NCBI RefSeq assembly: GCF_000006765.1
Contig: NC_002516.2
Reading direction: 5' to 3' (one strand)
From: Pseudomonas aeruginosa PAO1
GTDB lineage: Bacteria; Pseudomonadota; Gammaproteobacteria; Pseudomonadales; Pseudomonadaceae
Length of the DNA stretch: 64,000 nucleotides
Under the pieces are notes generated by a model. It saw only the letters and a program-made list of their open reading frames with translations. It was not told the DNA's origin and made no database searches. Positions 1-64,000 of this stretch are shown here, piece after piece. The first letter of the stretch is position 1; each line of letters begins with the position of its first letter. The position numbers and the translations under genes were made by a program.

Positions 1-1508
<1,508 letters not shown>

Positions 1509-1620
1509 GCGGTCCTCAGCCGCCGCGGATCGCTCCGACCCGCGGCCTTTCCGCCAAGGCACCTGCGGGTGCGCTCGTCCCGCGTCCCGACGCGGCTTTC
1601 CCCATGGCGGGTTCTGGCGC

Positions 1621-1648
1621 GACGCGGCCCTGGCCGCGTCTTTTTTTT
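1621..1648 (+). terminator. Intrinsic terminator after exaC
   Basis: GACGCGGCC-CT-GGCCGCGTC followed by T8. Confidence 0.85.
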
Positions 1649-1864
1649 CGCCTCGCCGCCGCCCCTGCATGGACTAGGCTTCTGCCCTGCACCAGGGCGA
1701 ACCAGGGGGCGCAACGGCGTTCTCCCGGCGAACCTTGGGCGGGACAGGCAGTCCCTACCAAATCAGGGGGAAAACTCCTTCGAAAGTCTCATTCGGAGCG
1801 AGCCCCGCTGATGTTTAACTCGACCTGCCGGAATCGCCCGGCCCCACCAGAGAGGATCGACCCC

Positions 1865-1936
1865 ATGTGGACCAAGCCCAGCTTCACCGACCTGCGTCTC
1901 GGTTTCGAAGTGACCCTCTACTTCGCCAACCGCTGA
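1865..1936 (+). CDS. pqqA: PQQ precursor peptide (23 aa)
   Basis: [23 protein letters not shown] with the E-x3-Y core; GAGAGG SD upstream; precedes pqqB. Not listed as its own ORF in the track. Confidence 0.97.
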
Positions 1937-1943
1937 TCCGTTC

Positions 1944-1963
1944 GGCCCCGGTCTTCCGGGGCC
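1944..1963 (+). other. GC-rich hairpin between pqqA and pqqB
   Basis: GGCCCCGG-TCTT-CCGGGGCC, no U-tract. Confidence 0.65.
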
Positions 1964-1988
1964 TCCCTCCAGCCCGCGGGGCAGACCC

Positions 1989-2903
1989 ATGCACATCCGT
2001 ATTCTCGGTTCGGCCGCCGGCGGCGGCTTCCCCCAGTGGAACTGCAACTGCCGCAACTGTCGCGGGGTCCGCGACGGCAGCGTAGCGGCCCAGCCACGCA
2101 CGCAATCCTCCATCGCCCTGTCCGACGACGGCGAGCGCTGGATCCTCTGCAACGCCTCGCCCGACATCCGTGCCCAGATCGCCGCCTTCCCGGCCCTCCA
2201 GCCGGCGCGTCGGCCGCGCGATACGGCGATCGGCGCGATCGTCCTGCTCGACAGCCAGATCGACCACACCACCGGCCTGCTCAGCCTGCGCGAAGGCTGC
2301 CCGCACGAAGTCTGGTGCACGCAGATGGTCCACCAGGACCTCAGCGAAGGCTTCCCGCTGTTCCCCATGCTTTCCCACTGGAACGGCGGCCTGCGCCACC
2401 GGCCGATCGCCCTCGATGGCGAGCCTTTCGCCATTCCGGCCTGTCCGCGCCTGCGCTTCACCGCGATCCCCCTGCGCAGTAGCGCGCCGCCGTATTCCCC
2501 GCATCGCGGCGATCCGCATCCGGGCGACAACATCGGCCTGTTCGTCGAGGACCTCGATAGCGCCGGTGCGCTGTTCTATGCACCGGGCCTCGGCGAGGTG
2601 GACGAGGCGCTGCTCGAATGGATGCGCCGCGCCGACTGCCTGCTGGTGGACGGTACGCTCTGGCGCGACGACGAGATGCTGGTCTGCGAGGTCGGCGACA
2701 AGCTCGGCCGGCAGATGGGGCACCTGGCGCAGAGCGGGCCGGGCGGCATGCTCGAGGTGCTGGCGAAGGTGCCGGCCGCGCGCAAGGTGCTCATCCACAT
2801 CAACAACACCAATCCCATCCTCGACACCGCTTCGGCCGAACGCGCCGAGCTGGATGCCAGTGGCATCGAAGTGGCCTGGGATGGCATGCACATCCAGCTG
2901 TAG
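1989..2903 (+). CDS. pqqB: PqqB, metallo-beta-lactamase-fold PQQ biosynthesis protein
   Basis: [39 protein letters not shown] motifs; operon position. Confidence 0.96.
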
Positions 2904-2912
2904 GGGGCCAAC

Positions 2913-3665
2913 ATGAGCCGTGCCGCCATGGATCGCGCCGAATTCGAACGGGCGCTGCGCGACAAGGGACGCTACTACCATATCCACCATCCGTTCCATG
3001 TCGCGATGTACGAGGGCCGTGCCAGTCGCGAACAGATCCAGGGCTGGGTGGCGAACCGTTTCTACTACCAGGTCAACATCCCGCTGAAGGACGCGGCGAT
3101 CCTGGCCAACTGTCCCGACCGCGAGGTCCGCCGCGAGTGGATCCAGCGTATCCTCGACCACGACGGCGCCCCCGGCGAGGCGGGCGGCATCGAGGCCTGG
3201 CTGCGTCTGGCGGAAGCGGTGGGCCTGGAGCGCGAGCAGGTGCTGTCCGAGGAGCGGGTGCTGCCCGGCGTGCGCTTCGCCGTCGACGCCTACGTCAACT
3301 TCGCCCGTCGCGCCAGTTGGCAGGAGGCGGCGAGCAGTTCGCTGACCGAACTCTTCGCCCCGCAGATCCACCAGTCGCGGCTGGACAGCTGGCCGCGCCA
3401 CTATCCGTGGATCGAGGCGGCCGGCTACGAGTATTTCCGCAGTCGCCTGGCCCAGGCCCGGCGCGACGTCGAGCACGGCCTGCGGATCACCCTGGAGCAC
3501 TATCGGACCCGCGAGGCACAGGAACGCATGCTGGATATCCTGCAATTCAAGCTGGACGTGTTGTGGAGCATGCTCGACGCGATGAGCATGGCCTACGAAC
3601 TCGAACGCCCGCCGTACCACACGGTGACCCGCGAGCGGGTCTGGCATCGGGGGCTGGCATCATGA
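2913..3665 (+). CDS. pqqC: PQQ synthase PqqC
   Basis: [24 protein letters not shown] motifs. Confidence 0.96.
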
Positions 3666-3940
3666 GCCTGCCGTCGCTCGACAGCGTGCCGATGCTGCGC
3701 CGGGGCTTCCGCTTCCAGTTCGAACCGGCCCAGGACTGCCATGTGCTGCTCTACCCCGAAGGCATGGTCAAGCTCAACGACAGCGCCGGGGAAATCCTCA
3801 AGCTGGTCGATGGCCGCCGCGACGTGGCGGCCATCGTCGCGGCGCTGCGCGAGCGTTTCCCCGAAGTCCCCGGCATAGACGAAGACATCCTGGCGTTCCT
3901 CGAGGTGGCCCATGCGCAATTCTGGATCGAGCTGCAGTGA
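3662..3940 (+). CDS. pqqD: PqqD peptide chaperone (RRE), 92 aa
   Basis: C-terminal part of track ORF 2618..3940; ATG overlaps the pqqC stop (ATGA); [19 protein letters not shown]. Confidence 0.93.
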
Positions 3941-5057
3941 AAGCGTGGGGCCGCCGCTCTGGCTGCTGGCCGAGCTGACCTATCGCTGTCCGTTGCAGTG
4001 CCCGTACTGCTCGAACCCGCTGGAATTCGCCCGCGAGGGCGCCGAGCTGAGTACCGCGGAATGGATCGAGGTGTTCCGCCAGGCTCGCGAGCTGGGCGCC
4101 GCACAGCTCGGTTTCTCCGGCGGCGAGCCGCTGCTGCGCCAGGACCTCGCCGAACTGATCGAGGCAGGGCGCGGCCTGGGCTTCTACACCAACCTGATCA
4201 CCTCCGGCATCGGCCTCGACGAGGCACGCCTGGCGCGCTTCGCCGAGGCCGGGCTGGACCACGTGCAGATCAGCTTCCAGGCCGCCGACGAAGAAGTGAA
4301 CAACCTGCTCGCCGGCTCACGCAAGGCCTTCGCCCAGAAACTGGCGATGGCCCGCGCGGTGAAGGCGCACGGCTATCCGATGGTGCTCAACTTCGTCACC
4401 CACCGGCACAACATCGACAACATCGAGCGGATCATCCAGCTGTGCATCGAGCTGGAAGCCGATTACGTCGAACTCGCCACTTGCCAGTTCTACGGCTGGG
4501 CCGCGCTGAATCGTGCCGGGCTGCTGCCGACCCGCGCCCAACTGGAGCGCGCCGAGCGGATCACCGCCGAATACCGCCAACGGCTGGCCGCCGAAGGCAA
4601 TCCGTGCAAGCTGATCTTCGTCACCCCCGACTACTACGAGGAACGGCCGAAGGCCTGCATGGGCGGCTGGGCCAGCGTATTCCTCGACATCACCCCCGAC
4701 GGCACCGCGCTGCCGTGTCACAGCGCGCGGCAATTGCCGGTGCAGTTTCCCAACGTGCGCGAGCACAGCCTGCGCCACATCTGGTACGAATCGTTCGGCT
4801 TCAACCGCTACCGCGGCGACGCCTGGATGCCCGAGCCGTGCCGTTCCTGCGAGGAGAAGGAGAGGGACCACGGCGGCTGCCGCTGCCAGGCGTTCCTCCT
4901 CACCGGCGATGCCGACGCCACCGACCCGGTCTGCGCCAAGTCGGCACGGCACGACCTGATCCTCGCGGCCCGTCGCCAGGCCGAGGAGGCGCCGCTTGGC
5001 CTGGACGCGCTGACCTGGCGCAACCAGCGCGCGTCACGCCTGATCTGCAAGGCCTGA
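3912..5057 (+). CDS. pqqE: PqqE radical SAM/SPASM peptide cyclase
   Basis: [16 protein letters not shown] (CxxxCxxC), FSGGEP, C-terminal SPASM cysteines CMGGW...CRSC...GGCRCQA. Confidence 0.96.
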
Positions 5058-5061
5058 GGCA

Positions 5062-6888
5062 ATGGTCGACTACGGCGACTGGCCGAGCGACTGGAGCGCC
5101 GAGCGCGCGGTAGCCGCCGGGCGCGATTTCAGCGAGCTGAAGGCGGCCCATGGCGGGCTGGCCTGGGTGGAATTCGATCCGGCCAGCGCGCGCTCGCGCC
5201 TGTACCTGTGGCGCGACGGCGTGCTGGAGGAGCCCACCGCGCCGGACGGCTCGGTGCGCAGCCGGGTCTACGAGTACGGCGGCGGCGCCTGCTGCGTGAC
5301 GCTCGACGGGCTGGCCTGGGTCGACGAAACCGACCAGCAGGTACGCCGCTGGCGAGCGGGCCGCGCAGCCCAAGTGCTGGGCGGCGGGGCGCAGTGTCGC
5401 TACGGCGACCTGGCCTACGTCGATGCCTGGGATGCCCTGCTGGCGGTGGAAGAGAGCCATGGGCCGACCGGGGTCATGCATCGCATCGTGCGCCTGGACG
5501 CCGATGGCGCGCGCCGGGTGCTGGTCGAGGGCGCCGATTTCTACGCCGCGCCGCGTGCCGCCGGCCAGGGGCGGCGGCTGGCCTGGATCGAATGGGACCG
5601 TCCGCACCAGCCCTGGACCGAGACCCGCCTGGGCCTGGCGGAGAATGGGCGTACGCGCTGCCTGGCCGGAGCCGGAGGCGGCGAGTCGATCCAGCAACCA
5701 CGCTTCGATCCCGCCGGCCGCCTTCACTGGCTGAGCGACCGCGACGGCTGGTGGCGTCCCTGCGCCGAGGTAGCGTTGGCCGGCCGCTTCGCCGATGCCG
5801 ACCACGCTGGCGCGCCCTGGCAATTGGGCGCTTGCAGCTACCTGCCGCTGGGAGAGGGAAGGCTGCTGCTCAGTCGCGTCGAGGCCGGCGGCGGGCAACT
5901 GTTCCTGCGCGAAGCGGACGGCAGCGAGCGGCGCCTGGCCGCGGACTGGAACCGGTTCGCCGGACTGGCCGCGGATGCCCGGGCGTTCTACTGCATCGCG
6001 GCGGCGGCCGGGCGCCTGCCGGCGCTGCTGGCGATCCATCGCGACGAGCTGCGTGTCGAGGTGCTGCGTGGCGGCGAGCGACCGCTGGCGGAGGACGACC
6101 TGTCGCATCCGCAGGCCTTCGTCTATGGGCTGGGCAACGGCGAAAACGGCCACGGTTTCTTCTATCCGCCGCGCAATGCCCGCCGCCGCGTCGATCCCCG
6201 ACGACCACCGCCGCTGCTGGTGTGGCTGCATGGCGGACCGACCTCGATGCATTCGCCGGCGTTCGATGCCGGCCTGCAGTTCTGGACCCAGCGCGGTTTC
6301 GCCGTGGCGGCGCTGAACTACCGGGGCAGCAGCGGCTACGGCCGCGCCTATCGGCAGCGCTTGCGCGGCCAGTGGGGGCGCCTGGAGTTGCGCGATATCG
6401 AGGCCGCGCTGGCGCAGCTGGACGCGGAGGGATGGATCGACCGCGCCCGGGTCTTCGTCCGTGGCGCCAGCGCCGGAGGCTACAGCGCGCTGCGCGCCCT
6501 GGCTTGCCTCGATGGCCTGCGCGGCGGCGCCAGTCTCTATGGGGTCAGCGATCCGTTGGCACTGGCGCGTTGCACCCACAAGTTCGAGGGCGACTACCTC
6601 GACTGGCTGATCGGCGACCCGCAGCGCCAGCGCCGTCGCTACCTGGTGCGCAGCCCGGTGCTTCAGGTCGGGCGTATCCGCGCGCCGGTAGTGTTCTTCC
6701 AGGGCGGGCTCGACGCGGTGGTGGTGCCGGAGCAGACCGAGGCGATGGTCGCCGGCCTGCGGCGCAGCGGCGTGCGCGTGGAGTGCCACCGCTATCCGCA
6801 GGAGCGCCACGGTTTCCGCCAGCCGGCCAATCGCGCCCATGCGCTGCTGGCGGAATGGCGCTTCTACCTGGGCCTGCTGGAGGATTGA
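5062..6888 (+). CDS. pqqH: S9-family prolyl oligopeptidase-like peptidase
   Basis: HGGPT, NYRGSSGYG, GASAGG nucleophile, GGLDAVV, ERHGF; 4 bp after pqqE. Confidence 0.85.
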   Translation: MVDYGDWPSDWSAERAVAAGRDFSELKAAHGGLAWVEFDPASARSRLYLWRDGVLEEPTAPDGSVRSRVYEYGGGACCVTLDGLAWVDETDQQVRRWRAGRAAQVLGGGAQCRYGDLAYVDAWDALLAVEESHGPTGVMHRIVRLDADGARRVLVEGADFYAAPRAAGQGRRLAWIEWDRPHQPWTETRLGLAENGRTRCLAGAGGGESIQQPRFDPAGRLHWLSDRDGWWRPCAEVALAGRFADADHAGAPWQLGACSYLPLGEGRLLLSRVEAGGGQLFLREADGSERRLAADWNRFAGLAADARAFYCIAAAAGRLPALLAIHRDELRVEVLRGGERPLAEDDLSHPQAFVYGLGNGENGHGFFYPPRNARRRVDPRRPPPLLVWLHGGPTSMHSPAFDAGLQFWTQRGFAVAALNYRGSSGYGRAYRQRLRGQWGRLELRDIEAALAQLDAEGWIDRARVFVRGASAGGYSALRALACLDGLRGGASLYGVSDPLALARCTHKFEGDYLDWLIGDPQRQRRRYLVRSPVLQVGRIRAPVVFFQGGLDAVVVPEQTEAMVAGLRRSGVRVECHRYPQERHGFRQPANRAHALLAEWRFYLGLLED

Positions 6889-6973
6889 AAGGGCCGCCAA
6901 GGTCGCATTGCAATAACCGACGAATGCAGTAGGCTGCCGGCAATGTCCGATAACAATAAGAATGGTCTGTCAG

Positions 6974-8137
6974 ATGAGCCACGACCTCAGCCAACTGCGT
7001 AAATTCGTCTCGCCCGAGATCATCTTCGGCGCCGGCTGCCGGCACAGCGTCGCCAACTACGTGAAGACCTTCGGTGCGCGCAAGGTCCTGCTGGTCTCCG
7101 ACCCCGGCGTGCTCGCCGCCGGCTGGGTCGCCGACATCCAGGCAAGCCTGGAGGGGCAGGGCATCGACTACTGCCTGTATACCGACGTTTCGCCCAACCC
7201 CCGGGTCGACGAGGTGATGCTCGGCGCCGAGTTCTATCGCAGCGAGGGCTGCAATGTGATCGTCGCGGTGGGCGGCGGCAGCCCGATGGATTGCGCCAAG
7301 GGCATCGGCATCGTCGCCGCCCATGGCCGCAGCATCCTCGAGTTCGAAGGCGTCGACCGGCTGCGGGTGCCGAGTCCGCCGCTGATCCTGATCCCGACCA
7401 CCGCCGGGACTTCGGCGGACGTCTCGCAGTTCGTGATCATTTCCAACCAGGACGAGCGCATGAAGTTCTCCGTGGTGAGCAAGGCGGTTGTGCCTGACGT
7501 CTCGCTGATCGACCCGGAAACCACGTTGACCATGGATCCCTTCCTTTCGGCCTGTACCGGCATCGATGCACTGGTACACGCCATCGAGGCGTTCGTCTCC
7601 ACCGGCCACGGGCCGCTGACCGATCCCCACGCGCTGGAAGCGATGCGCCTGATCGATGGCAATCTGGTACAGATGATCGCCAATCCCGGCGACATCGCCC
7701 TGCGCGAGAAGATCATGCTCGGGAGCATGCAGGCCGGGCTGGCCTTCTCCAACGCCATCCTCGGCGCGGTGCATGCCATGTCGCACAGCCTCGGCGGCTA
7801 TCTCGACCTGCCCCACGGCCTGTGCAACGCGGCGCTGGTCGAACACGTGGTGGCGTTCAACTACAGCGCCGCGCCGGAACGCTTCAAGGTGATCGCCGAG
7901 ACCTTCGGCATCGATTGCCGCGGTCTGACCCAGGGGCAGGTCCGCCAGCGCCTGGTGGACCACCTGATCGCCTTCAAGCACGCCGTGGGTTTCCACGAGA
8001 GCCTCGCCCTGCACGGGGTCGGCAGCTCCGACATTCCTTTCCTCTCGCGCCACGCGATGCAGGACCCGTGCATCCTTACCAACCCGCGCGAGTCGAGCCA
8101 GCGCGATGTCGAGGTGGTCTATGGCGAGGCCCTCTGA
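6974..8137 (+). CDS. ercA: Iron-containing (group III) alcohol dehydrogenase-like protein
   Basis: GGGSPMDCAK, IPTTAGTSADVS, DALVHAIE, HAMSHSLGG..HGLCNA; alternative ATG at 6962. Confidence 0.88.
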   Translation: MSHDLSQLRKFVSPEIIFGAGCRHSVANYVKTFGARKVLLVSDPGVLAAGWVADIQASLEGQGIDYCLYTDVSPNPRVDEVMLGAEFYRSEGCNVIVAVGGGSPMDCAKGIGIVAAHGRSILEFEGVDRLRVPSPPLILIPTTAGTSADVSQFVIISNQDERMKFSVVSKAVVPDVSLIDPETTLTMDPFLSACTGIDALVHAIEAFVSTGHGPLTDPHALEAMRLIDGNLVQMIANPGDIALREKIMLGSMQAGLAFSNAILGAVHAMSHSLGGYLDLPHGLCNAALVEHVVAFNYSAAPERFKVIAETFGIDCRGLTQGQVRQRLVDHLIAFKHAVGFHESLALHGVGSSDIPFLSRHAMQDPCILTNPRESSQRDVEVVYGEAL

Positions 8138-9815
8138 GCAGCAGCAGGAGGCCCTGGCCGGGTTACTCGGCCTGGGCAGCCACTCCGCGCGCAAGAGCCA
8201 CTACCCGGAGCTGCTGGCGCGCCTGGAGGAGCTGGAGGCCGAGCGCAACCGCTACAAATGGCTGTTCGAGCACGCGGTGCACGGCATCTTCCAGGCCAGC
8301 CTCGGCCAGGGGCTGCGCGCCGCCAATCCGGCGCTGGCGCAGATGCTCGGCTACGACGATCCGCAACAGGTGCTCTGGTCGCTGGAGGACATGGCCGGGC
8401 AACTGTTCGTCGGCGGCGAGGCCGAGATGCGACGGATCCGCGCGCTGCTGCGCGAGCGCGGCGGCCTGTTCGGCTACGAGACGCGCCTCTGGCGCAGGGA
8501 CGGCAGTCACATCGAGGTATTGATGAACCTGCTGCTCAGGCACGACGAGGAAGAATTGGTCGAAGGTTTCGTCGCCGACATCACCGAGCGGGTCCAGGCC
8601 CAGCAGCGCCTGCAGACCATGAACGAGGAGCTGGAGCGGCGGGTAGCCGAGCGCACCCACGAGCTGGAAGAGCTCAACCGCCAGTTGCGCCAGGCGCGCG
8701 ACGCCGCCGAAGCCGCCAACCACAGCAAGGACAAGTACCTCGCCGCCGCCAGCCACGACCTGCTGCAACCGCTCAACGCGGCGCGGCTGCTGGTCGACAC
8801 CCTGCGCGAACGGGGCCTGCCGGCCGCCGAACTGCAACTGGTGGAGCGCACCCACCTGGCCCTGGAAGGCGCCGAGACCTTGCTCACCGACCTGCTGGAA
8901 ATCGCCCGGCTCGACCAGAGCGCGATCCGTCCGGACCTGGACGACTATTCCCTCGACGAACTGCTCGCTCCGCTGGCCTCGGAGTTCGAGGAAGTCGCGC
9001 GTGCCGCCGGCCTGGCCCTGCGTGCGCGGATCCCGCGACTAGCAGTGCGCACCGACGCGCGCCTGCTGTCGCGGATCCTGCGCAACTTGCTCAGCAACGC
9101 CTGCCGCTACACCGAGCGCGGCAGCGTGCTGCTGGGGGCGCGCCGGCGTGGCGGCAAGGTACGCCTGGAGGTGTGGGACACTGGCCGGGGCATCCCCGCC
9201 GACCAGTTGCAGGCGATCTTCCTCGAGTTCAACCAACTGGACGCCGGGCGCGCTTCCGAGCGCCGTGGCGTCGGACTCGGGCTGGCCATCGTCGACCGTA
9301 TCGCCGGCATCCTCGGCTACCGCATCGAGGTGCATTCGACTCCAGGCCGAGGCTCGCTGTTCGCCATCGAGGTGCCGCTGGTCCGCAAGCCGGCGCGGCC
9401 AGCACCTGGCGAGGCGATTGCGCGGGTTTCGGCTGGTGATCCGCTGCCGGGACGGCGGCTGCTGGTGGTGGACAACGAGACCGAGATTCTCTTCAGCATG
9501 TCCGCGCTGCTCGGCCAGTGGGGCTGCGAGGTGCTTACCGCCACCGACCTGGAAGGCGCGCGCAAGGCGCTCGATGGCCGCGCGCCGGATGCGATCCTGG
9601 TCGACTACCACCTGGACCACGGCGCTACCGGTTGCCAGTTGCTGGGCGCCTTGCGCGAGGACTACGGCGCGGAGATCGCCGCGGTGATGATCACCGCCGA
9701 CCGCAGCGACGATTGCCGCCGCGCGCTGGCCCGCCTGGGCGTGCCGCTGCTCAACAAGCCGCTGAAGCCCGGCAAGCTGCGCGCGGCCCTGAGCGCCTTG
9801 CTCGGCGAGCTCTAG
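8121..9815 (+). CDS. ercS: Soluble hybrid sensor kinase (PAS-HisKA-HATPase-REC)
   Basis: ASHDLLQPL H-box, NLLSNA, DTGRGI, GVGLGL, receiver LVVDN..ILVDYHLD..KP; overlaps the ercA end. Confidence 0.88.
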   Translation: MARPSEQQQEALAGLLGLGSHSARKSHYPELLARLEELEAERNRYKWLFEHAVHGIFQASLGQGLRAANPALAQMLGYDDPQQVLWSLEDMAGQLFVGGEAEMRRIRALLRERGGLFGYETRLWRRDGSHIEVLMNLLLRHDEEELVEGFVADITERVQAQQRLQTMNEELERRVAERTHELEELNRQLRQARDAAEAANHSKDKYLAAASHDLLQPLNAARLLVDTLRERGLPAAELQLVERTHLALEGAETLLTDLLEIARLDQSAIRPDLDDYSLDELLAPLASEFEEVARAAGLALRARIPRLAVRTDARLLSRILRNLLSNACRYTERGSVLLGARRRGGKVRLEVWDTGRGIPADQLQAIFLEFNQLDAGRASERRGVGLGLAIVDRIAGILGYRIEVHSTPGRGSLFAIEVPLVRKPARPAPGEAIARVSAGDPLPGRRLLVVDNETEILFSMSALLGQWGCEVLTATDLEGARKALDGRAPDAILVDYHLDHGATGCQLLGALREDYGAEIAAVMITADRSDDCRRALARLGVPLLNKPLKPGKLRAALSALLGEL

Positions 9816-9847
9816 AACGCGTACCGCCGCCTGGGACGGTGCACGCC

Positions 9848-11056
9848 CTAGCCGGGCCGGCGGCTGCGCCGGTGCAGTGCGACGGCCAGGGCCAGCCCGC
9901 CGAGCGAGGCCAGGCAGGCGAAGAGGAACATCGAGCGGAAGCCGAACAGGTTGGCGACGAAGCCCACCAGGGGCCCGGTGATGCCCAGCGACAGGTCGAC
10001 GAACAGCGAGTAGGCGCCCAGCGCCGCGCCACGGTTGGAAGCCGGTACCAGGTTCACCGCTTCCACGCCGAACGCCGGGAACACCAGGGAGAAGCCGAAG
10101 CCGGTGAGGGCCGCGCCGGCCAGGCCGACCCAGGGATTCGGCGCGCTCCACAGCAACAGCAGGCCGAGGCTTTCGACGCCGAGGCAGATGATCGCCACGC
10201 GGAAGCCGCCGAGCCGGTTGATGCTATTGGCGAACAACAGCCGGGCGCCGATGAAGCAACCGCCGAAGGCACTCAGGCAGAGCACTGCGTTGGCCCAGCC
10301 ACGGCTGGCGTAGTAAAGGGTGATGAAGGTGGCGATGGTGCCGAAGCCGATCGCCCCCAGCGCCAGGCCCATACCGTGCGGGGTGACCCGGCCGAGCACA
10401 TGGTGGAACGGCAGTCGCTCGCCGTGCACCAGCGGCGCCGGCAACTTCGGCCAGGCCAGGGCGAAGCCGAGCGCCCCGAGCAGGACGATGGACGCGCCCA
10501 TGCTCCACAGCCCCAGCCACTGCACCAGCAGCACCCCTAGCGGCGCCCCGAGGGCGATGGCGCCGTAGCTGGCGATGCCGTTCCAGGAAATCACCTTGGC
10601 GGTGTGCGGCGCGCCGACCCGGCCGATGCCCCAGCCGATCGCCGCCGAGCCGACCAGGCTTTCCGCCGCGCCGAGTACCAGGCGGCCGACCAGCAGGCTG
10701 GCCAGGCTCAGCGCCGGCCAGCCCTGGATCGCCACCGAGAGCAGCATGAACAGCCCGCTCGCGGCGCTGCCGGCCATGCCGTAGAGCACTGCGCGCTTCG
10801 GCCCGAGGCCGTCGATGACGCGCCCGGCGTAGGGTCGGGCGAGCAGGGTGGCGAGGTACTGCAGGCTGATCACCAGGCCGGCCAGCACCGAGCCGTAGCC
10901 GAGGTCGTCGTGCACGTAGCCGGGCAGCACCGCCAGCGGGATGCCGATGGTCAGGTAGCCGATGAAGGTGAACATCACCACCGAGACGATCTGCAGGGTG
11001 ACGTTCTGCCGGGCGCTGTCCTGCGCCGGCGGGGTGGGGCGGATATCGACGGACAT
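9848..11056 (-). CDS. MFS transporter (YhhS-like)
   Basis: ~12 hydrophobic segments; motif [12 protein letters not shown]. Confidence 0.85.
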
Positions 11057-11180
11057 GTGGGAAACGCGGTCGCAGTGGGTTGTCGCGGTCCGCCATGATG
11101 ACCGTTGCAGATGACGAATGAAAGCAGGCTAACGGATTCGCCGGGCTATCGGCGACGCGCGGTGCCCGGCGCTAGCGCGT

Positions 11181-11744
11181 TCAGAGACGCTGGAAGAGAC
11201 CCGGGTAATCGATCACCAGGCCCTGTTCGTCCACCAGCAGTACCGCTTTGAACGCGCTGCCTTCGAGGTTCTCGTAGAGGTAGTGGCTGGCGTCCAGGCG
11301 GGTGTATGCCTGGCGCATGCTACGCGGCTCCAGGGCCGGGGCCTCGATGTAGAGCGCGCGGATTTCCGCGCGCTGGCCATCGGCCAGGCCCAGGCGGCGG
11401 ATCGGGAAGGTGTTGGTGAAGGGGCTTGGCCAAATATCGATGTCCAGGCAACCGTCGAATGCCGGTAGCGCTTCGCCGTCGCCGTCCTGCCAGTGGCCGC
11501 GGCCATCGGCGAGCAGGTGCAGCTTGCGCACCCCGGTTTCGCTTTCGACGTGGAACACCGCCTCACGCAGATGCCAGTCGGCGTCCCAGCGCAGCCGGTA
11601 GTCCAATTGGTAGGGCAGGCCGCTGCGTTCGTCCGGCGCGCGCAACTGGCTTTCCGCCTGGTCGTCCTCCAGGCGCAGGGCCTCCCAGCTGGACGACGGC
11701 GAGCGCCACAGGCCGGCCCAGGTGTACAGACGGTCGCGACTCAT
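11181..11744 (-). CDS. Putative glycolipid-binding domain protein (PF06475-like), 187 aa
   Basis: MSRDRLYTW start overlaps the upstream stop; DIDIWPSPFTNTFPIRRL motif. Confidence 0.75.
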   Translation of the reverse strand: MSRDRLYTWAGLWRSPSSSWEALRLEDDQAESQLRAPDERSGLPYQLDYRLRWDADWHLREAVFHVESETGVRKLHLLADGRGHWQDGDGEALPAFDGCLDIDIWPSPFTNTFPIRRLGLADGQRAEIRALYIEAPALEPRSMRQAYTRLDASHYLYENLEGSAFKAVLLVDEQGLVIDYPGLFQRL

Positions 11745-12097
11745 GCGTCGAGTACCAGGCCGAGGCGCTGGCGCTTGGGCAGGCGCGCCACCACCAACTG
11801 ATGGGAACGGACCAGGGCCTCGCGCAACTCCGCCGCCTTCATCGGGTAGGGGCGGGCCATGACGATCCAGTGCGCGCGCGCCAGGTAGGGCGCCGGACGG
11901 ATGCCGGGGCGGTCGACATAGCCGAGGAACAGCTCGCTGCCGACCTTGAAGGCCAGGCCGCCGTCCTTGTCGACGAAGTCGAGGATGGCGAACATCTTGT
12001 TGCCGGCCACCGAGAACACCCGGTTCGAACCCCACTTGAGGTCTTCCCGGGCGCCGGGCAGTTGCAGGCAGAAGGCGGCGATCTGGTCGGTGGTCAT
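11741..12097 (-). CDS. MmcQ/YjbR family protein
   Basis: KWGSNRVFSVAGNKMFA, PAPYLARAHWI. Confidence 0.85.
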   Translation of the reverse strand: MTTDQIAAFCLQLPGAREDLKWGSNRVFSVAGNKMFAILDFVDKDGGLAFKVGSELFLGYVDRPGIRPAPYLARAHWIVMARPYPMKAAELREALVRSHQLVVARLPKRQRLGLVLDA

Positions 12098-12115
12098 GGA
12101 CGCTCCGGTGGCGGT

Positions 12116-12394
12116 TCAGTCGCGGAAATACACTTCCAGGAGATGGTAGCCGAACTGGCTCTTCAGCGGACCCTGGAGCACGCCCACGGGTTTCCTGAAG
12201 ATGGCATTGTCGATGGACCTGACCATCTGCCCCGGGCGCACCTCGCCGAGGTCGCCGCCGCGCTTGCCGGACGGGCAGGTCGAATGCTTCTTCGCCAGCG
12301 TGGCGAAGTCCTCGCCCTTGGCCAGGCGCTGCTTCAGTTGCGCGGCCTCGGCTTCGGTCTTGACCAGGATGTGGCGGGCCATGGCGACGGGCAT
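12116..12394 (-). CDS. ppiC: Parvulin-type peptidyl-prolyl cis-trans isomerase
   Basis: ARHILVK, FATLAKKHSTCPSGKRGGDLG, SQFGYHL. Confidence 0.93.
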   Translation of the reverse strand: MPVAMARHILVKTEAEAAQLKQRLAKGEDFATLAKKHSTCPSGKRGGDLGEVRPGQMVRSIDNAIFRKPVGVLQGPLKSQFGYHLLEVYFRD

Positions 12395-12451
12395 GGAATT
12401 ACCTTTTGCGGTAGGACGGAACGCGCATTCTAGCCCAGGCTCGCCGCGGCT

Positions 12452-14407
<1,956 letters not shown>

Positions 14408-14474
14408 GGCGTGTCCGTCCTTGTTGTTGTTCCGGGACATGCAGGAAGCATAACCGGACCCGCCGCTGCCTGCC

Positions 14475-15395
14475 TCACTCCGTGGACTGGTCCTGCGGCA
14501 GCGCCAGCGAGCGCCAGTCGGTGCCATGCAGCAGCACGTCGCTGAGGGCCTGGGCGGCGGTGGACAGCTTGTGCTCGCTCAGCCGCAGCAGGCCGACCCG
14601 TCGCTGCACCTGCGGCGCGTAGAGCGGCAGGCAGCGCGCGCCGAGTTCCTGCATCTGCTGGATGCACAGGGTCGGCACGGCGCTGACACCGAGTCCCTGG
14701 GCGACCATCCGCCCGACCGTGACCAATTGGTGGCTCTCGAACGCCACCGGCAAGCGACCGTGCTCGGCGGCCACGCTTTCTTCCAGGAGCAGGCGCACCG
14801 CCGAGGGGCGTTGCAGGGTGATGAAGGGCTCGCCGAGCAGTTCGCGCCAACTGATCCGCTCCTGCCCGGACAGCGACGAGCCGGTCGGCACCACGGCGAC
14901 GAAGCGGTCGCTGTAGAACGGGGTGAACTCGAGGTTTTCCAGGGACTCCGGCTCGAAGGCGATGCCCAGCTCGACGCGTCGGTTGCGGACCATCTCCAGC
15001 ACCTGCTCGTTGATCACGTCGTGCACCGCCACGTTGACCCGCGGGTGGCGTTCGCGAAAGGTCTTCAAGACCAGCGGCAGCAGGTTGCCGGCGAAGGAGG
15101 GCATGGCGGCGATGGAGACCTTGCCCAGTTGCAGGGTGAAGTGCTGGCGCAGCAATTCCTCGGTATTGTCCCAGTCGGCCAGCAGGCGCAGCGCCAGCGG
15201 CAGCAGGGTCTCGCCCTCGGGGGTGAGGCTGACGCTGCGGGTGGTACGTTCCAGCAGCGGACCGCCGAGGCTTTCCTCCAGGCTCTTGATCGCCAGGCTC
15301 AGGGCCGGCTGGGAGAGGTGCAGGCGTTCGCCGGCCTGGGCGAAGCTGAGGCTCTGCGCCACGGCGAGGAAGGCGCGCAACTGCTTGACGGTCAT
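14475..15395 (-). CDS. dhcR: LysR-family regulator divergent from dhcAB
   Basis: Lys[40 protein letters not shown]. Confidence 0.85.
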
Positions 15396-15398
15396 TTA

Positions 15399-15432
15399 TT
15401 TGTTTTTCTCATCAATGGATTGGAAAAACAAA
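15399..15432. promoter_or_regulatory. AT-rich inverted repeat in the dhcR/dhcA divergent region
   Basis: TTTGTTTTTC-N14-GAAAAACAAA. Confidence 0.45.
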
Positions 15433-15526
15433 CTTAACAAATCAGTCCGCAGCGGAGAAGCTCTGTGCGACCCGGCAGTCAGACTGCCGCACGCACAATC
15501 ACAAGAGCCGGAAGAGGCACAGCAGC

Positions 15527-16225
15527 ATGAGCGGACTCGACAAGCGAGTAGGCAGTTACGAAGAGGCCCTCGAAGGCCTGACCGACGGCATGACCGTCCT
15601 CGCCGGGGGCTTCGGCCTCTGCGGGATTCCCGAGAACCTGATCGCGGAAATCCGCCGGCGCGGGGTCAGGGACCTCACGGTGGTCTCGAACAACTGCGGC
15701 GTCGACGGTTTCGGCCTCGGCGTGCTGCTGGAAGACCGGCAGATCCGCAAGATGATCGCCTCCTATGTCGGCGAGAACGCCCTGTTCGAGCAACAACTGC
15801 TCAGTGGCGAACTGGAAGTCGAACTGACCCCGCAAGGCTCGCTGGCCGAGAAGATCCGCGCCGGCGGCGCCGGCATCCCGGCCTTCTTCACCGCCACCGG
15901 CTACGGCACCCCGGTCGCCGAGGGCAAGGAGGCGCGCGAGTTCAATGGCCGCCACTACATCCTCGAACCGGCCATCACCGGCGACTTCGCCATCGTCAAG
16001 GGCTGGAAGGCCGATCATTTCGGCAACGTCGTCTATCGCCACACCGCGCAGAACTTCAACCCGCTGGTCGCCACCGCCGGGCGCATCACGGTGGTCGAGG
16101 TGGAGGAGATCGTCGAGCCCGGCGAACTGGACCCGACGCAGATCCACACCCCCGGCATCTACGTCGACCGGATCATCCAGGGTCGCTTCGAGAAACGCAT
16201 CGAGAAACGCACGCTGCGCGCCTGA
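15527..16225 (+). CDS. dhcA: 3-oxoacid CoA-transferase subunit A
   Basis: [35 protein letters not shown]. Confidence 0.92.
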
Positions 16226-16259
16226 CGGCGGCCGCTACAACGACAAGAGGTTTCCCCAG

Positions 16260-16916
16260 ATGGCACTTACCCGCGAACAGATGGCGCAGCGCGTGGCGCG
16301 CGAATTGAAGGACGGCTACTACGTCAACCTCGGCATCGGCATCCCGACCCTGGTGGCCAACTACGTGCCGGAAGGCATCGACGTCATGCTCCAGTCGGAG
16401 AACGGCCTGCTCGGCATGGGCGCGTTCCCCAGCGAGGCGGAAGTCGACGCCGACATGATCAACGCCGGCAAGCAGACCGTGACCGCCCGCGTCGGCGCGT
16501 CGATCTTCGACTCGGCGCAGTCCTTCGCCATGATCCGTGGCGGCCACGTCGACCTCACCGTGCTCGGTGCCTTCGAGGTGGACGTGCGCGGCAACATCGC
16601 CTCCTGGATGATCCCCGGCAAGCTGGTCAAGGGCATGGGCGGCGCCATGGACCTGGTGGCCGGCGCCGAGAACATCATCGTCACCATGACCCACGCCTCC
16701 AAGGACGGCGAGTCCAAGCTGCTGCCGTACTGCACCCTGCCGCTGACCGGTTGCGGCTGCATTCGCAAGGTGCTCACCGACCTGGCCTACCTGGAGATCG
16801 AGGACGGCGCCTTCATCCTCCGCGAGCGCGCCCCCGGGGTCAGCGTCGAGGAGATCGTGGCGAAGACCGCCGGCAAGCTGATCGTCCCCGAGCACGTGCC
16901 GGAAATGAGTTTCTGA
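16260..16916 (+). CDS. dhcB: 3-oxoacid CoA-transferase subunit B
   Basis: MALTREQMA; VNLGIGIPT, QSENG catalytic Glu, KGMGGAMDLV. Confidence 0.92.
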   Translation: MALTREQMAQRVARELKDGYYVNLGIGIPTLVANYVPEGIDVMLQSENGLLGMGAFPSEAEVDADMINAGKQTVTARVGASIFDSAQSFAMIRGGHVDLTVLGAFEVDVRGNIASWMIPGKLVKGMGGAMDLVAGAENIIVTMTHASKDGESKLLPYCTLPLTGCGCIRKVLTDLAYLEIEDGAFILRERAPGVSVEEIVAKTAGKLIVPEHVPEMSF

Positions 16917-16927
16917 ATCGCGGCCCG

Positions 16928-16960
16928 GCGGCCGGCGCCTCCACGCAAGGCGCCGGCCGC
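16928..16960 (+). other. 13-bp-stem hairpin between dhcB and atoB
   Basis: GCGGCCGGCGCCT-CCACGCA-AGGCGCCGGCCGC, no U-tract. Confidence 0.55.
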
Positions 16961-17064
16961 GCGGACCGTCCTTTCCAGAGGGCGTAGGATAGGAGCCTGT
17001 CGCACCGCCTACGTCCACCCGCAGCGATTCGGCCCGGCCACGGGCGAATCCAGGAGAACCATCC

Positions 17065-18246
17065 ATGCAAGACGTCGTCATCGTCGCCGCTACCCGTACC
17101 GCCGTCGGCAGCTTCCAGGGCTCGCTGGCCGGCATTCCCGCCCCCGAGCTGGGCGCCGCGGTAATCCGCCGCCTGCTCGAACAGACCGGTCTCGATGCCG
17201 GCCAGGTCGACGAAGTGATCCTCGGCCAGGTGCTCACCGCCGGGTCCGGGCAGAACCCGGCGCGCCAGGCGGCGATCAAGGCCGGCCTGCCGGTCGGCGT
17301 GCCGGCCATGACCCTGAACAAGGTCTGCGGCTCCGGCCTCAAGGCCCTGCACCTGGGCGCCCAGGCGATCCGCTGCGGCGACGCCGAGGTGATCGTCGCC
17401 GGCGGCCAGGAGAACATGAGCCTGGCGCCCTACGTCATGCCCGGCGCCCGCACCGGCCTGCGCATGGGCCATGCGAAGCTGGTCGACAGCATGATCGAGG
17501 ACGGCCTGTGGGACGCCTTCAACGACTACCACATGGGCATCACCGCCGAGAACCTGGCGGAGAAGTACGGCCTGACCCGCGAGGAGCAGGACGCCTTCGC
17601 CGCCGCTTCGCAGCAGAAGGCCATCGCCGCCATCGAGGGCGGGCGCTTCCGCGACGAGATCACGCCGATCCAGGTCCCGCAGCGCAAGGGCGAGCCGCTG
17701 GGCTTCGATACCGACGAGCAGCCGCGCGCCGGCACCACCGTCGAGGCCCTGGCCAAGCTCAAGCCGGCCTTCAGGAAGGACGGCAGCGTCACCGCCGGCA
17801 ACGCCTCCAGCCTCAACGACGGCGCCGCCGCGGTATTGCTGATGAGCGCGGCCAAGGCCAAGGCCCTGGGCCTGCCGGTGCTGGCGCGGATCGCCAGCTA
17901 CGCCAGCGCCGGGGTCGACCCGGCGATCATGGGCATCGGCCCGGTCTCCGCCACCCGTCGCGCGCTCGACAAGGCCGGCTGGAGCCTGGAGCAACTGGAC
18001 CTGATCGAGGCCAACGAGGCCTTCGCCGCGCAGTCCCTGGCGGTGGGCCGGGAACTGGGCTGGGATGCCGCCAGGGTCAACGTCAACGGCGGCGCCATCG
18101 CCCTTGGCCACCCGATCGGCGCGTCCGGCTGCCGGGTGCTGGTGACCCTGCTGCACGAGATGATCCGTCGCGACGCGAAGAAGGGCCTCGCCACCCTGTG
18201 CATCGGCGGCGGGCAGGGCGTCGCCCTGACCCTGGCCCGCGACTGA
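17065..18246 (+). CDS. atoB: Acetyl-CoA acetyltransferase (thiolase)
   Basis: [30 protein letters not shown]. Confidence 0.95.
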
Positions 18247-18458
18247 TCCATCGACCTGCCGCTCGCGGCGTGATCGCGCCATGTCCTTTCGCGGGGGCAT
18301 GGCGCGCTCGTGTCCAGGGAACGAGCGGCGGACGGCCTTGACCGTCCGACCGGCCCCGTACCGTTCCGCCCCTCGGGACGGCCGGGTGCCCAGGGAGCCG
18401 TAGCACACACAGGCGGCCCCGTAGTCGCCGAATAACAATAAAACCGAGAGAATCCGCG

Positions 18459-19883
18459 ATGACCGCTATCCTTCCCATCCAAGAAAGCCGCTCCGCGCGC
18501 TTCGCCATGCGTTGCTCGAACTGGGCCGAGCGCTGGTTTCCCGACTCCTGGGTGTTCGCCGCCCTGGCCATCCTCATCGTCAGCCTGGCCGCGCTGGCCA
18601 TGGGCGCCGGACCGACCGCCACGGCGAAAGCCTTCGGCGACGGTTTCTGGAGCCTGATCCCGTTCACCATGCAGATGGCCTTCGTGGTCATCGGCGGCTA
18701 TGTGGTGGCCAGTTCAGGCCCCGCCTCGCGTCTCATCGACCTGCTCGCGCGGGTGCCGAAGAATGGCCGCTCGGCGGTCTGCTGGGTGGCGCTGGTGTCG
18801 ATGCTCGCCTCGCTGCTCAACTGGGGCCTCAGCCTGGTCTTCGGCGGCCTGCTGGTACGCGCCCTGGCGCGCCGCAGCGACCTGCGCATGGACTATCGCG
18901 CCGCCGGCGCCGCGGCCTACCTCGGGCTGGGCGCGGTGTGGGCGCTGGGCCTGTCGTCGTCGGCCGCGCAGTTGCAGGCCAACCCGGCCAGCCTGCCACC
19001 GTCGATCCTGGCGATCACCGGGGTGATCCCGTTCACCGAGACCATCTTCCTCTGGCAGTCCGGGGTCATGCTGCTGGCGCTGATCCTGGTCTCGCTGGTG
19101 ATCGCCTACATGACCGCGCCGAGCGCCGCCAGCGCCCGCGACGCCAAGGATTGCGGGGTCGACGTGAGCTTCACCGCTCCGGCCAGGCTGGCGCCGACCC
19201 GGCCCGGCGAGTGGCTGGAGCACAGCCCGTTGCTGATCATCCTGCTGGTACTGCTGGCCGGCGGCTGGCTGGTACACGAGTTCTCGACCAAGCCGGCGAT
19301 CCTGGCGATCTCCGGGTTGAACACCTATAACCTGCTGTTCCTGATGCTCGGCGCGTTGCTGCACTGGCGCCCGCGCAGCTTCCTCGACGCGGTGGCGCGC
19401 GCGGTGCCGACCACCACCGGGGTGCTGATCCAGTTCCCGCTGTACGGCTCGATCGCGGCGATCATGACCACGGTCAACGGCAGCGACGGCGAGACCCTGG
19501 CCCACCATATCTCGACCTTCTTCGTACAGATCGCCTCCCACGACACCTACGCGCTGCTGATGGGCGTGTACTCGGCGGTGCTGGGCTTCTTCATTCCCTC
19601 CGGCGGCGGCAAGTGGATCATCGAGGCGCCGTACGTGATGCAGGTGGCCAACGAGCTGCAATACCACCTCGGCTGGGCGGTGCAGATCTACAACGCCGCC
19701 GAGGCGCTGCCGAACCTGATCAACCCGTTCTACATGCTGCCGTTGCTCGGCGTGCTGGGGCTGAAGGCGCGCGACCTGATCGGCTTCTCGTTCGTCCAGT
19801 TGCTGGTGCACATCCCGCTGGTGCTGGTGCTGCTCTGGGCCCTGGGCAGCACCCTGGCGTACATCCCGCCGGTGATGCCGTAG
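18459..19883 (+). CDS. atoE: Short-chain fatty acid transporter
   Basis: Polytopic; FTMQMAFVV, IPSGGGKWIIEAPY; follows atoB. Confidence 0.85.
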   Translation: MTAILPIQESRSARFAMRCSNWAERWFPDSWVFAALAILIVSLAALAMGAGPTATAKAFGDGFWSLIPFTMQMAFVVIGGYVVASSGPASRLIDLLARVPKNGRSAVCWVALVSMLASLLNWGLSLVFGGLLVRALARRSDLRMDYRAAGAAAYLGLGAVWALGLSSSAAQLQANPASLPPSILAITGVIPFTETIFLWQSGVMLLALILVSLVIAYMTAPSAASARDAKDCGVDVSFTAPARLAPTRPGEWLEHSPLLIILLVLLAGGWLVHEFSTKPAILAISGLNTYNLLFLMLGALLHWRPRSFLDAVARAVPTTTGVLIQFPLYGSIAAIMTTVNGSDGETLAHHISTFFVQIASHDTYALLMGVYSAVLGFFIPSGGGKWIIEAPYVMQVANELQYHLGWAVQIYNAAEALPNLINPFYMLPLLGVLGLKARDLIGFSFVQLLVHIPLVLVLLWALGSTLAYIPPVMP

Positions 19884-19914
19884 CGCATCGGCGGACCGAC
19901 CTGGCCCCGATAAC

Positions 19915-20070
19915 TTCCTCTCCCTGAAGGGAGAAGGTTGGGGAGAGGGTAGCCGCGCCGGGAAACGAGGTATCGGCGGATAACGCCTGTGGCGTTATCC
20001 GCCCTACGCAATGGGGCGGGCGAACTCCGGATGGTTCCCTCTCCCTTCAGGGAGAGGGTCTGGGGAGAGG
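19915..20070. repeat. Composite intergenic repeat: two TCTCCC-N4-GGGAGA hairpin units flanking a GTAG-type REP
   Basis: TCTCCC-TGAA-GGGAGA and CCCTCTCCC-TTCA-GGGAGAGGG; central GGCGGATAACGCC-TGT-GGCGTTATCCGCC-CTAC (~19975-20007). Confidence 0.8.
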
Positions 20071-20083
20071 TTGGCCGCCCCGG

Positions 20084-20854
20084 CTACTGCGCCACCCAGC
20101 CGCCATCCATGTTCCAGGCCGCGCCGCGCACCTGGTCGGCGGCTTCGCTGCAAAGGAACAGCGTCAGTCCGCCGAGTTGCTCGGGGGTGACGAAGGCCAG
20201 CGAGGGTTGCTTTTCCGCCAGCAGGTCATGTTCCGCCTGTTCGGGCGAGACGCCCTCGGCGGTGCGCGCGTCGATCTGCTTCTGCACCAACGGGGTCAGC
20301 ACCCAGCCGGGGCAGATGGCGTTGCAGGTCACCGGCGTGCGCGCCGTTTCCAGCGCCACACTCTTGGTCAGGCCGAGCACGCCATGCTTGGCGGCGACGT
20401 AGGCGCTCTTCCCGGCCGAGGCGACCAGGCCGTGGGTCGAGGCGATGTTGACGATCCGCCCCCAGCCGCGCGCGAGCATGCCCGGCAGGGCCAGGCGGGT
20501 GGTATGGAACACCGAGGACAGGTTGATCGCGATGATCGCGTCCCAGCGTTCCGTGGGGAATTCCTGCACCGGCGCCACGTACTGGATGCCGGCGTTGTTG
20601 ACGAGGATGTCGACGCCGCCGAAGGTCCGCTCGGCGAAGGCCATCAGTTCGCCGATCTGCTCCGGGCTGGAGAGGTCGGCCGGGTGGTGCTCTGCGCGCA
20701 CGCCGCGGGCGCGGACCTGCGCCAGCGCCGCGTCGACCTCGCCGAAGCCGTTGAGGAGCAGGTCGGCGCCGGCCTCGGCCAGGCTCAGGGCGATGCCCAG
20801 GCCGATGCCGCTGGTGGAACCGGTGACCAGGGCGGTCTTGCCTTTCAGGGTCAT
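20084..20854 (-). CDS. bdhA: (R)-3-hydroxybutyrate dehydrogenase
   Basis: SDR TGSTSGIG, NNAGIQY, YVAAKHG, QPSLAFVT. Confidence 0.93.
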   Translation of the reverse strand: MTLKGKTALVTGSTSGIGLGIALSLAEAGADLLLNGFGEVDAALAQVRARGVRAEHHPADLSSPEQIGELMAFAERTFGGVDILVNNAGIQYVAPVQEFPTERWDAIIAINLSSVFHTTRLALPGMLARGWGRIVNIASTHGLVASAGKSAYVAAKHGVLGLTKSVALETARTPVTCNAICPGWVLTPLVQKQIDARTAEGVSPEQAEHDLLAEKQPSLAFVTPEQLGGLTLFLCSEAADQVRGAAWNMDGGWVAQ

Positions 20855-20890
20855 GCTGTTTCTCCCGCTGGATGAAAAAAAAAGGGCGGA

Positions 20891-22282
20891 TCAGACCAGG
20901 CCGGTGGCGTAGAACAGCCCGATGACGAAGAACACCGCCAGGGTCTTGATCAGGGTAATACCGAAAATGACCTTGTACGCCTCCCGATGGGTCAGGCCGG
21001 TGACCGCCAGGAGGGTGATCACCGCGCCGTTGTGCGGCAGGGTATCCATCCCGCCGCTGGCCATGGCGGCGACCCGGTGGAGGACTTCCAGGGGGATCTG
21101 CGCGGCGTTGGCGGCGGCGATGAAGGTATCGGACATCGCCGCCAGGGCGATGCTCATGCCGCCCGACGCGGAACCGGTGATGCCGGCCAGCAGGGTGACG
21201 GTGATCGCTTCGTTGACCAGCGGATTGGGAATGCTCTTGAGCGCGTCGGCCAGCACCAGGAAGCCCGGCAGCGAGGCGATCACCGCACCGAAGCCGTATT
21301 CCGAGGCGGTGTTCATCGCCGCCAGCAGCGAGCCGGCCACCGCGCTGCGGGTGCCTTCGGCGAGGCGGCTGCGGATCGCCGCGAAGCCGCTCGCCAGCAC
21401 CAGCAGGATGCCCAGCAGCAGGGCCGCCTGCACTGCCCAGATCGCGGTGAGCTTGCCGACCTCGGTTTGCAACGGCGTGGCCATGCCGGCCAGTTGCAGG
21501 GTATGGACCTGGCCGTACCATTGCGGGATCCAGTGGGTGAACAGCAGGTTGGCGACCCCGACCAGCACCAGCGGCGAGAGCGCCAGCCAGGGATTCGGCA
21601 GGCGCAGGTCATCGGCGGTCTCCGGCTCGTTGCGCAGGTCGCTGCCGTAGCCTTCGCCGTTGCGCCGCGCCTTGTTCGCCTGGCGTCGCAGGTAGAGCAT
21701 GCCCACGGCGAAGACGAACAGCGCGCCGAGGGTGCCGAGCCAGGGCGCGGCCCAGGCGTGGGTGCCGAAGAAGGTCGAGGGGATGATGTTCTGGATCTGC
21801 GGGGTGCCGGGCAGCGCGTCCATGGTGAAGGAAAACGCGCCGAGGGCGATGGTCGCCGGAATCAACCGCTTGGGGATGTCGCTCTGGCGGAACATCTCCG
21901 CGGCGAACGGGTAGACCGCGAACACCACCACGAACAGCGAGACGCCGCCGTAGGTGAGCAGCGCGCAGACCAGTACGATCACCAGCATCGCCTGGCGGGT
22001 GCCGAGCAGGCGGATCGCCGCCGCGACGATGGAACGGGAGAAGCCGGCCAGCTCGATCAGCTTGCCGAACACCGCGCCAAGCAGGAATACCGGGAAGTAA
22101 AGCTTGATGAAACCGACCATCTTCTCCATGAATACCCCGGTGAAGGTCGGCGCGACCGCGCTGGGATCGGTGAGCAGGACGGCGCCGAGGGCGGCGAGGG
22201 GGGCGAACAGGATGACGCTGTAGCCCCGGTAGGCGGCCAGCATCAGCAGGCCCAGGGCGGCAAGGGCGATGATCACGCTCAT
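20891..22282 (-). CDS. GntP-family permease (probable 3-hydroxybutyrate uptake), 463 aa
   Basis: LPGTPQIQN, GITGSASGG, DTLPHNGAV; co-oriented immediately upstream of bdhA. Confidence 0.82.
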   Translation of the reverse strand: MSVIIALAALGLLMLAAYRGYSVILFAPLAALGAVLLTDPSAVAPTFTGVFMEKMVGFIKLYFPVFLLGAVFGKLIELAGFSRSIVAAAIRLLGTRQAMLVIVLVCALLTYGGVSLFVVVFAVYPFAAEMFRQSDIPKRLIPATIALGAFSFTMDALPGTPQIQNIIPSTFFGTHAWAAPWLGTLGALFVFAVGMLYLRRQANKARRNGEGYGSDLRNEPETADDLRLPNPWLALSPLVLVGVANLLFTHWIPQWYGQVHTLQLAGMATPLQTEVGKLTAIWAVQAALLLGILLVLASGFAAIRSRLAEGTRSAVAGSLLAAMNTASEYGFGAVIASLPGFLVLADALKSIPNPLVNEAITVTLLAGITGSASGGMSIALAAMSDTFIAAANAAQIPLEVLHRVAAMASGGMDTLPHNGAVITLLAVTGLTHREAYKVIFGITLIKTLAVFFVIGLFYATGLV

Positions 22283-22414
22283 CGGGCATATCTCCACGGC
22301 GCTGCGGGGCGCGCTTCGCATGGGGAAGGCGCTCCGGGCCTGTTTCTTGTTGTCGAACGGTGCGGGCACCGGCGTGACGGCCTGGAACGGGGGAGGGCCG
22401 TCGGAAAGGCACGT

Positions 22415-22430
22415 TGCGATAACCGTGCCA
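22415..22430 (-). promoter_or_regulatory. Sigma-54 (-24/-12) promoter of the permease-bdhA operon
   Basis: Minus strand TGGCACGGTTATCGCA, GG-N10-GC spacing; adjacent gene is an enhancer-binding protein. Confidence 0.8.
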
Positions 22431-22493
22431 GGCCCCAGAATCGCGGTTTTCGTGGGCTGCGGCGAGACGAAGGGGAGCGTGGGGAATAGCGTT

Positions 22494-22584
22494 GTCTCAA
22501 AATGGAGACGTAATCGAGCGAAAGTTCAGTGGCTATGCAGGTCTCAGTTCGTCTCTATTTCGAGACGAGTCCCGCTATCGAGAC
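22494..22584. promoter_or_regulatory. Three GTCTC-N6-GAGAC palindromes, putative upstream activator sites
   Basis: 22494-22509 GTCTCAAAATGGAGAC, 22551-22566 GTCTCTATTTCGAGAC, 22569-22584 GTCCCGCTATCGAGAC. Confidence 0.65.
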
Positions 22585-23989
22585 GCATGCCCAGCGCCAC
22601 GATCTTCTTGTACAGGGTCGAGCGACCCAGGCCCAGGCGTTTCGCCGCTTCCACCACATTGCCGGCACTCTGCGCCAGGGCCCGTCCGATCAGGTCGCGC
22701 TCGAAGGCTTCGCGGGCCTGTTGGAAATCCCCGACCGGCCTGTCGTCCGCCGCTCGAGGCAGCTCCGGCAGCGGTTGCAGGGGCCCCAGCGCCGCGCCGA
22801 GGGCGGCGGCGTCCAGCAACCGTTGGTCGGCCAGCAGCAGCGCGCGTTCCAGCACGTTGCGCAGTTCGCGGACGTTGCCCGGCCAGGCATGCCGGGCGAG
22901 CAGCGCCAGGGCGTCGCCGCCGAGTTCGTGGAGACGGCCGTGGTCGAGGCTGTCGAGGATCGACTCGCAGAGCGCCGGGAGGTCGTCCAGGCGCTGGCGC
23001 AACGGCGGGATCTCGATCGGCAGGACGTTCAGCCGGTAGTAGAGGTCAGCGCGGAAACGGCCTTCGCGCATCGCCTGCTGCAGGTCGATGGAAGTGGCGG
23101 CGACCAGGCGGATGTCGCTGCGGATCACTTCGTTGGAACCCACCGCTTCGAACTCTTTCTCCTGTAGCACGCGCAACAGCTTACCTTGCAAGGCCAGCGG
23201 CATGTCGCCGATCTCGTCGAGGAACAACGTGCCGCCCTGGGCCACCTGCAACTTGCCTGGCCGGCCCTTGCGCTCGGCACCGGTGAAGGCCCCCGGGGCG
23301 GTACCGAAGAATTCGGCCTCCAGCAGGCTTTCCGGGATCGCCGCGGCGTTCACGCTGACGAAGGCCTTGTGCGCCCGCGGCGAAGCGCTGTGGATGGCGT
23401 GGGCGAGCAGTTCCTTGCCGGTGCCGGTCTCGCCGAGCAACAGCACCGGCGCTTCGCTGGCCGCGCCACGACGGGCGCGGCGCTTGACTTCCAGGCTGAC
23501 CGGACTGGTGCCGACGAAGTGGCTGAAGCTGTACTTGGCCTGGCGCGCCTGCAATTGCGAGCGGGTCGAGGCCAGTTCGCGCTGCATGCTCAGGTAGCGG
23601 GTCACCAGCGGCGACAGCGAACGCAGTTCGTCGAGCAGGGCGAAGCCGATGGCGCCGATCACTTCGCCGGCGTCGTCGTGGATCGGCAGGCGCATCACCA
23701 CCAGCGGGTCCTTCGCGCTGTCCATCATGTCCAGCAGGATCGGCTTGCCGCTGCCTACCACTTCGCGCAGCAGGCTACCGGGGATCACGCTTTCGCAGGG
23801 CCGGCCGATGGCCTGCGCCGGGTCGGCGAGGCCGAAACGCTGGGCGTAGCGCTGGTTGATCCAGACGATGCGGGCCTCGCGGTCGACGATCACCGTGCCT
23901 TCGCTGGAGCCTTCGACGATCTCGAACAGCGAACGGATCGCCTGCTGGCGCACGCGTTGGTAATCCTGGAGGCTGTCGGCGTCGTTCAT
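22544..23989 (-). CDS. hbcR: Sigma-54 enhancer-binding protein (PAS-AAA-Fis HTH), 481 aa
   Basis: GETGTGKE, GAFTGA, LFLDEIG, C-terminal AAKRLGLGRSTLYKK; start MNDADSLQ with GGAG SD. Confidence 0.85.
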   Translation of the reverse strand: MNDADSLQDYQRVRQQAIRSLFEIVEGSSEGTVIVDREARIVWINQRYAQRFGLADPAQAIGRPCESVIPGSLLREVVGSGKPILLDMMDSAKDPLVVMRLPIHDDAGEVIGAIGFALLDELRSLSPLVTRYLSMQRELASTRSQLQARQAKYSFSHFVGTSPVSLEVKRRARRGAASEAPVLLLGETGTGKELLAHAIHSASPRAHKAFVSVNAAAIPESLLEAEFFGTAPGAFTGAERKGRPGKLQVAQGGTLFLDEIGDMPLALQGKLLRVLQEKEFEAVGSNEVIRSDIRLVAATSIDLQQAMREGRFRADLYYRLNVLPIEIPPLRQRLDDLPALCESILDSLDHGRLHELGGDALALLARHAWPGNVRELRNVLERALLLADQRLLDAAALGAALGPLQPLPELPRAADDRPVGDFQQAREAFERDLIGRALAQSAGNVVEAAKRLGLGRSTLYKKIVALGMRLDSGTRLEIETN

Positions 23990-24057
23990 CGGCGGCTCCT
24001 GCGGCGGACGGCGAAACGGCCCGCCACTGTAGCCGGGAAGCCGCTCGCGGTGAAGGC

Positions 24058-25410
24058 TCAGGATTCCTCGACGGCCAGCGCGGCGGCGCTTTCCCGCTGC
24101 GCCTGGGCGGCGGGCGAGCGGACCTGGAGGATCAGTAGCGCGGCGAGCCCGGCGGGAATCGCCGCAAGCATGAAGATGTTCTCCACGGATATGTGCATGC
24201 CCAGCAGCAGGCTGCCGAACAGTGGGCCGAGGATCGAACCGAAGCGGCCCACGCCCAGCGCCCAGCCGGTGCCGGTGGCGCGTACCTGGGCCGGGTAGAA
24301 GTTGCTGGCGAAGGCGTTCAGGGTCAACTGCCCGCCGATGATGCAGAAGCCGGCGGCGAAGACGAACGCCAGCAGCCAGCGCGGCTGGTCGTGGTTGAGG
24401 CCGAGGAGCAGGGTGAACAGCGCGGCGCCGGCGAGAATCGCCGCCAGCAGGCGGACCTTGCTGCGCAGGCGGTCGGCGAGCCAGGCCAGGAGCATCGCGC
24501 CGAGGGTGCCGGCGAAGAGGAACATCGAGGTCGCCAGGTTCGCCGCATTGCGTGTCAGGCCGCTTTCCTGGAGCAGCGAGGGCAGCCAGCTGACCATGAA
24601 GTAGAGCAGGATCAGGCTGACGAAGAAGGTCGCCCAGAGCAGTAGGGTCGGCCGCGCGTAACCGTGGCGGAACAGCTCCAGCACGGTCAGGCTTGCCGCC
24701 GGCTCGGCGTCGGCCTCTGCCGGCGGCGGCTGCCAGCCCGGCGCCATACGCTCGCTGAGCTGGCGCAGGCGGGCATAGGGCGGTGCGTCGCGGAGCAGGC
24801 GCGGCAGCGACTCCGGGAGGAACAGGAGGAGGAAGGGGAACAGCAGCAACGGGGTGACGCCGCCGGCGAGGAACACCGCCTGCCAGCCGAAGCCGTCCAT
24901 GAAGGCGGCGGCGACGAAACCGCCGGCGGCGCCGCCGAAGGAGAAACCGCAGGCCGCCAGGGTGACCATCAGGGTACGCAGGCGCGGTGGCGAATACTCG
25001 GCCATCAGCGCCATGGCACTGGGCATCGCCCCGCCCATTCCGATGCCGCAGACGAAGCGCGCCAGCATCAGGCTTTCCAGGGAACCGGCGAAGACCATCA
25101 GGACGGTCAGGCTGGCGTAGATCAGCACGCAGCAGAGCAACACCCGGCGGATGCCGAAGCGGTCCGCCAGCGGCGTCACCAGCAGCGAACCGACGGTCAG
25201 GCCGAACAGGTTGGCGCTGAACACCGGGCCGAACGCGGCCTTGTCCAGGCCCCATTCCTGGGCCAGGGTCGGCACCACGTAGCCGAGCACCTGGGCATCG
25301 TAGCCATCGGTGACCAGCAACAGGGCGAGGAGCAGCAGCAACAGCCACTGGTAGCGGGACACGGGGCGCGCGTCGAGCGCCGCGCGAAAGCTGGCGATCT
25401 GGTTGTGCAT
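24058..25410 (-). CDS. Aromatic acid:H+ symporter-type MFS transporter, 450 aa
   Basis: DGYDAQVLGY, LADRFGIRR, EYSPPRLR, GVGRFGSILGP; last gene of the hmg cluster. Confidence 0.85.
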   Translation of the reverse strand: MHNQIASFRAALDARPVSRYQWLLLLLLALLLVTDGYDAQVLGYVVPTLAQEWGLDKAAFGPVFSANLFGLTVGSLLVTPLADRFGIRRVLLCCVLIYASLTVLMVFAGSLESLMLARFVCGIGMGGAMPSAMALMAEYSPPRLRTLMVTLAACGFSFGGAAGGFVAAAFMDGFGWQAVFLAGGVTPLLLFPFLLLFLPESLPRLLRDAPPYARLRQLSERMAPGWQPPPAEADAEPAASLTVLELFRHGYARPTLLLWATFFVSLILLYFMVSWLPSLLQESGLTRNAANLATSMFLFAGTLGAMLLAWLADRLRSKVRLLAAILAGAALFTLLLGLNHDQPRWLLAFVFAAGFCIIGGQLTLNAFASNFYPAQVRATGTGWALGVGRFGSILGPLFGSLLLGMHISVENIFMLAAIPAGLAALLILQVRSPAAQAQRESAAALAVEES

Positions 25411-25493
25411 CGCAAGGTACCTGAGGTTCTTATTGGTGATGGGGCGTCCGGCGGACGCCCCCTTTATCTTCAGGAGCGGGACTCTGCGGTCCC

Positions 25494-26132
25494 TCAGGCG
25501 GCCGGGGTGTCCGGCTGGTTGGCCGGATGGGCCTGGCGGAACGCCGGATGGGCGGCGGCCAGGTCGGCGACCCGGCGGATCCGTGGCCAGGCGTCCAGCG
25601 CCACGCCGAAGCGCTCGGCGGCGTAGAGCTGCGGGACCAGGTAGACGTCGGCCAGGCCCGGCCGGTCGCCGAAGCACCAGCCCTGGTCGCCGATCAGTTG
25701 CTCGACGGCGGCGAGACCCTGGCCGACCCAGTGGCCGATCCACTGCCGGACCTGCTCTTCGTCGTGGCCCCACTGACGCAGCAGGTTGAGCACGCTGGCG
25801 TTGTGCAACGGGTGGATGTCGCAGCCGACCAGCGCCGCGACTCCGCGCTCGCGGGCGCGGCGCAGCGGATCGCTGGAGAGCAGGGCGGGTTGCGGGTAGC
25901 GCTCCTCGAGGTACTCGATGATCGCCGGCGACTGGATCAGCAGCTCGCCCTCGTCGACCTGCAGGGCCGGTACGCGGCCCTGCGGGTTGAGCGCCAGGTA
26001 GGCGGGTTGGCGGTGTTCGCCGCCGTCGCGGATCAGGTTGACCGGCAGCGACTGGTAGTCCAGCCCCTTCAGCGCCAGGGCGATGCGCACCCGGTAGGAG
26101 GAGGTGGAACGGTAGTAGGTATAGAGCTTCAT
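25494..26132 (-). CDS. maiA: Maleylacetoacetate isomerase (GST zeta)
   Basis: MKLYTYYRSTSSYRVRIAL, LNPQGRVP, IHPLHN, HPANQPD. Confidence 0.95.
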   Translation of the reverse strand: MKLYTYYRSTSSYRVRIALALKGLDYQSLPVNLIRDGGEHRQPAYLALNPQGRVPALQVDEGELLIQSPAIIEYLEERYPQPALLSSDPLRRARERGVAALVGCDIHPLHNASVLNLLRQWGHDEEQVRQWIGHWVGQGLAAVEQLIGDQGWCFGDRPGLADVYLVPQLYAAERFGVALDAWPRIRRVADLAAAHPAFRQAHPANQPDTPAA

Positions 26133-27427
26133 CCGCGCGCCCCCGGAAGGGCCGCGAGCACCTTGCCGCGACATTCGCCGAAACCGATCGAGACATGTCC
26201 CTCGCGCTTGCAGCGGGCGCGGAGGATGACCTCGTCGCCGTCCTCGAGGAAGCGCCGGGTCTCGCCGGAGGCCAGTTGCACCGGCTGCTTGCCGCCAGCG
26301 GTGATCTCCAGCAGCGAGCCGAACTGGCCGGGCTCGGCGCCGGACAGGGTGCCGGAGCCGAACAGGTCGCCGGGCTGCAACTGGCAGCCATTGACGCTGT
26401 GGTGGGCGACCATCTGCGCCACCGTCCAGTACATGCTCAGGCTGTTGCTCAGGGTCAGGCGCTGCGGCGGCAGGCCTTTCTCGCGCAGGCCCTCGGTGAG
26501 CAGCAGGACCTCCAGCTCGATGTCGAAGGCGCCGTGGGCCTGGTCGTTGTCGTCGTAGAGATACGGCAGCGGCCGCGGGTCGCCTTCGGGGCGCGCTGGC
26601 TGGGCACGGCGGAACGGCTCCAGGGCTTCGGCGGTGACCACCCAGGGCGAGACGCTGGTAATGAAGCTCTTCGACAGGAACGGGCCGAGCGGTTGGTATT
26701 CCCAGGCCTGGATGTCGCGCGCCGACCAGTCGTTGAGCAGGCAGAAGCCGGCGATGTGCTCGGCGGCGCGGGAAACCGGGATGGCTTCGCCGAGGGCGTT
26801 GCCCTGGCCGATCCAGATGCCCAGCTCCAGTTCGTAGTCCAGGCGCGCGCAGGGGCCGAACACCGGCTCGCTGGCGCCGGCCGGCAGGGTCTGGCCGTTG
26901 GGCCGGCGCACTTCGCTGCCGGAGACGCGCACGGTCGAGGCGCGGCCGTGGTAGCCGATGGGCACGTGCTTGTAGTTGGGCAGCAGTGGGTTGTCCGGGC
27001 GGAACAGCTTGCCGACGTTCTCGGCATGGCGGATGCCGACGTAGAAGTCGGTGTAGTCGCCGATCCTGGCCGGTAGGTGCATTTGGCACTCGGCGGCCGG
27101 ATGGAGCAGTTCCGGGCGCTCCGCGGCGCCTTCGCCGAGCAGCTCCAGCAGGCGCTGGCGCAGCGCCACGCGGGCCGGCTTGCCGAGGGCGAAGAAGGCG
27201 TTCAGCGCGCCGCCGCGGGTGGCTTCGGCGGCTTCGCCGGCGGCACCCTCGAACAGCCCGGCGGCCAGCGCCGCGTCCAGGTCGAGGATCGAGTCGCCGA
27301 TGGCCACGCCGCAACGCGGGCTCAGGCCGGCACGGCTGAAGATGCCCAGCGGCAGGTTTTGCAGGGGAAAGTCGGCATGCCCATTGGCGGAGGCGACCCA
27401 GCTACGAGTGGGGGTTGGCTGGTTCAT
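26129..27427 (-). CDS. fahA: Fumarylacetoacetase
   Basis: FPLQNLPLGIF, GDYTDFY, PIGYHGRASTV, LDYELE, NDWSARDIQAWEYQPLGPF. Confidence 0.95.
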   Translation of the reverse strand: MNQPTPTRSWVASANGHADFPLQNLPLGIFSRAGLSPRCGVAIGDSILDLDAALAAGLFEGAAGEAAEATRGGALNAFFALGKPARVALRQRLLELLGEGAAERPELLHPAAECQMHLPARIGDYTDFYVGIRHAENVGKLFRPDNPLLPNYKHVPIGYHGRASTVRVSGSEVRRPNGQTLPAGASEPVFGPCARLDYELELGIWIGQGNALGEAIPVSRAAEHIAGFCLLNDWSARDIQAWEYQPLGPFLSKSFITSVSPWVVTAEALEPFRRAQPARPEGDPRPLPYLYDDNDQAHGAFDIELEVLLLTEGLREKGLPPQRLTLSNSLSMYWTVAQMVAHHSVNGCQLQPGDLFGSGTLSGAEPGQFGSLLEITAGGKQPVQLASGETRRFLEDGDEVILRARCKREGHVSIGFGECRGKVLAALPGARG

Positions 27428-27431
27428 GGGG

Positions 27432-28730
27432 TTATCTCCGTTGCGGGTTGAAGGTGGATACGAGCGACGCCCAGCAGGCATCGTAGTCATTCTGCAGGGC
27501 CGGCGTCTCGAGGGCGGCACGGCTCGGCCGGAGGACCTGGCTGGTCTCGAACATGAAGGCCATGGTCTGGTCGATCCTGTGCGGCTTGAGGTCGGCGGCG
27601 ATGGCCTTGTCGCAGCTTTCCGCGTCCGGGCCGTGGGCGCTCATGCAACTGTGCAGCGAGGCGCCGCCGGGCACGAAGCCGCCGGCCTTGGCGTCATAGG
27701 CGCCCTGGATCAGGCCCATGAATTCGTTCATCAGGTTGCGGTGGAACCATGGCGGACGGAAGGTGTTCTCGGCCACCATCCAGCGCGGCGGGAAGATCAC
27801 GAAGTCGATGTTGGCCAGGCCGGGGACGCTGGTGGGGGAGGTCAGCACGGTGAAGATCGACGGGTCCGGGTGGTCGAAGCTGACCGTGCCGATGGTGTTG
27901 AAGCGGCGCAGGTCGTACTTGTAGGGCACGTTGTTGCCGTGCCAGGCGACCACGTCCAGCGGCGAGTGGTCAAGCTCGCAGGCCCACAGCTCGCCGAGGT
28001 ATTTCTGCACCAGTTGCAGCGGCTGGCGGCTGTCCTCGTAGCGCGCCACCGGGGTCAGGAAGTCGCGCGGATTGGCCAGGCCATTGCTGCCGATCGGGCC
28101 GAGGTCGGGCAGGCGCAGCGGCGCGCCGTGGTTCTCGGCGATATAGCCGCGTGCCTCGCCGTCGAGCAGCTCGACGCGGAACTTCATCCCGCGCGGGATC
28201 ACCGCGATCTCCAGCGGTTCGACTTGCAGCGCGCCGAGTTCGGTGCACAGGCGCAGACGGCCCAATTGCGGGACCAGCAGCAGTTCGCCATCGGCGTCGT
28301 AGAAGCAACGCTCCATCGAGCGGTTGGCCAGGTACTGGTAGATGCTCACGCCGGCGGGCTTGTCGCCGGGCGCGTTGGCGGCCATGCGCAGCAGGCCGTC
28401 GAGGAAGTCGGTGGGCTGCTCGGGCAGTGCCAGCGGGTCCCAGCGCAGGCGGTTGGGAGTCGGCGCATCCAGTTCGGCACCGGCGATCTGTCGTTCCAGG
28501 CGGCGGAACGGCGGATGCTTGGCCGACGGCGTGATGCGGTACAGCCAGGTGCGCCGGGCCTCGCTGCGAGCCATGGTGAAGGCGGTGCCGGAGAGCAGTT
28601 CGGCGTACAGGCCGTAGGGCGCTTTCTGCGGGGAGTTCTGGCCGACCGGCAGGGCGCCGGGGAGCGCTTCGCTGCTGAATTCGTTGCCGAAGCCCGATTG
28701 ATAGGCGAGGGCAGTGGAGTCGAGGTTCAT
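27432..28730 (-). CDS. hmgA: Homogentisate 1,2-dioxygenase
   Basis: [48 protein letters not shown]. Confidence 0.96.
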
Positions 28731-28806
28731 CTGAGGCCTCCGGGGAGTGGGGGCAGCTTGCCGCCGATCCGCCGGGGACCTGGCACGCTGGCTGCGTTAT
28801 TTTTAT

Positions 28807-28821
28807 CGTAATTCAATTACG
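28807..28821. promoter_or_regulatory. Palindromic operator in the hmgA/hmgR divergent region (HmgR site)
   Basis: CGTAATT-C-AATTACG perfect 7-1-7; a further half-site ACGTAATT follows; resembles the P. putida HmgR operator as I recall it. Confidence 0.7.
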
Positions 28822-28890
28822 CATAACGTAATTTGAGTGGAAGGCAGCGTCAAGCTATAACGTCGGCCCCGCCCGCAGGAACCCGCGTCC

Positions 28891-29694
28891 ATGGAAAAGA
28901 ACAGCAGTCCCGCCGAAACCTCCGGCAAGCAGAAGGTCCGCTCCGCCGAAGTCGGTACCGATATCCTCAAGGCCCTCGCCGAACTCTCCCCGGCGACCTC
29001 GCTGTCGCGCCTGGCGGAGCATGTGGGGATGCCGGCGAGCAAGGTCCATCGCTATCTGCAGGCATTGATCGCCAGCGGCTTCGCGGTCCAGGACGCCTCC
29101 ACCAATCATTACTCGCTGGGGCGCGAGGCGCTGCGCGTGGGCCTGGCGGCGCTGGACAGCATGGACGTGCTGAAGAGCGCCGCCGCGCCGCTGGCCGAGC
29201 TGCGCGACGTGCTCAACGAGACCTGCTTCCTCGCCGTCTGGGGCAACCGTGGCGCCACCGTGGTACAGGTGGAACAGGCGGTGCGCGCGGTGACGGTGGT
29301 CACCCAGGTCGGCTCGGTGCTGCCGCTGCTCGGTTCGTCCACCGGCCTGGTGTTCGCCGCGTTCCTGCCGGAACGCGAGGTGGCCGAGCTGCGCGAGGAA
29401 GAGTTGGCCGGGCGTGCCGACCATCCGCTGGCCGACCCGGCGGCCTACGCGGTGCTCCTGGAGGGCATCCGCGCGCGCGGCCTGCATGCGATCCATGGGC
29501 TGCTGATGCCTGGGGTGGAGGCGCTCTCGGCACCGGTGTTCGACGCCCGCGGGCGGGTGGCGGCGGTGCTCACGGTGGTCGGCCCGGCGAGCATCTTCCA
29601 GGCCGAGGAGCAGGGGCCAGCGGCGGAACGGCTGCTTGCGACGACTCGGGCTATCAGTTGGCGGATGGGGTATGACGGCACCCAGGGTGGATGA
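28891..29694 (+). CDS. hmgR: IclR-family repressor of the hmg operon
   Basis: IclR HTH SLSRLAEHVGMPASKVHRYLQALIASGF; divergent from hmgA. Confidence 0.88.
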   Translation: MEKNSSPAETSGKQKVRSAEVGTDILKALAELSPATSLSRLAEHVGMPASKVHRYLQALIASGFAVQDASTNHYSLGREALRVGLAALDSMDVLKSAAAPLAELRDVLNETCFLAVWGNRGATVVQVEQAVRAVTVVTQVGSVLPLLGSSTGLVFAAFLPEREVAELREEELAGRADHPLADPAAYAVLLEGIRARGLHAIHGLLMPGVEALSAPVFDARGRVAAVLTVVGPASIFQAEEQGPAAERLLATTRAISWRMGYDGTQGG

Positions 29695-29724
29695 CGCAGT
29701 CTCCGAGCCTGGGCGCGACGTCGG

Positions 29725-29756
29725 GTAGGGCGGATAACCGCTCGCGGTTATCCGCC
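29725..29756 (+). repeat. GTAG-type REP palindrome between convergent hmgR and liuE
   Basis: GTAG-GGCGGATAACCGC-TC-GCGGTTATCCGCC, same family as ~19975-20007. Confidence 0.85.
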
Positions 29757-29761
29757 GCTTC

Positions 29762-30664
29762 TCAGGCCTTGGCCAGCAACGCTTTCGCCGCTCGCGACCC
29801 GTTGCTCTTGCCGAGCACCGCGCAGATACGCTGGCCGGCGTCGACCAGGGCGTGCATGTCGACCCCGGTATGGATCTCCAGGCCGTTCAGCAGGTAGAGG
29901 ACGTCTTCGCTGGCGACGTTGCCGGTGGCGCCCTTGGCGTAGGGACAACCGCCGAGGCCGGCCACCGAGCTGTCGAATACCGCGATGCCTTCCAGCAGGC
30001 TGGCGTAGATGTTCGCCAGGGCTTGCCCGTAGGTGTCGTGGAAGTGCCCGGCGAGGCGCTCGCGGGGAACCTCGCTGGCCACCGCCTCGATCAGCCGGCG
30101 GGTGGCGCCGGCGGTGCCGACGCCGATGGTGTCGCCCAGGGACACCTCGTAGCAGCCCATCTGCTGCAGTTCGCGGGCGACCCAGGCGACCTGGCGCGGA
30201 TCGACATCGCCGTCGTAGGGACAGCCGAGCACGCAGGAAATGTAGCCGCGCACCCGCACCTGGTGCTGGCGCGCCGCCTCCAGCACCGGTACGAAGCGCT
30301 CCAGGCTGTCCTTGATCGAGCAGTTGATGTTGCGCTGGGAGAAGGCTTCCGACGCGGCGGCGAACACCGCCACTTCCTTCACTCCCGACTCCAGCGCCGC
30401 CTCGAAGCCTTTCAGGTTCGGCGCCAGCGCCGCGTAGGTCACGCCGGGACGCTGGCGGATGCCGGCGAATACCTCGGCCGAGCCGGCCATCTGCGGCACC
30501 CACTTGGGCGAGACGAAGCTGCCCACTTCGATGTAGTCCAGGCCGGCGGCGCTCAGGTCATCGACCAGGCGGATCTTGTCGGCCACCTCGATCGGCTGTT
30601 TCTCGTTCTGCAGTCCGTCGCGCGGACCGACCTCCACCAGGCGGACCTTCTTCGGCAGGTTCAT
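29762..30664 (-). CDS. liuE: Hydroxymethylglutaryl-CoA lyase
   Basis: VEVGPRDGLQNE, SLGDTIG, HFHDTYG, GLGGCPYA. Confidence 0.95.
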   Translation of the reverse strand: MNLPKKVRLVEVGPRDGLQNEKQPIEVADKIRLVDDLSAAGLDYIEVGSFVSPKWVPQMAGSAEVFAGIRQRPGVTYAALAPNLKGFEAALESGVKEVAVFAAASEAFSQRNINCSIKDSLERFVPVLEAARQHQVRVRGYISCVLGCPYDGDVDPRQVAWVARELQQMGCYEVSLGDTIGVGTAGATRRLIEAVASEVPRERLAGHFHDTYGQALANIYASLLEGIAVFDSSVAGLGGCPYAKGATGNVASEDVLYLLNGLEIHTGVDMHALVDAGQRICAVLGKSNGSRAAKALLAKA

Positions 30665-30684
30665 GCTGTTCCTCGTCTTGGCTG

Positions 30685-32652
30685 TCAGGCCTGGTTCTCG
30701 TCCAGCTCCACCAGCGGCGTGCCTTCCTCGACCAGTTCGCCCTCGCTGCAATACAGCGCCTTCACTACCCCGGCGTGGGGCGCGCGGATGCTGTGTTCCA
30801 TCTTCATCGCCTCCAGCACCACCAGGGTGGCGCCGGCTTCGACCGTCTGGCCGGGCTCGACCAGGACCCGCACGATACTGCCGTTCATCGGCGCGCTCAA
30901 ACCGCCCTGGTGGGCATGGGCGGCCTCGGCCTCGGCGATCGGGTCGACGGCTTCGATGGCCAGCAGTTCGCCCTCCCATTCGAGGAACAATTGGCGTCCG
31001 CGGCGCAACGCCGCCGAGCGACGGGTGACACCGTCCACCCGGCTGACCAGGTCGTCGCCGTCGAGGCGATACTGGCTGGGGCTGGCGTGGCGCAGGCGGA
31101 CGCAGCGGCGTTCGTCGCGGCAGCGCAGCATCAGGTCGGACTCCCGCGCCAGGGCGCTGCGCCAGCCGTCGTTGCGGCTCCACGGCGAATGCGGGTCGTC
31201 GTCGCGACGGTGGCCCGGTTCGCTCTGCAGCCAGGCTTCGGCGGCGGCTTGCCAGAAATGCTCCGGCAGCGCTTGCGGCGCCGGCAGCAGGTCGTCTTGG
31301 TGGCGCGCGATGAACCCGGTGTCCAGTTCGGCGGCGGCGAACGCCGGATGGCCGAGGATGCGGCGGAGGAACGCCAGGTTGGTGCGCAGGCCGCCGACCG
31401 AGGTTTCCGCCAGCATCGCCAGCAGGCGCTGGCGGGCTTCCTCGCGGGTTTCGCCCCAGGCGATCAGCTTGGCCAGCATCGGGTCGTAGAACGGCGAGAC
31501 CTCGTCGCCTTCGCGTACCCCGCTGTCGACCCGCCGGCCGGGGCCGGCGGCCGCTTCGCGGTATAGCATCAGGCGGCCGCTGGCGGGGAGGAAGTCGCCC
31601 TCGGGGTCTTCCGCATAGAGCCGTACTTCGATGGCGTGGCCGTTCAGCGGTACCTGTTCCTGCGTCAGCGGTAGCGCCTCGCCGCGAGCGACGCGGATCT
31701 GCCAGGCGACCAGGTCGAGGCCGGTGATGGCCTCGGTGACCGGGTGTTCCACCTGCAGGCGGGTGTTCATTTCCATGAAGAAGAACTGGCCGCGTTCGTC
31801 GAGGAGGAATTCGACGGTACCGGCGCCGACGTAGCCGATCGCCTGCGCCGCGCGTACCGCGGCCTCGCCCATGGCCCGGCGCAGTTCCGCGCCGAGACCG
31901 GGGGCGGGGGCTTCCTCGACGACCTTCTGGTGGCGGCGCTGGATCGAACAGTCGCGTTCGTTGAGGTACAGGCAGTGGCCATGGCGGTCGGCGAATACCT
32001 GGATCTCCACGTGGCGCGGCTTCAGCAGGTATTTCTCCACCAGCATACGCGCGTCGCCGAAGGCGGCCTTGGCCTCGCGCTGGGCGGAGGAAAGGGCCTC
32101 GGCCAGCTCGGCCTCGCGCTCCACCACCTTCATGCCCTTGCCGCCGCCGCCAGCGGCGGCCTTGAGCAGCACCGGGTAGCCGATGCGCCCGGCTTCCCGG
32201 CGGAAAGTCTCGAGGTCCTGGGCTTCGCCGTGATAGCCGGGCACCAGCGGCACGCCGGCTTCTTCCATCAGCGCCTTGGCGGCCGACTTGCTGCCCATGG
32301 CGTCGATGGCCGCCGCCGGCGGTCCGAGGAAGAGCAGGCCGGCTTCCTCGCAGGCGCGGGCGAAGTCGGCGTTCTCCGAGAGGAAGCCGTAGCCGGGGTG
32401 GATCGCCTGGGCGCCGCTGGCGAGGGCAGCTGCGATGATCCTGTCGCCGCGCAGGTAGCTGTCGGCGGGCTTGGCGCCGCCCAGGTCGACGGCGATGTCG
32501 GCTTCGGCGACGTGGCGGGCGTGGCGGTCGATGTCGCTGTGCACGGCGACGCTGCCGATGCCGAGGGCGCGCGCGCTGCGCATCACCCGGCAGGCGATCT
32601 CGCCGCGGTTGGCGACCAGGAGGCGCTGGATGCTGCGGTAGTCCGGGTTCAT
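30685..32652 (-). CDS. liuD: Methylcrotonyl-CoA carboxylase biotin-containing alpha subunit
   Basis: ANRGEIA, HPGYGFLSEN, EMNTRLQVEHPVTE, EAMKMEH. Confidence 0.95.
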   Translation of the reverse strand: MNPDYRSIQRLLVANRGEIACRVMRSARALGIGSVAVHSDIDRHARHVAEADIAVDLGGAKPADSYLRGDRIIAAALASGAQAIHPGYGFLSENADFARACEEAGLLFLGPPAAAIDAMGSKSAAKALMEEAGVPLVPGYHGEAQDLETFRREAGRIGYPVLLKAAAGGGGKGMKVVEREAELAEALSSAQREAKAAFGDARMLVEKYLLKPRHVEIQVFADRHGHCLYLNERDCSIQRRHQKVVEEAPAPGLGAELRRAMGEAAVRAAQAIGYVGAGTVEFLLDERGQFFFMEMNTRLQVEHPVTEAITGLDLVAWQIRVARGEALPLTQEQVPLNGHAIEVRLYAEDPEGDFLPASGRLMLYREAAAGPGRRVDSGVREGDEVSPFYDPMLAKLIAWGETREEARQRLLAMLAETSVGGLRTNLAFLRRILGHPAFAAAELDTGFIARHQDDLLPAPQALPEHFWQAAAEAWLQSEPGHRRDDDPHSPWSRNDGWRSALARESDLMLRCRDERRCVRLRHASPSQYRLDGDDLVSRVDGVTRRSAALRRGRQLFLEWEGELLAIEAVDPIAEAEAAHAHQGGLSAPMNGSIVRVLVEPGQTVEAGATLVVLEAMKMEHSIRAPHAGVVKALYCSEGELVEEGTPLVELDENQA

Positions 32653-33446
32653 GCGTCGTTTCTCCAGGCGGGCGTGCGTTTCTCCAGGAAGGCGCGCAGG
32701 CCTTCCTGGCCTTCCGGGCTGATGCGGATGCGGGCGATGGCCGCCTCGGTGTAGCGGCGCAGCGCCGGGCTCAGCTCGGCGGCCTCGACCTCATGGTAGA
32801 GCGCCTTGCAGGCGACCAGGGCGCGCGGGCTGTTTTGCAGCAGGTTGGCGATCCAGGCCTCGGCCTGGCTTTCCAGTTCGGCGGCGGGACAGCTTTCGCT
32901 GAGCAGGCCCAGTTCGCTGGCGCGGCGTCCGTCGAAGCGCTCGGCGGTCAGCGAATAGCGCCGCGCGGCGCGCTGGCCGATGGCCTTGACCACGAACGGG
33001 GCGATGGTCGCCGGGATCAGGCCGATGCGTACCTCGGACAGGCAGAAGGTCGCGTCGTCGCTGCCGATGGCCATATCGCAGCAACTGACCAGGCCGACCC
33101 CGCCGCCGAACACCGCGCCCTGGACCACCGCCAGGGTCGGCTTGGGCAGGTTGTAGAGATGGGTCATGAGTTCGGCGATGCGCTGGGCGTCGGCCAGGTT
33201 GCCCTGGTAGTCGAGGTCCACCGACTGCTGCATCCAGGCCAGGTCGGCACCGCCGCAGAAGTGCCGGCCACGGCCGCGCAGCACCAGCAGGCGGACCTGC
33301 GGGTCGCTGCCGACGCGATCGATGGCCTGCAACAGTTCGTCGATCACGACGGCATTGAAGGCGTTGTTCTTTTCCGCCCGGTCCAGCCACAGGGTGGCTA
33401 CGCCGCGCGGGTCGATCTCAAGCTGGATGGTCTGGAATTCGCTCAT
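32649..33446 (-). CDS. liuC: Methylglutaconyl-CoA hydratase
   Basis: Crotonase fold FCGGADL, GGGVGL, SEVRIGLIPA. Confidence 0.92.
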   Translation of the reverse strand: MSEFQTIQLEIDPRGVATLWLDRAEKNNAFNAVVIDELLQAIDRVGSDPQVRLLVLRGRGRHFCGGADLAWMQQSVDLDYQGNLADAQRIAELMTHLYNLPKPTLAVVQGAVFGGGVGLVSCCDMAIGSDDATFCLSEVRIGLIPATIAPFVVKAIGQRAARRYSLTAERFDGRRASELGLLSESCPAAELESQAEAWIANLLQNSPRALVACKALYHEVEAAELSPALRRYTEAAIARIRISPEGQEGLRAFLEKRTPAWRNDA

Positions 33447-33459
33447 GCTGGTCTACTCG

Positions 33460-35067
<1,608 letters not shown>

Positions 35068-35189
35068 GGCGGTGGCTCCGTGTCGAGGTGGGCGGAAGCG
35101 GTTGGCGCCCGCTCCCGACCTGGCGATGCGCCTGTCGATGCAATGGAATGCCCTCTCCCTGGCGGAAAAGGGCCGGGAAGAGCGAGGCT

Positions 35190-36353
35190 TCAGCGGGTTT
35201 CGTTGAACAGCTCGCGGCCGATCAGCATGCGGCGGATCTCGCTGGTGCCGGCGCCGATCTCGTAGAGCTTGGCGTCGCGCAACAGGCGGCCGGTGGGAAA
35301 CTCGTTGATGTAGCCGTTGCCGCCGAGGATCTGGATCGCGTCCAGGGCCATCTGGGTGGCGCGCTCGGCGCTGTAGAGGATCACCCCGGCGGCGTCCTTG
35401 CGGGTCGTCTCGCCGCGGTCGCAGGCGGCGGCCACGGCGTACAGGTAGGCGCGGCTGGCGTTGAGGGCGGTGTACATGTCGGCCACCTTGCCCTGGACCA
35501 GCTGGAATTCGCCGATGCTCTGGCCGAACTGGCGGCGGTCATGGATGTACGGCACCACCACGTCCATGCACGCCTGCATGATTCCCACCGGGCCGCCGGA
35601 AAGCACCACGCGCTCGTAGTCGAGGCCGCTCATCAGTACCTTGACCCCGCCGTTGACCGCGCCGAGGACGTTCTCCTCGGGTACCTCGACGTCCTGGAAG
35701 ATCAGTTCGCAGGTGTTCGAGCCGCGCATGCCCAGCTTGTCCAGCTTCGGCCCGCGACTGAAGCCTTTCCAGTCGCGCTCGACGATGAACGCGGTGATCC
35801 CGTGCGCGCCCTTGTCCGCGTCGGTCTTGGCGTAGATCACATAGGTATGGGCATCGGGACCGTTGGTGATCCACATCTTGCTGCCGTTGAGAACGAAGCG
35901 GTCGCCGACCCGGTCCGCGCGCAGCTTCATCGAGACCACGTCGGAGCCGGCGTTGGGTTCGCTCATCGCCAGCGCACCGATGTGTTCGCCGGATACCAGG
36001 GCCGGCAGGTAGCGGGCCTTCTGTTCGGCGTTGCCGTTGCGCTTGATCTGGTTGACGCAGAGGTTGGAATGCGCGCCATAGGAGAGCGCCACCGAAGCCG
36101 AGGCCCGGCTGATCTCTTCCATGACCACGGCGTGGGCCAGGTAGCCCAGCGCCGAACCGCCGTACTCCTCGTCGACGGTGATGCCGAGCAGGCCCATCTC
36201 GCCGAACTTGCGCCACATGTCCATGGGGAACTGATTGTCCTGGTCGATCTGCGCGGCGCGCGGCTGCAGTTCGGCGGCGACGAAGCCGCGCACCTGGTCG
36301 CGGAGCATGTCGATGGTTTCGCCGAGGGCGAAGTTGAGGCTGGGATAGGTCAT
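35190..36353 (-). CDS. liuA: Isovaleryl-CoA dehydrogenase
   Basis: [42 protein letters not shown]. Confidence 0.95.
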
Positions 36354-36401
36354 GCTTTCACCTGTAATTGTGCTTGTCCGGTTTAAAGCTTTGAATGAGG
36401 T

Positions 36402-36806
36402 TTATGTTTCAACTGTATGTTTGTTATAGCTTTTGATAAGCGCCGCTCGACAGCGCTCCTCGGCAGTATCCAGTTCCAGCTGCATCTGTTCGATGTCCAG
36501 CAACTGTTGTTCCAGCTGGGCGCGGCGCTCGGCGATCTTCTCCAGCATGGTGTTCAACTGCTTCTGGTTGCCGCTGCTCGGGTCCGGGTCGTAGAGCTCG
36601 ATCAGTTCGCGGCATTCGGCGAGGGAAAAACCGATGCGCTTGCCGCGCAGGATCAGCTTCAGGCTGACCTTGTCGCGCGGCGAATAGATGCGTTCCTGGC
36701 CGCGTCGCTCGGGGGAGAGCAGGCCTTGCTCCTCGTAGAAGCGGATGGCGCGGGTGGTGATGTCCAGTTCGCGGGCGAGATCGGAGATGGTGTAGGTGAT
36801 GGACAT
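36402..36806 (-). CDS. liuR: MerR-family repressor of the liu operon
   Basis: YTISDLARELDITTRAIRFYEEQGLL, LILRGKRIGFSLAE. Confidence 0.93.
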   Translation of the reverse strand: MSITYTISDLARELDITTRAIRFYEEQGLLSPERRGQERIYSPRDKVSLKLILRGKRIGFSLAECRELIELYDPDPSSGNQKQLNTMLEKIAERRAQLEQQLLDIEQMQLELDTAEERCRAALIKSYNKHTVET

Positions 36807-36828
36807 GCGCTGGCACCTGCTTGTTTAC

Positions 36829-36846
36829 CTTTACGTTAACGTAAAG
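36829..36846. promoter_or_regulatory. LiuR operator
   Basis: Perfect 18-bp palindrome CTTTACGTTAACGTAAAG, 22 bp upstream of the liuR ATG; matches the TTTACGTwwACGTAAA LiuR consensus. Confidence 0.9.
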
Positions 36847-36998
36847 CTGCGCCGAAATCCTGTCAACGCCTGGAACGGGGGAAAAATGACAGCCGTGAAA
36901 GATGCTTGTCAGAAAGATTTAATCGGCGCCTCATGAAAGGGCGCGGATGGCTCTGTTCTGCTTCGCCGAACACTGTGTTTCTCGGAGGAGTCGTAACG

Positions 36999-37928
36999 AT
37001 GAGTCGGCTGATGACCTACAGGACGCTGCTGGCTTGCCTGCTCGCCGCGTTGCTTGCGCTGCTGGTGGCGGGCCAGCAGCAGCGCGCGTTCGAGCGAATC
37101 TGGTTCAAGCTGGAGCAGCGCTACGGCGGCGATGTTGCGCGCGAGAACGCCCTGCGCCTGGCCGACTATCGGGTCGATATCGAAGCCCGCGTGCTGGGCG
37201 CGGAGTCCAACGTGTCGGCGCTGTCCTTCGACCCCAGCCGGCGCAGCCTGGTCAGCGTGACCAACCAGGACCCGCATTTCCTCGAGCTGTCGCTGGACGG
37301 CGAATTGCTGCGACGCATCCCCCTGCGCGGTTTCCAGGATCCGGAGGCTATCGAGTACATCCGGCCCGGCGTCTACGTGGTCGCCGAGGAGCGTCGCCAA
37401 CGCCTGGTGGAGATCCATGTCGACGCCGACACCCGGGTGATCGACATCGACGATCCGCGCAACGCCCGGAAGTTCTCCCTGGGCAGTGCAAACAAGCGCA
37501 ACAAGGGCTTCGAGGGGTTGGCCTACGACCCGCTGCGCGAGCGCCTGTTCGTGGCCCGGGAAAAGGCGCCGGTGGGCATCATCGAGGTAAACGGCTTCTT
37601 CAACGACCGCGGCGAGGCGCTCGACCTGAGCGTCGGCGGCGACCCGCAGCGCGATCGCGGGTTGTTCCTCACCGATCTGTCGAGCCTCTACTACGACAAG
37701 GCCAGCGATCACCTGCTGGTGCTTTCCGACGAGTCGCGGGTGGTCATCGAACTGGATCGCGCCGGGGATCCGCTCGGCAGCCTGACCCTGCGTGGCGGCA
37801 ACCATGGCCTGACGGACGACGTGCCGCAGGCCGAAGGGTTGGCGATGGACGACCGGGGCAGCCTGTACGTGGTCAGCGAGCCGAACCTGTTCTACCGCTT
37901 CAGCCGAGCGCTGCCAGCGGCCGACTAG
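36999..37928 (+). CDS. SdiA-regulated/YjiK-like beta-propeller protein with N-terminal membrane segment, 309 aa
   Basis: GGAGGAG SD; repeated blade motifs NVSALSFD, DPEAIEY, GFEGLAYD, DLSSLYYD, QAEGLAMD. Confidence 0.75.
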   Translation: MSRLMTYRTLLACLLAALLALLVAGQQQRAFERIWFKLEQRYGGDVARENALRLADYRVDIEARVLGAESNVSALSFDPSRRSLVSVTNQDPHFLELSLDGELLRRIPLRGFQDPEAIEYIRPGVYVVAEERRQRLVEIHVDADTRVIDIDDPRNARKFSLGSANKRNKGFEGLAYDPLRERLFVAREKAPVGIIEVNGFFNDRGEALDLSVGGDPQRDRGLFLTDLSSLYYDKASDHLLVLSDESRVVIELDRAGDPLGSLTLRGGNHGLTDDVPQAEGLAMDDRGSLYVVSEPNLFYRFSRALPAAD

Positions 37929-37950
37929 GGTGGGAAAAGGACGGCGGAAT

Positions 37951-38169
37951 TCAGGCTTGCGCGCCGGATAGCGCCGGCGCGTAGCCGATCATCTGTCGCA
38001 GCAGCGGGTCGGTGAACTGCTGTTGCCAGTCGTCCAGCTTGCCCCGAAGGTCGGGGCCGCTGGCCGGAACGATGGGGGCCGCGCGCGGCTGGCGAGGCGT
38101 CGGCGGGCAGGCGCCGAGCAGCCCGACGCACAGTGCCAGGGTGGGGAGCGAGAGTTTCGCTAGGGGCAT
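37951..38169 (-). pseudogene. oprA: Truncated outer-membrane-factor gene remnant (72 codons)
   Basis: ATG overlaps the mexY stop (TGATG); lipoprotein signal LALCVGLLGA-C; OMF-like N-terminal DWQQQFTDPLLRQMI, then similarity ends. Confidence 0.8.
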
Positions 38170-41100
38170 CAGGCTTGCTCCGTGGGGATCTGGGGCGAGT
38201 TGCCGGTGCGCGGCGCCTTGCGCAACCGGAACAGGCGCCCGACCACCAGGAAGAACAGCGGTACCAGGAACACCGCGAGTACCGTGGCGGTGACGATCCC
38301 GCCGAGCACCCCGGTGCCGATGGCGACCTGGGCGCCGGAACCGGCGCCGCTGGAGAGCGCCAGCGGGACCACGCCGAAACCGAACGCCAGCGAGGTCATG
38401 ACGATCGGTCGCAGGCGCAGGCGCGCGGCCTCCAGGGTCGCCTGCAGCAGGCTCATGCCTTCCTGGTAATGGTCCTTGGCCACCTCGATGATGAGGATGG
38501 CGTTCTTCGCCGAGAGGCCGATGATGGTGATCAGGCCGACCTTGAAGTAGATGTCGTTGGGCAGACCGCGCAGGCTCACCCCGAGCAGTGCGCCGAGTAC
38601 GCCCAGCGGCACCACCAGGATCACCGCCAGCGGGATCGACCAGCTTTCGTAGAGGGCGGCCAGGGCGAGGAACACGATCAACACCGAGAGGGCGAACAGC
38701 GCCGGCGCCTGGGCGCCGGACAGGCGTTCTTCGAAGGACTGGCCGGACCACTCGTGGGCGATGCCCTCGGGCAGTCCCTGCATCAATTGCTCCATCGCCT
38801 GCATGGCTTCGCCGCTGCTGTAGCCCGGCGCGGCCTGGCCCTCGAGGTTGAACGAGGGATAGCCGTTGTAGCGGGTCAGTTGCGGCGGGCCGAGGGTCCA
38901 GGCGGCCTTGGCGAACGTCGCCAGCGGCACCATCTCGCCCTGCTCGTTGCGCACGTGAAGCCGGCCGATGTCGTCGATGCCCAGGCGCTTGGCGCCGTCG
39001 GCCTGGACCACCACCTTGCGCACCTGGCTGCCGTGCATGAAGTCGCCGATGTAGTCCGAGCCGAACATCACCGCCAGGGTGGTGTTGATCTCGTCCATGC
39101 TCACGCCAAGGGTCTCCGCCTTGCGCCGGTCGATGTCCAGGCGGATCTGCGGCGCCTCGCCCTGGCCGGCGAACATCACGTTGGCCAGGCGCGGGTCCTC
39201 GGCGGCGCGCGCCAGCAACTGGTCGCGGGCCTTGACCAGGGCCTCGTAGCCAACCCCGCCACGGTCCTGCAGGCGGAAGTCGAAGCCGCTGGTGGAACCC
39301 AGGTCCGGCAGCGGCGGCGAGTTCATCGCATACACCGTACGGTTGGGCAGGCCGGCGAAGCGCTGGTTGATGCGCTCGACGATGGCGCCGACGTGCTGGC
39401 TGGCCTCCCGGCGTTCCGACCAGTCCTTCAGGGTGGCGAAGATCATCGCCGAGCTGGTGCCGTCGCCGTACAGGCTGAAGCCGCCGACCGCATAGGCGTA
39501 GGCCACCGGTTCGTGCTCCGCCAGGTAGCGCTCGACGTCGCCGACGTTGGCCATGGTCTCCGCCATCGGCGTGCCTTCGGGCTGCATCACCATGATCATG
39601 AAGTCGCCCTGGTCCTCTTCCGGCAGGAACGCCTGCGGCAGGCGCACGAAGAGCAGGGCGACCACGCCGATGACCAGGGTGTAGACCAGCATCCAGCGGA
39701 TCGGCCGGGCGAGGATGCCGGCCACCGCGTTGCGGTAGCGTCCGGTCAGGCGCAGGAAGGCGCGGTTGAACCAGCCGAAGAAGCCGCGCTTCTCGTGGTG
39801 GTCGGCGTCGATCGGGCGCAGCAGGGTGGCGCACAGGGCCGGGGTCAGCGACAGCGCGAGGAACGCCGAGAAGCCGATGGAGACCGCCAGGGTCACCGCG
39901 AACTGGCGGTAGATGTTGCCCACCGCGCCGCTGAAGAACGCCATCGGCACGAACACCGAGACCAGCACTACGGTGATGCCGACGATGGCCCCGCTGATCT
40001 GGCGCATCGCCTTGACCGTGGCGTCGTGCGGCGACAGGCCTTCCTCGGCCATCAGCCGCTCGACGTTCTCCACCACGATGATCGCGTCGTCCACCAGGAT
40101 GCCGATCGCCAGGACCATGCCGAACATGGTCAGCACGTTGATCGAGAAGCCCAGGCCGAGCATCACCGTGAAGGTGCCCAGCAGGGCCACCGGCACCACC
40201 AGTGTCGGGATCAGGGTGGCGCGGAAGTTCTGCATGAACAGGTACATCACGGCGAACACCAGCAGCATCGCCTCGAGCAGGGTGCTGACCACCTTCCTGA
40301 TCGAGATCTCGACGAACGCCGAGGTGTCATAGGGGATGTTGTAGCTCACGCCCTCCGGGAAGTAGCGCGACAGCTCGTCGAGGGTGGCGCGGATGCGCTT
40401 GGCGGTGGCCACCGCGTTGGAGCCGGGCGCCATCTTCACCGCCAGGCCGGTGGCGGTCATTTGGTTGACCCGCGAGACGAAGCCGTACTCGCTCTGGCCG
40501 AACTCGACGCGGGCCACGTCGCGCAGGCGGATCGCGCCGCCGTCGGCGCGGATGCGCAGCGGAATTTCGCCGAACTGCTCGGGCGTCACCAGGGTGTCGT
40601 CGACCTTCACCGTGGCGCTGATCGGCGCCGAGTCGGGGACCCCGAGGTTGCCGATGTCGCCCACGGTGAGGCGGGCGTTGTGCCGGCGCACGGCGTTGAC
40701 CAGGTCGCTGGCGCTGAGGTTCATCGAGGTCAGCTTGGCCGGGTCGGGCCAGATGCGCATGGCGTACTCGGCGCCCCAGGTCTCGACCTTGCCCACGCCC
40801 TCCACCCGGCGCAGCGCCTGCAACACGTTGGACGAGGCGATCTCGCCCAGCTCCATGGCGTCGTAGCGGCCGCTGGAGGAGGTAAGGGTAACGATCAGCT
40901 GGATGCTGTCCGCCGCCTTCTCCACGTAGATGCCGTCGCGCCGCACCGATTCGGGCAGGCGCGACTCGACGATCTTCAGGCGGTTCTGCACTTCCACCGC
41001 GGCGAGGTCGGCGTTCACGCCCTGGCGGAAGGTCAGGGTCAGCGAGGCCTGGCCGGTGCTGCTGGTGGCCTTGGTGTAGAGCAGGCCGGGCGCGCCGTTC

Positions 41101-41306
41101 ATCTCGCGCTCGATGATCGCGGTCACCGCTTCCTCGACCACCTTGGCCGAGGCGCCGGGATAGCTGGCGCTGACGTTGACCACCGGCGGCGCGATGTCCG
41201 GGTACTGGGCGACCGGCAGGAAGCGGATCGCCAGGACCCCGGCGAGCACGATCAGCAGGGAGATCACCCAGGCGAAGACCGGCCGGTCAATGAAGAAACG
41301 AGCCAT
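38169..41306 (-). CDS. mexY: RND multidrug/aminoglycoside efflux transporter
   Basis: MARFFIDRPVFAWVI, GILVDDAIIVVENVER, KNAILIIE, RLRPIVMTSLAF. Confidence 0.97.
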   Translation of the reverse strand: MARFFIDRPVFAWVISLLIVLAGVLAIRFLPVAQYPDIAPPVVNVSASYPGASAKVVEEAVTAIIEREMNGAPGLLYTKATSSTGQASLTLTFRQGVNADLAAVEVQNRLKIVESRLPESVRRDGIYVEKAADSIQLIVTLTSSSGRYDAMELGEIASSNVLQALRRVEGVGKVETWGAEYAMRIWPDPAKLTSMNLSASDLVNAVRRHNARLTVGDIGNLGVPDSAPISATVKVDDTLVTPEQFGEIPLRIRADGGAIRLRDVARVEFGQSEYGFVSRVNQMTATGLAVKMAPGSNAVATAKRIRATLDELSRYFPEGVSYNIPYDTSAFVEISIRKVVSTLLEAMLLVFAVMYLFMQNFRATLIPTLVVPVALLGTFTVMLGLGFSINVLTMFGMVLAIGILVDDAIIVVENVERLMAEEGLSPHDATVKAMRQISGAIVGITVVLVSVFVPMAFFSGAVGNIYRQFAVTLAVSIGFSAFLALSLTPALCATLLRPIDADHHEKRGFFGWFNRAFLRLTGRYRNAVAGILARPIRWMLVYTLVIGVVALLFVRLPQAFLPEEDQGDFMIMVMQPEGTPMAETMANVGDVERYLAEHEPVAYAYAVGGFSLYGDGTSSAMIFATLKDWSERREASQHVGAIVERINQRFAGLPNRTVYAMNSPPLPDLGSTSGFDFRLQDRGGVGYEALVKARDQLLARAAEDPRLANVMFAGQGEAPQIRLDIDRRKAETLGVSMDEINTTLAVMFGSDYIGDFMHGSQVRKVVVQADGAKRLGIDDIGRLHVRNEQGEMVPLATFAKAAWTLGPPQLTRYNGYPSFNLEGQAAPGYSSGEAMQAMEQLMQGLPEGIAHEWSGQSFEERLSGAQAPALFALSVLIVFLALAALYESWSIPLAVILVVPLGVLGALLGVSLRGLPNDIYFKVGLITIIGLSAKNAILIIEVAKDHYQEGMSLLQATLEAARLRLRPIVMTSLAFGFGVVPLALSSGAGSGAQVAIGTGVLGGIVTATVLAVFLVPLFFLVVGRLFRLRKAPRTGNSPQIPTEQA

Positions 41307-41321
41307 TCGTAGCGTTCTCCG

Positions 41322-42512
41322 TCACTGGCCCGCCGGCGAGGCGGCCAGCGGTGAGGGGGCGTCGGCGCTGGCCGGCTGGCGGACCACCGCCTGGACGCTG
41401 GAGCCGGCGGCATGCTGGGCGGCGTTCTCGACGATCACCCACTCGCCGCCCTTGAGCCCGCGGCTGATGATCCAGTCGCGGCCCTGCAGGGTGTCGGCGC
41501 GGACCTCCACGTCTTCCACCAAGCCCTTTGGGTTGACCACCTTGACCACGGCGGACTGGGCGGTACGGATCAGCGCGTCGCGCGGGACGGTGATCGCCTG
41601 CGGGTTCACCGCGCGCTGCAGGCGCACCTGCACGTAGCCGCCGGGCAGCAATTCGCGATGCGGATTGCGGAACAGGGCACGCATGGCGATGGTGTCGGTG
41701 CCGGGGTCGACCGCCAGGTCGGAGAACAGCAGCTCGCCGGCCAGCGGGTACTCGCTGCCGTCGGCCAGGACCAGGCGCACGGCGATGTCCTTGTCGGCGA
41801 CACCCTTCACCTGGCCTTCGCGGATCGCCCGCTGCATGGCGGCGACTTCGCCGGCCGGCTGGGAGAAGTTCACGTAGATCGGATCGATCTGCTCGACGCG
41901 GGTCAGCGGTGTCGGCGAGTCCTCGCCGACCAGCGCGCCTTCGGTGACCAGCGCACGCCGCGCGCGGCCGTCGATCGGCGCGGTGACCGTGGCGTAGCCC
42001 AGGCGCAGGCGGGCCTGCTCCAGTTCGGCCTTGGCCGAGGCGATCTGCGCCAGGGCCTGGCGCGCGTCGGTCTGCGCTTCGGTGTACTCGCGTTCGCTGA
42101 TGGCGCGGTCCTTGATCAGGTCGGCGTAGCGCTTGAGCTTGTCGGCCGCCGCCGCGTGGCTGGCCTCGGCCCGGGCCAGGGCGCCGCGGCTGATGTCCAG
42201 GGCCGCCTTCAAGGGCGCAGGGTCGATCTGGAACAGCACGGTGCCGGCGCGGACGTCCTGGCCTTCCTCGTACAGGCGACGGGTGACGATGCCGGCGACG
42301 CGCGCCCGCACTTCAGCCTGGCGGTACGCTTCCAGGCGTCCGGGCAGCTCGCTGGTGATGCCGATAGGCGCCGGCCTGGCGACGATCACGCCGACCTCGG
42401 CGGGGGCCTCCGCAGTCTTCCCGGCGTCCGCTGCTTCTTCGCAGCCCAGCAGGAATAGGGCGACCAGGGCCGCCAGCAGCCCGCGCAGCGAGCCGGTCCA
42501 TTGGATGTGCAT
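41322..42512 (-). CDS. mexX: RND periplasmic adaptor lipoprotein, 396 aa
   Basis: MHIQWTGSLRG..LLGC lipobox, EVRARVAGIV, VTAPIDG. Confidence 0.96.
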   Translation of the reverse strand: MHIQWTGSLRGLLAALVALFLLGCEEAADAGKTAEAPAEVGVIVARPAPIGITSELPGRLEAYRQAEVRARVAGIVTRRLYEEGQDVRAGTVLFQIDPAPLKAALDISRGALARAEASHAAAADKLKRYADLIKDRAISEREYTEAQTDARQALAQIASAKAELEQARLRLGYATVTAPIDGRARRALVTEGALVGEDSPTPLTRVEQIDPIYVNFSQPAGEVAAMQRAIREGQVKGVADKDIAVRLVLADGSEYPLAGELLFSDLAVDPGTDTIAMRALFRNPHRELLPGGYVQVRLQRAVNPQAITVPRDALIRTAQSAVVKVVNPKGLVEDVEVRADTLQGRDWIISRGLKGGEWVIVENAAQHAAGSSVQAVVRQPASADAPSPLAASPAGQ

Positions 42513-42591
42513 GGGTGTCCCTCGATTCGTGAACTCGCGAGCTTGCCCGGGAAAGGGCACCGCAACTCACGAGCGGCGCGACAGTAGCATA

Positions 42592-42611
42592 TAATCAATC
42601 ATGAGTGATTA
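42592..42611. promoter_or_regulatory. 20-bp imperfect palindrome, probable MexZ operator
   Basis: TAATCAATCATGAGTGATTA (one mismatched pair) in the AT-rich mexX/mexZ divergent region. Confidence 0.7.
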
Positions 42612-42676
42612 ATTAATTGGCGTTTCTGTAACATATCCTTATGATCTGCGGCGCCTTTCCCTTGTGAGGACGTTCA

Positions 42677-43309
42677 GTGGCCAGGAAAACCAAAGAGGAA
42701 TCCCAGAAAACCCGCGACGGCATACTCGATGCCGCCGAGCGGGTTTTCCTGGAAAAGGGCGTGGGCACCACTGCCATGGCCGACCTGGCGGACGCCGCCG
42801 GGGTTTCTCGCGGTGCGGTCTACGGCCACTACAAGAACAAGATCGAGGTCTGCCTGGCGATGTGCGACCGCGCCTTCGGCCAGATCGAGGTACCCGACGA
42901 AAACGCCAGGGTGCCGGCGCTGGATATCCTCCTGCGCGCCGGCATGGGCTTTCTCCGCCAGTGCTGCGAGCCCGGTTCGGTGCAGCGGGTGCTGGAGATC
43001 CTCTACCTCAAGTGCGAACGCAGCGACGAGAACGAGCCGCTGTTGCGCCGCCGCGAGCTGCTCGAGAAGCAGGGGCAACGCTTCGGCCTCCGGCAGATCC
43101 GCCGGGCGGTGGAACGCGGCGAACTGCCGGCGCGGCTGGACGTCGAGCTGGCCAGCATCTATCTGCAATCGCTCTGGGACGGCATCTGCGGCACCCTGGC
43201 CTGGACCGAGCGCCTGCGCGACGATCCCTGGAACCGCGCCGAACGCATGTTCCGCGCCGGCCTCGACAGCCTGCGCAGTTCTCCCTACCTGTTGCTGGCG
43301 GACGCCTGA
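42677..43309 (+). CDS. mexZ: TetR-family repressor of mexXY (GTG start), intact 210 aa
   Basis: MARKTKEESQKTRDGILDAA..AGVSRGAVYGHYKNK. Confidence 0.96.
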   Translation: MARKTKEESQKTRDGILDAAERVFLEKGVGTTAMADLADAAGVSRGAVYGHYKNKIEVCLAMCDRAFGQIEVPDENARVPALDILLRAGMGFLRQCCEPGSVQRVLEILYLKCERSDENEPLLRRRELLEKQGQRFGLRQIRRAVERGELPARLDVELASIYLQSLWDGICGTLAWTERLRDDPWNRAERMFRAGLDSLRSSPYLLLADA

Positions 43310-43314
43310 GGGCG

Positions 43315-43539
43315 TCAATCGTCCGCCATCAGGTGCCTGCGCTGGTCCTCGGCGCCGGCGACCACCAGCCGCTGGGCGTCTTCCTCGCTGATGTGCAGGC
43401 GCTTGCCGTCGATGTAGAGCACCGACAGGCGCGCCTCGGCGTCGGTACCGATGCGCAGGCTGTCGACCGGCGCGCGATGCCGGCTGCCTTCGATCTCCAC
43501 GCTGCAGACGCCTTGTTCCGAATCGATTTCGATGGACAT
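43315..43539 (-). CDS. Small acidic hypothetical protein (DUF3203-like), 74 aa
   Basis: GGAGG SD, typical codon usage; function not evident. Confidence 0.7.
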   Translation of the reverse strand: MSIEIDSEQGVCSVEIEGSRHRAPVDSLRIGTDAEARLSVLYIDGKRLHISEEDAQRLVVAGAEDQRRHLMADD

Positions 43540-43692
43540 GGGAGCCTCCTGTTTTTTCCGCCTACCTTGGGTGGACCCCGGGCATCCGCGCGGGTTCTGT
43601 CACGGTAGCTTCACGCCAGCGTCACGCGCCTGCCACCGCGCTTGGCTGCAATCGTCCGCAGAGAGAGGGCGAGGCCAGCGGAGGACGACGCC

Positions 43693-45054
43693 ATGCGGCT
43701 ATGCGTGATTGGTGCGGGCTATGTGGGACTGGTGACGGCGGCCTGTTTCGCCGAGATGGGCAACCAGGTGCGTTGCGTGGAGCGTGACCGCGAGCGGGTC
43801 GCGCGGCTGAGACGCGGCGAGATGCCGATCTACGAACCGGGCCTGGAAAGCATCCTGCGCGATCAGCTGGACGCCGCCCGCCTGACCTTCACCGCCAGCC
43901 TGGCGGAAGGCCTGGCCGACGCCGAAGTGGTGTTCATCGCCGTCGGCACGCCGTGCGGCGAGGACGGCTCGGCCGACCTCAGCCACGTGCTGGCGGTCGC
44001 CGAGCAACTTGGCGCGCAACTGCGCCAGGCCTGCATCGTGGTCAACAAGTCGACCGTGCCGGTGGGCACCGCCGAACGGGTCGAAGAGATCATCCGCCTG
44101 GGCCTGGCGCGCCGGCGCAAGCGCTTCCGGGTGGCGGTGGCGAGCAATCCGGAGTTCCTCAAGGAAGGTTCGGCGGTGGACGACTTCAGGCGCCCGGACC
44201 GGGTCATCATCGGCAGCGCCGAGACGCAGGCCGGGGAAACCCTGCGCCAGCTCTACGCGCCGTTCCTGCGCAATCACGAGCGGGTCCTGCTGATGGGGCG
44301 CCGCGAGGCCGAGTTCAGCAAGTACGCGGCCAATGCCTTCCTCGCCACCAAGATTTCCTTCATGAACGAGATGGCCGGGCTGTGCGCCCTCACCGGCGTC
44401 GACATCGAGGACGTGCGCCGCGGCATGGGTAGCGACAAGCGCATCGGTACCCATTTCATCTACGCCGGCTGCGGCTACGGCGGCTCGTGCTTTCCCAAGG
44501 ACGTCCGCGCGCTGATCCGCAGCGCCGAGCAGCAGGGCTACGACAGCCAGATACTGCGCGCGGTGGAAGCGCGCAACGCGCGGCAGAAGGAGCTGCTCTT
44601 CGAGACCCTCGGCGAGCTGTTCCAGGGACGCTGGCAAGGGCGCACGGTGGCGCTCTGGGGGCTGGCCTTCAAGCCGGGTACCGACGACCTGCGCGAGGCG
44701 CCGAGCCTGGTCCTGCTGGAGGCGCTGCTGCGCCACGGGGTGCGGGTCAGGGCCCATGATCCGGTGGCCAACGCCGGGGTCGCGGCACGCTATCCGGAAG
44801 CTGTGGCCTGCGCCCGATTGACGCTCCACGACTCGCCCTACGCGGCCGTCGAGGGCGCCGATGCCCTGGTGCTGGTGACCGAGTGGAAACAGTTCCGCCA
44901 GCCGGACTTCCAGAAAATCCGTGGATCCATGCGAACTCCCCTGTTGGTCGACGGTCGGAATCTCTACGCACCGGCGCGGATGGCGGAACTGGGCTTCATC
45001 TACCAGGGCATAGGACGTCCAAGGGCCGGGCATTGTAAGGCGAGCGCAGCCTGA
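43693..45054 (+). CDS. ugd: UDP-glucose 6-dehydrogenase
   Basis: GAGYVG, FIAVGTP, KSTVPVGT, NPEFLKEG, GYGGSCFPKD, GLAFKP. Confidence 0.9.
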   Translation: MRLCVIGAGYVGLVTAACFAEMGNQVRCVERDRERVARLRRGEMPIYEPGLESILRDQLDAARLTFTASLAEGLADAEVVFIAVGTPCGEDGSADLSHVLAVAEQLGAQLRQACIVVNKSTVPVGTAERVEEIIRLGLARRRKRFRVAVASNPEFLKEGSAVDDFRRPDRVIIGSAETQAGETLRQLYAPFLRNHERVLLMGRREAEFSKYAANAFLATKISFMNEMAGLCALTGVDIEDVRRGMGSDKRIGTHFIYAGCGYGGSCFPKDVRALIRSAEQQGYDSQILRAVEARNARQKELLFETLGELFQGRWQGRTVALWGLAFKPGTDDLREAPSLVLLEALLRHGVRVRAHDPVANAGVAARYPEAVACARLTLHDSPYAAVEGADALVLVTEWKQFRQPDFQKIRGSMRTPLLVDGRNLYAPARMAELGFIYQGIGRPRAGHCKASAA

Positions 45055-45101
45055 TTAGACTGCGCGCCATCCGCATACTTCGTCCATGTCGAAGGATTCT
45101 C

Positions 45102-45941
45102 ATGATCAAGAAATGTCTTTTCCCGGCCGCCGGTTACGGCACCCGTTTCCTCCCCGCCACCAAGGCCATGCCCAAGGAAATGCTGCCGGTGGTGAACAAG
45201 CCGCTGATCCAGTACGCGGTGGAGGAGGCGCTGGAAGCCGGCCTTTCCGAGATCGGCATCGTCACCGGCCGCGGCAAGCGTTCGCTGGAAGACCACTTCG
45301 ACATCAGCTACGAGCTGGAACACCAGATCCGCAACACCGACAAGGAAAAGTACCTGGTCGGCATCCGTCGGCTGATCGACGAGTGCACCTTCGCCTACAC
45401 CCGCCAGGTGGAGATGAAGGGCCTCGGCCACGCCATCCTCACCGGTCGTCCGCTGATCGGCGACGAGCCGTTCGCCGTGGTCCTGGCCGACGACCTGTGC
45501 CTGAACCTCGAAGGCGACAGCGTGCTGAAGCAGATGGTCAAGCTGTACAACCAGTTCCGCTGCTCCATCGTGGCGATCCAGGAAGTGCCGCCGGAAGAGA
45601 CCAACAAGTACGGCGTGATCGCCGGCGAGATGATCCGCGACGATATCTTCCGGGTGAACACCATGGTCGAGAAGCCGAAGCCGGAAGAGGCGCCGTCGAA
45701 CCTGGCGATCATCGGCCGCTACATCCTGACCCCGGACATCTTCGACCTGATCGAGCAGACTGAACCGGGCAAGGGCGGCGAGATCCAGATCACCGATGCC
45801 CTGATGAAGCAGGCCCAGGACGGCTGCGTGCTGGCCTACAAGTTCAAGGGCAAGCGTTTCGACTGCGGCAGCGCCGAGGGTTACATCGAGGCGACCAACT
45901 TCTGCTACGAAAACCTCTACAAGACCGGCAAGGCTCACTGA
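45102..45941 (+). CDS. galU: UTP-glucose-1-phosphate uridylyltransferase
   Basis: PAAGYGTRFLPATKAMPKEMLP, GLGHA, GEIQITDAL. Confidence 0.97.
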   Translation: MIKKCLFPAAGYGTRFLPATKAMPKEMLPVVNKPLIQYAVEEALEAGLSEIGIVTGRGKRSLEDHFDISYELEHQIRNTDKEKYLVGIRRLIDECTFAYTRQVEMKGLGHAILTGRPLIGDEPFAVVLADDLCLNLEGDSVLKQMVKLYNQFRCSIVAIQEVPPEETNKYGVIAGEMIRDDIFRVNTMVEKPKPEEAPSNLAIIGRYILTPDIFDLIEQTEPGKGGEIQITDALMKQAQDGCVLAYKFKGKRFDCGSAEGYIEATNFCYENLYKTGKAH

Positions 45942-45962
45942 GCCTCGCCGTTCCCGATGAAG

Positions 45963-45996
45963 AACGCCGCGTCCCCGATGGGGGCGCGGCGTTTTT
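45963..45996 (+). terminator. Intrinsic terminator after galU
   Basis: AACGCCGCGTCCCC-GAT-GGGGGCGCGGCGTT-TTT. Confidence 0.85.
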
Positions 45997-46001
45997 CGTA
46001 T

Positions 46002-46082
46002 GGGGCGAACGGCCATGGGGGTATCCGCCCTACCTGAGCTGTCGGCGGGCGTGGCGTTGTTGGCGTCGGGCGAATAACCCCG
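46002..46082. repeat. Degenerate GTAG-type REP copies
   Basis: GTATCCGCCCTAC at 46021-46033 and GGGCGAATAACC at ~46068-46079; stems are decayed. Confidence 0.55.
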
Positions 46083-46120
46083 CCAGCCTGGCCTGGGCCA
46101 CGCGGCGCCTCCGTGCCCGG

Positions 46121-46543
<423 letters not shown>

Positions 46544-46687
46544 CGCGCTTACCTCCACGGACAAGCATAGCCCATCGCCTGCCAGGCCCTGCGCTGAGCC
46601 GTTTCGACAGGTTTCTGCGTCGATCCGGCGGGAGCCGACGCTGGTGAATGGGTTATGCTGGAACGCATCTGATCCAGGAGTAGGAAC

Positions 46688-48043
46688 ATGTCTTTCGATT
46701 TCGATCTGTTCGTCATCGGCGCCGGCTCAGGGGGCGTACGCGCCGCCCGCTTCGCCGCCGGCTTCGGTGCCCGTGTCGCGGTGGCGGAGAGTCGCTACCT
46801 GGGTGGCACCTGCGTCAACGTCGGCTGCGTGCCGAAGAAGCTGCTGGTCTATGGCGCGCATTTCAGCGAGGACTTCGAGCAGGCCCGGGCCTATGGCTGG
46901 AGCGCCGGCGAGGCGCAGTTCGACTGGGCGACCCTGATCGGCAACAAGAACCGCGAGATCCAGCGGCTCAACGGGATCTACCGCAACCTGCTGGTGAACA
47001 GCGGGGTGACCTTGCTCGAAGGTCACGCCCGTCTGCTCGATGCGCACAGCGTCGAGGTGGACGGCCAGCGCTTCAGCGCCAAGCACATTCTCGTCGCCAC
47101 CGGTGGCTGGCCGCAGGTGCCGGACATTCCCGGCAAGGAACACGCGATCACCTCCAACGAAGCGTTCTTCCTCGAGCGCCTGCCGCGCCGCGTGCTGGTG
47201 GTCGGCGGCGGCTACATCGCCGTCGAATTCGCCTCGATCTTCAACGGGCTCGGCGCCGAGACCACCTTGCTCTACCGTCGCGACCTGTTCCTGCGCGGCT
47301 TCGACCGCAGCGTCCGCGAGCATCTGCGCGACGAATTGGGCAAGAAGGGCCTGGACCTGCAGTTCAACAGCGACATTGCCCGTATCGACAAACAGGCCGA
47401 TGGTAGCCTCGCCGCGACCCTCAAGGACGGCCGGGTGCTGGAGGCGGACTGCGTGTTCTACGCCACCGGGCGGCGGCCGATGCTGGACGACCTGGGCCTG
47501 GAAAACACAGCTGTGAAGCTGACCGACAAGGGCTTCATCGCGGTCGACGAGCACTACCAGACCAGCGAACCGTCGATACTCGCCCTCGGTGACGTGATCG
47601 GTCGCGTCCAGTTGACCCCCGTGGCGCTGGCCGAGGGTATGGCGGTGGCACGGCGATTGTTCAAGCCGGAGGAGTATCGCCCGGTGGACTACAAGTTGAT
47701 TCCCACCGCGGTGTTCAGCCTGCCCAACATCGGCACCGTCGGCCTGACCGAGGAGGAGGCGCTGAGCGCCGGGCACAAGGTGAAGATCTTCGAGAGCCGC
47801 TTCCGGCCGATGAAGCTGACCCTTACCGACGACCAGGAAAAGACCCTGATGAAGCTGGTCGTGGATGCCCACGACGACAGGGTGCTGGGTTGCCACATGG
47901 TCGGCGCCGAGGCCGGCGAGATCCTCCAGGGTATTGCGGTGGCGATGAAGGCCGGGGCGACCAAGCAGGCGTTCGACGAGACCATCGGCATCCACCCGAC
48001 CGCGGCGGAAGAGTTCGTCACCCTGCGCACGCCGACGCGCTGA
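46688..48043 (+). CDS. gor: Glutathione reductase
   Basis: [36 protein letters not shown]. Confidence 0.96.
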
Positions 48044-48056
48044 GCCGCGTCTGAAC

Positions 48057-48092
48057 GAAGAAGCCGGCCCCTGGGCCGGCTTCTTTCATTTT
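48057..48092. terminator. Probable bidirectional terminator between convergent gor and the symporter gene
   Basis: AGAAGCCGGCCC-CT-GGGCCGGCTTCT-TTCATTTT. Confidence 0.8.
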
Positions 48093-48097
48093 CGCGC

Positions 48098-49099
48098 TCA
48101 GCGCGAGGGGGCCTCGGCCAGCGCCGCCGCTGCGTCGTCGCGGCGCCTGGCGTAGCGTTGCGCGAGCACCGCGCAGACCATCAGCTGGATCTGGTGGAAC
48201 AGCATCAGAGGCAACACCATCGGCCCCACCGCACTGGTGGCGAACAGCACCTTGGCCATGGGCACGCCGGTGGCCAGGCTCTTCTTCGAACCGCAGAAGA
48301 CGATGGTGATCTCGTCTTCCTTGCTGAAGCCCAGGCGTCGCGCCAGCACCGTGGTCAGCACCAGGGCCAGGGCGAGGATCACGCAGCAGGCGACGGTCAG
48401 GCCGAGCAGCGCCAGCCAGGGTACTTCGTGCCACAGGCCCTGGATCACCGCGGCGCTGAAGGCGGTGTAGACCACCAGCAGGATCGAGCCCTGGTCGACA
48501 TAGCGCAGCACCGGCTTGTTGCGCTCCACCCAGGCGCCGATCCAGCGCCGCAGGACCTGGCCAGCGATGAAGGGTACCAGCAGTTGCAGGGTGATCTTGC
48601 CGATGGCGTCCAGCGCGTTGCCGGTCTCGCCTTCGGCGCCGAGCAGCAGCTTGACCAGCAGCGGGGTAAGGAATACGCCGAGCAGGCTCGACACGGAAGC
48701 GCTGCATACCGCTGCCGGCACGTTGCCGCGCGCCAGCGAGGTGAAGGCGATGGAGGATTGCACCGTGGCCGGCAGGGCGCAGAGGAACAGGATGCCGAGG
48801 TACAGCTCCGGGGTGACCATCGGCGACAGTGCCGGTTTCAGCGCCAGGCCGAGCAGCGGGAACATCACGAAAGTGCAGGCGAACACCAGCAGGTGCAGGC
48901 GCCAGTGGGTCATGCCGGCGATGATCGCCTGGCGCGACAGCTTGGCGCCGTGGAGGAAGAACAGCAGGCCGATGCCGATGTTGGTCACCCATTCGAAGAC
49001 CACGGCGGTCTGGCCGCTGCAGGGCAGGAAAGTGGCGAGAAGGACGGTGGCGATCAGCGCCAGGGTGAAGTTATCCGGAAGGAAACGCGGTCGGGACAT
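48098..49099 (-). CDS. Bile acid:sodium symporter-family (YfeH-like) transporter, 333 aa
   Basis: LFFLHGAKLS, LPATVQSSIAFTSLARGN, FCGSKKSLATGVP. Confidence 0.85.
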   Translation of the reverse strand: MSRPRFLPDNFTLALIATVLLATFLPCSGQTAVVFEWVTNIGIGLLFFLHGAKLSRQAIIAGMTHWRLHLLVFACTFVMFPLLGLALKPALSPMVTPELYLGILFLCALPATVQSSIAFTSLARGNVPAAVCSASVSSLLGVFLTPLLVKLLLGAEGETGNALDAIGKITLQLLVPFIAGQVLRRWIGAWVERNKPVLRYVDQGSILLVVYTAFSAAVIQGLWHEVPWLALLGLTVACCVILALALVLTTVLARRLGFSKEDEITIVFCGSKKSLATGVPMAKVLFATSAVGPMVLPLMLFHQIQLMVCAVLAQRYARRRDDAAAALAEAPSR

Positions 49100-49252
49100 G
49101 GGCACGCTCTGCAGGATCGGGGGAACACATGGCAGTCTTCTGGCTGCCTGGCGAACCTGCACTGTAGCCATGGGCTGGGCGACCGGCTAACGCCAGAAGG
49201 CCAGCCGATGACGCCGAATGGACAGGGCGGCCGCCGCGCCGCCCCGAGGGGC

Positions 49253-49645
49253 TCAGACGACGCTGGCCAGCAGCGGCTCGCTGACGCTGGGACGGACCTT
49301 GCCGGCATGGGGAGAGAACTCCAGGCGGACGGCGAGCACGGTGACCAGCGAGCGCAGCTTCTCCGCGATCACGCTGGCGCGGTGCTGGCTGAGGCCGGGG
49401 AAGGTCAGCAGCAGGCGGATCTTGTGGTCCTCGCGGTCGGCGCGAACCCGCTCCGGGGTGAAGGATTGCACGGCGAACAGGTTGAGCACCCGGCACAGCA
49501 GGTCCGGATCGGCCATGCCCTCGATATGGAAGATCGACAGGGTCTCGGTATCTGCGCAGGAGGTTTCCCAGACGTTCGGGCGGATCACCTGGCGTTCTTC
49601 GCCGTCAGGGTGTTTGGCCAGGAAAAGGGGGGCGAGGGTTGACAT
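49253..49645 (-). CDS. Hypothetical protein with an ACT-like (IlvM-type) core, 130 aa
   Basis: GGAG SD; IEGMADPDLLCRVLNLFAVQSFTP...VIAEKLRSLVTVLAVRL; fold call is by eye. Confidence 0.6.
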   Translation of the reverse strand: MSTLAPLFLAKHPDGEERQVIRPNVWETSCADTETLSIFHIEGMADPDLLCRVLNLFAVQSFTPERVRADREDHKIRLLLTFPGLSQHRASVIAEKLRSLVTVLAVRLEFSPHAGKVRPSVSEPLLASVV

Positions 49646-49777
49646 GTGACGCTCCAGGCAGTGTTTCGACGAGAGAAATTCTCCCAGAGGCGTGCCGGAT
49701 TTTTTCTCCTGTTTTTGCGTGATTTTGCGCTATATGTGCATACTTGATTCCTATATTTTTCTTTGTAGGGAATATTT

Positions 49778-50251
49778 ATGTCCATTCCATTGGATATCTA
49801 CGATCAGCGTATTCTTGCGTTGCTGCAGGAGGAATCCTCGCTTTCCACCGCCGAGATCGCCGAGCGCATCGGACTTTCCCAGTCGCCCTGCTGGCGGCGC
49901 ATCCAGCGCCTGAAGGAGGAGGGGGTGATCCGCAAGCAGGTGACCCTGCTCGACCGCAAGAAGATCGGCCTGAATACCCAGGTATTCGCCCAGATCAAGC
50001 TCAACGCCCATGGGCGCAAGAACCTCACCGATTTCGCCGAGGCGATGCACCAGTTTCCCGAGGTGCTGGAGTGCCACGTACTGATGGGCGCGGTGGACTT
50101 CATGCTGCGTATCGTCACCCGCGATATCGAATCCTACGAACGCTTTTTCTTCGAGAAACTGTCGGCGGTGCCGGGCATCCAGGAAGTGAACTCCATCGTC
50201 GCCTTGTCGGAAATCAAATCCACCACTACCTTGCCCCTGCTCGCTCCCTGA
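49778..50251 (+). CDS. Lrp/AsnC-family regulator
   Basis: LDIYDQRILALLQ..IAERIGLSQSPCWRRIQRLKEEGVI, VMGAVDF-type RAM domain (ECHVLMGAVDFML). Confidence 0.92.
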   Translation: MSIPLDIYDQRILALLQEESSLSTAEIAERIGLSQSPCWRRIQRLKEEGVIRKQVTLLDRKKIGLNTQVFAQIKLNAHGRKNLTDFAEAMHQFPEVLECHVLMGAVDFMLRIVTRDIESYERFFFEKLSAVPGIQEVNSIVALSEIKSTTTLPLLAP

Positions 50252-50274
50252 GCCTTCCCGGAGAACGCCTGCCC

Positions 50275-50574
50275 ATGACCATCAGCAAGACCAAGTCCAG
50301 CTTCTACCGCCGCCTCTACGTCGCCTACCTGATCGACAGCGGCACCGCCAGCGTGCCGGAGATCATGGCCGCCACCGGCATGCCCCGGCGTACCGCACAG
50401 GACACCATCGCCGCGCTGGAGGAACTGGACATCGTCTGCGAGTTCGAGCAGCGGGAGGGTGCGCGCAACCACCAGGGCGGCTATGTCATCCGCGACTGGG
50501 GGGCGGTACGGCGGGAGTGGGTGGTCGAGCAGCATCGGCGAATCGCGGCGGCGCTGGAGTATCCGGCGGACTGA
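50275..50574 (+). CDS. Small winged-helix protein (HTH_43-like), 99 aa
   Basis: SFYRRLYVAYLID..SVPEIMAATGMPRRTAQDTI..IRDWG; GGAG SD. Confidence 0.72.
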   Translation: MTISKTKSSFYRRLYVAYLIDSGTASVPEIMAATGMPRRTAQDTIAALEELDIVCEFEQREGARNHQGGYVIRDWGAVRREWVVEQHRRIAAALEYPAD

Positions 50575-50600
50575 GCCACGCGCTGGCGGCCACAGGCATA

Positions 50601-50634
50601 TAAAAGAAGGAGGGGCTCAAACTGCCTCCCCTCC
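50601..50634 (-). terminator. Probable terminator of the DUF1127 operon
   Basis: GGAGGGG/CCCCTCC stem followed on the minus strand by TTCTTTTA. Confidence 0.5.
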
Positions 50635-50648
50635 CGAGCATGCGTTCT

Positions 50649-50906
50649 TCAGATGCCGCGCTGTTCCAGGGTGGCCTGGCGGGCGCGCTGGGCCAGCTCC
50701 TCGGCGGGCTGGACGCTGCTGCCGGCGGTAGGCGGCGGTGCCGGCATATGCGGCTTGAGGTAGGCCGCCAGGCTGACGCCGCAGTAGACCAGCAGGGCCA
50801 TGGCGATCAGCGCCTTGTATGGGTCGATGTCGGATCGGCGCTTGCAGACCATACAGATATGCCCTTCGCTGGCTGGGCGTTCGCCACAGTTGCGACAGCG
50901 GATCAT
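50649..50906 (-). CDS. Small CxxC/CxxC (Zn-ribbon-like) membrane protein, 85 aa
   Basis: MIRCRNC-x11-CMVC, one hydrophobic helix, Pro-rich tail; ATGA overlap with the upstream gene; GGAGG SD. Confidence 0.65.
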   Translation of the reverse strand: MIRCRNCGERPASEGHICMVCKRRSDIDPYKALIAMALLVYCGVSLAAYLKPHMPAPPPTAGSSVQPAEELAQRARQATLEQRGI

Positions 50907-51157
50907 GCCTTCCTCCCGCCGGATTTTCCCGCCTGCCAGAACGCCAGCGAGGCTTCCTCGCGGGCCTGCTCGGCGCTCAGGCCGATATCCTTCAGTTCCG
51001 CCGCTTCCAGGTCCAGCAGCGCGCGCCGGGTCAGCTGGCGTTGCCGGGCCAGGCGATAGCCGCGACGCAGGGCCTGCGCCAGGTTGTCCATCGCGGCGAG
51101 TGGGAAGGGGCCATCGAGGCGTTGGCGGCGCTCGGATTTCGCACTGAGTCGCGTCAT
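50903..51157 (-). CDS. DUF1127 (YjiS-like) small protein, 84 aa
   Basis: RQRQLTRRALLDLEAAELKDIGLS..EA..AFW; GGAG SD. Confidence 0.85.
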   Translation of the reverse strand: MTRLSAKSERRQRLDGPFPLAAMDNLAQALRRGYRLARQRQLTRRALLDLEAAELKDIGLSAEQAREEASLAFWQAGKSGGRKA

Positions 51158-51336
51158 GCTGCGTACTCCATATTGATCGGCTGGACGACGGAGATAGAAT
51201 GGCCATCGCGCGCTGTTCCGTACAGGTCCAGAAAAGGTGGGTTGACTGCATACAGATCAAGCGCTCCCCGGCCTGAATGGTGGATTTCGCCACCATCTGT
51301 ACCGGTCCCGCTTTCGCTCACCCTGGAGTCCCGCTC

Positions 51337-52761
51337 ATGACCCTTTATCTGCAACTCGCCGAGACCCTCGGTTCGCGCATCGAACAGGGCCTCTACCGTC
51401 CGGGCGACCGGCTGCCCTCGGTGCGGGCCATGAGCATCGAGCACGGCGTCAGCCTGAGCACCGTGCAACAGGCATACAGGCTGCTGGAAGATCGCGGGCT
51501 GGCCGAGCCGCGGCCGAAGTCCGGCTATTTCGTCCCGGCCGCGCGACAGATGCCGCCGCTGCCGGCGATCGCCCGCCTGGCCCAGCGGCCGGTGGAAATC
51601 TCGCAATGGGAGCAGGTGCTGGCCCTGGTCAGCACGGTACCGCGGCCGGACGTCGTCCAGCTCGGCCGCGGCATGCCGGACATCTCCAGCCCTTCGCTGA
51701 AACCGCTGACCCGCAGCCTGGCCCGGCTCAACCGCCACGCCGACGCCCGTGCGCTGGCCTACGACGGGATCCACGGCTCGCCGTTGCTGCGCGAGGAAGT
51801 CGCCCGCCTGTTGGTGGACTCCGGCTGTCGGGCCACCGCCAGCGACGTGGTGATCACCACCGGCTGCCACGAGGCCCTGTCGGTGAGCATCCGCGCGGTG
51901 TGCGAACCGGGCGATATCGTCGCGGTGGAGTCGCCGAGCTTCCATGGCGCCATGCAATCGCTGAAAGGCCTCGGCATGAAGGCCCTGGAGATCCCCACCG
52001 ATCCGGTCAACGGCATCAGCCTGGAAGCCCTCGAACTGGCGCTGGAACAGTGGCCGATCAAGGCCATCCAGGTGACCCCGAACTGCAACAACCCGCTCGG
52101 CTACATCATGCCCGAGTCGCGCAAGCGGGCGCTGCTGGCCCTGGCCCAGCGCTACGACGTGGCGATCATCGAGGACGATGTCTATGGCGACCTGGCCTAC
52201 ACCTATCCGCGCCCGCGCACCATCAAGTCGTACGACGACGATGGCCGGGTGCTGCTCTGCGGGTCGTTCTCCAAGGTCCTGGCGCCGGGCCTGCGGATCG
52301 GCTGGATGGTACCCGGGCGCTACGCCGACCGCGTGCTGCACATGAAGTACATCAGTACCGGCGCCAGCGCCCTGCAACCGCAACTGGCGATCGCCGAATT
52401 CATCGGCAACGGCCACTACGAGCCGCACTTGCGGCGCATGCGCGCCCAGTACCAGCGCGGACGCGACCTGATGATCGACTGGGTGGCGCGCTATTTCCCG
52501 GAGGGCACCCGCGCCAGCCGGCCCCAGGGCGGTTTCCTGCTCTGGGTCGAACTGGACGAGGCGTTCGACACCCTGCGCCTGGACAAGGCCTTGCGCAACC
52601 GCGGCGTACAAGTCGCGGTGGGCTGCATCTTTTCCGCTTCCGGCAAGTATCGGAACTGCCTGCGGATGAACTACGCGGCGTTGCCGACCCCGGCCATCGA
52701 GCAGGCGGTCAGGCGAGTAGGGGAGAGCGCTTGCGAGCTGCTGGAGCCTTGCGAGGCCTGA
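51337..52761 (+). CDS. MocR/GabR-type PLP-dependent GntR regulator, 474 aa
   Basis: GDRLPSVR..VSLSTVQQAY, IIEDDVY, GSFSKVLAPGLRIGW. Confidence 0.92.
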   Translation: MTLYLQLAETLGSRIEQGLYRPGDRLPSVRAMSIEHGVSLSTVQQAYRLLEDRGLAEPRPKSGYFVPAARQMPPLPAIARLAQRPVEISQWEQVLALVSTVPRPDVVQLGRGMPDISSPSLKPLTRSLARLNRHADARALAYDGIHGSPLLREEVARLLVDSGCRATASDVVITTGCHEALSVSIRAVCEPGDIVAVESPSFHGAMQSLKGLGMKALEIPTDPVNGISLEALELALEQWPIKAIQVTPNCNNPLGYIMPESRKRALLALAQRYDVAIIEDDVYGDLAYTYPRPRTIKSYDDDGRVLLCGSFSKVLAPGLRIGWMVPGRYADRVLHMKYISTGASALQPQLAIAEFIGNGHYEPHLRRMRAQYQRGRDLMIDWVARYFPEGTRASRPQGGFLLWVELDEAFDTLRLDKALRNRGVQVAVGCIFSASGKYRNCLRMNYAALPTPAIEQAVRRVGESACELLEPCEA

Positions 52762-52803
52762 GCGACAGTCGTGCTTTCGACGCAGTCGACGATTGCGCAA
52801 ATA

Positions 52804-52822
52804 GCAAATGCTAATCATTCGC
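52804..52822 (+). promoter_or_regulatory. Fur box
   Basis: GCAAATGCTAATCATTCGC, 14/19 match to GATAATGATAATCATTATC, upstream of an iron-utilisation gene. Confidence 0.8.
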
Positions 52823-52895
52823 ATTGTTTGCTAGAGTTGCCTGACGCATGCATCCGCCGGCTCCACTGGGCGCCGGTCACCAGGAGACCATCGTC

Positions 52896-53804
52896 ATGTC
52901 GCAACCCGCCTATCGTCTGTTCAATGTCGAACTCAAGCGCCGTGAGCAACTCAGCCCGGCGCTGACCCGCTTCGTCTTCGGCGGTCCGGAGGTCGCCGAG
53001 ATGAAGACCCTTGCCGCCGACCAGCGGATCAAGATCTTCTTCCCCGATGCCAGCGGCCAGCCGCCCAGCCTGCCCGGCGGCAGCGAGTGGTACCAGGCCT
53101 ATCGCAGCGTCGAGCCGGCCCGCCGGCCGCCGATGCGTACCTACACCATCCGTGCGCTGCGCGCCGAGCAGGAAGAGGTCGACGTGGAGTTCGTCCTCCA
53201 CGGCGAGAACGGCCCGGCCTCGGCCTGGGCGACCCACGCGCGGATCGGCGACCGCCTGCAACTGGCCGCGCCCAACCGGCAATACGGCGATGACCCCGGC
53301 GGCTACGAATGGAAACCGCCGGCTGGCGTCCGCCATATCCTGCTGATCGCCGACGAAACCGCCTTGCCCGCGGTGGCGGGAATTCTCGAGGAGCTGGCCG
53401 GCGAAACCGAGCCGCCGGTGGTCGAGGCCTTTCTCGAAGTGCCGGGAGAAGCCGACATCCTCGACCTGCCGGCGATTCCCGCTGCGCGCCTGCACTGGCT
53501 GCCGCGCCACCAGGCCGGTATCCATTCGCGCAACGGCGAGCGGATGATCGAGGCGGCGCGCCAGGCGCGGCTGCCGGAACGCGAGGTGGCGGGTGGTGCG
53601 GCCCAGGAACTGGAGGACATCGATATCGACGAGGAGATCCTCTGGGAACTGGCGAGCCCCGAGAGCGGCAGTTTCTACGCCTGGGTCGCCGGCGAGTCGG
53701 CGGCGGTGATGGCGATCCGGCGCTACCTGGTGCAGGAGCGCGGTATCGACAAGCGTCATCTGACCCTGATGGGCTATTGGCGCCTGGGCAAGGTGTTCGA
53801 CTGA
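52896..53804 (+). CDS. Siderophore-interacting protein (ViuB-like FAD ferric reductase), 302 aa
   Basis: MRTYTIRA, VEFVLHGENGPASAW, LIADETALPA, FYAWVAGES, MGYWR. Confidence 0.88.
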   Translation: MSQPAYRLFNVELKRREQLSPALTRFVFGGPEVAEMKTLAADQRIKIFFPDASGQPPSLPGGSEWYQAYRSVEPARRPPMRTYTIRALRAEQEEVDVEFVLHGENGPASAWATHARIGDRLQLAAPNRQYGDDPGGYEWKPPAGVRHILLIADETALPAVAGILEELAGETEPPVVEAFLEVPGEADILDLPAIPAARLHWLPRHQAGIHSRNGERMIEAARQARLPEREVAGGAAQELEDIDIDEEILWELASPESGSFYAWVAGESAAVMAIRRYLVQERGIDKRHLTLMGYWRLGKVFD

Positions 53805-54478
53805 TGGGCCGCTTCGTCGGGAAACAGGCGGACGGCTACGAGACGCGGATCGGCCGCCTGTTGCCGGGCTACGAGTTGCTGCACCTGCTCAGTCGCGCGC
53901 AGTTGCTGGCCCGTCTGCCGGAACGGGCGCGCCTGCTCAGCGTCGGCTGCGGCGCCGGCGGCGAACTGGCGGAGCTGGCCGGGTTGCGTCCAGGCTGGCG
54001 TTTCGTCGCGGCGGACCTGTCGGCCGACATGCTCGCCCTGGCCCGCCAGCGCTGCGCCAGGCTCGGCCTGCTGGAGCGGATCGAGCTGCACTGCGGCGAC
54101 GTCGCCGGGCTACCGCCTGCGCCGCCTTGCGATGCGGCGCTGGTTCTGCTGGTGCTGCATTTCCTGCGCGGCGACCAGGCCAAGCGGCGCTTTCTCGAGG
54201 CGGTCGCCGAGCGTCTGGCGCCAGCGGCGCCGTTGCTGCTGGCCAACCTGATGGAAGCCCGGGACGCCTTCGAACGTCCGGTGCAGGCCGAGGCCTGCCG
54301 CTTGGCCGGGCTTTCCCCGGAGGACAGCGACGGCATGCTGCAACGCTTGCGCGAGGATTTCGATCCGTTGTCCGAGCAGCGCCTCGGCGAACTGCTGGAA
54401 GACACCGGCTTCGTCCTGCCCAGCCGCTATTTCCAGGCCGTGGGCTACCAGGCCTGGATCGCCTTCCGCGCCGGCTGA
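53804..54478 (+). CDS. Class I SAM-dependent methyltransferase, 224 aa
   Basis: LLSVGCGAGGE, DLSADML; TGATG coupling to the upstream gene. Confidence 0.85.
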   Translation: MGRFVGKQADGYETRIGRLLPGYELLHLLSRAQLLARLPERARLLSVGCGAGGELAELAGLRPGWRFVAADLSADMLALARQRCARLGLLERIELHCGDVAGLPPAPPCDAALVLLVLHFLRGDQAKRRFLEAVAERLAPAAPLLLANLMEARDAFERPVQAEACRLAGLSPEDSDGMLQRLREDFDPLSEQRLGELLEDTGFVLPSRYFQAVGYQAWIAFRAG

Positions 54479-54485
54479 GGATGCC

Positions 54486-56144
54486 TCAGGCGAGGCGCGC
54501 CTGCGGCGTGATCTGGCGTGGGTCGGTCAGCAGCTCCAGCAGCGCCGGGCGTCCGCTTTCGCGGGCGCGGCGGAATGCGGCGGGGAAGTCGGCGCTGCAT
54601 TCCACTCGTTCGGCGTGGGCGCCGAAGGCTCGCGCCAGGGCGACGAAGTCGGGGTTGTCCAGGCGGGTGGCGGATACCCGCCCGGGATATTCGCGCTCCT
54701 GATGCATGCGGATGGTGCCGAGCATGCCGTTGTTGACCACGATCACCACCGGCGTCGCGCCGAACTGCGCGGCGGTCGCCAGCTCCTGCGGATACATCAT
54801 GAAACAGCCGTCGCCGGCGAAGCACACCACGCTGCGCTGCGGATCGCGCAGGCTGGCGGCGATCGCGGCGGGCAGGCCGTAGCCCATGGCGCCGTTGGTC
54901 GGCGCCAACTGCGTGCGGGCCTGGCGATAGCGGTAGAAGCGATGCACCCAGACGGCATAGTTGCCGGCACCGTTGGCGATCACCGCGTCGTCCGGCAGGT
55001 TTTCGCTGAGGTACGCGACCACGGACGCCAGGTCGACGCCCTGGACGGCGGGGTCGCTCGCGGCCGGGGTCGAGTAGGCCAGGTAATCGGCATGGGCGGC
55101 TTCGCGCCAGTCCTGCCAGGTGCTCGAGGGCAACGGCGCGAGGTCGGCCAGGGCCTCGGCGAAGGCACACGGGGTGGCCTGGATCGGCAATCGCGCCAGG
55201 TAGACGCGGTTCAGTTCCGCGCTGTCCGGATGCACGTGGATCAGCGTCTGCGCGGGGGCCGGACTACGCACCAGGCTGTAGCCGGCGCTCGGCGTTTCGC
55301 CCAGGCGCGCCCCGACCACCAGCAGCAGGTCGGCCTGGCGCAGCCGCTCCAATAGCGCCGGCGCCGCGCCGAAGCCCAGTTGTCCGGCGTAGTGCGGGTC
55401 ACGGTTGTCGAACAGGTCCTGACGACGGAACGAGGTGGCCACCGGCAGGCCATTGGCCTCGACGAAGGCGCCTAGCCGTTTCCTGGCGGCGCTGTCCCAG
55501 CCGCTGCCGCCAAGTACCAGCAGGGGGCGCCTGGCGTTCGCCAGCAGTTCGCGCAGTTCCGCCATCGCCGTGGCGCCCGGCCGCCCCGGAAGCACCCTTG
55601 GCTCCGGCGCATCGGCGACCTGCGCGGAACCGAAGAGGATTTCCTCGGGCAGGGCGACCACGACCGGGCCCGGTCGGCCCGAGGTGGCGACGCTGAAGGC
55701 GCGGCCGACGATCTCCGGGATGCGTTCGATACGGTCGATTTCCACGGCCCACTTGGCCAGGCCCGAGAACATCTGCACGTAGTCGACTTCCTGGAACGCC
55801 TCGCGGCCCTTGAAGGCGCTTTCCACCTGGCCGACGAACAGGATCATCGGCGTCGAGTCCTGCTGCGCCGTGTGCACGCCATTCGCCGCATGGGTGGCAC
55901 CGGGGCCGCGGGTGACGAAGCAGATGCCTGGTCGGCCGGTCAGCTTGCCGTAGGCATCGGCCATGTTCGAGGCGGCACCCTCGTGGCGGGTGACGACGGT
56001 GCGGATGCCGTCGGTGTCGTACAGCGCGTCGAGCACCGGCAGGTAGCTTTCCCCGGGGATGCAGTAGACGGTATCGACGGCATTGCGCCGCAATGCCTCT
56101 ACCAGGATCTGCCCGCCGTTGCGCTGGGGAAGGGAGTCGGACAT
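54486..56144 (-). CDS. Thiamine-diphosphate enzyme, acetolactate synthase large-subunit-like, 552 aa
   Basis: PGESYL, RHEGAA, TRGPGATH, GDGCFMM...VNNGMLG ThDP motif. Confidence 0.88.
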   Translation of the reverse strand: MSDSLPQRNGGQILVEALRRNAVDTVYCIPGESYLPVLDALYDTDGIRTVVTRHEGAASNMADAYGKLTGRPGICFVTRGPGATHAANGVHTAQQDSTPMILFVGQVESAFKGREAFQEVDYVQMFSGLAKWAVEIDRIERIPEIVGRAFSVATSGRPGPVVVALPEEILFGSAQVADAPEPRVLPGRPGATAMAELRELLANARRPLLVLGGSGWDSAARKRLGAFVEANGLPVATSFRRQDLFDNRDPHYAGQLGFGAAPALLERLRQADLLLVVGARLGETPSAGYSLVRSPAPAQTLIHVHPDSAELNRVYLARLPIQATPCAFAEALADLAPLPSSTWQDWREAAHADYLAYSTPAASDPAVQGVDLASVVAYLSENLPDDAVIANGAGNYAVWVHRFYRYRQARTQLAPTNGAMGYGLPAAIAASLRDPQRSVVCFAGDGCFMMYPQELATAAQFGATPVVIVVNNGMLGTIRMHQEREYPGRVSATRLDNPDFVALARAFGAHAERVECSADFPAAFRRARESGRPALLELLTDPRQITPQARLA

Positions 56145-56614
56145 GAGGGCCTCGCTGCGCACGTTGTGGTTGGCCCGATATTCGGCTCAAAGCGCGCCAG
56201 CGCCAAGCGACCTTTCTTCGCGAGTTCATTCCCGTGGCGCATGAACCCTCGTTCTTCGTTGCGGAGGAGGCCCCTTTCAGTGCTTCATCTGGACGAGAAG
56301 GGGACTGGAGCGTCATCGCAACGGGTCTCCTCTAGGCGGATCGGAGAGCGCGGTTTTCCGCTCGTTTCTCCATCTTCTCCTCAATTATGTCTATGTAACT
56401 ATTTCCTCTAGCAAAAAGGATTGTTCTTACATTATTTATAAATTTTCTTTGTTAGTTTTTCCTCGAGCAGTGCTGTTTGGCGGCTTCCTGAGGGGAAGAT
56501 TTTTGCTGGGGCGCTGAGATAGAGGACGAGTTTTTGTTTGGTCGTCGGTAAGTTTCGGCTTTTTGTCTTTTAGTCCGATGGGCAAGGGTACCAATGAGCA
56601 GGGAGGTTTTTAGG

Positions 56615-57400
56615 GTGAAATTTTTATCCGGTTTCTGGGAGCGCCGTCGTGCGAATGGCACTCCTCTAGTGTGTATCGAAGAGCGTGGCAGTGGTGCAGG
56701 CGAATTCTCGTCGGTGTCCCGTAGGGTTGAAACTGCTCCTGACGTACGTAGCGTTGCGTCTGCAGATTCGGAGCAGTGGATACATTCCCAGGAGTACGAG
56801 CTTTCTTTCTGGAAGGATAAATGGCCCTATCGCCATCTGTCTGTCGAGGAACTACAAGAGGCCCGGCATAAGGATGCAATGTGGTTTCTTGGGAAGATGG
56901 GGTTCACGTACGGCTCCTCGCATTATCGCTACGAAGGTTTTGAAGGTAAGGTTTTGGAAGTAGGTAGTGGGCCGATCGGCTTTTTCGAGAAGGTCGAAGG
57001 CGTGACAGTGACTGCCCAGGACTCATTGATGGGGCTGTATGCAGAGAATCTTCCATTCTCGATTCTCGGGGAAAGAGGTTCTTCTTGTTATATAAGGGAT
57101 GGTGTTGCCGATATAGAGAGTGCGTTCGATTTCGTCGTTTGCTCAAATGTGCTTGACCATACGGCCGACTGGATCCAGTTCCTGGTTGACTGTGTGGGCA
57201 GGTTGAGGACGGGCGGTGAGCTACTGTTGGTGACTGACTCTCGCGGAGTTCCAGCAATCGGGCATACACAGATATTCAGCCATGATCAACTGGTTCGTGT
57301 CTTGGAGTTGCTGGGAGCAAAGCAGTTCAAGGTGAAAGCCGTCGAGCGGGAGGATGGCGTTCACTGTGACTATCGTCATTATTTTCGGGTGGTTTTCTGA
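56615..57400 (+). CDS. Class I SAM-dependent methyltransferase-like protein (probable GTG start; in-frame ATG at 56594)
   Basis: KVLEVGSGPIG motif I, FDFVVCSNVLDH, LRTGGELLL; AGGGAGG SD 8 nt before GTG 56615. Confidence 0.78.
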   Translation: MKFLSGFWERRRANGTPLVCIEERGSGAGEFSSVSRRVETAPDVRSVASADSEQWIHSQEYELSFWKDKWPYRHLSVEELQEARHKDAMWFLGKMGFTYGSSHYRYEGFEGKVLEVGSGPIGFFEKVEGVTVTAQDSLMGLYAENLPFSILGERGSSCYIRDGVADIESAFDFVVCSNVLDHTADWIQFLVDCVGRLRTGGELLLVTDSRGVPAIGHTQIFSHDQLVRVLELLGAKQFKVKAVEREDGVHCDYRHYFRVVF

Positions 57401-57540
57401 ATTTCTCCGTGTCAATTGCTCTGCCTGGACGGGCGCTAGATTGGTATCGGCATTTCGGGGCTGGAGCCGGAAATATTGTGTTGGTGGCCAGTGGTTGGAT
57501 GGTTTTGATTGAAAAATAAAATATTATGAAAGGGATTTTC

Positions 57541-59001
57541 ATGAAGAAGTCTATGATTTCTTGTTTGTGTTTTGTGCTTCTTCTGCACTTTTTATTGGTT
57601 TCGAAAGTTGCGGCGGAAGTCTTTTGTGAGTCTTGTCTACAGGTGCGGGTGGAGCGCCCGCTAGTAGTTAGGGGTGGGTCTCACGAGCCTGGCCTGGATA
57701 CTAAGTTTTATGTAATAAAGCTCTCTGAAAATTTATTCAGAGGCTACAGTTCCGGAGGTGGTGATGCTTACGCAATAACCGGGCCGGAGGCCTGGTCTAT
57801 GGGCTGGCCTGCCAATAAGGTGTTAAGTAAAGGTGCCGCAGGGTCCTACAGCGAGTGTGGAGTATGGATAAATTCTCCGGTTAAGATCGGAGATGTCTAT
57901 GTTGCAGCCGTGCATCAGGAGCAAAAGTGCGACTACATCAATGGTGGGCAGGCGCACAAGTCAATGGGAGTATCGTTTTCTTATGACGGTCTATCTTGGG
58001 TTAATCCAATTACTGTGTTGACCAGCCCTGAGGCACCGAAGATGGGGACCCAATCTGGGGAGGGTGACTGTTCACTGGTTCGGGCCCCCGATGAAGGCTA
58101 CCTCTATATGTATTGTTTCAGGCCGGGGCGATGGGATAATATCGTGGCGCGTGCTCCGGAGGCATCTTATATGTTCCCGTCAAGCTGGAGGAAATTATAT
58201 AAAGGAAATTGGAGTGAGCCTGCGATTGGTGGTATGGCAGATAGTTTGGGTGCTATAGGGAGTAGTGTTGGGTATTGGCGGGCTGGACGTAAAGTTATTG
58301 CGCTTGATCTCGATCCATGGTTTGGCGGGATAAAGCTGTCATTGTCCTCGGATTATAAGAATTTTTTTACTCTTAAGGATCCTCTTGTTCCGTTTGTTAA
58401 AAATGATTGGGATCGAAATTTAATTGGGAAGTCAACTGACTTAATCGCATATGTGGGGGTCGTGAATCTATTTGGTGGCGGGAATCGAGTTGATAATTCC
58501 GGCTGGGGTATCACCTATACTTATATACCGCATGGAGGAACGCTAAAGGAAAAGTATCTCGTCTTTCAAGGGGTTAACATGAAGGTGGTTAGTGAACCTA
58601 AACAGGCTTCCGTAGGTTTGGCTCTTACCCGCTGGGAGCACAGGAGTGGGAAATACAGAGTTACTACTCTGCCTGTGGTGAGACAATCCGAGTACACCGA
58701 GCGTAATCGTATCGCATATCTCCTGACTCGTCCTGTCGTTGGTATTGAAACGCTTGAGGTGGAGGAGTGTGTGAATAGACAGGATCCCGATGATTATCTC
58801 GTGACTGATGCAGGAGGATGTGACGGGAGCGGACATGATAGAATCGCCACTATCGGTTGGGTGTATAAATATCCACAAAAAAATACGGTCCCTATTTATC
58901 GCTGTTACTCTCCGCTTGGCGAAAATCATTTTCTATCATCGAATGCAGGGTGTGATGATTTGGGAAGCTTGGAATGGAAGCTTGGATATGGTTTGAAGTA
59001 A
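57541..59001 (+). CDS. Secreted Cys-rich protein: propeller-like N-domain plus C-terminal triple repeat, 486 aa (alternative ATG 57526)
   Basis: Signal peptide MKKSMISCLCFVLLLHFLLVSKVAA; SYDGLSW, GEGDCSLV, WRKLYKGNWSEPAIGG; C-terminal VPIYRCY..NHFLS repeat. Confidence 0.8.
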   Translation: MKKSMISCLCFVLLLHFLLVSKVAAEVFCESCLQVRVERPLVVRGGSHEPGLDTKFYVIKLSENLFRGYSSGGGDAYAITGPEAWSMGWPANKVLSKGAAGSYSECGVWINSPVKIGDVYVAAVHQEQKCDYINGGQAHKSMGVSFSYDGLSWVNPITVLTSPEAPKMGTQSGEGDCSLVRAPDEGYLYMYCFRPGRWDNIVARAPEASYMFPSSWRKLYKGNWSEPAIGGMADSLGAIGSSVGYWRAGRKVIALDLDPWFGGIKLSLSSDYKNFFTLKDPLVPFVKNDWDRNLIGKSTDLIAYVGVVNLFGGGNRVDNSGWGITYTYIPHGGTLKEKYLVFQGVNMKVVSEPKQASVGLALTRWEHRSGKYRVTTLPVVRQSEYTERNRIAYLLTRPVVGIETLEVEECVNRQDPDDYLVTDAGGCDGSGHDRIATIGWVYKYPQKNTVPIYRCYSPLGENHFLSSNAGCDDLGSLEWKLGYGLK

Positions 59002-59125
59002 GGCAAAAATTTTCGATTGCCGCTTCAGTTGTTTCCACGTGTTCTTACGGGCTATTGGTTTGTAGCCCCCTGCAAGAGGCTGTCTGCCGAAATCATGCCG
59101 TCCGACGTGCAGCGACTGACATCGA

Positions 59126-59440
59126 TCAAATCAGCCACCACTTGAACAGGAAGAAGAACGCCATGCCCAGCAGCATGCTCGCCAGGGTATTGCGGGTATA
59201 GAGCACCAGCGCCACGGTGACTGCGCCGCTGACCAGGTAGGGATTGTCGTAGCCGAGGTCGATGCGGCCCTCGGGCATGAACACGATGGGGCCGCAGATC
59301 GCCGTGAGCATTCCCGGCACGGCGAAACCGAGGAACTGCCGCAGGTTGCTGCCGAGGCGGATCGGCAGGCGCGGTTCGAGGAACAGGTAGCGGTTGAGGA
59401 AGACGATCGCGCCCATCCCGAAGATCACTGCCCAGACCAT
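59126..59440 (-). CDS. azlD: AzlD-family small membrane subunit, 104 aa
   Basis: MVWAVIFGMGAIVFLNRYLF, FAVPGMLTAI; overlaps the azlC-like gene. Confidence 0.8.
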   Translation of the reverse strand: MVWAVIFGMGAIVFLNRYLFLEPRLPIRLGSNLRQFLGFAVPGMLTAICGPIVFMPEGRIDLGYDNPYLVSGAVTVALVLYTRNTLASMLLGMAFFFLFKWWLI

Positions 59441-60135
59441 GGCGCCTCCCGATACAGCTTGTTGCAGATGAAACCGGCGGCCATCCCGGCGAGACCGGCG
59501 AGGACCAGCGCCGAACTCCATTGCCAGTGGCTGAACAGCACCGAGCAGAACAGCGAGGTGGCCACGCAGACTAGCGTCGGTACGTTGCGCACCAGCGGCG
59601 CGACCAGCGCGATGAAGGTGGCGGCGATGGAGAAATCCAGGCCCAGGTGTTCGAGACCGGGAATGCTGCGGCCAAGCAGGATGCCGGCGAGGGTGAACAG
59701 GTTCCAGGCGATATAGAAGGTCAGGCCGACGCCGAGGGCGTACCAGCGGTTGAAGTTGCGCCGGTCGTGCTGGCTGGCGAGGGCGAAGAACTCGTCGGTG
59801 AGCAGGAATCCCAGGCCGATCCGCCAGCGTCCCGGCAGAGGTGACAGGACCGGCCGCAAGCTCATGCCGTAGAGCAGGTGCTGCGAGGTCAGGAGGAGGG
59901 TGGTGAAGATGATCGAAAAGAACCCGGCACCGCCCTTGAGCATGCCGATCGCCACCAACTGGGCGGCGCCGGCGAAGACGATGGCGGACAGGCCCTGGCC
60001 CTCGGCCGGGGTGAGGTTGGCTTCGATGGCCATCGATCCCGCCAGCAGCCCCCAGGGCGCGACGGCCAGGGACAATGGGAGGATGGCGACGGCGCCGCGG
60101 AGAAAGGCTTGGCGGGGCAGGTCGTGGGCAGTCAT
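59425..60135 (-). CDS. azlC: AzlC-family branched-chain amino acid/azaleucine exporter subunit (start uncertain; alternative 60183)
   Basis: VAPWGLLAG, IVFAGAAQLVAI, HLLYGMSL, LLTDEFFA. Confidence 0.85.
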   Translation of the reverse strand: MTAHDLPRQAFLRGAVAILPLSLAVAPWGLLAGSMAIEANLTPAEGQGLSAIVFAGAAQLVAIGMLKGGAGFFSIIFTTLLLTSQHLLYGMSLRPVLSPLPGRWRIGLGFLLTDEFFALASQHDRRNFNRWYALGVGLTFYIAWNLFTLAGILLGRSIPGLEHLGLDFSIAATFIALVAPLVRNVPTLVCVATSLFCSVLFSHWQWSSALVLAGLAGMAAGFICNKLYREAPWSGQ

Positions 60136-60688
60136 GGGGGCATGGCGGTGGTGAACGTCGGTCCAGCATGCCAGCAGGCGCATCGGGCTGGCTTGAACGA
60201 TCTTGCTCTTCGTATCCGTTATCCACGCAGGCGAAAGCGGCCGGTGTCCTTCCTTATATAAGGAGGACGGGCAGGGCAGGCGGCGGACGAGCGAGGGCCG
60301 CTTGAGGGCGCTGCGAAGAATCGAGGGAGAGAAGAACCGGAGCGGAGCTAACGCGGATGCTGACCGATCTTGTGGCCGCGGAACTTGGCGCCGAGGGACG
60401 GCTGGTAGGACATGGAACACCCGGTTTATTGCTGTTGTAGGGTTGGCACAGCTTAGCCTTGTTCAATTTTTCGTACAACGGAGCCTGTAAAATATCTGCT
60501 GCACCAGGTTGAACACCTTGCCTGGCCTGGCTTTGGCCGCTTTCGCGATGCGCTGGAAGGCCCTGTCTACGGCCATTTCGCCGGCCGCGAGGGCGATGAG
60601 AGGGCTATTGACAACAAATTGGCTTTCCGATTGACTCTGGCTCCAGCCCCCGCATGATTGAAATTTTTAACAAAAAAGGTGTTGCATC

Positions 60689-62065
60689 ATGTCGGTACCC
60701 CTGCGTGCCGTTCAGCTCACTGAGCCGAGCCTGTTCCTTCAGGAACATCCCGAGGTCCAGTTCGTCGACCTTCTGATTTCAGACATGAATGGCGTGGTTC
60801 GCGGCAAGCGAATCGAACGCAACAGTCTGCCCAAAGTCTTCGAAAAAGGTATCAACCTTCCCGCTTCCCTGTTCGCCCTCGATATCACCGGCTCCACCGT
60901 AGAGAGTACCGGCCTGGGTCTCGACATCGGCGACGCCGACCGGATCTGCTACCCGATCCCCGGCACCCTCTCCATGGAACCCTGGCAGAAGCGCCCGACC
61001 GCGCAACTGCTGATGACCATGCACGAACTGGAAGGCGAGCCGTTCTTCGCCGACCCCCGCGAAGTCCTGCGCCAGGTGGTGGCCAGGTTCACCGAGATGG
61101 AACTGACCATCGTCGCCGCCTTCGAGCTGGAGTTCTACCTGATCGACCAGGAGAACGTGAACGGCCGGCCGCAGCCGCCGCGCTCGCCGATCTCCGGCAA
61201 GCGTCCGCAGTCGGTGCAGGTGTACTCCATCGACGACCTCGACGAATACGTCGAGTGCCTCCAGGACATCATCGACGGCGCCCGCGCCCAGGGCATCCCG
61301 GCCGACGCCATCGTCGCCGAATCCGCACCGGCGCAGTTCGAGGTCAACCTGCATCACGTCGCCGACCCGATGAAGGCCTGCGACTATGCGGTGCTGCTCA
61401 AGCGCCTGATCAAGAACATCGCCTACGACCATGAGATGGACACCACCTTCATGGCCAAGCCCTATCCGGGCCAGGCCGGGAACGGACTGCACGTGCATAT
61501 CTCGCTGCTCGACAAGCACGGCAACAACATCTTCACCAGCGAGGATCCCGAGCAGAACGCCGCATTGCGCCATGCGATCGGCGGCGTGCTCGAGACCCTG
61601 CCGGCCTCCATGGCCTTCCTCTGCCCGAACGTCAACTCCTACCGCCGCTTCGGTTCGCAGTTCTACGTGCCGAACGCGCCGAGCTGGGGCCTGGACAACC
61701 GCACCGTGGCCCTGCGCGTGCCCACCGGCAGCCCGGACGCGGTACGCCTGGAACATCGCGTCGCCGGCGCCGACGCCAACCCCTACCTGCTGCTGGCCTC
61801 GGTGCTTGCCGGGGTGCACCACGGGCTGACCAACAAGGTCGAGCCGGGCGCGCCGATCGAAGGCAACTCCTACGAGCAGTTGGAGCCGAGCCTGCCGAAC
61901 AACCTGCGCGACGCCCTGCGCGAACTGGACGACAGCGAGATCCTGGCGAAGTACATCGATCCGAAGTACATCGACATCTTCGTCGCCTGCAAGGAAAGCG
62001 AGCTGGAGGAGTTCGAGTACTCGATCTCCGACCTCGAGTACAACTGGTACCTGCACACCGTGTGA
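60689..62065 (+). CDS. pauA4: Gamma-glutamylpolyamine synthetase (glutamine synthetase-like, PuuA-type)
   Basis: DMNGVVRGKRI, AFELEFYL, ESAPAQFEVNL, GNGLHVHISL, NRTVALRVP, LEHRVAGADANPYL. Confidence 0.82.
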   Translation: MSVPLRAVQLTEPSLFLQEHPEVQFVDLLISDMNGVVRGKRIERNSLPKVFEKGINLPASLFALDITGSTVESTGLGLDIGDADRICYPIPGTLSMEPWQKRPTAQLLMTMHELEGEPFFADPREVLRQVVARFTEMELTIVAAFELEFYLIDQENVNGRPQPPRSPISGKRPQSVQVYSIDDLDEYVECLQDIIDGARAQGIPADAIVAESAPAQFEVNLHHVADPMKACDYAVLLKRLIKNIAYDHEMDTTFMAKPYPGQAGNGLHVHISLLDKHGNNIFTSEDPEQNAALRHAIGGVLETLPASMAFLCPNVNSYRRFGSQFYVPNAPSWGLDNRTVALRVPTGSPDAVRLEHRVAGADANPYLLLASVLAGVHHGLTNKVEPGAPIEGNSYEQLEPSLPNNLRDALRELDDSEILAKYIDPKYIDIFVACKESELEEFEYSISDLEYNWYLHTV

Positions 62066-62069
62066 GCAT

Positions 62070-62102
62070 GGGCGGGCGGCTCCGGTCCGGCGCCGCCCGC
62101 CC
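62070..62102 (+). other. 11-bp-stem hairpin after pauA4
   Basis: GGGCGGGCGGC-N11-GCCGCCCGCCC then GTTCTT. Confidence 0.55.
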
Positions 62103-62221
62103 GTTCTTCCGTCGAGGTTCCCACCCTTGCTGAAGGTAGACGGCGGCAAGCCTGCGGTTTCCGCCCGTCCGCCTTCCTTTGCTGTGCATTAGAAAAAGAA
62201 GAAATCGAGGCAAGCATACCC

Positions 62222-63592
62222 ATGTCGAATCCTCCCCCCACCGCAGAACGAACCCAGCTTCGCAAGTCCCTCAAGCTGTGGCAGATCGTCATGATCGGGT
62301 TGGCCTACCTGACCCCGATGACCGTCTTCGACACCTTCGGCATCGTATCCGGGATTTCCCAGGGACACGTGCCCACCGCCTACCTGCTGGCCCTCGCCGG
62401 CGTGCTGTTCACCGCGATCAGCTACGGCAAGCTGGTCCGCCAGTTCCCCACCGCAGGCTCGGCCTATACCTACGCGCAACGAGCGATCAATCCCCATGTC
62501 GGCTTCATGGTCGGCTGGTCGTCGCTGCTGGACTACCTGTTCCTGCCGATGATCAACGCACTGCTGGCGAAGATATACCTGACCGCATTGTTCCCCGAGG
62601 TCGCCCCGTGGATCTGGGTGGTGATGTTCGTGCTGATCATGACCCTCATCAACATCAAGAGCGTGAACCTGGTCGCCAATTTCAACACCGTCTTCGTGCT
62701 GGTCCAACTGGCGATCATCGTGGTCTTCATCGGCCTGGTGATTCACGGCCTGAACAACGGGGAGGGGACCGCCACGGTGCTCAGTACCCAGCCGTTCTTC
62801 TCCGAGCACGCGCATCTCTCGGCGATGGTGGCGGGGGCGACGATCCTCTGCTTTTCCTTCCTCGGTTTCGACGCGGTGACTACTCTGTCCGAGGAAACCC
62901 GCGACGCCGGCAGGGTGATCCCGCGGGCGATCTTCCTCACCGCGCTGTACGGCGGGGTGATCTTCATCACCGTGTCGTATTTCCTGCAGTCCTATTTCCC
63001 GACCAACGTACGCTTCAAGGAACCCGACGCGGCGCTGCCGGAAATCGCCCTGTACGTCGGCGGCAAGCTGTTCCAGTCGATCTTCCTCTGCGCCACCTTC
63101 ATCAATACCCTGGCGTCGGGCCTGGCCTCCCAGGCCAGCGTGTCGCGCCTGCTGTACGTGATGGGGCGGGACAACGTGCTGCCGGAGCGGATCTTCGGCT
63201 TCGTCCATCCGAAATGGCGTACGCCGTCGATCAACGTGCTCATCGTGGGCATGGTGGCGCTCTCGGCGATCTCCTTCGACCTGGTGACCGCGACCGCGCT
63301 GATCAATTTCGGCGCCCTGGTGGCCTTCACCTTCGTCAATCTCTCGGTGATCGTGCATTTCTATGTGCGCGGCGGGCGCAACCGCAGCCTCAAGGAGCAT
63401 TTCCACTACCTGGTCCTGCCATTGCTCGGCGCGGCCATCGTCGCGGTGCTCTGGCTCAACCTGGAAAGCACCTCGCTGGTGATGGGGCTGATCTGGGCCG
63501 GACTGGGCTTCGGCTACCTGTTCTACCTGACTCGCAGCTTCAGCCGTCCGCCGCCGCGCTTCCAGGAGAGCGAGCTGAGCCCGACCCAGTGA
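62222..63592 (+). CDS. APC-family permease, PuuP/putrescine importer-like
   Basis: [51 protein letters not shown]; follows pauA4. Confidence 0.85.
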
Positions 63593-64000
63593 GGCGAGCG
63601 GTGAATGGATTCAGCGGAAATGTGAAGGAAAAAGATTGGTAATCTTCACGAAATTTTCACGGTGACGGGTCAATCATAGACCCATGGCTAACGGACTAGC
63701 CCCCCATCTGAAGCCCGCCTCATGGCGGGCTTTGGCTATCTGCAGACAGCGAATTTCGCGTTTTCCCTCCTTTTCACAGGGATTTCCGGCCTCCCGGCTG
63801 GCAATGCGCCTGCGACGACATGTCCGAATCCAGACAGAATTGGACGCCCCCAAAAAGCGCAGACACGGCTAGAATCCACGCCGTCCCGATCCGGTTCGAT
63901 GGCCGTGGCGGGGGAGCCCGGTATCCGCTGGTCGGTGTTTCCTGTGGTGCTGCGCGTCCTTCCCTAGACTACCCGGCTCGCTCGAACCATCCCTTCGCGG

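Follow-up and report, generated by a model that had tools for sequence, protein, structure and literature searches.

A short block of low-G+C DNA with two genes lies among high-G+C core genes of Pseudomonas aeruginosa, raising the question of whether these genes form a system of a new kind or are ordinary accessory cargo. We analysed the block within a window of 64,000 nucleotides (64 kb), in which the initial annotation had described an abrupt G+C fall at 56370–59050, two co-oriented genes of foreign codon usage and a lack of mobility genes. The locus is laid out as follows.

56340–59060, no strand: low-G+C islet between high-G+C core genes (composition profile, window scans, GC3).
54486–56144, minus strand: left neighbour, TPP enzyme PA2035 ("probable decarboxylase"), 552 aa from ATG 56144 (Pfam TPP_enzyme_N/M/C, translation).
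56145–56593, no strand: divergent intergenic region, in which G+C falls at about 56350 and which holds the AT-rich block 56380–56460 (sequence, composition).
56390–56410, minus strand: exact copy of the 21-nt Pf4r peak_12 motif (match to PMC8402870 Table 1).
59126–59440, minus strand: right neighbour AzlD, 104 aa, followed by AzlC (Pfam AzlD and AzlC, translation).

The composition profile runs at 0.42–0.52 G+C within about 56340–59060 and at 0.63–0.74 in the flanks. Across the islet G+C is 0.48, compared with 0.682 on the left side and 0.627 on the right, and the borders first proposed are right to within about 30 bases. In 50-base and 1-kb scans the islet provides the sole 1-kb window below 0.56 in the 64 kb (mean 0.669, s.d. 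0.047, minimum 0.461), and the upstream block at 56380–56460, already described as very AT-rich, has a G+C of 0.235. The islet contains two intact ORFs in the same orientation with GC3 values of 0.55 (ORF1) and 0.45 (ORF2), against 0.88–0.90 in the neighbouring TPP enzyme, AzlD, glutamine-synthetase-family and permease genes. Composition and codon usage both bear out the proposal of foreign DNA, and we conclude that the islet is a real, old horizontal acquisition of low G+C in P. aeruginosa. Being AT-rich relative to the genome, it has the composition of DNA silenced by MvaT/MvaU; the locus is absent from the supplements of PMC4466236.

Its place on the chromosome can be read from the left flank. 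ChIP-seq peak_12 of Pf4r, the Pf4 phage repressor, has a 21-nt motif 246 bases upstream of PA2035 (PMC8402870 Table 1); this motif has one exact match in the window and none in 100 shuffles, which identifies the left neighbour as PA2035. The TPP enzyme is also called at 552 aa in other strains, and the AzlD protein on the right is matched exactly in 28114 blocks of the sequence collection. Since they lie between PA2035 and the AzlD/AzlC pair, ORF1 and ORF2 are by position PA2036 and PA2037, which no paper found in our literature search names for P. aeruginosa. As had been proposed, mobility genes are missing from the islet and its borders: there is no tRNA gene within the 64-kb window and no integrase or IS domain (Pfam) in the flanking genes. 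A single terminal repeat was found, a 22-nt direct repeat (86%; 56334–56355 and 59355–59376). We reject it as an insertion scar and consider it probably a chance match, since the right copy is located 300 bases within azlD, a high-G+C gene. With no integrase or transposase, tRNA target or convincing flanking repeats, the islet is not a classical genomic island. Elsewhere, relatives of its genes do have mobile surroundings, namely an adjacent IS4 transposase, a conjugative element or a conjugative plasmid.

The first gene of the islet encodes the cytoplasmic modifier that had been predicted.

56594–57400, plus strand: ORF1, class I SAM-dependent methyltransferase, 268 aa from ATG 56594 (Pfam, alignment, AlphaFold, Foldseek).

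A GGGAGG Shine-Dalgarno sequence precedes an alternative start, GTG 56615, which agrees with the N-termini seen in relatives; conservation of the core begins near residue 60. Pfam models Methyltransf_11, 12 and 23 match ORF1, Methyltransf_11 at 22.1 bits (cut-off 21.2). In an alignment of 38 relatives 27 columns are invariant, the motif I glycines G124, G126 and G129 among them, and ORF1 keeps all 27. The AlphaFold model is Rossmann-type; its pLDDT exceeds 89 from residue 60 onwards, and residues 1–52 are disordered. Foldseek returned 848 matches at E ≤ 0.001, the best 50 of which are methyltransferases or methyltransferase-fold families; the matches include UbiG, NodS, NTMT and TehB and are generic. 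Its glycine-rich motif I and its modelled Rossmann-type fold place ORF1 among the class I SAM-dependent methyltransferases, as a cytoplasmic enzyme. Some sources name its relatives UbiG, a name that does not hold for ORF1, which scores 26.7 bits on TIGR01983 against a cut-off of 102.95 over residues 171–236 only.

What ORF1 methylates is suggested by where its relatives occur. Three lie within O-antigen-type polysaccharide clusters and one in a prophage; glycan genes are absent from two neighbourhoods. The clusters hold rml genes, glycosyltransferases, Wzm/Wzt-type ABC transporter parts, GtrA/GtrII and an acyltransferase, together with a large methyltransferase-glycosyltransferase fusion. Because these are ABC-transporter or rhamnose-type O-polysaccharide clusters, the predicted substrate is probably a sugar of a surface glycan, O-methylated during synthesis. 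ABC-transporter-dependent pathways for O-antigen and common polysaccharide antigen have their own methyltransferases, among them WbdD-type terminators and the PA5457/PA5459-type genes of P. aeruginosa. ORF1 resembles these in being a class I SAM enzyme with relatives near Wzm/Wzt-type parts and rhamnose-pathway genes, but it is small and stand-alone, has its own conserved N-terminal helices, lacks a kinase or coiled-coil ruler, and is not part of a polysaccharide locus in P. aeruginosa. Phages also carry O-antigen modification genes as serotype-converting morons. The prophage relative of ORF1 (59% identity, between tail-fibre and lysis genes) is reminiscent of these, but it is the sole phage case found; there were no ORF1 relatives in IMG/VR contigs, GenBank phages, PLSDB plasmids or PHROGs.

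The second gene had been described as an exported glycan-active protein, and its model agrees with that description.

57526–59001, plus strand: ORF2, exported glycosidase-like protein, 491 aa from ATG 57526 (ORF list, translation, AlphaFold pLDDT 90.7).
57526–57615, plus strand: predicted signal peptide of ORF2, residues 1–30 (read from the translation).
57637–58590, plus strand: ORF2 beta-propeller, residues ~38–355, ~21 strands corresponding to five blades (DSSP on the model, Foldseek).
58603–58995, plus strand: ORF2 C-terminal beta-sandwich, residues ~360–490, weakly DUF5648-like (DSSP on the model).

Public records call a 486-aa form from ATG 57541, a start with a better Shine-Dalgarno sequence. 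The ORF2 cluster holds 900 P. aeruginosa sequences, every one named "hypothetical protein"; truncated forms are also among the P. aeruginosa records. The N-terminus has a basic start, a hydrophobic core (a low-confidence helix, 10–26, in the model) and V-A-A before the predicted cleavage site, with no lipobox, and equivalent N-termini can be read in the sequences of the ORF2 relatives examined. No Pfam or NCBIfam model reached its cut-off for ORF2, and DUF5648 matched 25 of 38 relatives, in each case below the Pfam cut-off. The propeller carries the family-invariant residues D58, H130, E132, K145, E179 and D181, the family has ten invariant or nearly invariant cysteines, and ORF2 retains every family-invariant residue. 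ORF2 thus reads as a protein exported by Sec, and its model has a fold of glycosidase type in two domains, a five-bladed beta-propeller and a beta-sandwich. It probably cleaves or trims a polysaccharide, either in the periplasm or outside the cell.

The closest structures in the PDB by Foldseek are 8ic1 and 8hhv (E 1e-9, TM-score ~0.4), the GH183 endo-alpha-D-arabinanase EndoMA1, followed by GH117, GH43, GH62 and GH32. EndoMA1 (DUF4185; from Microbacterium arabinogalactanolyticum) consists of a five-bladed propeller and a beta-sandwich (PMC10509167), and the ORF2 model with its predicted signal peptide has the same secreted architecture in the same order. Unlike EndoMA1, ORF2 itself has no match to DUF4185 (PF13810) at the gathering score, and PF13810 matches 14 of 38 relatives, all below cut-off (best E 6e-4 to 8e-5, 20–22 bits against 39.5). 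Profile and single-sequence searches, including those from P0113 and the Streptomyces protein, retrieved no GH183 chain in the PDB. The catalytic residues of EndoMA1 are D33, D51 and E243 and the invariant acidic residues of the ORF2 family are D58, E132, E179 and D181. We know of no D-arabinan in hosts of the ORF2 family. One Devosia relative carries the UniRef name of a GH33 sialidase, which we reject for ORF2: the strand count gives five blades, not six, BNR_2 appears in only 2 of 38 relatives and below cut-off, sialidase sequence matches have E values of 0.5–0.8, and sialidases rank under the five-bladed families in Foldseek.

The ORF2 family is large (2567 representative clusters at E ≤ 0.001) and is covered by no Pfam or NCBIfam model. 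Its most consistent setting is a conserved exopolysaccharide gene cluster in 35 Devosiaceae loci, where the relative lies between a priming sugar transferase and a Wzy_C protein and is adjoined by Poly_export and GT4 genes; these loci have no methyltransferase within 10 kb. Exopolysaccharide loci can encode glycosidases of their own, such as PslG, the PelA hydrolase domain, BcsZ and AlgL, which have TIM-barrel or (alpha/alpha) folds. The Devosiaceae protein is comparable as an exported, hydrolase-like member of a group of export, glycosyltransferase, priming-transferase and Wzy_C genes, but the fold class of ORF2 differs, and in P. aeruginosa ORF2 lies outside any polysaccharide locus. Beyond Devosiaceae the neighbourhoods are heterogeneous, in a survey of Archangium, a Thermoanaerobaculia MAG, alpha- and deltaproteobacterial MAGs and Bradyrhizobium that used crude ORF calls and gave few Pfam matches; in Bradyrhizobium the relative adjoins a GH54 alpha-L-arabinofuranosidase. 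Fusions to PG_binding_1, dockerin, GH53, CBM-like or ricin-lectin domains occur in larger relatives. Only two plasmid relatives were found, on a Legionella conjugative plasmid (31%) and as a Streptomyces ricin-lectin protein (partial, 29%). A second ORF2 variant stands alone on an integrative conjugative element in some P. aeruginosa, beside hcp and vgrG; from these neighbours it might be taken for type VI cargo, which is unlikely because all ORF2 variants have Sec signal peptides.

Comparison of P. aeruginosa strains separates the two genes.

57443–59057, no strand: strain-variable segment of 1615 bases with the whole of ORF2 inside (blastn against ten P. aeruginosa loci, junction alignment).
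57453–57472, plus strand: weak hairpin in the ORF1–ORF2 spacer, 6 pairs with a poor T tail, just inside the strain-variable segment (terminator-like scan).

The islet had been viewed as an acquired pair. At the ten P. aeruginosa loci compared, the methyltransferase gene is present in all (interrupted by an IS in one), but ORF2 is present in some and absent from others. It is thus a presence/absence polymorphism, and in the many strains that lack it an unrelated 131-base filler replaces the variable segment. Both genes are found in 10 complete examples, from 4 isolate loci (L068–L071) and 6 metagenome contigs (L079–L082, L084, L085), and the methyltransferase alone in 7 (L065–L067, L072–L074, L083); these examples are de-duplicated, so 10 against 7 is not a frequency. 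Synonymous diversity in the islet genes (0.011–0.022) is like that of the flanking genes (0.009–0.049), and their pN/pS is 0.3–0.5, each comparison comprising 4–12 differences. Both frames are intact, with no internal stops, in the window and in every compared strain that carries them.

The two genes are linked, but loosely. They adjoin in three diverged Pseudomonas-type lineages only, on the same strand and in both gene orders: P. aeruginosa and, reversed, Metapseudomonas furukawaii and a compost metagenome contig. Identities across these lineages are 61–74% for ORF2 and 61–69% for the methyltransferases. Co-occurrence is confined to haplotype A of P. aeruginosa and four Metapseudomonas-like contigs (L001–L003, L086). 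The pair does recur outside P. aeruginosa, in M. furukawaii and on the compost contig (60–74% identity to the P. aeruginosa proteins or to each other), but the association is not obligate, with 56 loci having an ORF2 relative only and 15 a methyltransferase only; Variovorax, Archangium and other genomes have an ORF2-type gene with no methyltransferase nearby. From these sequence comparisons the pair is best read as a facultative cassette, not an obligate system. On balance, and with modest confidence, we favour such a cassette: an old acquired islet with two accessory enzymes, surface polysaccharide being their most likely substrate. The islet would have been acquired horizontally long ago and have kept its foreign composition since. 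ORF1 would O-methylate a surface-glycan sugar in the cytoplasm while the glycan is made, and ORF2, once exported by Sec, would cut or trim periplasmic or extracellular polysaccharide. The substrates, the enzymatic activities and any target common to both we infer.

The alternative that survives best, itself unlikely, is that the genes are unrelated cargo from the same low-G+C donor pool or gathered at a permissive spot, with different substrates and no joint function; ORF2 might then be secreted to break down environmental polysaccharide, as a catabolic glycosidase. The single-gene loci, the many P. aeruginosa that have the methyltransferase but lack ORF2, the 125-base spacer with its weak hairpin, and the ORF2 variants standing alone on the P. 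aeruginosa integrative conjugative element and the Legionella plasmid all suit this account, and the GH54 neighbour in Bradyrhizobium fits a catabolic setting. Same-strand adjacency in three diverged lineages and in both orders, however, exceeds a single chance juxtaposition, and each gene has relatives associated with surface-polysaccharide loci. We find it doubtful that ORF1 and ORF2 act on one surface polysaccharide, perhaps the common polysaccharide antigen or another rhamnan of an ABC-transporter pathway, with the methyl mark setting where or whether the glycosidase cuts. Each gene usually occurs without the other, so a shared target is inferred from adjacency in one group of related hosts.

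Less probable again is an effector with self-protection, as raised in the initial annotation, in which an exported ORF2 attacks glycans and the cell shields its own by methylation, or a writer and reader of methylated glycan. One could cite the linkage in three lineages, methyltransferase-only haplotypes that resemble orphan immunity genes, peptidoglycan-binding domains in some distant ORF2 relatives, and the hcp/vgrG neighbours of the element-borne variant together with a chromosomal methyltransferase gene at all examined P. aeruginosa loci of this site. Sec signal peptides in all examined ORF2 relatives are nevertheless unlike type VI cargo, the protein looks like a housekeeping member of the Devosiaceae exopolysaccharide cluster, and a methyltransferase is lacking within 10 kb in those 35 loci and nearby in Variovorax, Archangium and others. 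Nothing that we tested points to either arrangement: ORF1 and ORF2 matched no PADLOC or PHROGs family, and IMG/VR contigs held no relatives. We therefore reject a known defence, phage or plasmid module, as well as a two-gene effector/immunity or defence system, whose genes do not co-occur consistently here. The least probable account, silenced foreign DNA decaying with no present function, could draw on a composition that has not drifted hostward although synonymous diversity equals that of the flanks, on the loss, truncation and IS interruption seen among strains and on the silence of the literature, but is opposed by intact frames in all compared carriers, the retention of every family-invariant residue in both proteins, pN/pS below 1 and the presence of the methyltransferase gene at all ten loci.

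We return to two accessory enzymes of recognisable kinds. Because its genes are only loosely linked, this is an ordinary accessory islet and not a new kind of system, and to call it a top candidate for an undescribed system was too strong. The ORF2 family could nonetheless reasonably be proposed as a new glycoside hydrolase family, given its glycosidase fold and its conserved place in the Devosiaceae exopolysaccharide cluster. If a methyl mark did govern trimming, that family would be a new one with methylation-sensitive specificity, and, under that or the self-protection account, the module would be mobile among Pseudomonas-type hosts, altering receptors for phages, pyocins and competitors. 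The natural variants at the site (both genes, methyltransferase only, insertion-interrupted methyltransferase) open its function to comparison of isolates. Should LPS or exopolysaccharide be what ORF1 and ORF2 modify, the two would contribute to surface differences between P. aeruginosa strains, with relevance to phage and pyocin sensitivity and to serology.

We found that the islet is set apart from the surrounding DNA by an abrupt fall in G+C. In the composition profile, G+C is 0.42–0.52 across ~56340–59060 versus 0.63–0.74 in the flanks; taken as a whole, 56340–59060 has a G+C of 0.48, compared with 0.682 on the left side and 0.627 on the right, and nowhere else in the 64 kb does a 1-kb window fall below 0.56 (mean 0.669, sd 0.047, minimum 0.461). 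The AT-rich block at 56380–56460 falls to 0.235. The two genes of the islet are co-oriented and lie beside the left neighbour as follows.

54486–56144, minus strand, left neighbour, a thiamine-pyrophosphate (TPP) enzyme by its domains and translation
56594–57400, plus strand, ORF1, methyltransferase, 268 aa
57526–59001, plus strand, ORF2, exported glycosidase-like protein, 491 aa

The G+C content at third codon positions (GC3) is 0.55 in ORF1 and 0.45 in ORF2, versus 0.88–0.90 in four flanking genes. To the right of the islet are, in order, genes for AzlD, AzlC, a glutamine-synthetase-family protein and an amino-acid permease. The 64-kb window has no tRNA, and the genes flanking the islet have no integrase or transposase domains. 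The sole “terminal” repeat is a 22-nt direct repeat (19/22 identical, 86%) at 56334–56355 and 59355–59376, 3021 bases apart; its left copy coincides with the G+C break, and because its right copy is within azlD, 300 bases past the right break, the repeat is probably due to chance. The composition, codon usage and AT-rich upstream block described in the initial annotation are therefore all borne out, as is the absence of an integrase, insertion sequence, tRNA or terminal repeat, and the DNA of the islet is foreign in origin. The spacer that separates azlC from the glutamine-synthetase-family gene has a smaller G+C dip (0.52–0.54, at 60400–60850), which resembles a normal divergent promoter region. 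Beyond the left neighbour, normal high-G+C DNA contains an ORF at 53309–54478 (+) with a further, unrelated methyltransferase domain of class I (Methyltransf_25/12/11); gene calls in other strains give it 224 aa and place it beside a siderophore-interacting-protein-type reductase.

In a published ChIP-seq table for Pf4r, the Pf4 phage repressor, a 21-nt motif is assigned to the upstream region of PA2035, a “probable decarboxylase”, at a distance of 246 bases (peak_12, fold enrichment 3.96; PMC8402870). The window has a single exact copy of this 21-mer, on the minus strand at 56390–56410, and it too lies 246 bases away from the ATG at 56144. PA2040, which is pauA4 and encodes a glutamine-synthetase-family protein (PMC13637380), fits 60689–62065. 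We therefore infer by position that ORF1 and ORF2 are PA2036 and PA2037, neither of which is named for P. aeruginosa anywhere in the literature searched. Because the motif falls within the AT-rich block that forms the islet's left margin, the Pf4 repressor site lies in horizontally acquired DNA common to the divergent PA2035 and ORF1 promoters; this ChIP peak is the sole regulatory datum found for the islet. Over 6.1 kb, one P. aeruginosa chromosome (L071) matches the window with 100% identity.

ORF1 encodes a cytoplasmic SAM-dependent methyltransferase. Its matches to class I methyltransferase profiles are weak (Methyltransf_11, 22.1 bits versus a cut-off of 21.2), and the UbiG equivalog assignment was rejected (26.7 versus 102.95 bits). 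We found 60 relatives. An alignment of 38 of them has 27 invariant columns, the SAM-binding glycines among them, and a conserved N-terminal helix pair that starts near residue 60. In the AlphaFold model, pLDDT is above 89 from residue 60 and residues 1–52 are disordered. The fold matches listed (UbiG, NodS, NTMT and TehB) are class I enzymes of a generic sort, so a substrate cannot be read from the fold. Public records frequently give ORF1 as 173 aa from Met96. This call is probably too short, because it cuts off the conserved, confidently modelled N-terminal helices and the invariant residues E69, W73, W77 and R91 (region 56594–56879). The starts that agree with the N-termini of the relatives are the ATG at 56594 and the GTG at 56615, which lies behind a GGGAGG Shine-Dalgarno sequence.

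The ORF1 relative of Rhodoplanes serenus (57% identity) is surrounded by genes of the dTDP-rhamnose pathway, by glycosyltransferases and by a methyltransferase-glycosyltransferase fusion of 1254 aa. A similar fusion is found near the Microvirga lupini relative (53%), together with GtrA, a GtrII-type glucosyltransferase, an acyltransferase and glycosyltransferases, and also on a 190-kb metagenome contig (57%), together with Wzm/Wzt-type ABC-transporter parts, GT2 enzymes and an epimerase. In one case the relative (59%) is prophage-borne, between tail-fibre and lysis genes, and glycan genes are absent from the inspected neighbourhoods of two other relatives. The closest known kind for this setting is the O-polysaccharide methyltransferases, and on the basis of the relatives' neighbourhoods we propose with moderate confidence that ORF1 is a sugar O-methyltransferase for an O-polysaccharide-type glycan.

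ORF2 begins with a typical Sec signal peptide, with a basic start, a hydrophobic core, V-A-A and predicted cleavage after residue 30; its translated N-terminus has no lipobox, and equivalent signal peptides are present in its relatives. No Pfam or NCBIfam family scores above cut-off. A word-indexed search found 113 relatives, and an exhaustive search found 2567 representative clusters at E<=0.001, including 296 at E<=1e-30. The family has 35 invariant columns (among them D58, H130, E132, K145, E179 and D181), and the complete or near-complete conservation of ten cysteines is in keeping with an oxidising compartment. A Cys-x-x-Cys motif at residues 34–37 (57625–57636), right after the predicted cleavage site, is kept in at least 90% of 38 relatives.

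Through residue 355, the confident AlphaFold model of ORF2 (pLDDT 90.7, pTM 0.88) has about 21 strands, a number consistent with five blades; a nine-strand beta-sandwich follows. The best PDB matches are to the GH183/DUF4185 endo-alpha-D-arabinanase EndoMA1 (8ic1 and 8hhv; E 1e-9), followed by GH117, GH43, GH62 and GH32 enzymes and then sialidases, all with TM-scores of about 0.4. EndoMA1 is a secreted protein with a 5-bladed propeller, a beta-sandwich sugar-binding domain and catalytic residues D33, D51 and E243 (PMC10509167). The ORF2 model and signal peptide agree with the secreted propeller-plus-sandwich build, and GH183 arabinanases are the closest known kind for its fold and architecture; sequence searches of the PDB found no GH183 chain. 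Matches below cut-off were found to DUF4185 in 14 of 38 relatives and to DUF5648 in 25 of 38, and larger relatives bear peptidoglycan-binding, dockerin, GH53, CBM-like or ricin-lectin domains. From the model and these relatives we conclude that ORF2, an exported protein, is probably carbohydrate-active and of the propeller-glycosidase kind, and that it is a distant relative of GH183, not a demonstrated member. Where tested, sequence matches of ORF2 to GH183 and GH33 and of ORF1 to UbiG fell short of the thresholds, and neither protein is an established member of these families.

We scanned one genome per species for ORF2 relatives and obtained 49 loci. In 35 of these, all from Devosia, Pelagibacterium or related MAGs, the genes keep one order, running from Poly_export through a GT4 glycosyltransferase, a priming sugar transferase (Bac_transf) and the ORF2 relative to a Wzy_C protein, and a polysaccharide deacetylase is close by. 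The G+C of the Devosia and Pelagibacterium loci is that of the host. Among the compared loci, this feature is as follows.

~3000–13700 in each of L007, L009, L012–L018, L020–L033, L037, L040, L043 and L046–L048, Devosia/Pelagibacterium exopolysaccharide locus

Besides the deacetylase and the five genes of the conserved order, this small locus includes a gene for an unknown protein of 669 aa, and it is adjoined by an APH-type kinase. Glycosidases within exopolysaccharide loci are the closest known kind for the Devosiaceae setting. Elsewhere, the Variovorax relative stands alone, a Legionella conjugative plasmid carries one near an endo-alpha-1,4-polygalactosaminidase, and in Bradyrhizobium ganzhouense (L051, 7909–9561) the relative is divergent from an adjoining GH54 alpha-L-arabinofuranosidase B (ArabFuran-catal + AbfB). 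The GH54 neighbour and the GH183-like fold of ORF2 hint at furanoside substrates. Both protein families are tied to surface-polysaccharide loci.

No methyltransferase relative was found within 10 kb of the ORF2 relative at any of the 49 genomic loci. Among 78 loci, the two genes are together only in P. aeruginosa and three Metapseudomonas furukawaii-type contigs, with a further pair on a compost contig (L086) from the metagenome scan; against this, 56 of the 78 have ORF2 alone and 15 the methyltransferase alone. All the paired islets have low G+C within high-G+C hosts. The order is ORF2 then methyltransferase in M. furukawaii and L086, opposite to that in P. aeruginosa, and protein identity across the paired lineages is 61–74% for ORF2 and 61–69% for the methyltransferase. 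A Metapseudomonas-like metagenome contig (L056) close to M. furukawaii has the methyltransferase alone at the site of the M. furukawaii pair. The L056 islet is bracketed by 84-nt, REP-like direct repeats (7590–7673 and 8915–8998, 93% identical), of which no equivalent was seen in P. aeruginosa. In some P. aeruginosa strains (L060, 1–7076; also L061 and L062) a second ORF2 variant, 59% identical, occurs alone. An integrative conjugative element (TraG-type coupling protein, DtrJ-like, DUF2859) carries the L060-type variant, which is divergent from the adjoining hcp and vgrG-type genes and has no methyltransferase nearby. The pairings and the single-gene loci therefore show that ORF1 and ORF2 are genuinely and repeatedly linked in one group of hosts, yet facultatively so. 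That the two are unrelated cargo genes, as the many single-gene loci would allow and the recurrent pairing would not lead one to expect, we consider unlikely. The initial annotation had also proposed an undescribed system, with ORF2 as an effector and methylation as self-protection, or a methylated-glycan writer and reader. The hcp and vgrG-type neighbours of the L060-type variant would speak for the effector idea; the islet has no match to a known defence or toxin system (PADLOC, PHROGs families), and we rate it instead as an accessory glycan-enzyme islet of known enzyme kinds, with the effector or writer/reader proposal improbable.

Presence and absence were followed at ten P. aeruginosa versions of the site, gathered by AzlD protein look-up. 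Four have both genes. Five (L065–L067, L073 and L074) have only the methyltransferase: in place of window positions 57443–59057, a 1615-base segment with the whole of ORF2, they have an unrelated filler of 131 bases, and homology restarts exactly at both edges. In the remaining version (L072), also methyltransferase only, that gene is interrupted at 6548–8572 by an insertion sequence whose transposase has rve and HTH_Tnp_1 domains. P. aeruginosa strains are polymorphic for the presence of ORF2, and the variable segment has sharp edges. Synonymous diversity of the islet genes (0.011–0.022) is similar to that of flanking genes (0.009–0.049), pN/pS is 0.3–0.5 with few differences behind the estimate, and the copies compared have no internal stops. 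The flank-like diversity and stop-free frames thus indicate that the islet entered the species long ago rather than recently and is still intact. Decaying silent DNA, for which the interrupted gene of L072 might speak, is the least probable explanation.

The explanation we prefer, and hold to be slightly more probable than not as a general picture, is that the islet encodes accessory enzymes for a surface polysaccharide. The ORF1 methyltransferase would O-methylate a sugar of the polysaccharide on the cytoplasmic side, the exported ORF2 protein would cut or trim a polysaccharide in the periplasm or outside, and the two may act on a common target; any specific glycan is much less probable than the general picture. 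The islet is best described as an accessory glycan-enzyme islet, and the ORF2 family is a plausible candidate for a new glycoside hydrolase family.

Follow-up and report, generated by a model that had tools for sequence, protein, structure and literature searches.

A strain-variable gene of foreign origin in Pseudomonas aeruginosa encodes a predicted exported, glycan-active protein combining a five-bladed β-propeller with a DUF5648-type module

The locus and its gene

The window considered here is a stretch of 64,000 nucleotides from Pseudomonas aeruginosa PAO1 (contig NC_002516.2). The gene under study lies with a methyltransferase gene in a small islet of aberrant composition, downstream of the methyltransferase and between the gene for a ThDP enzyme and azlCD. 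The features of the region are as follows:

56360..59057 (no strand): low-GC islet of 2.7 kb, 46-52% GC against 66-72% in its flanks, comprising the methyltransferase and target genes
56594..57400 (+): class I SAM-dependent methyltransferase, the upstream neighbor, read here as 268 aa; NCBI often gives a 173-aa form
57437 to about 59057-59105 (no strand): strain-variable segment, made up of the target gene together with about 100 nt 5' and about 55 nt 3' of it
57495..57522 (+): previously proposed candidate promoter, TTGGAT-N16-TAAAAT
57530..57535 (+): likely ribosome-binding site AAGGGA, 5 nt 5' of the start codon
57541..59001 (+): complete target ORF of 486 aa plus stop, a two-domain protein carrying the database label 'hypothetical protein [Pseudomonas aeruginosa]'
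57541..57615 (+): predicted Sec signal peptide, aa 1-25, with the predicted cleavage between VAA and EVF
57616..58605 (+): five-bladed β-propeller, aa 26-355, delineated from the AlphaFold2 (AF2) model, Foldseek and conservation
57979..57999 (+): Asp-box S-x-D-G-x-x-W, aa 147-153, located in blade II in the hairpin between strands 3 and 4
58606..58998 (+): three-repeat DUF5648-type domain, aa 356-486, with units 356-400, 401-445 and 446-486

The ORF is intact, as an earlier sequence-only reading of this DNA had it, and its product can be aligned end to end with 41 relatives. We take the ATG at 57541 as the start because AAGGGA precedes it by 5 nt and because the databases mostly carry the 486-aa form, which is NCBI's majority call; a second in-frame ATG, at 57526, would lengthen the product by five residues and is not preceded by a ribosome-binding site. 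The candidate promoter had also been proposed in that reading: the hexamers are indeed present but agree with the consensus at 8 of 12 positions and fall below the threshold of a sigma-70 scan, at which shuffled sequence yields 3.2 sites in the same region, i.e. the match does not rise above chance.

The N-terminus, with MKK, a 17-residue hydrophobic core and then VAA followed by E (cut after residue 25), has the form of a standard cleavable Sec signal, in agreement with the export suggested earlier. Hydrophobic N-termini occupy the equivalent place in the alignment of the relatives, and in the AF2 model residues 5-21 form a lone helix of low pLDDT. The protein is also rich in cysteine, as had been noticed: two of the 12 cysteines belong to the signal peptide, and the 10 of the mature protein fall into five conserved pairs (29/32, 106/130, 177/192, 410/427 and 455/471).

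An N-terminal propeller with glycoside hydrolases as structural neighbors

In single-sequence searches the protein reached no Pfam or NCBIfam threshold, retrieved nothing at threshold from the PDB sequences and gave no match to DUF4185 (PF13810) at E<=1. Its fold is evident from the AF2 model built with the family alignment (pLDDT 92.5, pTM 0.89): DSSP assigns five blades of four strands each, at about residues 57-95, 107-160, 175-227, 242-284 and 301-349, and the ring is closed by an N-terminal strand at 33-45. A Foldseek search against the PDB yields propeller glycosidases exclusively. Its best match is the GH183 enzyme EndoMA1 (8ic1_A; E=7e-10, TM 0.41), followed by members of GH117, GH43, GH62 (TM up to 0.65, target-normalised), GH32 and GH159, with sialidases lower down; the GH183, GH117, GH43, GH62 and GH32 matches are each five-bladed propeller glycosidases. 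The propeller with an Asp-box that had been proposed for this region from sequence is thereby borne out, with glycoside hydrolases as its structural neighbors. By sequence, no curated threshold of any glycoside hydrolase family is reached.

The Asp-box (S147-x-D149-G150-x-x-W153) sits in the hairpin that is the canonical position of this motif and is one residue shorter than in most relatives; a degenerate second copy is found at aa 269-275. The other motifs to which the sequence-only reading had drawn attention, H125-x-E127-x-x-C130, G175-D176-C177 and W216-x-K218, are likewise conserved in the family. Across 111 divergent representatives, D53, W109, H125, E127, W216 and Y304 are 96-98% conserved, R204 and K218 88-89%, D149 85% and D176 79%; E174, of the GEGDC motif, is conserved in only 46%. 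In propellers the innermost strands point their N-terminal ends, and the second strands their C-terminal ends, to the funnel on the top side. Given this usual topology, D53, W109, H125/E127, D176 and Y304 should be disposed around the central cavity at the top face of the modeled domain.

The C-terminal domain is a degenerate three-unit repeat related to DUF5648

The equivalent residues W365, C410 and C455, encoded at 58633, 58768 and 58903, are spaced by exactly 135 nt, and this regularity had suggested three repeats of 45 aa. In the single sequence no such period is detectable: an ungapped BLOSUM62 comparison of the sequence with itself at a shift of 45 scores -42, and the maxima of shuffled sequences lie at -27 ± 9 (P=0.97), and any two units share only 2-6 identical residues. 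Comparison of unit profiles excised from the 42-member family alignment, on the other hand, places all three units in register (P=4e-4, 7e-3 and 1.5e-2), and both AF2 models, including one of the C-terminal domain alone (pLDDT 94.7), display three β-β-short helix-β units starting at 358, 404 and 449. A conserved cysteine pair recurs in unit 2 (410/427) and unit 3 (455/471). Since the single sequence lacks the signal and yet the family profiles and both models show the units, the repeat is, as far as profiles and models tell, real but ancient and degenerate; the exact spacing reflects structural equivalence and not sequence similarity.

The sequence-only reading had associated these repeats both with DUF5648 and with the β-trefoil, and only the former association stands. 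The window protein itself scores 13.1 bits against DUF5648 (PF18885; E=0.11, aa 442-468, within the third unit), and 21 of 42 relatives match below threshold; in two members, P0184 (35.8 bits) and P0160 (26.7 bits), the homologous domain exceeds Pfam's 25-bit cut-off. The modeled domain also has the (β3-α)3 architecture of DUF5648, which has been described as a three-bladed module implicated in glycan recognition in GH70 enzymes (PMC11299179), as a glycan-recognition module of the same architecture in the O-antigen-targeting BSAP toxins (bioRxiv 10.1101/2025.01.06.631476), and, in a GH25 endolysin, as a domain that putatively binds the cell wall (bioRxiv 10.64898/2026.04.26.720912). As in the GH70 α-glucanotransferases and the Bacteroidales toxins BSAP-2 and BSAP-3, three β-β-α-β units of about 45 aa make up the C-terminal end of a protein that is secreted and acts, or here is predicted to act, on glycans. 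The window protein differs from those modules in that its helices have shrunk to about 3 residues, its first unit is strongly degenerate, its score is only 13 bits, and units 2 and 3 each have a disulfide-type cysteine pair. Other matches to this domain are few: the sole PDB match is a part of 9uj0_A (TMq 0.61), from an entry titled 'Aegerolysin-L pore' in which a literature search did not identify the matching domain, and in BFVD there is one phage protein at TMq 0.73 with two others near 0.5. A word search with the domain alone returned only proteins of the same family.

A β-trefoil lectin module would account for three units spaced by about 45 aa, but has virtually no probability on the structural evidence. 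The model contains nine strands instead of twelve along with three short helices, its Foldseek comparison with IL-1β and the BEL trefoil yields TM 0.18-0.21 at an rmsd of 13-16 Å, the QxW motif is absent from aa 356-486, and the relatives match DUF5648. Structure prediction and Foldseek had been expected to reveal a propeller plus a trefoil; the outcome was a five-bladed propeller without one.

A large and unclassified family

A word search retrieved 114 relatives of about 484 aa. The closest cluster, 99% identical, consists of 900 member sequences from P. aeruginosa; next come a homolog from Metapseudomonas furukawaii (61% identical) and a second P. aeruginosa type (59%), and the remaining relatives, e.g. 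from Devosia, Pelagibacterium and Variovorax, are 35-43% identical. An exhaustive profile search extends the family to 2575 representatives (clustered at 50% identity) at E<=1e-3, 298 of them at E<=1e-30. The propeller and the C-terminal domain nearly always occur together as a unit. To this unit are variously fused PG_binding_1 (in three of ten members scanned), dockerin, a GH53-like domain, and EGF, CBM49 and TSP3 repeats; one fusion form combines an Rv2525c-like glycoside-hydrolase-like domain with seven copies of the C-terminal domain. Partners of these kinds are typical of extracellular carbohydrate-active proteins. The fused members P0146 and P0252 lie on short contigs. The family is large, uncharacterized and unclassified. 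The PADLOC collection contained no model matching either the window protein or the adjacent methyltransferase.

Foreign origin and strain variability in Pseudomonas

The gene has 47% GC and a GC3 of 45%, as against 67% GC for the window and a GC3 of 88% for one neighboring gene. A comparable mismatch with the surroundings is seen in M. furukawaii (50% vs 65%) and in the second P. aeruginosa type (53% vs 61%). In M. furukawaii the homolog also adjoins a methyltransferase gene, in reversed order and with an IS4 transposase alongside; this methyltransferase is 61% identical to that of the window. Comparison of P. aeruginosa loci shows that the variable segment is present in the window and in L062-L065, whereas L059-L061 have in its place about 137-179 bp of mostly unrelated DNA while retaining the methyltransferase; in one further strain the methyltransferase is interrupted by an IS3-type element. 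A 59%-identical paralog (P0003) resides on an integrative and conjugative element (ICE), flanked by transfer genes of the TraG/DtrJ type on one side and by a divergently oriented hcp-vgrG pair on the other; as it has its own Sec signal, a role as type VI cargo is unlikely. The gene is therefore a foreign, horizontally acquired and strain-variable accessory cassette in Pseudomonas. The only repeats found flanking the islet are two 22-nt stretches that agree at 19 positions (56334-56355 and 59355-59376), a match probably due to chance as the second copy lies within azlD.

The gene within upp/holdfast-like clusters of Hyphomicrobiales

A different setting is seen in alphaproteobacteria of soil and sea, namely Devosia, Pelagibacterium and other Hyphomicrobiales, to which belong all 34 of the 46 loci (drawn from contigs of one genome per species) where the gene is placed directly between a Bac_transf initiating transferase gene and a Wzy_C/WaaL-like gene. 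In the conserved cluster, a polysaccharide deacetylase and Wzz are encoded on one strand, and Poly_export, GT4, Bac_transf, the target and Wzy_C on the other, with intergenic gaps of a few nucleotides. In one locus (L004) the target stop codon overlaps the Wzy_C start, and in another (L050), where the cluster is rearranged, the target still abuts both Wzy_C and Bac_transf.

The domain content and order of this cluster are those of uppB-F as described for the unipolar polysaccharide of Agrobacterium, in which nothing separates uppE from uppF (bioRxiv 10.1101/2021.04.22.440995). Matched by domain content, the Devosiaceae and Agrobacterium uppABCDEF clusters share PCP, OPX, GT4, PHPT and WaaL-like components in the same order; they differ in that Devosiaceae have the target gene between the uppE and uppF positions and, in the place that the acetyltransferase UppA takes in Agrobacterium, a deacetylase. 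The window locus is not part of such a cluster, its neighbors being the methyltransferase, AzlCD and the ThDP enzyme. The gene is solitary in Archangium, Vitiosangium, Variovorax, Dyella and a Thermoanaerobaculia MAG, where it is host-like in GC; no neighbor common to the loci outside Hyphomicrobiales emerged when the flanking ORFs were clustered all against all and ten neighbors were scanned with Pfam. Neither the foreign, strain-variable nature of the Pseudomonas cassette nor this polysaccharide-cluster context had figured in the sequence-only reading.

Functional prediction and its alternatives

Taken jointly, these observations lead to a proposal that we consider somewhat more probable than all its alternatives together: the protein would be a Sec-exported, glycan-active enzyme of propeller plus DUF5648-type architecture, probably a glycoside hydrolase awaiting classification, with an ancestry in adhesin-polysaccharide systems and a secondary existence as a cassette in Pseudomonas. 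The mature protein, presumably stabilized by disulfides, would act on a glycan, most likely as a glycoside hydrolase of a so far unclassified family. Its propeller would carry the candidate active site, with D53, W109, H125, E127, D176 and Y304 around the funnel, and the three-bladed β-α module of the DUF5648 type would grip the polysaccharide. The earlier suggestion of an uncharacterized glycoside hydrolase or lectin with a trefoil is retained as to the propeller and its glycoside hydrolase neighbors and is to be dropped as to the trefoil (TM about 0.2).

In Devosiaceae and related Hyphomicrobiales the native role may be the processing, in the periplasm or at the surface, of a Wzx/Wzy-type surface adhesin polysaccharide of the unipolar-polysaccharide or holdfast-like kind, by analogy with the hydrolases found alongside the machineries for Psl, Pel, PNAG and cellulose. 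PslG, the hydrolase domain of PelA, the C-terminal domain of PgaB and BcsZ are exported glycosidases encoded within the cluster of the polymer that they trim, and exopolysaccharide systems that possess a deacetylase commonly come with a dedicated hydrolase of their own (e.g. Pel and PNAG). A role as a processing enzyme hence fits the Devosiaceae cluster, in which the gene is accompanied by a deacetylase much as PslG, PelA, PgaB and BcsZ often adjoin one. The likeness does not extend to the fold, as those enzymes adopt (β/α) barrels or (α/α)6 folds and none is a propeller, or to the P. aeruginosa copy, which stands outside any polysaccharide cluster. Having become detached from the cluster, this copy would presumably act on a related glycan, either the cell's own or that of neighboring cells.

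Some observations count against an enzyme. The only recurrent neighbor in P. aeruginosa is a cytoplasmic methyltransferase, which has no obvious link to a periplasmic hydrolase and is kept by strains devoid of the target gene; outside Hyphomicrobiales there are no conserved neighbors; and the fold taken alone is compatible with a lectin or scaffold.

The alternatives divide according to whether catalysis is denied altogether or assigned to an established family. A non-catalytic polysaccharide-binding or scaffold protein, in which the conserved polar residues bind sugar or a metal, appears unlikely to us, though it is the chief competitor of the enzyme. Lectins exist among five-bladed propellers, DUF5648 is itself a binding module, and the tight coupling of the gene to the Wzy_C/WaaL-like gene, with stop and start overlapping or nearly abutting, is what might be expected if the protein worked alongside the WaaL-like membrane protein, in the periplasm or at the surface, to capture, anchor or pass on the adhesin polysaccharide; UppF has indeed been proposed to link the polysaccharide to the surface in Agrobacterium (bioRxiv 10.1101/2021.04.22.440995). 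Against this, the strong structural neighbors found by Foldseek are all enzymes, a set of Asp, His, Glu and Tyr residues maintained at 96-98% over diverse contexts and fusions is more typical of catalysis, and fusions to peptidoglycan-binding and dockerin domains are typical of enzymes.

If the protein is an enzyme, its closest structural match would suggest a true GH183 (DUF4185) endo-D-arabinanase acting on D-arabinofuranose polymers. EndoMA1 (PDB 8hhv, 8ic1) is similarly secreted and composed of an N-terminal five-bladed propeller and a C-terminal domain of carbohydrate-binding type; 18 of 42 relatives match DUF4185 weakly; and in both proteins blade I opens with a conserved Asp, D53 lying in the region of the EndoMA1 nucleophile Asp33, which acts with Asp51 and Glu243 (PMC10509167). 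These matches are nevertheless limited to 20-25 bits against a gathering score of 39.5 and to profile positions of about 127-260, mainly the Asp-box region, with none in the window protein, which like its family stays below the Pfam threshold; EndoMA1 is structurally similar at a TM of only 0.41 and is missed by the PDB profile search. Moreover, its C-terminal domain is a β-sandwich and not a DUF5648-type β-α three-blade, its D/D/E residues differ from the D/H/E/Y set of the window family, and the setting to which the latter is native, an adhesin cluster with GT4, PHPT and deacetylase genes, is not that of a D-arabinan system. All this renders membership in GH183 very improbable. The same holds for an exo-α-sialidase of GH33, the label that UniRef gives to a relative from Devosia sediminis. 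GH33 sialidases are marked by a six-bladed propeller, an arginine triad, an F/YRIP motif and several Asp-boxes. An Asp-box is present here, and sialidases are the best PDB sequence matches of the broad family profile (E=1.4e-4), ahead of GH130-like glycosidases (E=0.005, residues 116-276). The sialidase matches are, however, confined to residues 131-207, and the weak sialidase/BNR and DUF4185 signals alike stem largely from the Asp-box region; BNR_2 matches one of 42 relatives, below the cut-off. The AF2 model has five blades and not six, one Asp-box is canonical and the other degenerate, there is no F/YRIP motif, and R204 is the only conserved Arg in place of a triad, so that a sialidase, too, is to be regarded as a very slim prospect.

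Returning to the unclassified glycoside hydrolase favored above, a bolder version of it can be formulated, which is speculative and on balance improbable: a new family might be dedicated to trimming or releasing polar adhesin polysaccharides of the unipolar-polysaccharide or holdfast kind and might repeatedly have been captured by Pseudomonas on mobile DNA, there to serve as a stand-alone exported enzyme and remodel or remove the adhesins of the cell itself or of its neighbors. The mobile settings in question are the islet, the IS-flanked locus and the ICE.

Implications

An enzyme made up of a propeller and a binding module is an already familiar architecture. If the prediction is right, more than a thousand sequence clusters of unassigned exported proteins would constitute a candidate for a new family of glycoside hydrolases with defined conserved residues, and a dedicated processing enzyme, without a counterpart in Agrobacterium, would be added to the upp/holdfast-type pathway of Devosiaceae. 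For P. aeruginosa, a 'hypothetical' label would conceal a strain-variable, mobile, exported and predicted glycan-active protein, of potential relevance to the diversity of matrix and surface glycans among its strains.

Presence-absence variation and mobility of the family

Across P. aeruginosa genomes the locus occurs in two forms, with the gene for the 486-aa propeller protein either present (window 57437-59105, and loci L062-L065 on other contigs) or absent (loci L059-L061 and L066). In the gene-less form the corresponding segment is substituted by ~137-179 bp of mostly unrelated DNA and the upstream methyltransferase gene is retained; the left flank shows 2.5% divergence between the two forms, and the right flank diverges less. 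The low-GC islet that holds both genes is further bracketed by a 22-nt direct repeat, identical at 19/22 positions:

56334-56355: first copy
59355-59376: second copy, within azlD

As the second copy falls inside azlD, the repeat pair may be due to chance.

A paralogue with 59% identity to the 486-aa protein (P0003) is carried on P. aeruginosa contigs as cargo of an integrative conjugative element (L067-L069) with genes for TraG-D_C, DtrJ-like and DUF2859 proteins. It is adjoined, in divergent orientation, by an orphan hcp-vgrG pair.

Neighboring genes

The methyltransferase (56594-57400, + strand) aligns with its Metapseudomonas furukawaii counterpart at 61% identity over ~264 aa (tblastn), and its first 95 N-terminal residues are conserved there at the protein level. 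Many NCBI records present only a 173-aa form starting at an internal Met. Separately, in P. aeruginosa GCA_013240375.1 (L066), likewise without the 486-aa gene, the methyltransferase gene is split by an IS3-family (rve) insertion sequence.

In M. furukawaii, a divergent gene lies upstream of the homologue of the 486-aa protein gene:

L001 6139-7464; L002 1744-3069: 441-aa protein

This protein has no match in Pfam and no counterpart in the P. aeruginosa window.

Structural matches and long architectures

Among PDB structures, the DUF5648-type C-domain matches only part of 9uj0_A (chain name 'Aegerolysin-L pore'; TMq 0.61), and in BFVD it matched three unnamed large phage proteins (A0A8S0I430, M4T1X6 and A0A0C5AE55; TMq 0.48-0.73). 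The exhaustive profile search additionally recovered very long family members of 1052-1786 aa (P0240, P0251, P0257 and P0264), which display EGF-like, thrombospondin type 3 and CBM49 domains. These associations suggest that the family module is also found in secreted proteins that are eukaryote-like or of unusual complexity.
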